Positions 1 to 28,711 of a DNA stretch of 28,711 nucleotides are shown here, in pieces; within the stretch, counting starts at the first letter, position 1; every line of letters begins with the position of its first letter. The stretch lies in the NCBI RefSeq assembly GCF_004376175.1, contig NZ_SNUY01000045.1, forward strand, positions 1 to 28,711, in the 5' to 3' direction. The notes under the pieces were generated by a model. That model did not search any database. It was not told where the DNA came from and saw only the letters and a list, made by a program, of their open reading frames with translations. The translations under genes and the position numbers were made by a program. This stretch comes from Halalkalibacterium halodurans. Its GTDB lineage: Bacteria; Bacillota; Bacilli; Bacillales; Bacillaceae_D.

Positions 1-847
1 AAAAGAAAAGCGACATTATGTTCATCGAGGGAAAGAACCGTTTTGGGAGGGGCTTGAGACTTTTCTCATGGAGACGTTTGACTACGACCCTGCGGTGCAT
101 CGACTGGTCATTAATGGGGATGGAGCCACCTGGATCACCAGTTGTCGAGATTATTTTCAAGGGCGAGCCTTCTTTACGATTGATCGTTTCCATGTAGCAC
201 GTGATATTAGAAGATTGTTCAAAGGTCATCGGCGTTATCGGGCTATGCAGAAAGCCCTCGCAAAGTACGATGGAGAAACCCTCATGATAGAGCTAAACAG
301 TGCAGTGGGAACGCTTGAGACAGAAGCGAAAGAAGAGCGTTTAGAGGCGCTGATTCATCAGCTTGAGCAATACCCTGAAGCATTGGGAGATTATAGAGAA
401 TGGCTGAAAGATCAAGGAATTGATCCGACAGGGTTCCGTCCAATGGGAAGTGCCGAGGGAACGATGAGTGTCTTTGCGAAGCGTCTAAAAAATGGACGAA
501 GTTGGGTTGAAAAAGGTGCTAGTGCCATGATGACAGCGATGGTTGCGTTGATGGATAAAATTCCGCTCAAAACACTGATTGGTCGCGTTGAAAAATGGAC
601 AGAACCAAAAGAAGAACGTCCTCCAAAGTATTTTGTGGAGAAGGTAGAAAGTACAATTGGCGAAGCGACACGTAACAACGTCATGTATCTCAAACAAAGA
701 GCGAATATTCCAGTGTATCGAGCACTGAAAGACTTGAAAGGCTTTTAAAAACCATAAGATTCTAGACAGAGGAGAACCATAAATTCATAAATTCGCTTAC
801 ACTCATGAGGATGGAAAATACTCCTCCCACAAAAGGTTGACACAATC
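1..847 (+). mobile_element. 3' portion of an ISLre2-like insertion sequence (the rest lies left of the window)
   Basis: It carries the transposase ORF ending at 748. The right boundary is set at 847/848 because identity between the adjacent IS110-like remnant and the intact copy at 27565-27743 stops abruptly there. Confidence 0.45.
2..748 (+). CDS. Transposase, C-terminal part (ISLre2/UPF0236-like), 5'-truncated by the window edge
   Basis: ORF track 68..748. The same frame stays open back to nt 2 (KEKRHYVHRGKEPFWEGLETFL precedes the first Met). The motifs VINGDGATWI and IDRFHVARDI resemble ISLre2-family transposases from memory. Confidence 0.55.
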   Translation, partial: KEKRHYVHRGKEPFWEGLETFLMETFDYDPAVHRLVINGDGATWITSCRDYFQGRAFFTIDRFHVARDIRRLFKGHRRYRAMQKALAKYDGETLMIELNSAVGTLETEAKEERLEALIHQLEQYPEALGDYREWLKDQGIDPTGFRPMGSAEGTMSVFAKRLKNGRSWVEKGASAMMTAMVALMDKIPLKTLIGRVEKWTEPKEERPPKYFVEKVESTIGEATRNNVMYLKQRANIPVYRALKDLKGF

Positions 848-1012
848 GAGTTGATGGTGTGATTTGCGAGACTTTTTGATTTTGTGTATAATTCATTTCG
901 AGTCCTCCTTCGTACTAATTAAGGATCAGTAGCTACTGATACCTCGTATCGTACAGGAGGGCTCTTTCTGTTTCAAACCTCAAATTCTTTCATTACAGGA
1001 ATGCTCCTTTAT
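848..1012 (-). mobile_element. Truncated left end of an IS110-family element: non-coding end plus the first 16 codons of the transposase
   Basis: The reverse complement of 848-896 is 49/49 identical to 27695-27743 (ATGAATTATACACAAAATCAAAAAGTCTCGCAAATCACACCATCAACTC). The reverse complement of 897-1012 aligns with 27565-27694, except for scattered substitutions and one replaced hairpin. Confidence 0.8.
864..892 (+). promoter_or_regulatory. Candidate sigmaA promoter inside the IS110 remnant, pointing at the mini-array
   Basis: TTGCGA (864-869), a 17-nt spacer, then TATAAT (887-892). The first repeat of the mini-array starts at 1033. Confidence 0.4.
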
Positions 1013-1032
1013 GTTTTTTTAAATACTAAACC

Positions 1033-1316
1033 GTCGCACTCTACATGGGTGCGTGGATTGAAATTGCTACTTCATGCGGCTGCTACGGAGTGACGGCAAA
1101 GTCGCACTCTATATGAGTGCGTGGATTGAAATAATGTCTTGATTTTGCCATATGCCGTACCTGTGTAAGTCGCACTCTACACGAGTGCGTGGATTGAAAT
1201 CGTCAGCGTACGAAGATCCTTCATAGCCGTAGAAGTCGCACTCTACATGGGTGCGTGGATTGAAATTTTGATATTGCCGTATTTCTATCTCCGTTCGCTG
1301 CGTCGCACTCTACATA
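1033..1316 (+). CRISPR. Small I-C type CRISPR array: 4 variant repeats plus a truncated fifth
   Basis: 32-nt repeats start at 1033, 1101, 1169 and 1235. They read GTCGCACTCTACATGGGTGCGTGGATTGAAAT, with stem/loop variants TATATGAG and TACACGAG. Spacers are 36, 36, 34 and 35 nt. At 1302 only GTCGCACTCTACAT remains. Orientation matches the main array. Confidence 0.9.
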
Positions 1317-1436
1317 GCGCCCCTGCACCAACATCATCGAGCGGTGACACCCGATGACACCTAAAACTTTCATCATACGTGTCGCCATTCTCCATAAAGT
1401 GGCCCCTGTAAACAAGCGAACTTATACTCATGTGAA

Positions 1437-1480
1437 ATAACCTTTTCTCCTTTTAAACCGAGAGAAGGTTATTTGCTTTC
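1437..1480 (+). terminator. Candidate intrinsic terminator downstream of the mini-array
   Basis: ATAACCTTTTCTC (1437-1449) pairs with GAGAGAAGGTTAT (1460-1472) with one mismatch, and is followed by TTGCTTTCTC. Confidence 0.4.
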
Positions 1481-1659
1481 TCTATCTAAATTCCCATGCA
1501 TCTAATGAAAACGACCAAACACGGTGACTTCCCCAAATAAAAATGGGCCTCGCGAAATCGTTATAGTCTTTTACCCTACCTTTAGACCGCAACTAAAGGA
1601 CAATAAGCTAGAAAAAGAGGGAATTATGTCTATATTTTGATGATTTTTGGCGCATAGTC

Positions 1660-1668
1660 TGGTAAAAT
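1660..1668 (+). promoter_or_regulatory. Candidate extended -10 promoter for cas3
   Basis: TGgTAAAAT at 1660-1668, about 40 nt upstream of the cas3 ATG. No good -35 element is visible. Confidence 0.3.
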
Positions 1669-1706
1669 GTACATAATTAAGTAAATCTATTATAGGAGAT
1701 TCGATT

Positions 1707-4109
1707 ATGTACATTGCCCATATTCGAGAGGTTGATAAGGTGATTCAGACCCTTAAAGAGCACTTGTGCGGTGTCCAATGTTTAGCCGAAACGTTTGGAG
1801 CGAAATTGAGGTTACAACATGTAGCTGGATTGGCGGGGCTCCTCCACGATCTAGGGAAATACACGAATGAATTCAAAGATTATATCTATAAAGCTGTGTT
1901 TGAGCCCGAGTTAGCTGAGAAAAAGAGAGGTCAAGTTGACCATTCCACGGCAGGGGGCAGATTGTTATACCAAATGCTTCATGACAGAGAGAACTCCTTC
2001 CACGAAAAGCTTCTTGCCGAAGTTGTTGGTAATGCCATTATTTCACACCATTCTAACTTGCAAGACTACATTTCTCCCACCATAGAATCAAACTTCCTTA
2101 CGCGTGTTTTAGAAAAAGAACTGCCAGAATATGAGTCAGCGGTTGAGCGATTTTTTCAAGAGGTCATGACAGAAGCGGAATTGGCTAGGTATGTAGCTAA
2201 AGCGGTAGACGAAATAAAGCAGTTCACGGATAACAGCCCAACACAAAGCTTTTTCCTCACAAAATACATTTTCAGTTGTTTAATTGATGCGGATCGTACG
2301 AATAGTCGAATGTTTGATGAACAAGCTAGGGAAGAAGAACCGACTCAGCCTCAACAGTTGTTTGAGCACTATCATCAACAATTGCTCAACCATCTTGCTT
2401 CATTAAAAGAAAGCGACAGTGCGCAGAAACCAATTAATGTACTGCGGTCTGCTATGTCTGAGCAGTGCGAGTCATTTGCCATGCGGCCATCTGGTATTTA
2501 CACGCTATCCATTCCGACAGGGGGTGGGAAAACGCTGGCTAGCCTTCGCTACGCATTAAAACATGCTCAAGAATATAACAAACAGAGAATTATTTATATT
2601 GTTCCTTTTACTACAATCATAGAACAGAATGCCCAAGAAGTAAGAAACATCTTGGGAGATGACGAAAACATTTTAGAACATCATTCAAATGTAGTCGAAG
2701 ACAGCGAGAACGGTGACGAGCAAGAGGATGGAGTCATCACGAAAAAGGAGCGGCTGAGGCTCGCCCGAGACAATTGGGATCGCCCGATTATCTTTACCAC
2801 CCTTGTCCAATTCCTCAATGTTTTTTATGCGAAAGGTAACCGTAATACGCGGCGTTTACACAACTTAAGCCATTCCGTCTTAATTTTTGATGAAGTGCAG
2901 AAAGTACCGACCAAATGCGTTTCTCTTTTTAACGAAGCCCTTAACTTTCTTAAAGAGTTTGCACATTGCAGTATTCTTCTCTGTACAGCGACTCAACCTA
3001 CCCTCGAAAATGTAAAACATAGTCTCCTGAAAGACCGGGATGGGGAAATCGTGCAGAATTTGACTGAAGTCTCCGAAGCTTTTAAACGAGTTGAGATTCT
3101 AGATAAAACGGATCAGCCAATGACCAATGAGAGGTTAGCAGAATGGGTTAGAGACGAGGCGCCATCATGGGGCAGTACGCTCATCATTCTGAATACCAAA
3201 AAGGTTGTCAAAGACTTGTATGAAAAGCTAGAGGGTGGGCCTTTGCCAGTTTTCCATTTAAGTACATCGATGTGCGCTGCTCACCGCAAGGACCAGTTAG
3301 ATGAAATTCGGGCATTGCTTAAAGAAGGTACTCCGTTTATTTGCGTGACCACTCAATTGATTGAAGCAGGGGTCGACGTCAGCTTTAAATGTGTGATCCG
3401 CTCACTTGCTGGACTCGATTCAATTGCTCAAGCGGCTGGGAGATGCAATCGACATGGGGAAGAGCAGTTGCAATACGTATACGTGATTGATCATGCGGAG
3501 GAAACGTTATCGAAGTTGAAAGAAATTGAGGTTGGGCAGGAGATTGCCGGAAATGTCCTTGCCAGATTTAAAAAGAAGGCAGAGAAATATGAAGGGAATT
3601 TGCTCTCTCAAGCAGCAATGCGTGAATACTTTCGATATTACTACAGTAAAATGGACGCTAATTTAAATTACTTTGTCAAAGAAGTCGACAAAGACATGAC
3701 CAAGCTTTTGATGAGTCATGCTGTGGAAAATAGCTATGTCACCTACTATCAAAAAAAGACAGGTACTCATTTCCCTCTCTTATTAAATGGAAGCTATAAG
3801 ACGGCAGCTGACCATTTTCGCGTCATTGATCATAATACGACCTCGGCTATCGTCCCATACGGAGAAGGCCAGGACATTATTGCTCAATTAAACAGTGGAG
3901 AGTGGGTTGACGACTTATCAAAGGTGTTGAAAAAGGCGCAGCAGTATACAGTCACCCTTTATTCACAAGAAATTGACCAGTTAAAAAAGGAAGGCGCCAT
4001 CGTTATGCATTTGGACGGTATGGTGTATGAATTAAAGGAAAGCTGGTATAGCCACGAGTACGGAGTTGATTTCAAAGGAGAAGGCGGGATGGACTTTATG
4101 TCATGGTAA
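1707..4109 (+). CDS. cas3: Cas3 HD nuclease / SF2 helicase
   Basis: 800-aa ORF. It has an N-terminal HD region (HDLGKY, ISHHSNL, DADRTNS), Walker A-like PTGGGKT and an FDEVQ box. The SD GGAG lies 8 nt before the ATG, and it is the first gene of a I-C cas operon. Confidence 0.95.
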   Translation: MYIAHIREVDKVIQTLKEHLCGVQCLAETFGAKLRLQHVAGLAGLLHDLGKYTNEFKDYIYKAVFEPELAEKKRGQVDHSTAGGRLLYQMLHDRENSFHEKLLAEVVGNAIISHHSNLQDYISPTIESNFLTRVLEKELPEYESAVERFFQEVMTEAELARYVAKAVDEIKQFTDNSPTQSFFLTKYIFSCLIDADRTNSRMFDEQAREEEPTQPQQLFEHYHQQLLNHLASLKESDSAQKPINVLRSAMSEQCESFAMRPSGIYTLSIPTGGGKTLASLRYALKHAQEYNKQRIIYIVPFTTIIEQNAQEVRNILGDDENILEHHSNVVEDSENGDEQEDGVITKKERLRLARDNWDRPIIFTTLVQFLNVFYAKGNRNTRRLHNLSHSVLIFDEVQKVPTKCVSLFNEALNFLKEFAHCSILLCTATQPTLENVKHSLLKDRDGEIVQNLTEVSEAFKRVEILDKTDQPMTNERLAEWVRDEAPSWGSTLIILNTKKVVKDLYEKLEGGPLPVFHLSTSMCAAHRKDQLDEIRALLKEGTPFICVTTQLIEAGVDVSFKCVIRSLAGLDSIAQAAGRCNRHGEEQLQYVYVIDHAEETLSKLKEIEVGQEIAGNVLARFKKKAEKYEGNLLSQAAMREYFRYYYSKMDANLNYFVKEVDKDMTKLLMSHAVENSYVTYYQKKTGTHFPLLLNGSYKTAADHFRVIDHNTTSAIVPYGEGQDIIAQLNSGEWVDDLSKVLKKAQQYTVTLYSQEIDQLKKEGAIVMHLDGMVYELKESWYSHEYGVDFKGEGGMDFMSW

Positions 4110-4113
4110 AAGA

Positions 4114-4133
4114 CCTATCTTATTGCAGATAGG
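4114..4133. terminator. 7-bp hairpin just after the cas3 stop. On the minus strand it is followed by UCUUUU.
   Basis: CCTATCT (4114-4120), loop TATTGC, AGATAGG (4127-4133). The plus-strand tail is CTTTCGT and the minus-strand tail is TCTTTTA. Confidence 0.4.
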
Positions 4134-4154
4134 CTTTCGTACATACTTATTATT

Positions 4155-4186
4155 ACTTCAATCCACGCACTCGTATAGAGTGCGAC
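4155..4186 (-). repeat. Solitary CRISPR repeat in inverted orientation between cas3 and cas5
   Basis: The minus strand reads GTCGCACTCTATACGAGTGCGTGGATTGAAGT, 27/32 identical to the array repeat. The stem CGCACTC/GAGTGCG is intact and the 11-nt handle is 10/11. Confidence 0.9.
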
Positions 4187-4269
4187 ATCATGCTGTGGAA
4201 GTTATTCATTGCTCAAGCTCAATCCCTAATTAAGAATTAATTTATGACAATTGAATCAGATTAGAACTT

Positions 4270-4298
4270 ATTCTAAAAAATTTGGATTGATTTTTCAA
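4270..4298 (-). promoter_or_regulatory. Candidate sigmaA promoter for the antisense crRNA-like RNA
   Basis: On the minus strand: TTGAAA (4298->4293), a 17-nt spacer, then TAGAAT (4275->4270). Confidence 0.45.
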
Positions 4299-4317
4299 TA
4301 AAAAGTAAGTACGTACG
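4294..4317 (+). promoter_or_regulatory. Candidate Cascade binding site: TTC PAM plus a partial protospacer matching the crRNA-like RNA
   Basis: TTC lies at 4294-4296. Then 4297-4317, AATAAAAAGTAAGTACGTACG, is compared with the guide AATAATAAGTATGTACGAAAG. The mismatches are at positions 6, 12, 18 and 20. Confidence 0.55.
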
Positions 4318-4365
4318 TTTCCCACCTTGACTGCATATATTTAGTGCAGAGAGGAGGAAAAAAGA

Positions 4366-4443
4366 ATGATAACAGTTCTAATTAGCGTAAAAATCGAGAT
4401 TCTCTACCCAAAAATTTTATTACGAATAGTAAAAGCAATCTAA
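4366..4443 (+). CDS. 25-codon micro-ORF (MITVLISVKIEILYPKILLRIVKAI) with a consensus SD. Function unknown; it may not be translated.
   Basis: AGGAGG at 4352-4357 sits 8 nt before the ATG at 4366, and TAA is at 4441-4443. The ORF is too short for the ORF track. Confidence 0.3.
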   Translation: MITVLISVKIEILYPKILLRIVKAI

Positions 4444-4460
4444 AAGAGAATTTCTGAGAA

Positions 4461-4500
4461 TATCGCAGTCTGATTAAAGGAATACATTCAGGCTGCGATA
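4461..4500 (+). other. Hairpin immediately upstream of the cas5 SD
   Basis: TATCGCAGTCTGA (4461-4473) pairs with TTCAGGCTGCGATA (4487-4500) with one mismatch. No U-run follows, and the cas5 SD AGGAGG starts at 4510. Confidence 0.3.
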
Positions 4501-4517
4501 CCCCATAAAGGAGGTGA

Positions 4518-5237
<720 letters not shown>

Positions 5238-5238
5238 A

Positions 5239-7122
5239 ATGAGTTGGTTGCTTCACCTATACGAAACCTATGAAGCCAATCTCGATCAGGTTGGGAAAAC
5301 GGTGAAAAAGGGAGAGGATCGAGAATACACATTGCTGCCGATCTCCCATACGACCCAAAATGCTCATATCGAAGTAACACTTGACGAAGATGGCGACTTT
5401 CTAAGAGCAAAAGCATTAACGAAAGAGAGCACGTTAATCCCTTGTACAGAAGAGGCTGCCAGTCGCTCAGGTTCAAAGGTTGCACCGTACCCTCTTCACG
5501 ATAAGCTTAGCTATGTTGCTGGTGATTTTGTCAAATACGGAGGAAAGATCAAAAATCAAGACGATGCTCCTTTTGACACCTATATAAAAAATTTAGGTGA
5601 GTGGGCCAATTCCCCGTATGCGACGGAGAAGGTGAAGTGCATTTATACGTATTTGAAAAAAGGGCGATTGATTGAAGACTTGGTCGACGCAGGTGTCCTT
5701 AAGCTCGATGAAAACCAACAATTGATCGAAAAATGGGAAAAGCGATATGAAGAGCTACTGGGGGAAAAGCCCGCTATTTTTTCAAGTGGTGCTACCGATC
5801 AAGCGAGTGCTTTTGTGAGATTCAATGTTTTTCACCCTGAGTCGATCGACGATGTTTGGAAAGACAAAGAGATGTTTGATTCATTTATTTCTTTTTATAA
5901 TGACAAATTAGGCGAAGAGGATATTTGTTTCGTCACAGGGAACAGGCTTCCTAGCACAGAACGCCATGCAAATAAGATCCGTCATGCGGCGGATAAGGCA
6001 AAATTAATATCAGCTAATGATAACTCTGGTTTTACCTTCCGTGGGCGATTTAAAACAAGTCGAGAAGCCGTGGGCATTAGCTATGAGGTTTCTCAAAAGG
6101 CCCATAATGCTTTGAAATGGCTCATTCATCGCCAAAGTAAAAGCATTGATGATCGTGTGTTTCTTGTTTGGAGTAATGATAACAGTCTTGTGCCTAACCC
6201 AGATGAGGATGCGGTAGACATCATGAAGCATGCCAACCGTGAGTTAGAAAGAGATCCAGATACAGGGCAAATTTTTGCAGGTGAAGTTAAGAAAGCGATC
6301 GGCGGCTATCGGAGTGACTTGAACTATCAACCAGAGGTTCATATTCTCGTTCTTGATTCAGCAACGACTGGGAGAATGGCCGTTCTTTATTATCGAAGTC
6401 TCAATAAAGAACTCTATTTGAATCGTTTAGAGGCGTGGCATGATTCGTGTGCATGGGAGCACCGGTATCGAAGGGACGAAAAGGAGTTTATTTCGTTTTA
6501 TGGGGCACCTGCAACGAAGGATATTGCATTTGCCGCTTATGGACCGAGAGCGAGTGAAAAGGTCATAAAAGGCTTAATGGAACGAATGCTTCCTTGTATT
6601 GTCGATGGGCGTCGGGTCCCAAAGGATATTGTTAGAAGTGCCTTCCAACGGGCTTCAAATCCGGTCTCGATGGAGCGCTGGGAATGGGAAAAAACATTAA
6701 GTATCACATGTGCCCTTATTAGAAAAATGCACATTGAACAAAAGGAGGAATGGGGCGTGCCACTTGATAAAAGCTCAACGGACCGCAGCTACTTGTTTGG
6801 ACGCTTGCTGGCTGTTGCTGATGTGTTGGAGCGAGGGGCTCTCGGTAAGGACGAAACAAGAGCTACCAATGCTATTCGTTATATGAACTCATATTCAAAA
6901 AATCCAGGACGTACGTGGAAAACGATTCAGGAAAGCTTGCAGCCGTACCAAGCCAAACTCGGAACTAAAGCGACCTATTTATCAAAGCTAGTCGACGAGA
7001 TCGGCGATCAATTTGAGCCAGGGGACTTTAACAACAACCCTCTGACGGAACAATATTTGCTTGGGTTTTATAGTCAACGTCGTGAGCTTTATAAGAAAAA
7101 AGAGGAGGAGACCAACCAATGA
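5239..7122 (+). CDS. cas8c: Cas8c (Csd1), I-C large subunit
   Basis: ORF track 5230..7122. The ATG at 5239 lies 8 nt after GGAGG (5226-5230) and is preferred over the GTG at 5230. The stop overlaps the cas7 start (ATGA). Confidence 0.9.
   Translation: MSWLLHLYETYEANLDQVGKTVKKGEDREYTLLPISHTTQNAHIEVTLDEDGDFLRAKALTKESTLIPCTEEAASRSGSKVAPYPLHDKLSYVAGDFVKYGGKIKNQDDAPFDTYIKNLGEWANSPYATEKVKCIYTYLKKGRLIEDLVDAGVLKLDENQQLIEKWEKRYEELLGEKPAIFSSGATDQASAFVRFNVFHPESIDDVWKDKEMFDSFISFYNDKLGEEDICFVTGNRLPSTERHANKIRHAADKAKLISANDNSGFTFRGRFKTSREAVGISYEVSQKAHNALKWLIHRQSKSIDDRVFLVWSNDNSLVPNPDEDAVDIMKHANRELERDPDTGQIFAGEVKKAIGGYRSDLNYQPEVHILVLDSATTGRMAVLYYRSLNKELYLNRLEAWHDSCAWEHRYRRDEKEFISFYGAPATKDIAFAAYGPRASEKVIKGLMERMLPCIVDGRRVPKDIVRSAFQRASNPVSMERWEWEKTLSITCALIRKMHIEQKEEWGVPLDKSSTDRSYLFGRLLAVADVLERGALGKDETRATNAIRYMNSYSKNPGRTWKTIQESLQPYQAKLGTKATYLSKLVDEIGDQFEPGDFNNNPLTEQYLLGFYSQRRELYKKKEEETNQ
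6757..7122 (+). CDS. cas11: Candidate internally translated Cas11c small subunit (same frame as cas8c)
   Basis: An in-frame AAGGAGG (6742-6748) sits 8 nt upstream of an in-frame GTG (6757). An in-frame ATG at 6727 has no SD. Internal Cas11 translation from cas8 genes is established for I-C systems. Confidence 0.5.
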   Translation: MPLDKSSTDRSYLFGRLLAVADVLERGALGKDETRATNAIRYMNSYSKNPGRTWKTIQESLQPYQAKLGTKATYLSKLVDEIGDQFEPGDFNNNPLTEQYLLGFYSQRRELYKKKEEETNQ

Positions 7123-7970
7123 CTATACTTGATCACAAAATTGATTTTGCTGTTATTCTATCTGTTACTAAAGCCAATCCGAATGGAGATCCCCTTAACG
7201 GAAACCGCCCACGTCAAAATTACGATGGGCATGGGGAGATTTCTGATGTTGCGATCAAGCGTAAAATTCGCAATCGTTTGCTAGATATGGAAGAACCTAT
7301 TTTTGTTCAATCTGATGACCGTAAAGCAGATTCTTTTAAAAGTTTGCGAGATCGTGCAGATTCGAATCCTGAGTTAGCCAAAATGCTGAAAGCAAAAAAT
7401 GCGTCTGTTGATGAATTTGCAAAAATTGCTTGTCAAGAGTGGATGGATGTGCGTAGTTTTGGACAAGTATTTGCGTTTAAAGGCTCCAATTTATCCGTTG
7501 GTGTTCGCGGTCCTGTGTCGATTCACACAGCAACGAGCATTGATCCTATTGATATTGTTAGCACCCAGATTACAAAAAGTGTTAACTCGGTCACGGGTGA
7601 TAAACGTAGCTCAGACACCATGGGAATGAAGCACCGTGTCGACTTTGGTGTTTATGTGTTCAAAGGGAGCATTAACACGCAGCTTGCAGAGAAAACAGGC
7701 TTTACGAATGAAGATGCGGAAAAAATCAAGCAGGCACTCATCACCCTGTTTGAAAATGACAGCTCTTCCGCCCGCCCTGATGGGAGCATGGAGGTCCATA
7801 AAGTGTACTGGTGGGAGCATTCTTCAAAGCTTGGACAATACTCTTCTGCCAAAGTGCATCGTTCATTAAAAATTGAATCAAAGACGGATACACCTAAGAG
7901 TTTTGATGATTATGCCGTTGAACTATATGAATTAGATGGCTTGGGTGTTGAAGTGATTGATGGTCAGTAA
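7119..7970 (+). CDS. cas7: Cas7c (Csd2), Cascade backbone subunit
   Basis: 283-aa ORF whose ATG overlaps the cas8c stop. Its position and size match I-C Cas7. Confidence 0.92.
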   Translation: MTILDHKIDFAVILSVTKANPNGDPLNGNRPRQNYDGHGEISDVAIKRKIRNRLLDMEEPIFVQSDDRKADSFKSLRDRADSNPELAKMLKAKNASVDEFAKIACQEWMDVRSFGQVFAFKGSNLSVGVRGPVSIHTATSIDPIDIVSTQITKSVNSVTGDKRSSDTMGMKHRVDFGVYVFKGSINTQLAEKTGFTNEDAEKIKQALITLFENDSSSARPDGSMEVHKVYWWEHSSKLGQYSSAKVHRSLKIESKTDTPKSFDDYAVELYELDGLGVEVIDGQ

Positions 7971-8619
7971 TGAAGAAGACCGCTATTTGCTGTTGTCGGG
8001 ACTCCAGCACTTTCAGTTTTGCAAACGACAGTGGGCCTTGATTCACATCGAGCAGCAGTGGGAAGAGAATGTCAGGACGATTGAAGGGCAGCATTTGCAT
8101 AAAAAAGCCGACCAACCGTTTATGAAAGAAAAGCGGGGAAGCAAATTGACCGTTCGCGCCATGCCCATTCAATCTAAGAACCTTCAAATAAGTGGTATAT
8201 GCGATGTAGTGGAATTTGTTCAGGATTCAGAAGGCATCGAGTTGTCGGGTGTGTCAGGCTGCTATAAGGCATTTCCTGTTGAATACAAGCGAGGGAAGCC
8301 AAAGAAGGGCGATGAAGATATTGTTCAATTGGTGGCTCAAGCGATGTGCTTAGAGGAAATGCTTGTTTGTCGCATTGATAAAGGATATTTGTTTTACAAC
8401 GAGATCAAGCACCGCGTCGAAGTGCCAATCACGGATGCTTTAAGAGATAAAGTAGTACAGATGGCAAAAGAGATGCACCATTACTATGAAAATCGTCATA
8501 CACCGAAAGTGAAGACAGGCCCTTTTTGCAACAATTGCTCGTTGCAATCTATTTGCTTGCCGAAGCTGATGAATAAACGCTCTGTGAAACGTTACATTGA
8601 GGGGAGGCTGAGCGAATGA
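7960..8619 (+). CDS. cas4: Cas4 (RecB-like nuclease with an Fe-S cysteine cluster)
   Basis: The ORF track starts at TTG 7957 and an ATG follows at 7960. It has an N-terminal FCKRQW region, a C-terminal CNNCSLQSIC cysteines motif and a DVVE/EYKRGK nuclease core. Confidence 0.9.
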   Translation: MVSNEEDRYLLLSGLQHFQFCKRQWALIHIEQQWEENVRTIEGQHLHKKADQPFMKEKRGSKLTVRAMPIQSKNLQISGICDVVEFVQDSEGIELSGVSGCYKAFPVEYKRGKPKKGDEDIVQLVAQAMCLEEMLVCRIDKGYLFYNEIKHRVEVPITDALRDKVVQMAKEMHHYYENRHTPKVKTGPFCNNCSLQSICLPKLMNKRSVKRYIEGRLSE

Positions 8620-9647
8620 AAAAGCTATTAAACACTCTATATGTGACTCAGCCTGATACGTATTTGTCCCTTGATGGTGATAATGTGGTATTACTCAAAG
8701 AGCAAGAAAAGCTTGGCAGGTTACCCCTTCACAATTTAGAGGCGATCGTCAGCTTTGGTTATACAGGGGCTAGCCCTGCACTCATGGGGTATTGCGCAGA
8801 GCGAAACATTTCGATCACCTTTTTAACGAAAAATGGGCGTTTTTTGGCGAGAGTGGTCGGGGAAAGTCGAGGCAATGTGGTTTTAAGAAAGACACAATAC
8901 CGCCTGTCTGAGAACGATCAAGAGTCCACAAAAATTGCCCGAAACTTTATCACAGGGAAGGTATACAACAGCAAATGGATGCTTGAACGGATGACGAGGG
9001 AACATCCGCTTCGGGTCAATGTTGAACAATTTAAAGCAACCTCTCAACTTCTGTCCGTTATGATGCAAGAGATCCGCAATTGTGACAGCTTAGAAAGTTT
9101 ACGTGGATGGGAAGGGCAGGCGGCGATCAACTATAATAAAGTGTTTGATCAGATGATCTTGCAGCAGAAAGAGGACTTCGCTTTTCATGGACGTTCAAGA
9201 AAGCCGCCAAAGGACAATGTGAATGCGATGTTATCATTTGCTTACACGTTACTCGCCAATGATGTAGCTGCTGCGCTCGAAACGGTGGGTCTTGATGCTT
9301 ATGTCGGTTTTATGCATCAAGACCGTCCTGGCCGGGCGTCCCTTGCCCTGGATCTTATGGAAGAACTAAGGGGCCTTTATGCTGATCGATTTGTTCTTTC
9401 CCTTATTAATCGTAAGGAAATGACAGCGGATGGATTTTATAAAAAGGAAAACGGAGCTGTCCTGATGACGGATGAAGCACGTAAAACGTTTTTGAAAGCA
9501 TGGCAAACCAAGAAACAGGAAAAAATCACGCATCCATATCACGGAGAAAAAATGTCGTGGGGGCTAGTACCTTATGTACAGGCTTTGCTGCTGGCGCGCT
9601 TTCTTCGAGGAGATTTAGACGAATATCCGCCATTTCTGTGGAAGTAG
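8616..9647 (+). CDS. cas1: Cas1 integrase
   Basis: 343-aa ORF whose ATG overlaps the cas4 stop. NTLYVTQPDTYLSLDGDNVV is a typical Cas1 N-terminus. Confidence 0.95.
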   Translation: MKKLLNTLYVTQPDTYLSLDGDNVVLLKEQEKLGRLPLHNLEAIVSFGYTGASPALMGYCAERNISITFLTKNGRFLARVVGESRGNVVLRKTQYRLSENDQESTKIARNFITGKVYNSKWMLERMTREHPLRVNVEQFKATSQLLSVMMQEIRNCDSLESLRGWEGQAAINYNKVFDQMILQQKEDFAFHGRSRKPPKDNVNAMLSFAYTLLANDVAAALETVGLDAYVGFMHQDRPGRASLALDLMEELRGLYADRFVLSLINRKEMTADGFYKKENGAVLMTDEARKTFLKAWQTKKQEKITHPYHGEKMSWGLVPYVQALLLARFLRGDLDEYPPFLWK

Positions 9648-9655
9648 GTGAAAGC

Positions 9656-9946
9656 ATGCTTGTTTTAATTACGTATGATGTCCAAACCTCAAGCATGGGA
9701 GGCACGAAAAGGCTTCGAAAAGTGGCCAAAGTGTGCCAAAATTATGGACAACGAGTGCAAAACTCTGTCTTTGAGTGCATTGTGGATTCAACTCAATTAA
9801 CGTCGTTAAAATTAGAACTCACTAGTTTAATTGACGAAGAAAAAGACAGTTTGCGCATCTACCGATTAGGAAACAACTATAAAACCAAAGTAGAGCATAT
9901 TGGAGCCAAGCCATCTATCGATGTAGAGGACCCTCTTATCTTTTAA
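9656..9946 (+). CDS. cas2: Cas2
   Basis: MLVLITYDV... starts at ATG 9656, giving 96 aa. The longer track ORF from 9500 overlaps the cas1 3' end and is not credible. Confidence 0.93.
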   Translation: MLVLITYDVQTSSMGGTKRLRKVAKVCQNYGQRVQNSVFECIVDSTQLTSLKLELTSLIDEEKDSLRIYRLGNNYKTKVEHIGAKPSIDVEDPLIF

Positions 9947-10127
9947 TGGTGCGAACCCCAAGCGCACATAAAATCCCTAGAGGACCCGCACCAAAAAACG
10001 AGCATATTATGTGTAAATATGTGATACTATGTAATAGAATGTAGATCACAACATGGAAAAAGAACAGAATGAACGAAAATTTCCTATTTTATCAAAGTGA
10101 TTTTCTAGAATCTAGGGGATTTTCGCT
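9947..10127 (+). promoter_or_regulatory. CRISPR leader (AT-rich)
   Basis: 181 nt between the cas2 stop and the first repeat. It is AT-rich and shows no similarity to the sequence upstream of the mini-array. Confidence 0.7.
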
Positions 10128-13100
10128 GTCGCACTCTTCATGGGTGCGTGGATTGAAATCTAACGAATTAAATTACATCGTCGAAGAAATCACGTCGCAC
10201 TCTTCATGGGTGCGTGGATTGAAATTGCGACTCCCCACTCACCATCACAAACGATCCTTGTCGCACTCTTCATGGGTGCGTGGATTGAAATGCGCCTCTT
10301 CCATCGTGATCCCCTCAGCCTTGGCGTCGCACTCTTCATGGGTGCGTGGATTGAAATAAGACATTAGCTTTTTTCTAAAAGCAAGAAAGCGAGTCGCACT
10401 CTTCATGGGTGCGTGGATTGAAATTTTTGTGATGAGATTCGTGGAGCCCAAGCGTTCAACGTCGCACTCTTCATGGGTGCGTGGATTGAAATTTTCGCAT
10501 AAACAGACATAGCTTTGACTTGCCCTGTCGCACTCTTCATGGGTGCGTGGATTGAAATTAATTGAAGTAGCTTCAAGGCTGAAAGAGGAACGGTCGCACT
10601 CTTCATGGGTGCGTGGATTGAAATACCGTATGCGTATTGTTAAGGTTTTGGAAGAACAGTCGCACTCTTCATGGGTGCGTGGATTGAAATCAGAAGCGAG
10701 GGAGCTAGCGGACAAGATTACAACGTCGCACTCTTCATGGGTGCGTGGATTGAAATCAGTCGGCTTATATCAAATTTTTAGAAAAAGAAGTCGCACTCTT
10801 CATGGGTGCGTGGATTGAAATCCTCCGCCTTTGTAGTAAATCTTTTTATCGCCAGGTCGCACTCTTCATGGGTGCGTGGATTGAAATATTAGAGCGAAAT
10901 CGCTAAAGAAAGTATTTAAAGTCGCACTCTTCATGGGTGCGTGGATTGAAATATACTCACTACATTGCAAGATGTAGGCGCTACTGGTCGCACTCTTCAT
11001 GGGTGCGTGGATTGAAATGCCCGAAAAACCTTGAAGTTGTCTGGAAGGACACGTCGCACTCTTCATGGGTGCGTGGATTGAAATTGATGACGTTTCTATA
11101 TCATCTAATGGTTTTATACGTCGCACTCTTCATGGGTGCGTGGATTGAAATTGGCTATCATCGCAGGATACATTAGTTTTTTGGGGTCGCACTCTTCATG
11201 GGTGCGTGGATTGAAATTTTGGATGAAACCATGAGAGAAATGCAGGCAGAAAGTCGCACTCTTCATGGGTGCGTGGATTGAAATCATCTTTGCCAACTCC
11301 GTCACCGCGAATCAGATAGGTCGCACTCTTCATGGGTGCGTGGATTGAAATTTGCAGCAAACATTCTATGTTTTAAAAAGCGAAAGTCGCACTCTTCATG
11401 GGTGCGTGGATTGAAATTCTCTTGTACCCCCTCAAGTTAGAGGAGATAATGTCGCACTCTTCATGGGTGCGTGGATTGAAATTTCAATCCCGACCGCAAT
11501 TCCTTCTGGGATCCATGTCGCACTCTTCATGGGTGCGTGGATTGAAATGTCTATTGTAAACTCACCTAAAGTATTATAAAATGTCGCACTCTTCATGGGT
11601 GCGTGGATTGAAATTGAGCCACACTAGAGTCTACCTATTCCTCCACCGGTCGCACTCTTCATGGGTGCGTGGATTGAAATGATTAAGTGATGTAAGTTGC
11701 CGTATTCGTCGACTCGTCGCACTCTTCATGGGTGCGTGGATTGAAATATTTGCTACATCGTGATATGTTCCCGTCCATTGTGTCGCACTCTTCATGGGTG
11801 CGTGGATTGAAATATTCATATCGATCCACAGATCGCCTAAGGCGGGAGTCGCACTCTTCATGGGTGCGTGGATTGAAATGATACCACACGATTTATAGAT
11901 ACCATCGATGACGGTCGCACTCTTCATGGGTGCGTGGATTGAAATTCGTGAGCTTTCAATAGCGGTGTTAGCTGATCCATGTCGCACTCTTCATGGGTGC
12001 GTGGATTGAAATCTTGCGTGACTTTCTTTTCCGCGTATTCTTGTACGTCGCACTCTTCATGGGTGCGTGGATTGAAATTCCGCTTTCAAACCCTCTTACA
12101 TAGTTCCTTCCACGTCGCACTCTTCATGGGTGCGTGGATTGAAATAATTAAGTGATGTAAGTTGCCGTATTCGTCGACTGTCGCACTCTTCATGGGTGCG
12201 TGGATTGAAATGCCCCGCCAATGGCTTTATCCATTCCACCTTTAGGTCGCACTCTTCATGGGTGCGTGGATTGAAATCTCCTGGTGAGTTGACATATAGA
12301 TTAATAGTGTCGTCGCACTCTTCATGGGTGCGTGGATTGAAATCTCCTGGTGAGTTGACATATAGATTAATAGTGTCGTCGCACTCTTCATGGGTGCGTG
12401 GATTGAAATCTCGAATAACCTAAACCTCGTTGAATACTTATCTCGTCGCACTCTTCATGGGTGCGTGGATTGAAATGTAACTTATCTGCAGATAGAATAT
12501 TCTTGTACCAAGTCGCACTCTTCATGGGTGCGTGGATTGAAATAATTAAGTGATGTAAGTTGCCGTATTCGTCGACTGTCGCACTCTTCATGGGTGCGTG
12601 GATTGAAATCTTCTGTGTCACGGTACTTATCGACTTCAAAAAGCACGTCGCACTCTTCATGGGTGCGTGGATTGAAATCCGTCCATTGTCTGACATGACG
12701 TTGTGACATCCATGTCGCACTCTTCATGGGTGCGTGGATTGAAATCATCCTGTAAGGTTTTATTTAGCTCGATAAAGGGTCGCACTCTTCATGGGTGCGT
12801 GGATTGAAATATCCGTACCATACAATTCTTGCGTAAAAAATGTTGTCGCACTCTTCATGGGTGCGTGGATTGAAATTATACAGCGGAAATCCAAGAAGCC
12901 TTTAAGCCAGAGTCGCACTCTTCATGGGTGCGTGGATTGAAATTTTTTTAGCACGCTCATATGCACTTATAATGTCCGTCGCACTCTTCATGGGTGCGTG
13001 GATTGAAATGAGAAAGTCAACGTATCGTGCTGTGATTCTGCGCCCGTCGCACTCTTCATGGGTGCGTGGATTGAAATTTTCGAGAAAGTCAACGTATCGA

Positions 13101-13401
13101 GCGGTTATCCTGTCGCACTCTTCATGGGTGCGTGGATTGAAATTCCTGCCCACTCTAATAATCTAGCTTGGTTTTCTGTCGCACTCTTCATGGGTGCGTG
13201 GATTGAAATAAGATAAAACTCAAAGACTTGAAGGACGTGAACAGGTCGCACTCTTCATGGGTGCGTGGATTGAAATTAACACAAGCCGGTTTAATTCTAG
13301 TGGCGAAAACGGTCGCACTCTTCATGGGTGCGTGGATTGAAATATGCCTCTCAATCATGCTTGATCCGGGTGACACTCATGAACGTGTATTCGAATAAAA
13401 T
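10128..13401 (+). CRISPR. Main I-C CRISPR array: 49 identical 32-nt repeats, 48 spacers (33-37 nt) and a degenerate terminal repeat
   Basis: GTCGCACTCTTCATGGGTGCGTGGATTGAAAT was counted at 49 positions, with the first at 10128 and the last at 13312-13343. The degenerate copy GTGACACTCATGAACGTGTATTCGAATAAAAT at 13370-13401 matches about 17/32. Confidence 0.98.
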
Positions 13402-13671
13402 CAAGTCAGAGGTTAAAAGACCTTACAGACTCGGAACGGAAATTACTGATTGTCTTTTATGATTAATGCAGGCAAGCCGCTTTCCCTTCCAATCATCAGC
13501 CTGCGTATAAGAAGAAGTGAGGGCGAGATTCGCAAAATGGTGGACGATTTATGTAAACGGGGATGGCTAGCCCCTGAAAATGGTCGCTTAAAGGTGATGA
13601 GGAGTGTAATAAAATAAGACCGCCCCTCACTAGGTAGAGACGGTGATTTTCCAATTCTTTTGTATAGTTGT

Positions 13672-14229
13672 TTAATCCAAAAAACTAAACATCTCTAAAT
13701 TTTCCAAGTACCATTGGAAATATTCATCCTCTGGATCTTCCTTATAATCTAACAGACCAGCCTCAACCTTACCAGCGATGACTAACGCATTAATATAACG
13801 GCCAATCTTTTCACATTCGCGTACAATGAATTCGGTGACATGTTTACCGTCCTTACTTTCAAGAATTACATTGACCCTTCGGCCTTCATGTTCATCGATG
13901 TTAATATGGGTGAGAGTGTGATCTTCCTTCGTTTCTAATTGATTAAAATCAAACGGATTTAAACGGTTGTCGATTATTTCCTCACAGTGTTCCTTTTTTT
14001 CTGTTGGTGAGTACCATTTGTTTAAGATCACAGGGTCGTCGATGACTAAGCACTTGTAAATAGAATCTTCATCTAAGTGATCGTGAAACTTTAACTTAAT
14101 CATGTATTCATTAGGGATTTCTCTCGCTTTAAATTTTGAGACCAGAATTCTTTCCACATCATCTCGAGTAAAAACAAGCTGTTTCTTTTGGCGTAGGTAT
14201 TTTTTAAATAACTTGTTATAATCTTTCAA
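13672..14229 (-). CDS. Hypothetical acidic cytoplasmic protein (185 aa), last gene of the S8 protease operon
   Basis: ORF track. The start is TTG, and the SD AGGAGG overlaps the stop of the upstream gene. I recognise no motif. Confidence 0.7.
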   Translation of the reverse strand: MKDYNKLFKKYLRQKKQLVFTRDDVERILVSKFKAREIPNEYMIKLKFHDHLDEDSIYKCLVIDDPVILNKWYSPTEKKEHCEEIIDNRLNPFDFNQLETKEDHTLTHINIDEHEGRRVNVILESKDGKHVTEFIVRECEKIGRYINALVIAGKVEAGLLDYKEDPEDEYFQWYLENLEMFSFLD

Positions 14230-14244
14230 AGTATTCCATACCTC

Positions 14245-15144
14245 CTATTTAACTGGGGGTCCATAAAAAGCATGGGAAGCGGGCTTTTTATTTCCTGCGT
14301 GCCAATGCCAGTATCGTCCTTTCCGAGGTTTTCCGTCCTTTCTATCAACCTCTTTATACGGAGATTTCTTAGGGTTCGCACGTTGTGCGATTTGTTTTGC
14401 TTGATTACTTGATACTGACCACGTATCTCTTCCGCTCTTGAAGCGTTTTACAGCCCCAGACAAGCTTAATCCTCTGCCTATATAAACATCTCCATTTCTA
14501 ATAGCTGCTTGGAAATGATTATACTTTTTATCTCTTTTCTTATTTTTAGCTTTTGAACCAGTCAATTGATTGGCGGCAACAAATGCTACACCTCCAACGA
14601 TAATCATTCCCCCGGCATGATATAACGCAGTAAGTGCAGATTTACTTAGAAGAATACCTGCAGGGATGGCAAAAGCAATTGAAGCTGTCCCTTCACTAGA
14701 ATCATAGTCAATTACTTCTCCTGTTTCAATTTCTTTGTAAGAAGCTACAAACTCTTCTTCGTCCAGCTCTTCAATTTCAAACTCGTATTCAGTAAATGTC
14801 TCTTCTCCATCTATTATATCGGTCACTGTCAACTTAAATACATCACTACCTGGCTCAACTTCAATTACAGCTTGAATAAAATGTCCATCTTCTGCTTCAA
14901 CTTCCGTTTCAATCATCAGAACGTCATAATCAATCTCCAAATTTAATAATTCTATATTCTCTTCCTCTAGCTCTTCTTCTAGATCTTCTTCTAGATCTTC
15001 TTCAATCTCCTCTATCCACTGGTCTTCAAAATCACTATTCTTTTCAGCATTCAGTTGAGCTTGGACATGATTTAATGGAACACTACTCAATATTAGTGCT
15101 AAAACTAAGAATGATATGAACGTTTTATAAATAATCTTGTTCAT
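14245..15144 (-). CDS. Secreted/membrane protein: signal peptide, very acidic domain, hydrophobic hairpin, very basic C-terminal domain (299 aa)
   Basis: ORF track. The signal peptide is MNKIIYKTFISFLVLALILSSVPLNHVQAQ, and EEDLEEDLEEELEEE runs follow. The hydrophobic stretch is IAFAIPAGILL...MIIVGGVAFVAA. The C-terminus is KAKNKKRDKK...GRYWHWHAGNKKPASHAFYG. The SD GGGAG sits 7 nt before the ATG. Confidence 0.75.
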   Translation of the reverse strand: MNKIIYKTFISFLVLALILSSVPLNHVQAQLNAEKNSDFEDQWIEEIEEDLEEDLEEELEEENIELLNLEIDYDVLMIETEVEAEDGHFIQAVIEVEPGSDVFKLTVTDIIDGEETFTEYEFEIEELDEEEFVASYKEIETGEVIDYDSSEGTASIAFAIPAGILLSKSALTALYHAGGMIIVGGVAFVAANQLTGSKAKNKKRDKKYNHFQAAIRNGDVYIGRGLSLSGAVKRFKSGRDTWSVSSNQAKQIAQRANPKKSPYKEVDRKDGKPRKGRYWHWHAGNKKPASHAFYGPPVK

Positions 15145-15157
15145 AGATAAACTCCCT

Positions 15158-16042
15158 TCATTTTATTACAAGAATACCCTTTCCAAATTCATCTTCTACT
15201 CCTTCAAGAAAATGAACATGTTGGTTTAGTATATGATCAATTGATTGATCTACTTCCCTAAGATCACTAATTAAAACAGCTATAGCTCCTGTTGCATAAG
15301 CAGTTGCAAAGGATGTCCCTTCATATATAGAGTACCCTCCCACTGGGTCCGTAGAGATAATTGAGACTCCTGGAGCAACATAATCAACCTTTCCTTTTGC
15401 TGTCGAACTGGGCCGATTCATGTCGGCATCTATTGCTGAAATTGAGAGAGTATGATGGAACCTAGCAGGATAATCCACACCTAAGCCATATGTATTTCCC
15501 GCGGCCGCTACGATAATAATTCCTTGCGATACGGCTTCTTCAATCACACGCTCAAGACTCCGATTTTTCGACTGAAAACCAAAACTAATATTGATAATGT
15601 CTACTTGCTCCGCCATACACCATTCGATAGCAGAGATCAAGTCTTCTACACTCCCTTTCCCTTCAGCATTTAAAACCTTCACATCATACAACTCCACATC
15701 TTGTGTCACGCCAATAATCCCCACGTCATTATCATTGGCCGTGATAATTCCGGCTACTGCTGTCCCATGTCCATAATCGTCTTCAACAGGCTGACCAGGA
15801 TTTATAGCGTTAAACTCTTTCACTACTTTCCCTTGTAAATCTTCGTGCTCTTTATAGATCCCACTGTCTAGGACAGCTACTTTCACGGGAGTTTTCGATA
15901 CACTTGTTTGATACCCTACAAGTTCAATCCCCCAAGGAATCACTTGCTCCTCGCCAACTTTATCCAGTTGTTCTTCAGGCGTTTGTAGGTTTTTACTATC
16001 CCCCTCACAACCTATCAAAACAACAGTCACTATAAATGTCAA
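15158..16042 (-). CDS. Subtilisin-like (S8) serine protease, probable lipoprotein; start codon uncertain
   Basis: The catalytic motifs are VLDSGI (Asp), HGTAVAGI (His), AAAGNT (Asn) and GTSFATAYATGA (Ser). A lipobox VLIGC lies near the N-terminus. The track start is TTG 16042. Confidence 0.85.
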   Translation of the reverse strand: MTFIVTVVLIGCEGDSKNLQTPEEQLDKVGEEQVIPWGIELVGYQTSVSKTPVKVAVLDSGIYKEHEDLQGKVVKEFNAINPGQPVEDDYGHGTAVAGIITANDNDVGIIGVTQDVELYDVKVLNAEGKGSVEDLISAIEWCMAEQVDIINISFGFQSKNRSLERVIEEAVSQGIIIVAAAGNTYGLGVDYPARFHHTLSISAIDADMNRPSSTAKGKVDYVAPGVSIISTDPVGGYSIYEGTSFATAYATGAIAVLISDLREVDQSIDHILNQHVHFLEGVEDEFGKGILVIK

Positions 16043-16110
16043 AATACCTATTAAAAATCCTTTTATTTTATATACACCCCCACCTTAATACTCATTTAAA
16101 GTACAAAAAA

Positions 16111-16139
16111 ATAATACACATTAACATTTAGCTAGTCAA
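16111..16139 (-). promoter_or_regulatory. Candidate sigmaA promoter of the S8 protease operon
   Basis: On the minus strand: TTGACT (16139->16134), a 17-nt spacer, then TATTAT (16116->16111). Confidence 0.5.
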
Positions 16140-16148
16140 CAATTTTTT

Positions 16149-16169
16149 CCACAATATTGATGATTGTGG
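16149..16169. promoter_or_regulatory. Perfect inverted repeat just upstream of that promoter (candidate operator or activator site)
   Basis: CCACAAT (16149-16155), 7 nt, then ATTGTGG (16163-16169). Confidence 0.3.
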
Positions 16170-16541
16170 GATGAAACCATATGATTGTTAAATTTAGAAT
16201 ACTTTATTAAGATTAAAAAATGATACAATATTCTCATGAGAGTAATAGTAGTCTAGAATGATTCTATAGTATTTACAGGTGATTTTAATAAAGTAACCAG
16301 TATAAGAAAAGATGACAAAGCTATAGTAATGTATGCGGGGAAAGAAGAGAGATAAAAGTTAAATTTTATAAACAAGTTGGAGTGGAGTTACTTTAAGATA
16401 GCCTTATTTTAGAAAGAACATATAAAACAATGATGATATTCTCGCCGATAAATCAGGAGGTATAGTGTTAATATTTATAAATATATTGTTTTTGTTATCA
16501 TACTTTGACTGGCTGTATACCTTCCAAGGTTTTTTAAACTA

Positions 16542-17186
16542 TTATGACGGCTTCTTCGGGAATACAGTATAAGACCAGGAATAAATCGTATCAACGACGA
16601 AAATAATGCCCCACAGCATGGCGATGCTATAGATCGTCTCATTTGGATAGGGGCTTTGTTCATACGTTCCATGTTCAATCCAGGACCAATCCTTTACGTA
16701 AGCTAGGCTTTCGGACAGACTGTCGGTTCCCATTGAGATAAAGATCATTTGTGCTGTCACGAAGAGGGCGATGTGGATATAGGACGATCTGCGATAGCTT
16801 CGTGCCACATACGCCGGGTCTTTTTGTAAGGATATCAGCTGTCGGTCTTTCTCTGTTAATAAATCGATGCCTTTCCATCCTCCGATTTTTTTCCGCATCC
16901 AGCGATCGAGTTTCTTGAAGTCGCCAATCCCAAAGGTGATCGCGTATAAGACGAAGACCGTAATAATGATTTGCAGGGTGGAAATCTCCCCCGTTTTGTT
17001 GTATAACCACCATGCTAATGCTGCTTCCAATGCGGTAATGCCGATAAATAATAGAATAAATAGTAAGCTTGCTTTCCGAATGTTGAAATAATATCGTGTC
17101 ACACCAAAGAGCAGCAGGCAAATCACCGTAAGAACTTCCATTGTAATAAAAATCTCCACCTGGTAATCAAGAAAAATAGTGCTCAT
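16542..17186 (-). CDS. Hypothetical integral membrane protein
   Basis: The track ORF runs to 17219. The ATG at 17186 (MSTIFLDYQ...) is preferred because GGAGGGG sits 5 nt upstream. There are several hydrophobic segments. Confidence 0.7.
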   Translation of the reverse strand: MSTIFLDYQVEIFITMEVLTVICLLLFGVTRYYFNIRKASLLFILLFIGITALEAALAWWLYNKTGEISTLQIIITVFVLYAITFGIGDFKKLDRWMRKKIGGWKGIDLLTEKDRQLISLQKDPAYVARSYRRSSYIHIALFVTAQMIFISMGTDSLSESLAYVKDWSWIEHGTYEQSPYPNETIYSIAMLWGIIFVVDTIYSWSYTVFPKKPS

Positions 17187-17636
17187 TTGTCCCCTCCAAT
17201 TAAACGGTTTTGGCTTCATTCAACGAGTACATCATGAAGGCCTTCCCATGTTTCCTTTCCATCTAGTTTAGTCCCTTCTTGTTGTGATCACTATTCATAT
17301 GTATCATGATTTTTATGTGACAGGTGTCATACGTGGAAAGAACTCTCAGACCATGATGTGGAGTAAGGGCTTGCCAAATGACAAGGTCGTGTTAATGAAG
17401 GGAAGGACACATCCGGTGATATTCATTGAACCTTTGTTTTTGTGGTTCTACAATAAATGTTGGGGTTTTCGCACAAAAGAGGGCAAAAAAATGCACGCAG
17501 GCTTCTTTATCCATTATTCTTGAAATGCTTAGGAACAAAGAAAGGACAGGAGCTGCGTGTACGATTTACCATGGAGTTGCCCAGATTAAAAGAGGTGAAG
17601 ATTGCCGATATTCGAAGATTCTCTCAAGGTCATGTC

Positions 17637-17645
17637 TGGTATAAT
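17637..17645 (+). promoter_or_regulatory. Candidate extended -10 promoter for the small toxin-like ORF
   Basis: TGgTATAAT at 17637-17645, about 70 nt upstream of the TTG at 17716. Confidence 0.4.
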
Positions 17646-17715
17646 AGAAGAGCAATAGAATAGGATTTCTCGAGGGTGGTCGGCACACTCCCAAGTTGAA
17701 AGGGGGTGGTGCTGT

Positions 17716-17799
17716 TTGACGGTATTTGAAGCGTTGATGTTTGCCGTAGCGTTTGCGACTTTAATCATCGCGGTGCTGTCGTTTCATGAAAAAAAATAA
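17716..17799 (+). CDS. 27-aa hydrophobic peptide MTVFEALMFAVAFATLIIAVLSFHEKK, resembling the 'putative holin-like toxin' (Hol_Tox) family
   Basis: The SD GGGGGTGG (17702-17709) lies 6 nt before TTG 17716, and TAA is at 17797-17799. The pattern x-F-E-A-L-x-hydrophobic TM-KK matches my memory of Hol_Tox peptides. The ORF is below the track size cutoff. Confidence 0.55.
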   Translation: MTVFEALMFAVAFATLIIAVLSFHEKK

Positions 17800-17830
17800 T
17801 CCACCCTTGAGTTAGCGGCTCAGGTGGATT
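17789..17830 (-). terminator. Intrinsic terminator oriented for a minus-strand transcript, overlapping the last codons of the small ORF
   Basis: AATCCACC (17798-17805) pairs with GGTGGATT (17823-17830), and TGAG pairs with CTCA. On the minus strand it is followed by ATTTTTTTT. On the plus strand no U-run follows. Confidence 0.55.
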
Positions 17831-17878
17831 CGTCTATCCTATGGCCGATCCCCTTGGAGGGAACCGTTTTATTGCATG

Positions 17879-17912
17879 ACCGTCGATGTTACCGCATCGG
17901 CGGTTCTTTGTT
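17879..17912 (+). terminator. Candidate intrinsic terminator for the small-ORF mRNA
   Basis: A 10-bp stem with one G.U pair, ACCGTCGATG (17879-17888) with CATCGGCGGT (17895-17904), followed by TCTTTGTT. Confidence 0.45.
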
Positions 17913-17933
17913 AATATGCTTCATTCTACTCAC

Positions 17934-17962
17934 ATTATACCGCAGAGCTTTTGTAAAAGCAA
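17934..17962 (-). promoter_or_regulatory. Candidate sigmaA promoter for the antisense sRNA
   Basis: On the minus strand: TTGCTT (17962->17957), a 17-nt spacer, then TATAAT (17939->17934). Confidence 0.5.
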
Positions 17963-18020
17963 AAGCGTCTTCGACAAACGAGTCAATCTCATCATCTCCA
18001 GGTCAAAAGGGTATGGAAAA

Positions 18021-18051
18021 GACACTCCGGTTTGCGCCGGGGTGTCTTTTT
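18021..18051. terminator. Bidirectional intrinsic terminator
   Basis: A 10-bp stem, GACACTCCGG (18021-18030) with CCGGGGTGTC (18037-18046). TTTTT follows on the plus strand and TTTTCC on the minus strand. It lies 53 nt downstream of the minus-strand XRE gene stop. Confidence 0.6.
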
Positions 18052-18103
18052 AAGTGACCGCGCAACCTTGGCATCCCTGACCCCAATCATCGCGCCGTCC
18101 TGT

Positions 18104-18487
18104 CTATTGACTTTTCTCTTCTTTTTCCCTCTTGAGTCTTCTGAACAGTTCGAGCTGTTCGTCTAGAAAGCGAAGTTCCTCATCGTCGAGGTCTTTGTAT
18201 TTGTAGGATAGCGGGTGTTCGTGCACTGAGCTGTTGGCGTACGGTTCTTTTGCATCGGTTTCTCCTGCTAGGAAGGCGATGGAGACGTTGTATTTCTGGG
18301 CGAGTTGTTTCAGTTTGCCGATGGACGGCTCGTTGCGGCCTTGTTCATAGAAGCCGTAGGCGCTTTCGGTGATGTTAAGAAATGAGGCAACTTCCTGTTG
18401 GGTGAGGTTGTGGGCATTTCGCAGTTCGCGTAAACGGTCTTTAAGTTCAGCCATAAGCATGTCCTTTCTTTCGTTATTATTTTCCAT
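18104..18487 (-). CDS. XRE-family helix-turn-helix transcriptional regulator
   Basis: The HTH is LTQQEVASFLNITESAYGFYEQGRNEPSIGKLKQLAQKYNVS. The true start is probably ATG 18460 or 18454, with AAAGGA upstream, rather than 18487. Confidence 0.8.
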   Translation of the reverse strand: MENNNERKDMLMAELKDRLRELRNAHNLTQQEVASFLNITESAYGFYEQGRNEPSIGKLKQLAQKYNVSIAFLAGETDAKEPYANSSVHEHPLSYKYKDLDDEELRFLDEQLELFRRLKREKEEKSQ

Positions 18488-18555
18488 TATACAACTAATG
18501 GTTGGGTGGACGGAAGGAAACTCGAAATAACACTTTGAAAAATTGGGAAAAACCG

Positions 18556-18584
18556 TTGACTCCCTATTATTTGTTGGGTAAACT
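18556..18584 (+). promoter_or_regulatory. Candidate sigmaA promoter of the second XRE gene
   Basis: TTGACT (18556-18561), a 17-nt spacer, then TAAACT (18579-18584). Confidence 0.5.
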
Positions 18585-18614
18585 ATGACTAGAAAATGTT
18601 GGGGAGTGATCGAT

Positions 18615-18893
18615 TTGCGTAGACGGGAAAAATTGATTTCTTTTCGGAAAGGGAAAAATTGGTCTCAGCAAGATGTGGTTGATTTGTTGAAACTCAGGTA
18701 CGACGTCTCCATAACGGAGAGCTATTACGGGATGATAGAACAAGGCGTGAGGATGCCGAGTTTAACGGTTGCGATCGCGGTCTCTCATTTGTTTCAAGTC
18801 GAGCCTTCCGTCCTATTTGGCGTTCCCCGTCGCAAAGCTCACGATCCAAATTTTTCAAAGATAAGAAATGGGTTCGATAAAAGGGATGAATAA
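18615..18893 (+). CDS. XRE-family HTH regulator (short)
   Basis: The track ORF starts at 18585, which would lie inside or too close to the promoter. An in-frame TTG at 18615 sits 8 nt after GGGGAG. The HTH is WSQQDVVDLLKLRYDVSITESYYGMIEQGVRMPSLTVAIAVSHLF. Confidence 0.65.
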   Translation: MRRREKLISFRKGKNWSQQDVVDLLKLRYDVSITESYYGMIEQGVRMPSLTVAIAVSHLFQVEPSVLFGVPRRKAHDPNFSKIRNGFDKRDE

Positions 18894-19023
18894 TCCTTTA
18901 TTTGTAAAAAAACAACCTGTTTCCGTCAAAAAAAGATGAAGGGGTGGAGTCGCTTTTCTACAAACAACGTTCATCTGAGCGGTATTGTCTGTATTTTCAA
19001 AATAGTACTTTCGGGAGGTAACG

Positions 19024-20574
19024 ATGAATAAGATATGGGTTTTTGTCGCTGTTGTTTTACTGCTCGTTGGCTGTGGCGGTAACCAGGAAGAAGTGGGTTC
19101 TTCGGAGAGCGAGACGGATTCGAATGATGAAGCGGATCGGACGTTAACAATCGCCATCGGAACAGACATCGTGTCGTTTGATATTCATGACCATAACAAT
19201 ACGTCCACAGAAGCGGTTCACGATAACATGTTCAATTACCTCTTTAAACGGGATGAGAACAATGTCATTCAACCAGAGCTTGTGGAGACGTTTGAATCAA
19301 TCGATGATCGGACGGTTGAGATGACCTTAAAAGAAGGCGTCACCTTCCATAACGGGGACCCGCTCACGTCAGAGGATGTGAAGTTTACCCTTGAGCGCGT
19401 CGCCACCGATGATACGTTACAAGAGTATCCGAACTACAAGCAGATCAAGGAAGTGGAGATTAAGGACGAGTTAACGTTTCGAGTCATTACCCATGAACCG
19501 GAACCATCCTTGTTTCACCGTTTGTCACGGCTTGGTTCAGGAATTTTACCGAAAACCTACATCGAGGAAGAGGGATGGGATCACTTTCTCGCCAATCCGG
19601 TCGGGACAGGCCCGTACCAATTTAAAGAGTGGGTCCGTGATTCGAAAATTGTGTTGACGCCTTATGAGAATTACTTTGAAGGAGCTGTGGACGAATGGGA
19701 TGAGGTCGTGTTTCGCGTCATTCCGGAAAACTCCACTCGGGTAGCGGAGCTGCTTACAGGAGGTGCCGACATTGCTGTCAACATTCCGTCCGCTGATTGG
19801 GAGCGGGTAGAGGAAAACGAAGGGACATCGATGAAAACCGAGACGTCCAACCGAACGATTATGCTCATTTTACGGGCAACGGAAGGCTATCCGACTGCTG
19901 ACGTCCGCGTGCGTCAAGCGCTTGATCTTGCGATTGATAACAAGGCGATCACAGAAAATGTGTTGCGCGGCGGCGGGATTCCGACGAAAACGCGCGTTGC
20001 GCCAGGCAATTTTGGCGCAGAAGAGTCGCTTTACAATACGTACGATTATGATGTGGAGAAAGCGAAACAATTGCTGAAGGAGGCTGGTTATCCTGACGGG
20101 TTTGAGATGACGCTCCATTCACCGCATGGACGTTATTTACAGGATGCTGAAGTTGCGGAGATGATCGCGGGGATGCTGCAGGCAATTAATGTAGAGGTTC
20201 GTCTAGAGTTTATGGAGTGGAGCAATTTTGTCGAGATGCGGCAGGCAGGAGAAAACAAAGACGCCTATTTGATTGGCCTCGGCAACTCTATGTTTGATGG
20301 TGCTTATTCCGTTGACTGGCACCGCTCCGATCGTTTTGTCGGTGAGACGGATTACAAAAACGAAGAGATTGACGCACTGTTAGAAGCATCCGCCGTGAAC
20401 ATGGATGAGGAGGAACGGGCGAAACAAATTCAGGAGATTCAACGGATTGCCGCGGAAGAGGTCCCTCATATTATGCTACACCAAGAAACGCTCCATTACG
20501 GGGTGAGTGATCGGATTGCATTTGTCCCGTCCATGGATGAAATGATTTATGTTCCAGCGATTACGAGAAAATGA
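19024..20574 (+). CDS. Peptide/nickel ABC transporter substrate-binding lipoprotein (family 5 SBP, DppA/OppA-like)
   Basis: 516-aa ORF with a lipobox LLVGC after the signal peptide. It is followed by two permease genes and two ATPase genes. Confidence 0.88.
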   Translation: MNKIWVFVAVVLLLVGCGGNQEEVGSSESETDSNDEADRTLTIAIGTDIVSFDIHDHNNTSTEAVHDNMFNYLFKRDENNVIQPELVETFESIDDRTVEMTLKEGVTFHNGDPLTSEDVKFTLERVATDDTLQEYPNYKQIKEVEIKDELTFRVITHEPEPSLFHRLSRLGSGILPKTYIEEEGWDHFLANPVGTGPYQFKEWVRDSKIVLTPYENYFEGAVDEWDEVVFRVIPENSTRVAELLTGGADIAVNIPSADWERVEENEGTSMKTETSNRTIMLILRATEGYPTADVRVRQALDLAIDNKAITENVLRGGGIPTKTRVAPGNFGAEESLYNTYDYDVEKAKQLLKEAGYPDGFEMTLHSPHGRYLQDAEVAEMIAGMLQAINVEVRLEFMEWSNFVEMRQAGENKDAYLIGLGNSMFDGAYSVDWHRSDRFVGETDYKNEEIDALLEASAVNMDEEERAKQIQEIQRIAAEEVPHIMLHQETLHYGVSDRIAFVPSMDEMIYVPAITRK

Positions 20575-20622
20575 TTGGAAAAGCCAGAGCTTACCTGGCT
20601 TGTGGAAAAAGGAGGGGGATTT

Positions 20623-21540
20623 GTGGCCGCGTTTGTGTTCAAACGATTGGCGGAAATGATTCCTGTGCTGTTTATCATTTCCTTTATTGTGTTTGCACTC
20701 GTCTTTGTAGCCGGTAATCCGGTGGCGCTTATGCTGCCGGAGGATGCTTCTCAGGAAGACATTGACCAGCTGACCGCCTCCCTCGGGTTGGACCAGCCGT
20801 TTTTAGTTCAATACGGTAAGTACTTGCTCAACTTAATTCAAGGGGATTTTGGCGAGTCGTTCCGTTATAACACAAGCGCTCTGCCGCTCGTACTCGAGAG
20901 GCTTCCAGCTACTCTTGAGCTGGCGGTCGCCGCGTTAGTGCTTGCGGTGGCGATGGCGATTCCCCTTGGTGTTTGGTCAGCGACGAAGCAACATTCGCCC
21001 GTTGACTTGCTTGCGGCTGGAGGGTCTGTCATTGGCAAGGCGATGCCGAACTTTTGGCTTGGAATTATGCTCATTTTGATTTTTTCTGTCATGCTTGGCT
21101 GGTTCCCAGTGTCAGGGCGGGGAACGCTCGGTCATTTAGTGCTTCCAGCGATGACGTTGGCGACAGGGATTGCGGCGGAGATCACACGATTGCTTCGGTC
21201 GAGCATGATCGAAATTTTAAATCAGGATTACATTCGAACGGCGAGAAGCAAAGGGATTCGCGAGGGAATGGTCGTGTACAAGCATGCGTTTCGCAATTCC
21301 CTCATTCCTCTCGTCACGATTGTCGCGTTGCAAACATCGACCGTGGTCGGTGGAACGTTGATTACGGAAACGGTGTTTTCGTGGCCAGGACTCGGACAGC
21401 TGCTCATTCAAGCCGTTCATATCCGAGACATGGCAATTGTGCAGGCGTGTGTGTTCGTCATTGCGATCTTAGTTATTTTCATGAACTTAGTAGCCGACGT
21501 TTTGTATCGGCTGCTCGATCCGCGGATCAAATACGAGTAG
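20623..21540 (+). CDS. ABC transporter permease (DppB/OppB-like)
   Basis: The track ORF starts at 20575. An in-frame GTG at 20623 follows AAAGGAGGGGGA and gives the usual N-terminus ...FVFKRLAEMIPVLF. It is a multi-TM protein. Confidence 0.88.
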   Translation: MAAFVFKRLAEMIPVLFIISFIVFALVFVAGNPVALMLPEDASQEDIDQLTASLGLDQPFLVQYGKYLLNLIQGDFGESFRYNTSALPLVLERLPATLELAVAALVLAVAMAIPLGVWSATKQHSPVDLLAAGGSVIGKAMPNFWLGIMLILIFSVMLGWFPVSGRGTLGHLVLPAMTLATGIAAEITRLLRSSMIEILNQDYIRTARSKGIREGMVVYKHAFRNSLIPLVTIVALQTSTVVGGTLITETVFSWPGLGQLLIQAVHIRDMAIVQACVFVIAILVIFMNLVADVLYRLLDPRIKYE

Positions 21541-21556
21541 AGGAGGTGCCGGATTA

Positions 21557-22504
21557 ATGGAAACAGAAACGACGGTCACACGCCTTATGCGGCAAAGCAG
21601 GACAATGGGCTCAAAGCGTCTACTTGCTTGGGGGCGGCGTCTGATACGGAGCAAGACGGGGACGGTGGGCTTGATCATTGTGTTGGTAGTCTTGCTTTTG
21701 GCCGCTTTTGCCGACGTTCTAGCACCTCACAACCCACATGAGGTAAATCCAGCCATGATGTTAAAGCCACCTGCCTGGTTGGACGGGGGCTCCAGCGAAC
21801 ACTTTCTTGGTACCGATCATTTGGGGCGCGACATCTGGAGTCGAATGGTGTATGGTTCGCGGATCTCGCTACTCGTCGGAGTGACAGCTGTCGTCCTCGC
21901 TGGGCTTATTGGCGTGACGGTTGGAATGGTCGCCGGATTTTATGGTGGCTGGTTGGATACCGCGTTCATGCGGTTAGTGGATTCGTTTTTGTCTATACCC
22001 AACATTTTGTTGGCTCTCGTCATTTTAAGTGTCTTCGGTCCAGGGGTTTGGACATTGATTTTCGTGCTTGGTGTTACAAACTGGGTGAACTATGCTCGGC
22101 TTGTCCGCGGAGAAGTGCTGTCGATTAAGGAAAGGGAGTTTGTGAAGGCAGCGCGGGCAATTGGCGTAAAAAATCGCATGGTGATGGTTCGCCATCTGTT
22201 GCCGAATGTCGTGTCTCCATTTATCGTCATTTCTACGTTAAGTGTGGCAACAACCATTATTTTAGAGGCGTCCCTCAGCTTTTTAGGGTTAGGGATACAG
22301 CCTCCCGATATTTCGTGGGGCGGTATTTTAAGTGATGGGCGCGACTATATTGCGACAAGCTGGTGGCTTGCAACCTTTCCGGGTCTTGCGATTACGTTGA
22401 CGGTGTTAGGCATCATTTTCCTAGGCGACTGGCTCCGAGATGTGCTTGACCCGCGCGGCCAAAGCCGGCGAGGTAATGTCAAAAGTTCTATGAAAACTCA
22501 CTAG
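21557..22504 (+). CDS. ABC transporter permease (DppC/OppC-like); the last 10 codons and the stop are supplied by the inserted IS
   Basis: 315-aa ORF. The IS left end starts at 22472, so GNVKSSMKTH* is IS-encoded. In the restored sequence the protein ends ...DPRGQSRR*. Confidence 0.88.
   Translation: METETTVTRLMRQSRTMGSKRLLAWGRRLIRSKTGTVGLIIVLVVLLLAAFADVLAPHNPHEVNPAMMLKPPAWLDGGSSEHFLGTDHLGRDIWSRMVYGSRISLLVGVTAVVLAGLIGVTVGMVAGFYGGWLDTAFMRLVDSFLSIPNILLALVILSVFGPGVWTLIFVLGVTNWVNYARLVRGEVLSIKEREFVKAARAIGVKNRMVMVRHLLPNVVSPFIVISTLSVATTIILEASLSFLGLGIQPPDISWGGILSDGRDYIATSWWLATFPGLAITLTVLGIIFLGDWLRDVLDPRGQSRRGNVKSSMKTH
22464..22471. repeat. Target-site duplication, left copy (GCCGGCGA)
   Basis: An identical 8-mer at 24305-24312 directly flanks the other IS end. 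Confidence 0.8.
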
Positions 22505-24304
22505 GCATTCAGTTCTTTTCTCTTTTGTGGGTGGAGGAGCCCCGCAATCGCTCTTGACAAACACGCCAATGGTTTTGACTAAGGCTAAACAAGGGCGAAG
22601 GGGACAAAAGAAGGCATACCAAATAGCCCTTGGTTATTTCCATTTTAAACCATTGGCAAGTTCGGTTTGTCAAGAGTTCGCTACGCCGATTGCTGATGTT
22701 AGGGCTCAGCTAAACAAAAGCTAGGCAGTCTGATCAATCAACCATTGTTGAGCTAAGTCAATCAGCTTGGTCCAGCGTGCTGGCATGTTTGGAAGTTGTT
22801 CTAACTCTGGAATGAGAACAGGAACTTTACCTTCCAAGGCTGAATGCGGTCTTAGAAAGTTGAAGTAAGCCACAAATAAGGTCACAAATGATACGGATCC
22901 TTGTTCTGACCCGAATCCGTGAGTGGATCGGTAGTTGCCTTTAAAGGTTCGATTCAGTCTCTCAATAATCTGTTTTAGCGGTCTATATTCCTTGGAGACT
23001 TCATCTTCATTGGTTAAGCCGATGACTTGTATTACGTCAAATGGAATCTCATGTTGGGAAAAGAAATGCTGTGCTAACAAGTAGATTGGGTTTCCATCGA
23101 CAACGAATGTAAGGTTCTCAGGAATCTCTTTCAGCTTAAGTAATACTTCGTCAATCGCTCGAATGGCGGTCGCTGTGTCTCGATTTGGTGAGACAGGGTA
23201 TGAGAGAATCACCTTTTTCACCGCATCAAAAAAGAAAAACAGATAGTGCCAACGACCATTCACACGGATATACGTTTCGTCACCACAGAATTGATCTGAA
23301 AGCTCATAAGGGTAGTGGTCGACGTAAGGCTTAAGCGTAAGTGCTACACTGTTTTCGTAGTTTAAAATGCTTTGGTGAGAAATGGATACACCATGAATAT
23401 CTTTCATCAGTGCAGCTGTTTTACGAGCGGATAGCCCGTAATTCACGTGATACGTCAGAATGAGTCCAAGTGTATGTGGAGACACATAAAGCCTTGATAA
23501 ATCGACTTTTGGCTTCTTGGGTGAATGTTTCGCTAACGGTTGATAGTCAATGTGAAACTGGCGGTAAATATACCGCATTTTAAAGGCTTGAGGGTCTTCT
23601 TTGAACCGTTTTTTCTCTTTTTGTGACATTCTACTCAATTTCTTTTGGTAGTAGGAACAGTCATTGTTTTTACACTTAAACACATTAAAGTCTTTTCTTT
23701 CCTTGATTTTTTCAAGAGTCTTGGCACAGTGAGGGCACTTAAGGATGGCCTCTTTGAGATAGCGGCTTTTTTGATTAAAAAGACAGGAACACACCTTACA
23801 TTGAAACTGTCCTTTCCCTCCATTATTGGCATACAAATACTCGGATGGAGCACCACACTTTGGACATTTCATTGACGCAGGAACAGGTGTTGAATTAGAA
23901 CGTCTCTGTACCGGTTTAAGAGGCTTTCCATTCGCCGCCAGATGCTCAGTTAATAACTGTTTAAAATCAAGTTTTTCTGGTACTTCAATGATCGGCAGAT
24001 CGTCGACTTGAAGTTTCCGATAAGGTTTGTTCACTGGCGCTTCTATTGGCTTATCAAACATGCTTTTCCCAATCAGTAGGGTAAGCAACGTTCGAATCAT
24101 TTGTTCTTGATAGTTTATTAACATAAGTAAATAGGTTATAATTTGAGGTAACAACTTGTCACATCCTTTTTTCTTAAGGGGATTGATGTCGTGTGGTTAC
24201 CTCATCAATACCTTAGAATTCAGGGGGGTGGCAAGTTTTTTGCTTATAAAGCCCTCTAATATAGGATTTATTAACCTATTTCTATATAAAGTTTTGACAA
24301 TACG
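22472..24304 (-). mobile_element. IS6-family-like insertion sequence (1833 bp)
   Basis: The terminal inverted repeats are GGTAATGTCAAAAGTT (22472-22487) and the reverse complement of 24289-24304, CGTATTGTCAAAACTT, matching 13/16. They resemble the IS26/IS257 ends GGTTCTGTTGCAAAGTT from memory. It has an 8-bp TSD and a single DDE transposase gene. Confidence 0.8.
22721..24154 (-). CDS. DDE transposase with N-terminal Cys-rich zinc-finger region (IS6-like)
   Basis: 477-aa ORF with CPKCG...CKVC and CPHC...CKNNDC clusters. GDETYIRVNGRWHYLFFFFD and IERLNRTFKGNYRSTHGF are IS6-like catalytic-region motifs. The start codon is uncertain (TTG at 24154). Confidence 0.7.
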   Translation of the reverse strand: MLPQIITYLLMLINYQEQMIRTLLTLLIGKSMFDKPIEAPVNKPYRKLQVDDLPIIEVPEKLDFKQLLTEHLAANGKPLKPVQRRSNSTPVPASMKCPKCGAPSEYLYANNGGKGQFQCKVCSCLFNQKSRYLKEAILKCPHCAKTLEKIKERKDFNVFKCKNNDCSYYQKKLSRMSQKEKKRFKEDPQAFKMRYIYRQFHIDYQPLAKHSPKKPKVDLSRLYVSPHTLGLILTYHVNYGLSARKTAALMKDIHGVSISHQSILNYENSVALTLKPYVDHYPYELSDQFCGDETYIRVNGRWHYLFFFFDAVKKVILSYPVSPNRDTATAIRAIDEVLLKLKEIPENLTFVVDGNPIYLLAQHFFSQHEIPFDVIQVIGLTNEDEVSKEYRPLKQIIERLNRTFKGNYRSTHGFGSEQGSVSFVTLFVAYFNFLRPHSALEGKVPVLIPELEQLPNMPARWTKLIDLAQQWLIDQTA

Positions 24305-24312
24305 GCCGGCGA
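24305..24312. repeat. Target-site duplication, right copy (GCCGGCGA)
   Basis: See 22464-22471. It is followed by TAG, the original stop of the permease gene, and by the SD of the next gene. Confidence 0.8.
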
Positions 24313-24327
24313 TAGAGGGGGGATAGA

Positions 24328-25317
24328 ATGAAAAAGGATACGCTTCTTTCAGTACGAGAGCTGAAAACATACTTTTATACGGAAAGCGGTGCGGTTCCAT
24401 CGGTCAATGGGGTGTCCTTTGAAGTTAAACATGGGGAAACCGTGGCCGTTGTTGGTGAATCGGGCTGTGGCAAAAGCGTCACCTCCCTTTCCATTATGGG
24501 GCTTGTCCGCTCGCCGGGGAAAATCGTCGGCGGTGACATTCGATTCAATGGTCAAGACTTGATAACCATCAGCGAAAGGGAGTACCGGAAGCTAAGGGGA
24601 AATGAGTTGTCGATGATTTTTCAAGAGCCCCTGACGTCGCTCAATCCTTTGTTTACGATTGGCAACCAGCTAGGCGAAGTGATTTTGCAACATCAACAAG
24701 TGACAAAAGAGGAAGCGAAGCAGAAGGGGATCGAGATGTTAAAAAAGGTGGGGATTCCCCGTGCGGAGCAGGTCTATCGTTCCTATCCGCACCAATTAAG
24801 TGGCGGTATGCGCCAACGGGTGATGATCGCGATGGCCCTCGCATGTGAGCCGAAGCTACTCATTGCTGATGAGCCGACGACCGCCCTCGATGTGACGATC
24901 CAAGCGCAAATTTTGCAGCTTATGCGTAAGCTAGTGAAAGAAAACGATACGGCGATTTTGCTCATTACCCATGATCTTGGGGTGGTGGCCGAAATGGCTG
25001 ATACGGTGATCGTCATGTATGCTGGTCAAGTGGTGGAGCAAGCTGATGTGTTCACGTTGTTTGCGACTCCGGCCCATCCGTATACGCAAGGTCTGCTCGC
25101 AAGTACGCCAAACATTCATGCCAGTGGAGAAAAACTGCAATCGATTGAGGGAACCGTACCGACCCATGAGACGATGCCAAAAGGCTGTCGCTTTTTCCCC
25201 CGTTGTCCGCATGCTACTGAGCAGTGCGTGCATCAAGAGCCACCATTAATGAAAACCGGACGAGGACAGCACGTTCGCTGCTGGCTGTTCGATGGGAAGG
25301 AGGCGGCTTCTGGTTGA
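24328..25317 (+). CDS. ABC transporter ATP-binding protein (DppD/OppD-like)
   Basis: Walker A is GESGCGKS, the signature is LSGGMRQR and Walker B is [14 protein letters not shown]-terminal oligopeptide-type extension has CRFFPRCP. Confidence 0.92.
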
Positions 25318-26312
25318 AAGAGGTGCTATTGGAAGCGAAAGGCCTGACGAAGCATTTTGACGTGAGCGAAGGGTTTTTCAAACGGAAAAAGGCGGTGCTC
25401 CGAGCGGTTGATGGGGTGGATTTGACGATTTATGCAGGGGAAACGCTCGGCATTGTCGGTGAATCAGGCTGCGGAAAGTCGACGCTTGGACAGCTACTCA
25501 TGCGTTTACTGGAACCGACACGTGGTACGCTATCGTTTGCAGGCAGTGATTTTTTAGCATTAAAAGGGGAGGCGCTGCGACAAAAGCGATCGGACATTCA
25601 AATCATATTCCAAGATCCGTTTTCCTCGCTCAATCCACGGATGACGGTGAGGGAGATTATTGGCGAACCGCTTAAGACGCATCGTCTCGCCAAGGGAAAT
25701 GACCTGATCAAGCGAGTGGATGAATTGATGGATGCGGTTGGTCTTGATCGTAGTTACGCCAAGCGCTATCCCCATGAATTCAGCGGGGGGCAGCGCCAAC
25801 GCATTGGGATTGCACGGGCGATTGCCCTAAAGCCGAAGCTCATTATTTGCGATGAACCGGTTTCGGCACTCGATGTGTCGATTCAGGCGCAAATTTTAAA
25901 TTTAATGGTACGATTGCAGAAGGAGTTTCAGCTGACGTTTCTTTTTATTGCCCACGGCTTGCCAGCTGTGAAACATATTAGTGACCGAATGGCCGTCATG
26001 TACTTAGGGAAGGTAGTAGAGCTTGCCTCTAAAGATGCCTTGTTTGCACAACCGATGCATCCTTACAGCGAAGGCTTGATCCAGGCGGTGCCGATCCCTG
26101 ATCCGACTGTTCGAAACGACAAGAAGTGGGTGACGCTGGAAGGGGATTTGCCAAGCCCGGTTCATCCACCGTCGGGCTGTCGCTTTCACCCTCGGTGCCC
26201 TTATGCGCAAGACAAATGCACCGTGCAGGAGCCGGCGTTGACGGAAAAAGAGCCTGGCCATTTTGTGGCGTGCCATTTCCCATTAGAAAAAACGAGAAAG
26301 GATCTGATGTAG
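25314..26312 (+). CDS. ABC transporter ATP-binding protein (DppF/OppF-like)
   Basis: The track ORF starts at 25224 inside the previous gene. An in-frame TTG at 25314 overlaps the previous TGA and follows GGGAAGGAGG. Motifs are [29 protein letters not shown] and CRFHPRCP. Confidence 0.9.
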
Positions 26313-27437
26313 GTGGACATAGGGGATAAAGGGGAGATGCTTTCGTTATTGAAAGCACTCGTGAACATAGACAGCGGTTCATATCATAAAGAAGGGGTGG
26401 ATCGAGTCGGACGAATGTTGACGAACGCCTTCAAACAGATCGGTTTCAAGGTGGCTATTTTTAAGCAAGAGCGCTATGGGGATCATCTTCTATTCACCCA
26501 TCCTCATGCGTTTGATCCGAAGATCCTGCTCGTCGCCCATATGGATACCGTGTTTCCTGTAGGCACAGCTGCTGTCCGTCCGTTTCAATTGATCGGAACC
26601 CGTGCGTATGGACCCGGTGTTATTGACATGAAGGGCAGTCTGGTGTCTTGCCTATATGCGATCAAGGCTCTTGTGGATGCCCAGTCTCCTGCTTTGAAAC
26701 AGGTGGCGATTTTAATGACGAGCGATGAAGAAATTGGCGCTCCCTCTGGCCGTGAGATCATTGAGAAAATAGGCGTTGGTAAGAAGGCCGTGCTCGTGAT
26801 GGAGCCTGCGCGTAAAGACGGCTCCCTTGTCACCGCCAGGCGGGGCGGCGGTCGCTATACGCTGAACGTCACGGGCAGGGCAGCTCACTCTGGGGTTGAA
26901 CCGGAAAAGGGACGAAGCGCCATTGAAGAGCTGGCACATAAAATTATGAAGCTGCATGCTTTGTCAGATTACGAATCGGGAATTAGCGTCAATGTCGGGG
27001 TGATTGAAGGAGGAACAGCGGTCAACACCGTCGCAGATCGCGCGAAGGCAAAAGTGGACATCCGCATTAGCAGGCTCGAACAGGCGGAGCCACTGGATCG
27101 GGACATTCGCCGGATCTGCGGCACACCGGATGTCGATGGGACGACGATTGAGTTGAAAGGCGGAATCACGCGCCCACCGATGGAGCGAAACGCCCAAACG
27201 GTTGCCCTTTTCCAATTGATCCAACAAGTAGCTTCCACAATCGGGCTCGAACTGACGGAAACAGCCACCGGTGGCAGCTCCGACGCCTCATTCACGTCAG
27301 CATTAGGCATCCCGACAATTGATGGCATGGGCCCTGTCGGCGGCTTTCCCCATAGCGAAAAGGAATATTTGCGAGTGGACACGATGCAAGAGCGTACCTT
27401 GCTGCTGGCGAAAGTCATTGAGCGTTTGTCGGAGTGA
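26313..27437 (+). CDS. M20-family metallopeptidase (carboxypeptidase G2 / glutamate carboxypeptidase-like)
   Basis: Motifs are AHMDTV, GPGVIDMKG and SDEEIG. The start is either GTG 26313 or ATG 26337. It is the last gene of the peptide-uptake operon. Confidence 0.85.
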   Translation: MDIGDKGEMLSLLKALVNIDSGSYHKEGVDRVGRMLTNAFKQIGFKVAIFKQERYGDHLLFTHPHAFDPKILLVAHMDTVFPVGTAAVRPFQLIGTRAYGPGVIDMKGSLVSCLYAIKALVDAQSPALKQVAILMTSDEEIGAPSGREIIEKIGVGKKAVLVMEPARKDGSLVTARRGGGRYTLNVTGRAAHSGVEPEKGRSAIEELAHKIMKLHALSDYESGISVNVGVIEGGTAVNTVADRAKAKVDIRISRLEQAEPLDRDIRRICGTPDVDGTTIELKGGITRPPMERNAQTVALFQLIQQVASTIGLELTETATGGSSDASFTSALGIPTIDGMGPVGGFPHSEKEYLRVDTMQERTLLLAKVIERLSE

Positions 27438-27489
27438 GGGTGGGTGGCGCGATACTCTGCAATCGTTTGGTACCTTACGATTAACTCAG

Positions 27490-27532
27490 ACGCTCATTAA
27501 TATGCACGCTCAATTTAATGAGCGTGTTTTTT
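27490..27532 (+). terminator. Intrinsic terminator of the transporter/peptidase operon
   Basis: An 11-bp perfect stem, ACGCTCATTAA (27490-27500) with TTAATGAGCGT (27515-27525), followed by GTTTTTT. Confidence 0.8.
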
Positions 27533-27564
27533 GTTAGAGATAACTTTCACAAACGAGACCTCTA

Positions 27565-27694
27565 ATAAAGGAGCATTCCTGTAATGAAGAAATTTGAGAA
27601 TTGAACAAAAAAGAGCCCTCTTGGTATGATACGAGGTGTCCAAAGCTTCGAAGCAAAAATGGACCCTTAAATTAGTAACCAAGGAGGACTCGAA
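27565..27694 (+). ncRNA. Candidate structured non-coding left end (bridge-RNA-like region) of the IS110 element
   Basis: 130 nt lie between the inferred IS end and the transposase ATG. Comparison with the second copy shows conserved blocks flanking a hairpin whose sequence is completely replaced but whose hairpin character is kept. Confidence 0.4.
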
Positions 27695-28711
27695 ATGAAT
27701 TATACACAAAATCAAAAAGTCTCGCAAATCACACCATCAACTCTCATTATTGGCATTGATATTGCCAAAGACAAACATGTCGCACGAGCTCAGGATGATC
27801 GTGGATTAGACTTTGGAAAGCGTTTGATCTTTGAAAATCGAATCTTTGGCTTTGAAGCCCTCATTGAGTGGGTAAAGCAACACCAAGCAAAACACAAGAA
27901 GAATCACGTCATTTTTGGTGTAGAACCAACAGGACATTATTGGAAGAGTCTTGCTTACTATCTAACGGCAAAAGGTTACGACTTTGTCGTCGTGAACCCA
28001 ATGCACGTTAAGAAAAGTAAAGAACTTGATGATAATTCTCCAACGAAAAACGATACGAAAGATGCGAAAGTGATCGCCCAGTTAATTAAAGATGGCCGAT
28101 ACTCTGTACCTAACCTCTTAGATGGCATTTATGCCGAACTAAGAGAATGCGTAAAAATTCGAGATCAGCTTACTGAACAATTAATGATCACAGAAGGGCG
28201 CATTCAAAATGTGATTCAACGCTACTTTCCAGAGTTTTTCGATGTATTTGGAGATTGGGAAGGAAAAGCAGCTCTCTGTACGCTAAAGATGTTTCCTTTT
28301 CCTTCTGATGTACAGAAATTGACACCAGAAATCGTTCTGGAAAAATGGAAGCCCTTTGTTAAACGAGGCGTTGGTATCAAGCGAGCAACGAAACTTGTAG
28401 AAACAGCCAAAAAGAGTATTGGGGTTAAGGTAGGTCTTTCATTTGCCAAGCTTGAGCTTACCTATCTTATTGAACAATATGAGTTGTATAAGAAGCAACT
28501 AGAAGAGTTAGACGGAGAACTAGAAGCTATAGTTGAAACATTACCTGGCGCTACACAAATGATGAACATTTCTGGCTTAGGGGCGGTGACTGTTGGATTA
28601 TTCTTTGCGGAAGTTGGGGACATTTCAAAGTACTCTCATCCTCAACAATTAGTGAACTTAGCAGGGCTATCATTACGTGAGCACAGTTCAGGTAAATTTA
28701 AAGGGCAAACA
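27695..28711 (+). CDS. IS110-family DEDD transposase/recombinase, 3'-truncated by the window edge
   Basis: It is absent from the ORF track because no stop is reached. I read 339 open codons from ATG 27695, with the SD AAGGAGG 7 nt upstream. Motifs are IGIDIAKDKH, GVEPTGHYW, VVVNPMHVK, KNDTKDAKVIAQL and ISGLGAVTVGLFFAEVGDISKY. Confidence 0.85.
   Translation, partial: MNYTQNQKVSQITPSTLIIGIDIAKDKHVARAQDDRGLDFGKRLIFENRIFGFEALIEWVKQHQAKHKKNHVIFGVEPTGHYWKSLAYYLTAKGYDFVVVNPMHVKKSKELDDNSPTKNDTKDAKVIAQLIKDGRYSVPNLLDGIYAELRECVKIRDQLTEQLMITEGRIQNVIQRYFPEFFDVFGDWEGKAALCTLKMFPFPSDVQKLTPEIVLEKWKPFVKRGVGIKRATKLVETAKKSIGVKVGLSFAKLELTYLIEQYELYKKQLEELDGELEAIVETLPGATQMMNISGLGAVTVGLFFAEVGDISKYSHPQQLVNLAGLSLREHSSGKFKGQT

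Follow-up and report, generated by a model that had tools for sequence, protein, structure and literature searches.

The cas genes of the type I-C system considered here, which belongs to a Halalkalibacterium halodurans-like genome, form a compact operon whose junctions overlap, with one exception: between the cas3 ORF (1707–4109) and the cas5 ORF (4527–5237) lies an intergenic gap of 417 nt. What does this gap contain, and what might it do for the operon that it interrupts? The I-C system of Halalkalibacterium (Bacillus) halodurans is a standard system for the biochemistry of Cas5d, Cascade and Cas4-Cas1-Cas2. A preliminary description of the sequence had drawn attention to the gap, and had interpreted its minus strand as a degenerate mini-CRISPR of two repeats with its own promoter and terminator, maintained as a gene for one crRNA-like RNA. 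We examined this interpretation in the window (the whole stretch of DNA analysed, 28,711 nucleotides) and in related type I-C loci. The Pfam assignments of the genes flanking the gap were taken from identical contigs. An Rfam E-value scan of 900–4700 returned only two matches, both at the chance level and neither inside the gap. The main array of the window consists of 49 identical repeats at 10128–13343, with spacers of 33–37 nt and a period of 65–69 nt. A second small array, absent from the preliminary description, is present at 1033–1330.

The minus-strand repeat and its flanking signals

The features on the minus strand of the gap, including the 3′ hairpin that reaches into the end of cas3, are as follows.

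4270–4298 (read 4298→4270), minus strand: putative small-RNA promoter TTGAAA-17-TAGAAT, sigma-70-like, 10/12
4216–4248 (read 4248→4216), minus strand: "decayed repeat", an A/T-only hairpin AATTAA/TTAATT followed by AGGGATTGAGCT, with GGATTGA as the only resemblance
4155–4186 (read 4186→4155), minus strand: psiR, a solitary repeat-like sequence GTCGCACTCTATACGAGTGCGTGGATTGAAGT, recognized by its identity to the array repeats
4184→4166, minus strand: 7-bp stem CGCACTC/GAGTGCG of psiR, retained in the fold
4155–4165, minus strand: predicted 11-nt 5′ handle TGGATTGAAGT, identical to the array handle at 10 of 11 positions
4136–4154 (read 4154→4136), minus strand: guide segment (psiS) AATAATAAGTATGTACGAA, which pairs with a target in its own gap
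4108–4133, minus strand: 3′ hairpin CCTATCT, loop GCAATA, AGATAGG, followed by UCUUUU, kept in the minimum-free-energy fold

Alignment reproduced the earlier account of psiR in every detail. It is identical to the main array repeat at 27 of 32 positions, a grade of match that none of 100 shuffles gave, and to the two repeats of the small array at 30 of 32 positions. The differences from the main repeat are located at positions 11, 12 and 14, all three in the loop, at position 16 in the stem, and at position 31 in the handle. The change at position 16 converts the U·G pair of the stem into a U–A pair, so that the hairpin described earlier remains intact, and the change at position 31, the only one in the handle, replaces A by G at handle position −2. 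The 3′ arm of the hairpin stops exactly before the handle. Thus, the processing hairpin and the conserved handle nucleotides by which crRNA-like regulatory RNAs (crlRNAs; CreRs or solitary repeat units, SRUs) are recognized are both found here. By analogy with the Cas5c processing reported for I-C crlRNAs, Cas5d would cut between 4166 and 4165.

The sigmaA-type promoter assigned to 4298→4270 also held up: this site is the best promoter-like site in the gap, and indeed the sole one found by a scan of 3900–4700. The earlier description had further pointed out a 7-bp hairpin with UCUUUU that ends at 4110. This hairpin (4133→4114) is present and is retained in the fold, but its U-tract (4113→4108) ends at 4108, thereby overlapping the cas3 stop codon (4107–4109) by 2 nt. 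Although it falls narrowly below the threshold of a strict terminator scan, the hairpin probably ends the small RNA and serves cas3 too, that is, it is probably bidirectional. An RNA of 40–45 nt is expected from the spacing between the handle and the hairpin loop. Between the handle and the 3′ hairpin there are about 21 nt, as compared with 33–37 nt in the array spacers; the precedent for Cascade assembly on an RNA with such a short guide comes from Neisseria only.

The guide and its target within the gap

The plus strand of the gap carries the following features.

4284–4290, plus strand: handle-like GGATTGA, just upstream of the PAM
4294–4296, plus strand: TTC PAM, directly 5′ of the guide-matching site
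4297–4315, plus strand: target (protospacer-like) site AATAAAAAGTAAGTACGTA, matching the guide; the predicted Cascade binding site
4327–4332, plus strand: TTGACT, a −35-like hexamer 12 nt past the paired segment, with no acceptable −10 after it
4350–4357, plus strand: strong ribosome-binding site AGAGGAGG, preceding the micro-ORF
4366–4443, plus strand: micro-ORF MITVLISVKIEILYPKILLRIVKAI of 25 aa and a stop codon, belonging to a small family found upstream of cas5
4462–4499, plus strand: 12-bp hairpin ATCGCAGTCTGA/TCAGGCTGCGAT without a U-tract, between the micro-ORF and the cas5 ribosome-binding site

The guide and the target, which lie 142 nt apart, pair at 16 of 19 positions (1–5, 7–11, 13–17 and 19), and the mismatches are restricted to positions 6, 12 and 18. 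These three positions correspond to the bases that Cascade flips out, and the 5+1 periodicity is typical of Cascade. TTC is the reported preferred PAM of B. halodurans I-C. The seed score of the guide against this TTC-flanked site is 19, that of the next-best site is 9 (whole window, 57 kb of sequence), and the match is significant as compared with shuffled sequences (p ≤ 0.0005). The same site was recovered again by a search that used neither a PAM nor positional weights. The partial match with a cognate PAM that is expected of a crlRNA is therefore found here (16/19, TTC), and the same pattern occurs in 28 loci, as described below. The target does not appear in the preliminary description, although it is the target that gives the element its function.

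Two aspects of the target region deserve attention. One is its relation to promoters. The −35 hexamer of the small-RNA promoter overlaps the PAM and the first two bases of the target. On the plus strand of the window, no acceptable promoter was found by either the tool scan or a relaxed scan, the nearest sign of one being the TTGACT hexamer listed above. The other aspect is symmetry. The guide and target arms formally constitute an inverted repeat (I1), and a further inverted repeat (I2) relates 4283–4301 to 4147–4165 with 74% identity. The target region of the window thus resembles an inverted, degenerate copy of the handle and guide, and could be a recent inverted duplication. For this reason, the match in the window does not by itself prove selection; it is the pattern in the sequences of many loci that reveals selection on the guide–target match.

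Related type I-C loci

The preliminary description had suggested a survey of other I-C loci for an inverted solitary repeat between cas3 and cas5. Such a survey yielded approximately 35 related loci, each with an antisense solitary repeat in this gap, a guide, a terminator and a TTC-flanked target. It suggests that the antisense module is carried by about one-third of the species-level I-C loci in the sample, and that almost all of the carriers belong to Bacilli. The occurrence depends on the gap length: the module is absent from the I-C loci with a cas3–cas5 gap shorter than 50 nt, while most of those with a gap of at least ~180 nt carry it. The latter comprise 27 loci with an antisense repeat and a plus-strand target, about 6 with variant arrangements, and 6 without an intact module.

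In the relatives, a hairpin that ends exactly before the 11-nt handle is followed by a guide of ~18 nt and then by the terminator. In 34 of 37 related loci, the psiR stem reaches precisely as far as the handle, with compensatory changes, and the hairpin and the handle, the latter with the motif (T/C)GGATTGAAA(A/T), are kept while the other positions of the repeat vary. A −10 element of the TGnTATAAT type is found directly upstream of psiR. Behind the guide, nearly all loci have the terminator hairpin, which starts 15–22 nt past the handle and often has the conserved stem CCTATC and a U-run.

The guides, with ~17 pairing positions, and the targets differ in sequence between loci, but they co-vary. 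We counted the matches position by position in 28 loci that represent 14 distinct guide groups. Positions 1–5 match in 28/28 loci, positions 7–11 in 25–28/28, and positions 13–17 in 23–26/28; in between, matches are found in only 4/28 loci at position 6, and in 7/28 each at positions 12 and 18, and from position 19 onward they occur at the background level. The mean seed score of a guide is 15.1 against its own gap and 3.2 against the gap of another locus. An unbiased search of 27 loci, which neither required a PAM nor weighted the positions, gave the same picture: TTC flanks the best match in 26 of the 27 loci, and mismatches occur at position 6 in 22 loci, at position 12 in 18 and at position 18 in 19, as compared with at most 5 loci at any other position. 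Even two strains with identical Cas5d have different guide, target and micro-ORF alleles, and each of their guide–target pairs still consists of three 5+1 segments. The recurrence of the unit in approximately 35 loci, together with its matched, TTC-flanked guides, strongly supports at the sequence level the earlier notion of a maintained gene for one crRNA-like RNA, whose 5′ end would be made by Cas5d at 4165 and whose 3′ end would lie near 4110.

Absence from all close relatives had been named in advance as an outcome that would speak against the element. The module is decayed in S. agaradhaerens, partly deleted in three further contigs (L011, L016 and L084), and entirely absent from one contig with an identical Cas5d (L090); most loci with the gap, on the other hand, keep it. 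Since decay or deletion of the module has occurred in some close relatives, the element is dispensable.

The relatives also provide a clue to what is regulated. In 19 of the 28 loci, a sigma-70-like promoter is found on the plus strand near the target, its −35 element lying at the paired segment or just past it and starting 15–49 nt from target position 1, whereas the window offers TTGACT without a −10 element and the overlap of the target with the small RNA's own −35. The subgroup of loci whose micro-ORF has the ILK motif described below generally lacks a consensus promoter on this strand. Since no acceptable plus-strand promoter was found in the window, the unit that would be repressed there is deduced from the relatives, and from the fact that transcription has to start anew somewhere past the cas3 terminator.

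Whether the element has one repeat or two bears on its nature. The segment at 4248→4216 has the sequence given in the earlier description, but the resemblance to the repeat is weak, being confined to GGATTGA: aligned locally with the full repeat, it does not surpass 24–43% of shuffles, and the 77-nt leader aligned locally to three repeat variants likewise scores no better than shuffles. The heptamer alone has p ~0.017, and p ~0.002 together with the plus-strand copy at 4284–4290; accordingly, the segment may be a real remnant of a repeat. If it were still processed, the 29-nt segment 4215→4187 would be the spacer of a second crRNA with its own target. In favor of such a true two-repeat array are the geometry, with GGATTGA placed after a 6-bp A/T hairpin as in a real repeat, the unit length of 62 nt, which is near the array period of 65–69 nt, the two extra GGATTGA copies in the gap (p ~0.002), and the existence of two-repeat I-C SRUs, for example those regulating Gabija. 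Nevertheless, we regard it as unlikely. The similarity over the whole repeat is at the chance level, and neither the second allele of this species nor any of the relatives has the segment; the unit conserved in the relatives is a single psiR with a downstream guide. Moreover, no PAM-flanked seed match for the 29-nt segment was found in the window; its best match is an 8-nt seed without TTC, and a 13-nt identity with cas3 (3716–3728) lies at the PAM-distal end. Instead of a canonical array, the element is therefore better described as a solitary repeat unit, in which the guide is followed by the terminator and not by a repeat, and whose upstream "repeat" is at best a remnant.

The solitary unit could in turn be non-functional debris, namely an inverted fragment of an array, or its arms could be the terminal inverted repeats of a small mobile element, the match being a by-product. 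The guide and target do form an inverted repeat (I1, I2), and deletions, insertions and an allele swap attest to the evolutionary instability of the region. However, debris would not be expected to show mismatches limited to positions 6, 12 and 18, TTC at one arm only, and pairing that ends after ~18 nt; 14 distinct guide groups share these three features, the hairpin and handle are retained while the remaining repeat varies, and the promoter and terminator of the small RNA are conserved. Debris is thus highly improbable, and we rejected terminal inverted repeats of a mobile element in view of the periodic mismatches and the one-sided PAM. An RNA that acts without guiding to DNA, either as a decoy soaking up Cas5d or Cas7 or as an antisense RNA acting in cis on the cas3 3′ end, has slightly more to recommend it, but we give it little credence. 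Phage solitary repeats that mimic crRNA are reported to inhibit Cas complexes (PMC10651486), and the terminator hairpin is common to the RNA and cas3. On the other hand, a decoy has no need for a co-varying, PAM-flanked match, and the overlap with the cas3 mRNA amounts to the terminator only. In addition, no phage copy of the unit was found, either in viral contigs by a pattern scan or in phage records by blastn.

A putative regulatory RNA and the micro-ORF preceding cas5

We consider that the element is a gene for a crlRNA that regulates CRISPR genes, and put the probability at roughly 80%. Most likely, as judged from the sequence, the crlRNA guides Cascade to the divergent promoter region from which the micro-ORF and cas5-cas8c-cas7 are expressed, and thereby brings about its repression. 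From the observed anatomy, conservation and co-variation, we infer transcription, processing, binding and repression, as well as which promoter is repressed in the window, to be as follows. A minus-strand transcript would begin near 4263, and Cas5d would cut it at the base of the repeat hairpin to leave the 11-nt handle with the 5′ end at 4165; the 3′ end would lie in or after the hairpin 4133–4108. Cascade loaded with this crlRNA would recognize the TTC PAM at 4294–4296, and the guide would pair with three 5-nt segments of 4297–4315. This pairing would be too short to license Cas3, so that Cascade would remain bound as a repressor. Located between two divergent transcription units, the target would allow Cascade to influence both of them: it shares bases with the −35 of the promoter of the crlRNA itself, and it lies just upstream of the region that would drive the micro-ORF (4366–4443) and the operon cas5-cas8c-cas7-cas4-cas1-cas2. 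Negative feedback would follow, in which abundant free Cascade shuts down its own synthesis, and repression would be lifted when Cascade is titrated by crRNAs or blocked by anti-CRISPRs. If this is true, the native expression level of Cascade in Halalkalibacterium halodurans would be explained by an RNA switch in the cas3–cas5 gap.

A CRISPR self-regulation switch of this sort is of an already known kind. The closest counterparts are the I-C SRU crlRNAs of Neisseria, which have one psiR, an 11-nt handle, a 3′ end in the hairpin loop, a 16-bp match interrupted at position 6, a TTC PAM and a −35 element adjacent to the target, and which repress 21-fold; in Neisseria and others, I-C SRU crlRNAs regulate the defence genes Nezha, Gabija and "CRISIS" (bioRxiv 10.1101/2024.12.27.630466). 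Like these, the present unit lies between cas3 and cas5c of an I-C locus, has one repeat-like hairpin (where Cas5c cuts in the SRUs and cutting is predicted here) with an 11-nt handle, and a short guide with ~16 bp of pairing and a mismatch at every sixth position; the TTC PAM, the target beside a −35-like element, and the 3′ hairpin in place of a second repeat are also shared. Unlike these, it is antisense to the cas genes, has its own promoter and a terminator common with cas3, and diverges from the promoter that it would control. Its downstream cargo is not a defence system but either nothing (compact loci) or a micro-ORF of 25–43 aa, followed by the Cascade genes. The predicted RNA of 40–45 nt is shorter than the 48–50 nt of the Neisseria crlRNAs, and the host clade is Bacilli. 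The survey would thereby extend I-C crlRNAs, known experimentally from Neisseria, to Gram-positive bacteria.

The Cas-regulating CreR RNAs have been shown for I-B, I-E and V-A, and were predicted for I-C by manual search (bioRxiv 10.1101/2023.03.10.532045; Shmakov et al., PMC10120712). The present element resembles them in being a degenerate CRISPR-derived RNA with a partial match beside the presumed promoter of the effector genes, through which the effector would repress its own operon, and in the proposed logic of competition with crRNAs and de-repression by anti-CRISPRs; in the compact relatives, nothing separates the target from the cas5 promoter. Two psi-repeats characterize the type I CreRs demonstrated to date, whereas one repeat and a terminator are found here, as in the V-A CreR, and in the window a micro-ORF intervenes between the target and cas5. 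The RNA anti-CRISPRs called Racr consist of phage-borne solitary repeats (PMC10651486), and phage Cracr RNAs have also been described (bioRxiv 10.1101/2024.10.29.618823). Like them, the present element is a solitary repeat unit equipped with a promoter and a terminator of its own, but it is chromosomal, is located in the cas3–cas5 gap of the cognate cas operon of the host, and has a guide matched to the host's own gap; the viral contigs and phage records searched contained no match.

The proposed natural repressor would be of compact design, combining a single minimal hairpin and its 11-nt handle with ~17 pairing bases and a terminator. The three kept 5-nt segments, each followed by a free sixth base, would represent an evolutionary read-out of the pairing that allows Cascade binding without cutting.

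The micro-ORF belongs to a family with the C-terminal motif (E/D)ILKxIVE(I/V)LK. Among 59,308 translated segments, members of this family turned up in at least 8 loci, always immediately before cas5. The family shows conservation at the peptide level, with a modest enrichment of differences at third codon positions (199) over second codon positions (132). The window micro-ORF looks truncated, with 25 aa versus 35–43 aa in the relatives; a 43-aa allele is found in CP040441.1. It consists of 25 ordinary codons without tandem rare Arg or Ile codons, and neither a Pfam or NCBIfam match nor KilAC homology was found for it. A hairpin at the position equivalent to that of the window hairpin before cas5 is also present in relatives, including S. 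agaradhaerens. At other loci, different small basic or hydrophobic ORFs occupy the same slot on either strand, while approximately half of the module-bearing loci are so compact that there is no room for an ORF and the target abuts the cas5 promoter.

CRISPR-repressed toxin modules are known as CreTA in I-B haloarchaea and CrePA in I-F Acinetobacter. By analogy, the crlRNA could keep the micro-ORF (4366–4443) silent, and the peptide could be toxic or growth-arresting upon the loss or inhibition of Cascade, which would make the I-C system addictive or provide abortive-infection protection against anti-CRISPRs. We hold this to be possible but doubtful. The layout is suggestive: a crRNA-like RNA lies in a cas intergenic gap with a partial match at an adjacent small gene, the silencing of which is only proposed here, and this parallels CrePA in the cas3–csy1 gap of Acinetobacter I-F. 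A conserved micro-ORF with a strong ribosome-binding site stands between the target and cas5, albeit in one subgroup of loci only, other small ORFs fill the same slot elsewhere, and several long-gap loci have a hairpin or a true terminator between the ORF and cas5. The details fit less well. The micro-ORF corresponds neither to a CreT RNA, which it resembles in the strong ribosome-binding site and the downstream hairpin but not in the tandem rare Arg/Ile codons, of the kind that sequester a tRNA, nor to a KilAC-domain protein; it is correctly placed for a toxin of the CrePA type, and no homology to KilAC or any other family was found. Approximately half of the module loci have no ORF at all, the window ORF is apparently truncated, the third-position enrichment is only modest, and S. 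agaradhaerens has lost the crlRNA yet kept the ORF, which is unexpected for an unrepressed toxin.

Also tentative is the fuller form of our preferred reading, in which the crlRNA controls both the cas genes and this new micro-protein family, and does so through a shortened Cascade. The previously undescribed micro-proteins of 25–43 aa, found in Bacilli only between the crlRNA target and cas5, would then be a CRISPR-repressed effector; they could act as an addiction or abortive-infection toxin when anti-CRISPRs disable Cascade, or as a small factor that modulates Cascade. A Cascade shortened on the ~21-nt guide might have a smaller number of Cas7 subunits and, by its very construction, fail to recruit Cas3. 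The micro-ORF family thus offers a concrete new candidate for a CRISPR-controlled gene. It is also noted that the toxin module is compatible with the main mechanism, the difference being only in the purpose of repression.

Anatomy of the cas3–cas5 gap

A complete type I-C locus is present in the window (cas3, cas5, cas8c, cas7, cas4, cas1, and cas2), and its cas3 and cas5 are separated by 417 nt, while every other cas junction overlaps. The Pfam assignments of these genes were taken from contigs with identical genes, and the Cas5d protein shares 99% identity with BH0337 from Halalkalibacterium halodurans. The relevant features are as follows.

1033–1330, plus strand: second array, upstream of cas3, with four full heterogeneous repeats and a truncated fifth at 1303
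1707–4109, plus strand: cas3 ORF
Minus strand, tail overlapping the cas3 stop codon: 3′ hairpin of the predicted fold, CCTATCT/AGATAGG plus UCUUUU tail
4154→4136, minus strand: guide AATAATAAGTATGTACGAA, directly 3′ of the handle
4186→4155, minus strand: solitary repeat, reading GTCGCACTCTATACGAGTGCGTGGATTGAAGT
4294–4296, plus strand: TTC PAM
4297–4315, plus strand: target AATAAAAAGTAAGTACGTA, a guide-like sequence right behind the TTC
4366–4443, plus strand: micro-ORF MITVLISVKIEILYPKILLRIVKAI, lying between the target and cas5 and preceded by a strong ribosome-binding site
4462–4499, plus strand: 12-bp hairpin with no U-tract, after the micro-ORF and shortly before the cas5 ribosome-binding site
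4527–5237, plus strand: cas5 ORF
10128–13343: main array, 49 identical repeats, spacers of 33–37 nt

The solitary repeat is 27/32 identical to the main-array repeat and 30/32 identical to two of the upstream-array repeats, so that it is closer to the upstream array than to the main one; no match comparable to this identity was found in shuffled sequence. The preliminary description placed three of the five repeat changes in the loop, one in the stem (U·G to U-A), and one in the 11-nt handle, and this placement was reproduced. The promoter that it proposed on the minus strand (TTGAAA-17-TAGAAT, 4298→4270) scores 10/12 and was the sole promoter-like site in a scan of 3900–4700; both the repeat hairpin and the 3′ hairpin were retained in the predicted fold of 4263→4100. 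The 13-nt sequence TCATGCTGTGGAA occurs twice on the plus strand, in the 3′ part of cas3 (3716–3728) and beside the solitary repeat (4188–4200), where, on the minus strand, the 29-nt segment preceding the repeat carries it at its 3′ end. This recurrence could be due to chance or be the trace of a rearrangement.

Over their first 19 positions, the guide and the target mismatch at positions 6, 12, and 18 only. The runner-up seed score for the guide within the window was 9, and the observed guide–target score was unmatched by any shuffled guide (p ≤ 0.0005). In type I Cascade, each sixth crRNA base is flipped out and unpaired. Thus, given the mismatch positions and the TTC, the match has the appearance of a Cascade binding site in which three 5-nt segments pair, a length far below that of the array spacers. 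TTC is also the preferred PAM reported for the B. halodurans I-C system. The target overlaps the − 35 element of the promoter proposed for the small RNA itself, whose TTGAAA is the complement of the PAM and two adjoining target bases. The plus-strand sequence at 4283–4301, which begins shortly before the PAM, is TGGATTGATTTTTCAATAA and resembles the handle plus guide at 4147–4165, TGGATTGAAGTAATAATAA; the repeat unit itself may have given rise to the target, as a degenerate copy in inverted orientation.

Co-variation of guide and target among type I-C loci

A Cas5d scan with one genome per species provided 80 I-C loci. In 27 of these, a repeat-like hairpin and, behind it, (T/C)GGATTGAAA(A/T) lie on the minus strand 150–690 nt upstream of cas5, and the next 16–21 nt match a TTC-flanked plus-strand site located 60–150 nt nearer cas5. 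About six further loci carry variants (the target on the opposite strand or a CTC PAM), and eight metagenomic contigs supplied additional cases. Position-wise counts were obtained from 28 loci representing 14 distinct guide groups, as shown below.

Guide–target matches by guide position (28 loci)
Positions 1–5: 28/28
Position 6: 4/28
Positions 7–11: 25–28/28
Position 12: 7/28
Positions 13–17: 23–26/28
Position 18: 7/28
Beyond 18: background

The mean seed was 15.1 with the own locus and 3.2 with a wrong locus. Because the first scoring scheme favored the 5+1 pattern, the search was run again by simple Hamming distance over 18 nt, without demanding a PAM. TTC flanked the best match in 26 of the 27 loci, with mismatches at position 6 in 22 loci, at position 12 in 18, at position 18 in 19, and at any other position in at most 5.

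The repeat hairpin, down to 3–7 bp in the relatives, ends exactly before the 11-nt handle in 34 of 37 loci, and its stems co-vary (for example, CGCACTC/GAGTGCG, CGTATCT/AGATACG, CACTT/AAGTG, and CGTCTT/AAGACG). Another hairpin starts 15–22 nt past the handle; a U-run usually accompanies it, and its stem is often the conserved CCTATC. No such element was found in I-C loci with a cas3–cas5 gap below 50 nt, and it is present in most of those whose gap spans at least about 180 nt: the gap and the module are the same thing. Two loci (L005 and L010) have the TTC-flanked target on the minus strand near cas5, the order on that strand being target, small basic or hydrophobic ORF (27–38 aa), repeat unit, and terminator; in this layout the ORF and the crRNA-like RNA (crlRNA) would be co-transcribed.

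Within the species, contigs encoding a Cas5d identical to that of the window exhibit three gap states. Three (L085, L088, and L089) match the window's gap base for base. Two (L086 and L087, CP040441.1 among them) carry a different allele with another micro-ORF, guide (AAAAAAAATAAAAAGTGGA), and target (TTC-AAAAATAATAAGAAGTGAA), again mismatched at 6, 12, and 18 only. In the last (L090), the module is deleted and the gap is 42 nt. Judging from these states, the module acts like a cassette that can be exchanged. Decay is seen in relatives that are more distant: Salipaludibacillus agaradhaerens (L081–L083) has a degenerate repeat and has kept the target-like site, micro-ORF, and hairpin; a 400–600-nt insertion lies beside the repeat (− 830 to − 330 relative to cas5), with higher G+C and strong internal palindromes. 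Partial deletions were found in three other loci (L011, L016, and L084). Conservation in many lineages together with decay in others indicates that the module is maintained but not essential.

The region between the target and cas5

A sigma-70-like promoter is present on the plus strand in 19 of the 28 relatives, its − 35 element beginning 15–49 nt away from target position 1. Overlap with the end of the paired segment is frequent, and in compact loci cas5 is driven directly by this promoter. A plus-strand scan of the window gave only TTGACT (4327–4332), without a usable − 10. Since a probable terminator hairpin closes cas3, some plus-strand promoter must exist in the gap. Relatives also have a hairpin at the position of 4462–4499, a full terminator in two loci (L019 and L020); possible roles are attenuation, processing, and RNA stabilization.

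The micro-ORF belongs to a family of 24–43 aa with the C-terminal motif (E/D)ILKxIVE(I/V)LK (L002, L008, L015, L079, L086, and L095; remnants in L011 and L016), with examples in Amphibacillus, Paenibacillus, Virgibacillus, and Halalkalibacter. The window copy looks truncated; that of CP040441.1 has 43 aa (MEIELKTIKTKQEKKKEHFPLSKEEQSLEILRNVVEVVRSIVK). Among 59,308 translated segments from all fetched loci, matches fell only in the slot bounded by the crlRNA target and cas5. Neither Pfam nor NCBIfam gave a match. Within the family, third codon positions hold only a modest excess of the differences. In other long-gap loci, this slot is taken by unrelated ORFs, which are small and basic or hydrophobic. 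In Paenibacillus sp. 1011MAR3C5 (L034), an ORF of 97 aa (MSKQKGVFSTEFKHQVLQLYENGEAKTRIVREFNLNASTLERW...) at − 374 to − 81 relative to cas5 separates that gene from the crlRNA-targeted promoter; its product may resemble an insertion-sequence orfA helix-turn-helix protein.

Proposed function and alternatives

The element is probably (at about 0.8) a crRNA-like regulatory RNA gene of the crlRNA/CreR/SRU kind belonging to the I-C system. From its anatomy and co-variation, we infer that it encodes a crRNA-like RNA, which Cas5d would trim to the 11-nt handle and whose 3′ end would lie at or within the 3′ hairpin. Cascade loaded with this RNA would bind the TTC-flanked site via about 17 bp. As this is presumably too short to recruit Cas3, Cascade would remain sitting between two divergent promoters, repressing the crlRNA gene and the micro-ORF/cas5 operon alike until crRNAs or anti-CRISPRs titrate it. 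Effector autorepression relieved by such titration is the logic of CreR (bioRxiv 10.1101/2023.03.10.532045; PMC10120712). A direct experimental counterpart is the solitary repeat unit between cas3 and cas5c of Neisseria I-C: its 48–50-nt crlRNAs have an 11-nt handle and a 3′ end inside the hairpin loop, pair over 16 bp with position 6 mismatched, a TTC PAM and − 35 element adjoining, and bring about 21-fold repression (bioRxiv 10.1101/2024.12.27.630466).

A CreTA/CrePA-like toxin module built on the micro-ORF would fit the same repression mechanism. As a primary role this is doubtful, because compact loci lack the ORF, the window copy appears truncated, and S. agaradhaerens retained the ORF after crlRNA loss. 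The two-repeat mini-CRISPR (4110–4298) of the preliminary description is improbable: its decayed repeat at 4248→4216 draws on a single heptamer, GGATTGA. A pure decoy RNA, for which a co-varying target is not required, appears very unlikely, and debris or mobile-element ends are hardly credible, leaving the periodic mismatches, the one-sided PAM, and the conserved handle and hairpin unexplained.

The element seen in the window is real and biologically meaningful, and is probably one more member of a described kind: crRNA-like RNAs with a regulatory role became known in 2021, and those of I-C systems were predicted in 2023 (bioRxiv 10.1101/2023.03.10.532045) and demonstrated in 2024 (bioRxiv 10.1101/2024.12.27.630466). 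Particular to it are the antisense divergent layout, the terminator common with cas3, the minimal hairpin, and the micro-ORF family cargo.

As for the arrays, the repeats at 1033–1330 are not uniform, varying in the loop and the upper stem. In the main array, the spacers at 12146–12179 and 12544–12577 are identical, as are those at 12278–12311 and 12344–12377, and the spacer at 11681–11714 equals the former pair over the first 29 nt compared, except for the first base. These recurring spacers indicate that repeat-spacer units were duplicated inside the main array.

Follow-up and report, generated by a model that had tools for sequence, protein, structure and literature searches.

A probable solitary-repeat crRNA-like RNA, with a co-evolving target site, in the cas3-cas5 gap of type I-C CRISPR loci from Halalkalibacterium halodurans and related Bacillota

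[quoted passage not shown] The question raised by the stretch of DNA analysed here (28,711 nucleotides in all, referred to throughout as the window) is what purpose might be served by a single CRISPR repeat that lies in the gap between cas3 and cas5, on the opposite strand to both genes, and that is followed by a short sequence recurring, next to a PAM, elsewhere in the same gap. The answer proposed below is that the minus strand of this gap probably encodes a crRNA-like RNA with a solitary repeat (of the type variously called SRU/crlRNA or CreR), by means of which Cascade would repress its own genes. If true, such built-in autorepression would alter how native expression, the control of autoimmunity and the response to anti-CRISPRs are viewed in B. 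halodurans, and I-C CRISPR interference would in addition gain a short-guide design that is ready-made and has been validated by nature.

The cas locus and its solitary repeat unit

The cas genes all lie on the plus strand and were identified by their NCBIfam matches. cas3, which encodes the HD nuclease and helicase (1707..4109; cas3_core, cas3_HD), is followed after a gap of 417 bp by cas5c (4527-5237), cas8c (5230-7122), cas7 (7119-7970), cas4 (7957-8619), cas1 (8616-9647) and cas2 (ending at 9946), and the genes from cas5c to cas2 (4527..9946) are presumed to form an operon downstream of the regulated promoter. The Cas5c protein is identical at 234 of 236 residues to that in PDB entry 4F3M (B. 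halodurans BH0337). Beyond cas2 lies the main CRISPR array (10128..13343, plus strand), comprising 49 repeats of GTCGCACTCTTCATGGGTGCGTGGATTGAAAT and spacers of 33-37 nt, which is the origin of the canonical crRNAs that compete with the crRNA-like RNA; upstream of cas3, at 1033-1330, there is also a short, decaying array, the last repeat of which is truncated. An Rfam scan of the whole window gave no match in the cas3-cas5 gap, the sole match in the window being to BsrG, at 17653-17903.

The solitary repeat (psiR; 4155..4186, minus strand) reads GTCGCACTCTATACGAGTGCGTGGATTGAAGT from 4186 to 4155, and is a near-intact I-C repeat, identical at 27 of 32 positions to the repeat of the main array and, by reading, at 30 of 32 to variant repeats in the short array upstream of cas3. 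Its stem of 7 bp (CGCACTC/GAGTGCG, 4184->4166) encloses a loop of 5 nt and is directly followed by an 11-nt 5'-handle, UGGAUUGAAGU (4165->4155). psiR retains both the hairpin and the 5'-handle that are needed for processing by Cas5c and for loading into Cascade; no second handle-like site was found in the cas3-cas5 gap.

Next comes the pseudo-spacer (psiS; 4134..4154, minus strand), the 21 nt of which read AATAATAAGTATGTACGAAAG from 4154 to 4134; positions 1-17 constitute the guide, and the 3'-most base (4134) already lies within the stem of a terminator hairpin. This hairpin (4108..4134, minus strand), which would form the 3' end of the crRNA-like RNA, consists of the stem GCCUAUCU/AGAUAGGU (4134->4113) followed by CUUUU. 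It doubles as the terminator of cas3 on the plus strand, being common to cas3 and to the convergent repeat unit. A terminator scan did not call the hairpin at 4113-4134, but it is clear upon folding; the RNA from 4190 to 4100 folds with an energy of -25.8 kcal/mol (z -3.35).

An ordinary self-targeting spacer or array remnant was rejected. Such a spacer would have the full length of 33-37 nt, would be flanked by two repeats and would match its target along its whole length, whereas psiS has only 21 nt, with pairing that ends at position 17 (as against the 33-37 nt of the array spacers).

Guide and target in the window and in related loci

A sequence-only reading of this DNA had claimed that the pseudo-spacer matches a site 143 nt away that is flanked by TTC, with mismatches at positions 6, 12, 18 and 20, and upon re-reading all of these particulars were correct to the base. 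The PAM, 5'-TTC-3', occupies 4294..4296 on the plus strand, immediately 5' of the target (4297..4317, plus strand), which reads AATAAAAAGTAAGTACGTACG. Counting from their starts, at 4154 for the guide and 4297 for the target (hence the 143 nt), the two are identical at positions 1-5, 7-11, 13-17, 19 and 21 and mismatched at the remaining four, and there is no similarity past position 21; the paired segments of the target are 4297-4301, 4303-4307 and 4309-4313. The geometry had likewise been described rightly, in that the PAM precedes the target on the strand with the guide-like sequence, and TTC is the preferred I-C PAM in B. halodurans according to the citation of Leenay 2016 in PMC5602111.

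That the match is not due to chance, as had also been claimed, is confirmed by calculation. TTC followed by the 15-nt segmented match is unique in the 28.7-kb window when both strands are considered, as is TTC followed by the 10-nt seed; about 8e-8 sites having TTC and the segmented match are expected in the 417-bp gap, given its own base composition, and just one in 200,000 shuffles of the gap contained a 15-nt segmented match, the PAM not being required in this case. The match between guide and target in the window is thus far beyond chance, and it is a partial, seed-proximal match of the pseudo-spacer to a PAM-flanked genomic site. One qualification concerns its extent: the segments 1-5, 7-11 and 13-17 of the span originally claimed are kept in the relatives, but positions 19 and 21 probably match by coincidence, since the pairing maintained in those relatives ends at position 17.

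The comparison of cas3-cas5 gaps that bears on this had been specified beforehand, the expectation being that guide and site would co-vary and that positions 6, 12 and 18 would drift; both were observed. A psiR unit, together with a TTC-flanked target located between it and cas5, is present in 28 related loci (27 further loci plus the window itself; one of the positional profiles was computed over 27). The guides fall into six unrelated sequence families, a difference in guide from one locus to another is met by a compensating change in the target in 87% of cases (28 pairs), and the PAM is TTC in 28/28 plus-strand targets. Guide and target are identical at positions 1-5 in 27/27 loci, at positions 7-11 in 24-27 of the 27 and at positions 13-17 in 22-25 of the 27; past position 18 identity is at the background level of about 0.38 (27 loci). 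Matches at positions 6, 12 and 18 occur in 4/28, 7/28 and 7/28 loci respectively, and the pairing profile as a whole, over 27-28 loci, stops at position 17. It may be that the systematic mismatch at position 6, with U in the guide and A in the target, is selected rather than neutral. Guides scored against their cognate gaps give 13-15 of a possible 15, as against a mode of 8 for non-cognate combinations, of which 1 in 564 reaches at least 13. Moreover, a search for TTC+17 segmented pairs that took no account of the known guides returned 23 pairs in which the second copy is preceded by an I-C handle, and in shuffled gaps it found none.

Taken together, these comparisons indicate that guide and target co-evolve. 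The evolutionary evidence, from six guide families in 28 loci with compensated changes and exactly three paired segments of 5 nt, is unusually clean. It indicates that I-C Cascade takes no account of each sixth position, and that selection keeps 17 nt of pairing, for binding without cleavage. A particularly direct illustration comes from two loci, L082 and L083, in which Cas5c is 100% identical yet the cassette is different, guide and target both having been replaced; the replaced guide and target still match at 1-5, 7-11 and 13-17, with TTC. Among natural strains three alleles of the gap are distinguished, the window type, the CP040441.1 type and a type with the gap deleted. Two observations count against the proposal: one natural variant, L086, has an identical Cas5c but is missing the whole gap, implying that the element is dispensable, and in four loci that carry the unit (L003, L010, L016 and L026) a search for a target found none.

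The unit itself is also well conserved. The handle keeps the form G.GGATTG.A without variation in 32 loci, and the psiR stem terminates exactly at the handle in 33/34 loci, with compensatory changes in the stem, shifted controls giving mostly no stem. (The MAFFT alignment of psiR units stayed ungapped, leaving the 5' stem arms unaligned, so stems were analysed using an anchored stem finder.) About 16 related loci have an equivalent 3' hairpin, and in many of them the stem, CCT(A/G)TCT, is shared as well.

It might nevertheless be supposed that no guide RNA is involved at all, the repeat being a remnant of a decaying array and the inverted match either a product of chance or a repeat that serves a protein regulator as its operator. 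The short array upstream of cas3, with its truncated last repeat, does lend this idea something, as it demonstrates that repeat debris occurs in the locus. However, the match has a chance probability of about 1e-5 to 1e-7, and neither an operator nor debris would be expected to have a TTC PAM, a 6-nt periodicity and covariation extending over 28 loci and 6 guide families. Furthermore, a promoter and terminator of its own are predicted for the unit in most loci, and its position, handle and hairpin are kept across genera in which Cas5c is only 64-89% identical. The comparative data make an explanation of this kind very unlikely, and we attach hardly any weight to it.

Promoters, micro-ORF and the gene presumed to be repressed

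How the unit would act can be set out as follows, transcription, processing by Cas5c, binding, repression and the absence of cleavage all being steps that we infer. The crRNA-like RNA would be transcribed from a promoter in the gap and cleaved by Cas5c where the psiR hairpin ends on its 3' side, so that the processed RNA would comprise the 11-nt handle, some 17-21 nt of guide and, as its 3' end, the terminator hairpin. Once this RNA was loaded into I-C Cascade (Cas5c, Cas8c, Cas7 and Cas11c) and the PAM at 4294-4296 recognised, the guide would pair with the minus strand of 4297-4313 in three segments of 5 nt, positions 6 and 12 being flipped out and unpaired. With a short guide and pairing that goes no further than 17 nt, the R-loop would remain incomplete and Cas3 would not be licensed, leaving Cascade bound as a repressor. 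The target would be on or beside the -35 region of the promoter for the micro-ORF (see below) and cas5c-cas8c-cas7-cas4-cas1-cas2, and by virtue of this location Cascade would repress its own synthesis; repression would be lifted when array crRNAs titrate Cascade away or when anti-CRISPRs inactivate it. The suggestion made originally, of a guide resembling CreA or CreR that brings I-C Cascade to a promoter-proximal TTC site, thus finds support in the covariation, in the 28/28 TTC PAMs and in the pattern at positions 6, 12 and 18.

The relationship of the target to promoters is seen most clearly in the relatives. There, a TTGACA-like -35 with a well-spaced -10 is found before cas5, beginning 15-35 nt from target position 1, and the target adjoins or overlaps the predicted -35 box; most relatives also have an extended -10 (TGnTATAAT) on the minus strand, directly 5' of psiR and 26-55 nt from the target. 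In the window, where 230 nt separate the target from cas5 downstream, the nearby promoter elements are weak and were read by eye. The putative elements for the micro-ORF and cas5 (4327..4341, plus strand) are a -35-like TTGACT (4327-4332) and a -10-like TATATT (4336-4341), which are too near each other to be partners; TTGACT has no -10 partner of its own, and TATATT has a poor -35. If TATATT does act as a -10, the corresponding -35 position (4313-4318) would fall on the PAM-distal end of the target, and transcription would be predicted to start near 4348. The motif CTGCATAnnnT recurs at the equivalent place in L015 and L079. Two promoter scans of the window found no canonical plus-strand promoter after the target, with the consequence that the repressed gene is less clear here than in the relatives with short gaps.

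The best promoter predicted in the gap of the window is, in fact, on the minus strand (4270..4298). It is of sigma-70 type, with a 10/12 match in the promoter scan, and has a -35 TTGAAA (4298->4293), a spacer of 17 nt and a -10 TAGAAT (4275->4270) from which the minus-strand RNA would be made. Since the -35 of this promoter shares sequence with the PAM and with target positions 1 and 2, the main effect could be feedback on the guide RNA, that is, Cascade at 4294-4317 would occlude the minus-strand -35 and have little effect on the cas genes. This is the sole strong promoter prediction in the gap of the window, its overlap extends over PAM and seed, and L017 and L019 have predicted overlaps of the same kind. 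On the other hand, the minus-strand promoter of most relatives is, as noted, beside psiR and well away from the target, which there adjoins the plus-strand -35 of cas5, and it must be remembered that -35-like hexamers arise easily by chance in AT-rich sequence. We therefore consider a guide that regulates chiefly itself to be improbable.

A second matter concerns what lies between the target and cas5c. In the window the only ORF here with a Shine-Dalgarno (SD) sequence is a micro-ORF (4351..4443 including the SD, plus strand) encoding 25 aa, in which a strong SD, GAGGAGG (4351-4357), precedes an ORF of 25 codons at 4366-4443, MITVLISVKIEILYPKILLRIVKAI. A family alignment places this in a conserved family of small proteins that is peculiar to these cas3-cas5 gaps, and when an HMM of the family was searched against 26,295 short frames of related loci, matches were found in cas3-cas5 gaps only. 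Differences at the three codon positions within the family number 43/11/66, a coding signature. Its members are amphipathic peptides of 24-39 residues with a C-terminal motif (E/D)ILKxIVE(I/V)(I/L)K, and they occur in about nine species of Bacillaceae, always between the presumed Cascade-repressed promoter and cas5c; a Pfam scan of seven small-ORF peptides found no family. The micro-ORF is followed, before the cas5 SD, by a stem-loop of 12 bp (4462..4499, plus strand; AUCGCAGUCUGA...UCAGGCUGCGAU) that folds with -23.1 kcal/mol (z -3.15) and has no U-tract after it. Analogous hairpins of 10-14 bp, with other sequences, are found in L082, L002, L008, L079 and L025. The small ORF is absent from eight loci with short gaps (L023, L024, L028, L030, L033, L035, L044 and L080), where the target is 80-99 nt from cas5, and in the closest relative, L001, no SD-led ORF was found; the guide/target pair is kept in all of these.

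There is a limited possibility, which we put forward tentatively, that the micro-ORF and stem-loop (4351-4499) are not bystanders and represent an undescribed, minimal I-C cargo that is unleashed when Cascade is titrated or inhibited; the product could be a small protein toxin (an I-C analogue of CreTA) or an accessory factor of Cascade or Cas3. Carried further, this would make the locus an addiction module resembling CreTA, the purpose of the guide being to silence a toxin encoded by the micro-ORF (4366-4443) and the regulation of cas5 being a by-product. The toxin would be either a protein or a tRNA-sequestering RNA, and loss or inhibition of Cascade would arrest the cell; such a scheme is compatible with Cascade autorepression. 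It would account for the divergent arrangement of the guide gene and the SD-led small ORF and for the stable stem-loop after the latter, given that CreT depends on a strong SD, on a start codon of high efficiency and on a stem-loop further downstream (PMC8501985), and it fits the confinement of the family to these gaps and its coding signature; in addition, the micro-ORF product of the window is hydrophobic, and the second codon, AUA, makes up only 7% of the Ile codons in the genes of the window. However, of the features that define CreT the micro-ORF has only the strong SD, the AUG start and the downstream stem-loop; the two consecutive rare codons are absent, and on this ground a tRNA-sequestering CreT was rejected. 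Most members of the family are charged amphipathic peptides, unlike membrane toxins, and belong to no Pfam family identified in the scan, and the loci just listed, including L001, retain the guide/target pair with the ORF missing. The ORF also apparently shares the cas5 transcription unit, in which case derepression of Cascade would always co-express the toxin. Deletion of the cassette in L086 would fit joint loss of toxin and antitoxin, but lends no support. All in all, an addiction module is in our estimation unlikely, and autorepression of Cascade continues to be the preferred reading in the comparisons that follow.

Relation to known systems

The mechanism proposed is already known, having been established experimentally in I-B, I-E, I-F and V-A besides I-C, and what is new here is the conservation and co-evolution of guide and target over about 30 related Bacillota loci. 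The anatomy of the unit, the match statistics, the conservation, the covariation and, in the relatives, the adjacency to promoters are all direct observations, and they indicate that regulators of this class are common among Bacillota with I-C loci, to which the published surveys had not drawn attention. The family of small ORFs in the gaps and the swapping of cassettes between strains are new leads. As to whether this I-C locus has been described in such terms before, none of the papers in the collection searched links B. halodurans to SRU, CreR or crlRNA; the mechanism had already been demonstrated in I-C.

Viral RNA anti-CRISPRs (Racr) and the Cas-repressing Cracr RNAs are likewise solitary repeat units able to load Cas proteins, and Cracr arrays directed against I-C loci have been reported (PMC10651486; bioRxiv 10.1101/2024.10.29.618823). 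These, however, are phage-encoded decoys or hijackers of host circuits, and membership would call for encoding by a phage or mobile element, whereas the present unit is chromosomal and lies inside the cas operon. An exact-pattern scan of viral_contigs for the handle and seed found no viral mimic; its one match, of 23 nt (L088), lies within an ORF of 175 aa and lacks a hairpin, and was on these grounds judged to be due to chance.

The CreTA modules of I-B and I-F (PMC8501985, PMC9458426) resemble the present locus in having a guide gene beside a small ORF with an SD before it and a stem-loop after it, and in the use of Cascade as a repressor via a match of seed length (as proposed here). CreT RNA toxins are characterised by two rare codons in succession, in addition to the strong SD, efficient start codon and stem-loop mentioned above, and creA usually has two degenerate repeats around psiS, although forms with one psiR are known, e.g. 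in H. hispanica (PMC8501985). The present locus differs in having no consecutive rare codons, and in that its small ORF resembles a conserved peptide, conservation being at the peptide level, and is absent from many loci that bear the guide; nor does it have the two repeats of creA, there being a single psiR and an unrelated terminator hairpin, and for both reasons it was not assigned to CreTA.

Closer in position are the regulatory mini-arrays of I-E, I-F1, I-D and I-B (Shmakov et al., PMC10120712), which likewise lie in the gap between cas3 and the Cascade genes, are transcribed opposite to cas3, and have a target upstream of the Cascade operon with a cognate PAM and mismatches at positions 6 and 12; unlike the present unit they have two repeats, and I-C is not among the subtypes highlighted. 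Autorepression through CreR has been shown for I-B, I-E and V-A, and I-C elements resembling creA were seen by eye and appear in a supplementary figure only (bioRxiv 10.1101/2023.03.10.532045). CreR shares with the present unit a degenerate repeat with a short pseudo-spacer, partial complementarity to the promoter of the effector, a cognate PAM and a proposed autorepression that senses crRNA load and anti-CRISPRs, but many CreR genes have two psiR units in place of one psiR and a terminator hairpin.

The nearest counterparts are the solitary-repeat crRNA-like RNAs of I-C itself, which have been found experimentally to repress promoters via I-C Cascade, and which repress Nezha, Gabija and 'CRISIS' defence genes, mostly in Neisseria (bioRxiv 10.1101/2024.12.27.630466). 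The likeness to these SRU/crlRNA loci extends to the subtype, the placement in the cas3-cas5c gap, a lone psiR that forms a hairpin, the 11-nt handle left by Cas5c, pairing over about 16-17 bp with mismatches at 6 and 12, the TTC PAM, a target beside a -35 box (here in the relatives), a 3' hairpin replacing the second repeat, and repression without cleavage, which is experimental in those loci and would be expected here. CRISIS in the strict sense would require cargo defence genes between cas3 and cas5c, where the window has only the SD-led ORF of 25 aa, and this assignment was not made. The published I-C units lie just 5' of cas5c and control defence genes carried as cargo in the interval from cas3 to cas5c, in hosts that are mostly Neisseria; in contrast, the present unit, in Bacillota, lies directly after cas3, convergent with it and sharing its terminator, and is divergent from cas5c, and the promoter that it is presumed to regulate is the one before cas5c itself, with at most an ORF of 24-39 codons between.

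The guide unit and its target between cas3 and cas5c

The window holds a complete type I-C locus, annotated with NCBIfam as cas3 (1707-4109), cas5c (4527-5237), cas8c (5230-7122), cas7 (7119-7970), cas4 (7957-8619), cas1 (8616-9647) and cas2 (ending at 9946), together with a main CRISPR array of 49 repeats (10128-13343). Its Cas5c is identical at 234 of 236 positions to Bacillus halodurans Cas5d (BH0337; PDB 4F3M), which places the origin of the window in a B. halodurans-type strain. Upstream of cas3 there is a second array (1033-1330, plus strand), short and decaying, with four repeats and a truncated fifth, and adjoined by an ISLre2-family transposase remnant (68-748).

The guide/target element lies in the 417-bp gap between cas3 and cas5c. 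Here a near-intact solitary repeat on the minus strand (psiR, 4186→4155; GTCGCACTCTATACGAGTGCGTGGATTGAAGT) has a perfect 7-bp stem and an 11-nt handle, and agrees at 30 of 32 positions with the repeat variants of the short array and at 27 of 32 with the main-array consensus. The 21 nt that follow it (the guide, 4154→4134) read AATAATAAGTATGTACGAAAG, and 3′ of these come an 8-bp hairpin, which doubles as the cas3 terminator on the opposite strand, and then a U-tract; the fold of the whole unit has an energy of -25.8 kcal/mol (z -3.35). On the plus strand the target (4297-4317), directly preceded by TTC, equals the guide at positions 1-5, 7-11, 13-17, 19 and 21, counted from the first nucleotide after the handle, and is the sole TTC-flanked segmented match in the window. 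The sequence-only reading, whose coordinates and bases for guide and target all proved correct when the sequence was read again, had held that such a match is not expected by chance, and this is borne out: the expectation is about 8e-8 TTC-flanked sites in the gap, and 1 of 200,000 gap shuffles gave a comparable match with the PAM not demanded. Handle and seed together have an exact 23-nt match on a viral contig (L088, IMGVR_UViG_3300003973_000056, 2950-2970), which was considered as a viral mimic of the guide and rejected as coincidental: the match falls within a 175-aa ORF, and no hairpin precedes it.

Elsewhere in the window, and unrelated to this element, the Rfam model of BsrG (RF01412), an RNA belonging to a type I toxin-antitoxin system, matches over its full length at 17653-17903 (plus strand; 178.6 bits), and beside it on the minus strand is an HTH_3 regulator gene (18104-18487). 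Within an oligopeptide ABC transporter cluster (19024-27437) there is a minus-strand transposase gene (22721-24154), preceded by the solute-binding protein gene (19024-20574) and two ORFs assumed to encode permeases (20575-22504) and followed by the two ATPase genes (24328-26312).

Covariation and exchange among related loci

A Cas5c scan of 185,579 species genomes yielded 80 loci at 48-89% identity (L numbers denote individual loci). In about 35 of the roughly 45 that are Bacillota-like (Cas5c at least 64% identical), one repeat-like unit lies on the minus strand upstream of cas5. Among the unit-bearing loci, 32 share the handle G.GGATTG.A without variation, and in 33 of 34 a stem of 3 bp or more runs exactly up to the handle, while a shifted-register control mostly gave no stem; the stem variants are compensatory between loci (CGCAC/GTGCG, CGCTT/AAGCG, CACTT/AAGTG, CGTAC/GTACG and CTCTTCAT/ATGAAGAG).

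With the window and the allele L082 included, there are 28 loci in which the guide matches a plus-strand site between unit and cas5, and the PAM is TTC in all 28. Guide and target agree in 27/27 loci at positions 1-5, in 24-27 of 27 at positions 7-11 and in 22-25 of 27 at positions 13-17; they agree at position 6 in 4 of 28 loci and at positions 12 and 18 in 7 of 28 each, and beyond position 18 identity is at background (about 0.38). Among the 28 pairs the guides form six sequence families, and for 87% of the differences between guides of different loci the target has a compensating change, the outcome of aligning homologous gaps that the sequence-only reading had called supportive. Guides scored against their own gaps reach 13-15 of 15; against the gaps of other loci the mode is 8, with 1 of 564 scores reaching 13. 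A repeat-blind search, in which each TTC+17 site was compared with all other 17-mers of the 700 nt before cas5, returned 23 pairs with an I-C handle before the second copy and none in shuffled sequence, the other pairs being genuine arrays, mirror images of those pairs and a few palindromes. The guide/target pair is very probably functional.

In four further loci (L005, L009, L041 and L042) the target is on the unit's own strand, 64-105 nt from cas5, and its PAM is TTC or, in two of them, CTC, given as the second-best B. halodurans PAM by Leenay (2016) as cited in PMC5602111. A solitary repeat is found on the cas5 strand in a Lacticaseibacillus locus (L072, about 3770-3830).

Matches at positions 6, 12 and 18 (18/84) are rarer than base composition predicts (0.38; binomial P about 0.0009, with shared ancestry ignored), and at position 6 of the 28 pairs T stands in 16 guides and A in 20 targets, though the surrounding paired positions have turned over; this mismatch excess and T/A bias may be due to selection and not to drift. 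The 3′ hairpin stem CCT(A/G)TCT...AGA(T/C)AGG, at 4113-4134 in the window, is kept in about 16 loci (with L001, L002, L006-L008, L013, L015, L016, L021, L023, L024, L033-L035 and L044), across genera with unrelated guides. Such conservation is unusual for a plain terminator and hints at a sequence-specific role.

Among contigs whose Cas5c is 100% identical to that of the window there are three different gaps. In L081, L084 and L085 the gap is identical to the window's. In L082 and L083 (NCBI CP040441.1), at 2590-3000, the cassette is fully replaced from the final codons of cas3 up to the SD of cas5 (4100-4526 in the window), bringing a different small ORF, the guide AAAAAAAATAAAAAGTGGAAA and the target TTC-AAAAATAATAAGAAGTGAAGG; guide and target again agree at 1-5, 7-11 and 13-17 and differ at 6, 12 and 18. 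L086 (1900-1952) is without the whole gap, with 42 nt from the cas3 stop to the start of cas5. Guide and target therefore move as one unit, which is dispensable; as judged from these alleles, the gap behaves as an exchangeable module.

What the target may control

In eight short-gap loci (L023, L024, L028, L030, L033, L035, L044 and L080) the target is 80-99 nt from cas5, and a TTGACA-like -35 directly after or overlapping it has a -10 at the proper distance, with the cas5 SD coming next. The minus strand has an extended -10 (TGnTATAAT) no more than a few nucleotides from psiR. These divergent promoters, with a putative Cascade site on that of cas5, are the CreR architecture. In the window the distance from target to cas5 is 230 nt, and promoter scans called no canonical plus-strand promoter in the gap; by eye, TTGACT (4327-4332) and TATATT (4336-4341) are seen on that strand, and both L015 and L079 repeat the motif CTGCATAnnnT at the corresponding place. 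With TATATT as the -10, transcription would start near 4348 and the -35 position (4313-4318) would fall on the PAM-distal end of the target. The strongest predicted promoter of the gap is on the minus strand (TTGAAA 4298→4293, 17-nt spacer, TAGAAT 4275→4270), and since its predicted -35 overlaps the PAM, the guide RNA may feed back on itself as well. In L034, where the target is 587 nt from cas5, a 97-aa ORF (3624-3917), judged from its sequence alone to be transposase-like with a helix-turn-helix, lies between the Cascade target/promoter and cas5.

Between target and cas5 the window (4351-4499) has a strong SD, a 25-codon micro-ORF (4366-4443) and a 12-bp stem-loop (4462-4499, z -3.15). Equivalent ORFs of 24-39 codons, likewise led by an SD and each with a 10-14-bp hairpin of differing sequence after it, are present in L082 (2805-2924), L002 (3810-3917), L008 (3821-3925), L015 (3849-3923) and L079 (3805-3924), with doubtful equivalents in L025, L013 and L018-L020. 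They share a C-terminal amphipathic block, (E/D)ILKxIVE(I/V)(I/L)K (alignment A2), and in a search of the 26,295 short frames of all loci the family profile matches cas3-cas5 gaps only, adding L011 (3858-3923) and L016 (3852-3920); the small ORFs are located only between the Cascade target and cas5c. Because of these equivalents, the shared block, the gap-restricted matches and the codon-position differences within the block (43/11/66, a coding signature), the micro-ORF is probably a real small protein gene.

The sequence-only reading had proposed that Cascade, directed by the guide, might autoregulate the cas5-cas2 genes, silence a toxin-like gene, or both. In CreA/CreT Cascade represses a toxin through a seed-length match (PMC8501985), and the micro-ORF could likewise be a toxin silenced by the guide, but this is improbable and unsupported: Pfam gives no match for the small-ORF family, consecutive rare codons are absent, and the ORF is missing from the short-gap loci, with none having an SD found in L001, while the guide is kept in all. 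Autorepression, the other half of the proposal, is supported computationally by covariation, the TTC and promoter adjacency in relatives, and Cascade autorepression by a solitary-repeat guide is, as a full statement of mechanism, the most likely reading and one that we consider quite probable.

Relation to known solitary repeat elements

CreR autorepression is described for I-B, I-E and V-A systems, with I-C elements noted by eye only (10.1101/2023.03.10.532045); mini-arrays of I-E, I-F1, I-D and I-B systems are transcribed opposite to cas3 and have mismatches at 6 and 12 (PMC10120712), and phage Cracr arrays target I-C loci (10.1101/2024.10.29.618823). The closest known match is to the I-C solitary repeat units that have been shown experimentally (10.1101/2024.12.27.630466), in which Cas5c leaves an 11-nt handle, pairing extends over about 16 bp with a position-6 mismatch, TTC or TTA serves as PAM, the target adjoins the -35 box with the start site 37-46 bp downstream of the target, the 3′ end lies within a hairpin and repression is 5- to 60-fold. 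The window element agrees with this class in its handle, partial pairing, TTC PAM and 3′ hairpin, its relatives agree also in having the target beside a -35 box, and it is probably a member of the class, the principle being already established. The earlier suggestion that it is undescribed for this I-C locus agrees with the papers searched, none of which describes it for B. halodurans, but does not extend to the class of mechanism, already demonstrated in I-C. The window unit differs from those published in converging on cas3 and sharing its terminator, in its host clade, and in what follows the target, which here is cas5c itself, in some loci preceded by a small ORF, and there is defence cargo.

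Follow-up and report, generated by a model that had tools for sequence, protein, structure and literature searches.

A probable micro-protein gene behind a guide-matched site in the cas3-cas5c gap of a type I-C CRISPR locus of Halalkalibacterium halodurans

That CRISPR effectors, directed by degenerate guides, repress their own genes or toxins linked to them is a recent discovery, and the cargo known from such circuits comprises RNA toxins, one KilA-N protein and large defence systems. In CrePA, found with the type I-F system of Acinetobacter, the crRNA-like RNA CreA is paired with the protein toxin CreP, a phage-derived protein of the KilA-N type that blocks cell division (bioRxiv 10.1101/2024.01.05.574328). 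In type I-C, solitary repeat units (SRU) and their crRNA-like RNAs (crlRNAs) supervise Nezha, Gabija and CRISIS systems; a TTC- or TTA-flanked partial target precedes the cargo, and the repeat unit follows it, directly before cas5c and on the same strand (bioRxiv 10.1101/2024.12.27.630466). CreR, the Cas-regulating RNA, has been shown for types I-B, I-E and V-A and predicted for I-C (bioRxiv 10.1101/2023.03.10.532045). CreTA, from haloarchaeal type I-B, joins the RNA toxin CreT to CreA.

Here, I describe a locus whose circuit logic is already known from CrePA, CRISIS and CreR, and in which a micro-ORF of 25 codons lies behind the guide-matched site. As in CrePA, a small protein gene stands directly behind a promoter that the effector would repress, in the gap between cas3 and the Cascade genes, and the guide is degenerate, repeat-derived and only partially complementary to its target. 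Unlike CrePA, the subtype is I-C, the host belongs to the Bacillota and the gene seems to share a transcript with those of Cascade; its product is a single helix of a 25-39 aa family, with no known domain and no homology to CreP found, and the toxicity known for CreP is here putative. Closer still are the I-C SRU-crlRNA systems, which agree with the present locus in subtype, in the cas3-cas5c slot and in the placement of the target at the cargo promoter; in both, one repeat unit bears an 11-nt handle as well as a 3' hairpin, the PAM is TTC, and the guide mismatches its target at positions 6 and 12. The locus likewise shows the published cargo layout of an ORF in the cas3-cas5c gap with a TTC-flanked partial target before it. 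Their cargo, however, consists of multi-domain defence systems, mostly in Neisseria, instead of one micro-protein, and in the window and all its relatives the SRU is inverted, abuts the cas3 stop and lies upstream of the target.

The likeness to CreR resides in effector genes that would be autorepressed by a degenerate crRNA aimed at their promoter: the target is upstream of cas5-8-7 with no other plus-strand promoter called, and relatives with a short gap look like plain CreR. CreR, by definition, lacks a toxin gene, whereas here a conserved gene for a possibly toxic peptide sits between target and cas5. With CreTA the locus shares a strong Shine-Dalgarno sequence (SD), a short frame, a following stem-loop, a repeat-derived guide partially matching a PAM-flanked site at a presumptive promoter, and putative repression by Cascade and guide; CreT, though, acts as RNA via rare codons, while selection here is on the peptide. 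In the Haloarcula CreTA the promoters P_creT and P_cas8 are divergent, whereas the divergent partner here is the guide's own promoter.

Layout of the guide gene, the target and the micro-ORF

The window, that is, the whole stretch of 28,711 nucleotides analysed (H. halodurans, NCBI RefSeq assembly GCF_004376175.1, contig NZ_SNUY01000045.1), holds a type I-C locus in which 417 nt separate cas3 from cas5c; cas8c, cas7, cas4 and cas1 follow cas5c, and a long array begins at position 10128 (Table 1).

Table 1. Features in and around the cas3-cas5c gap, in window coordinates
Feature	Position	Strand	Remarks
cas3	1707-4109		type I-C locus
Swappable cassette	4093-4503		last cas3 codons, terminator hairpin, inverted solitary repeat, both promoters, target, micro-ORF, hairpin
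Hairpin right after cas3 stop	4110-4138		likely 3' end of crRNA-like RNA on the minus strand
Spacer-like tail of solitary repeat	4154 down to ~4132	-	
Solitary CRISPR repeat	4155-4186	-	perfected 7-bp stem and 11-nt handle; inverted-repeat matches to array repeats, fuzzy match with 5 changes, fold
Promoter-like site of crRNA-like RNA	4270-4298	-	TTGAAA, 17 nt, TAGAAT; 10/12 consensus matches, pattern match only
TTC PAM and partial target	4294-4296 and 4297-4317	+	mismatches at positions 6, 12, 18, 20
Candidate -10	4336-4344	+	TATATT 4336-4341 overlapping TTTAGT 4339-4344; placed by alignment with relatives
SD of micro-ORF	4352-4357	+	AGGAGG, 8 nt upstream of ATG 4366
Probable micro-protein gene	4366-4443	+	25 codons and stop; shortened, diverged member of a type I-C-specific amphipathic helical peptide family
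Hairpin	4461-4500	+	arms 4461/4462-4473 and 4488-4499/4500, 14-nt loop, no U-run
cas5c ribosome-binding site and start codon	4508-4529	+	SD 4510-4517, ATG 4527; first sequence 3' of the cassette, same in all three gap alleles
cas5c	4527-5237		type I-C locus

The minus-strand fold of 4105-4200, which shows the hairpin right after the cas3 stop and the stem of the solitary repeat, has z = -3.4, and this hairpin is about 95% identical in Shouchella clausii. Three of the target mismatches (6, 12 and 18) fall at flipped positions, and the guide/target layout recurs in about 25 related loci. The -35 of the promoter-like site of the guide overlaps the PAM and the first target bases, as it also does in locus L016, so that Cascade binding would repress the guide gene as well. 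The S. clausii locus L158 has, upstream of the solitary repeat and within the presumed guide transcript, a further stretch (L158:3343-3355) similar to the 3' end of a repeat; the window retains only a degenerate trace of it near 4228-4236.

On the plus strand, the candidate -10 has as its aligned counterparts a perfect TATAAT (L158) and TGnTATAAA (L151), each lying between target and SD. Placed by this alignment, transcription would start at about 4348, leaving the SD some 4 nt from the 5' end, and the weak -35 and the promoter spacer would be covered by the Cascade footprint of 34 nt from 4297 onwards. A consensus promoter scan made no call at 4336-4344; nor did it call any other plus-strand promoter or a U-tract terminator before cas5, and no terminator-like site was seen within 4050-4600. 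The motif TTGACT at 4327-4332 had been described as lacking a -10, with which the present analysis agrees: what lies 17 nt downstream is the SD, S. clausii has TTGCCT there, and the motif was rejected as a -35. An inverted repeat, CTGCA...TGCAG (4331-4335/4345-4349), brackets the candidate -10, its counterpart in L158:3467-3485 being CTGCAT...ATGCAG; another regulator may use it as its operator.

As to the micro-ORF itself, the original prediction described its anatomy correctly, namely an AGGAGG spaced 8 nt from the start codon, a frame of 25 codons (25 aa) ending at 4443, a distance of 49 nt between the end of the matched target segment and the ATG, and a 13-bp imperfect hairpin without a U-run, which has 12-13 pairs, one of them G.U, and a 3' sequence that is not U-rich.

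The 9-bp core of this hairpin is invariant in an alignment of the Paenibacillus/Shouchella subgroup; in other lineages the position is taken by hairpins that differ in sequence, and across lineages the distance from the ORF stop is 7-17 nt. RNAalifold over all lineages returned no consensus structure, because these hairpins cannot be aligned in sequence. In L078-80 the hairpin is retained where the ORF is absent, from which it was initially read as part of the cas5 leader, a reading dropped since an exchange within the species (see below) shows it moving with the cassette. It leaves the cas5 SD outside, and a terminator/antiterminator alternative was looked for and none was seen.

A different arrangement was observed about 50 nt before cas5 in L015, L016 and L017, where a strong SD is followed by a perfect palindrome (TTGATATG, 8 nt, CATATCAA). 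In this trio a frame of 9 codons runs into the cas5 start (TAATG in L016), cas5 is without an SD of its own, and a small upstream ORF is followed by a U-rich terminator-like hairpin, owing to which that ORF may be a separate transcription unit.

A family of helical peptides in the cas3-cas5c slot

Relatives of the locus were retrieved via Cas5 (142 loci). Those with a long gap carry an SD-led ORF of 32-39 codons at the same place, 3' of the target; its stop lies 72-86 nt upstream of the cas5 ATG, and a strong hairpin and the cas5 SD follow in that order. Homologous SD-led ORFs were recognised in the cas3-cas5 slot of L002, L008, L070, L150-L161 and L163; the family recurs across several Bacillota genera. 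Every full-length copy found is preceded by a strong SD and lies 3' of the TTC-flanked target of an inverted solitary repeat (the crlRNA gene), and the peptides share a C-terminal core, Tyr-x-x-Ile-Leu-x-x-Ile-Val, flanked by Lys and Glu. Conservation in relatives which keep the repeat and target pair, by which the original prediction proposed to judge the ORF, was seen in a subset of them, where the ORF always occupies this slot behind a strong SD; many others keep the pair without such an ORF, and the micro-ORF is therefore an optional part of the circuit.

In a search of 1.84 billion representative proteins, a profile built from four members matched four small proteins and one repetitive protein of 154 aa, the latter judged spurious. 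The contigs of three of the four small matches were looked up, and all read cas3, peptide gene, cas5c-cas8c-cas7; the fourth match corresponds to the L070 peptide extended by two residues at its N terminus. The same order holds for each contig of the S. clausii cluster members listed in 33 blocks, and the three carrier genomes examined have one family copy each, at the CRISPR locus. Among 401 sampled Bacilli genomes there was no match besides the query genome itself and two weak ones, L148 and L149, which were set aside as chance matches with no cas genes nearby. The peptide had no match in Pfam, PHROGs, NCBIfam, PADLOC, PDB or Rfam, the Paenibacillus peptide had none in phage records by tblastn, and blastn of the cas3-cas5 gap against plasmids matched only the repeat. 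An ESM Atlas feature search with the peptide returned unnamed clusters only, with recognition under the useful level. Public databases name the family proteins just 'hypothetical protein', the window and Amphibacillus copies are both absent from a collection of 15 billion proteins, and neither the family nor its swappable cassette was found described in the literature that could be searched. The target-cas5 slot of a Paenibacillus locus (L029:2624-2918) holds an ORF of 97 aa that resembles an IS3-type transposase orfA and not the micro-ORF.

Run on the family alignment, AlphaFold2 predicts for the 34-aa form a single helix spanning residues 9-33 (pLDDT 83). A complex prediction of a homotetramer scored 0.05, which speaks neither for nor against self-association. 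All members are cationic and amphipathic (muH ~0.5). The window copy is far more hydrophobic (GRAVY 1.56 vs about -0.3 in the other members), and a hydropathy like that of a membrane span is confined to it (1.70, the family average being ~0.5), most members being insufficiently hydrophobic to span a membrane.

The length of the micro-ORF is by itself not significant, 24 further sense codons having P ~0.15 at the local base composition. The start motif AGGAGG-N5-10-ATG occurs 6 times in the 28.7-kb window against 1.16 expected, a count reached in no shuffle, and the other five sites are all ORF starts (cas7, cas8c and three more, including transposase-like ones). Coding constraint is apparent in frame, where pN/pS is 0.18 for L008-L151, 0.29 for L151-L157, 0.26 for window-L157 and 0.42 for window-L008 (Fisher p 4e-4 to 7e-8) against ~1 (about 0.8-2.5) in shifted-frame controls, values that come from non-independent pairs with synonymous sites near saturation and from an alignment built on protein. 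The sense frame is the only one open in all nine members tested; an antisense frame of 48 aa (4382-4528) and a GTG frame at 4344 were rejected as not conserved. A chance ORF was dismissed on the family profile matches and on the protein-level pN/pS: conserved as protein in relatives, the micro-ORF is not a chance frame. Positions 4366-4443 are thus, with high confidence, a real protein-coding gene for a cationic amphipathic helix of 25 aa, belonging to an unnamed family of 25-39 aa; the full-length copies that turned up all lie in the cas3-cas5c interval of type I-C loci in Bacillota.

Within this family the window copy is an outlier. In S. clausii L158, whose guide gene, spacer, target and promoter region are ~90-95% identical to those of the window, the ORF has its full 36 codons. 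Compared with it, the window is without 17 nt right after the SD, the old start included, and begins at a new ATG at old codon 7, in frame with the helix core and 8 nt from the same SD; the stop comes five codons early, and the old stop has since mutated. Both the N-terminal tail and the basic C-terminal tail have been lost, and conserved positions have changed (three Glu to Val/Lys/Lys, Ala to Pro, Lys/Arg to Leu), the invariant Ile-Leu and Val of the core being retained. Between the two, dN is 0.35 for the micro-ORF vs 0.07-0.10 for cas3, cas5 and cas8c, and pN/pS is 0.38 (0.39 on the window's own branch, with 8 synonymous and 11 non-synonymous changes). A perfect SD at the ideal distance from an in-frame new ATG suggests continuing selection for the helix core to be translated.

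Exchange and loss of the cassette

A case in point for the mobility of this segment concerns 12 contigs whose Cas5 is identical to that of the window, and which present three gap alleles. One is the window's, found identical in at least 3 other samples. Another (L163 = NCBI CP040441.1, L164, L167) differs wholly over 4093-4503 and contains an inverted repeat, a spacer and a TTC target of its own, a family member of 39 aa and a different hairpin. The remaining one (L168) is a clean deletion of 4102-4504. Outside the swapped cassette, identity to the window is 99.6-99.7% on both sides, and the breakpoints at 4092/4093 and 4503/4504 are sharp. Three gap alleles amid cas genes of such identity point to the regulatory cassette, and not the cas genes, as the fast-moving part.

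Losses have occurred elsewhere too. In two other lineages, L077 and L011, deletions run from the cas3 stop into the ORF, and in L078-80 just the hairpin is left; together with L168 this makes four independent guide-gene deletions, each of which takes the ORF start too, and no intact ORF without a guide gene was seen among the loci compared. In the Cas5 tree, family members and remnants all fall, scattered, within one clade of 28 rows, a distribution which implies either an old origin followed by at least 5 losses or exchange between lineages. In L150 (Logan ERR488462), cas3, cas5 and cas8c each have one frameshift relative to close relatives (in cas5, for example, a 1-nt deletion). No such damage affects its micro-ORF, and CTC replaces TTC as the PAM of the target; the locus is either decaying or affected by assembly errors.

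Possible roles of the peptide

The micro-ORF is probably the first cistron of a transcript that would start at ~4348 and run through the hairpin into cas5-cas8c-cas7, under repression by Cascade. Bound to the crRNA-like RNA from 4155-4186, Cascade would occupy the TTC PAM and 4297-4317 across the -35 and spacer of the promoter and thereby repress this transcript. On the leading, still tentative reading of its function, the peptide would stay low as long as Cascade is intact; were Cascade depleted or blocked by an anti-CRISPR, the peptide would be made in quantity and, with the membrane as its probable site of action, slow or stop growth. The peptide gene would travel with guide gene, target and hairpin as one exchangeable cassette.

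On the role of the peptide, which the original prediction had left between a toxin-like element and a leader peptide, what stands is a conserved protein behind a guide-matched site; a CreT-type RNA toxin and a classical attenuator are not supported. The former was rejected for want of a conserved rare-codon run in 11 members and for selection on the peptide, the latter for the lack of a U-tract terminator and of conserved alternative pairing with the frame. A type I toxin-antitoxin peptide was also discarded, the hydropathy of a membrane span being a trait of the window copy only and no minus-strand promoter being called opposite the ORF.

Tentatively, the peptide may be regarded as a toxin-like guard gated by Cascade, working like CreP or the cargo of CRISIS. 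The layout is that of CreTA, CrePA and CRISIS cargo, the helix is cationic and amphipathic, the guide-gene deletions also remove the ORF start, and unrelated small cationic ORFs occupy the same slot in L016, L017 and L022. Against this, guide gene and ORF, being neighbours, would be expected to disappear together anyway, many sister loci keep guide and target without the ORF, most members are only mildly hydrophobic, and the window copy has lost both tails and had three conserved acidic residues replaced. Moreover, the plus-strand promoter, placed by alignment and uncalled by the consensus scan, is common to peptide and Cascade genes, so that whenever Cascade is up-regulated in the normal course the peptide would be produced too, which is awkward for a strong toxin; and in L150 the ORF is intact despite the frameshifts (perhaps assembly errors) in three cas genes. 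This last observation fits as well with a non-toxic micro-protein, co-expressed with Cas5, Cas8c and Cas7 from an autorepressed promoter and helping or tuning the system, for example in Cascade assembly, Cas3 control or membrane localisation. Such a role is possible, if somewhat unlikely: the evidence that the gene is real and regulated applies to it equally, no promoter or U-tract terminator separates the ORF from the Cascade genes with which it would share one transcript, and most members are soluble-looking, Glu/Lys-rich amphipathic helices; but the peptide is dispensable, having been lost many times in one Cas5 clade, a clean within-species deletion included, its rate of evolution is 3-5 times that of the Cas proteins, and no partner is indicated.

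Other readings concern the window copy or its message. That, within a real family, the window allele is a shortened, drifting remnant without function is improbable, even though the loss of the original start, the early stop, the mutated old stop and the radical changes relative to S. clausii all speak for decay, as do the weakening of the homologous -10 from TATAAT to TTTAGT and a sister allele of the same species that retains a full 39-aa copy; the perfect SD with its new in-frame ATG, a branch pN/pS that is still 0.39, the invariant residues kept in the core and the recurrence of the identical allele in other samples stand against it. Little is to be expected, likewise, of a translated leader whose SD and short frame serve the cas5-8-7 mRNA in cis, by 5' protection, unfolding or coupling, the peptide being irrelevant. 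Strong SD elements at the 5' end are known to stabilise mRNAs in Bacillus, the SD here would lie ~4 nt from the 5' end, and a hairpin 7-17 nt 3' of the stop is conserved across lineages; yet purifying selection acts on the amino acids, the helix motif is conserved, relatives with a short gap express cas5 without such a frame, and the hairpin leaves the cas5 SD outside, with no terminator/antiterminator alternative seen. Least probable by far is an RNA toxin like CreT, that is, a mini-ORF sequestering a rare tRNA, or a chance ORF. The strong SD, the short frame and the downstream stem-loop are as in CreT, the second codon in the window is AUA and the ORF length is unremarkable by itself; however, none of the 11 members conserves a run of rare codons after the start, conservation is at the level of protein, and the family recurs in one slot across several genera.

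Returning to the toxin-like guard, a broader and rather doubtful proposal is that type I-C systems of Bacillota possess a guard cassette, self-contained and exchangeable, made up of guide, promoter target, gene for a helix of 25-39 aa and hairpin. It would be a minimal protein-toxin/RNA-antitoxin pair and the smallest analogue of CreP so far, arresting the cell upon inhibition of Cascade, and strains would swap its guide-target pair under the pressure of phage guide mimics.

To sum up, the micro-ORF is a reminder that genes of fewer than 30 codons escape annotation. The turnover of the cassette bears on how phage guide mimics or anti-CRISPRs shape such circuits, and peptides of 25-39 aa in a 410-bp cassette make an easy test system. 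If true, a family of type I-C peptides heading the Cascade transcript would be a new and very small class of cargo.
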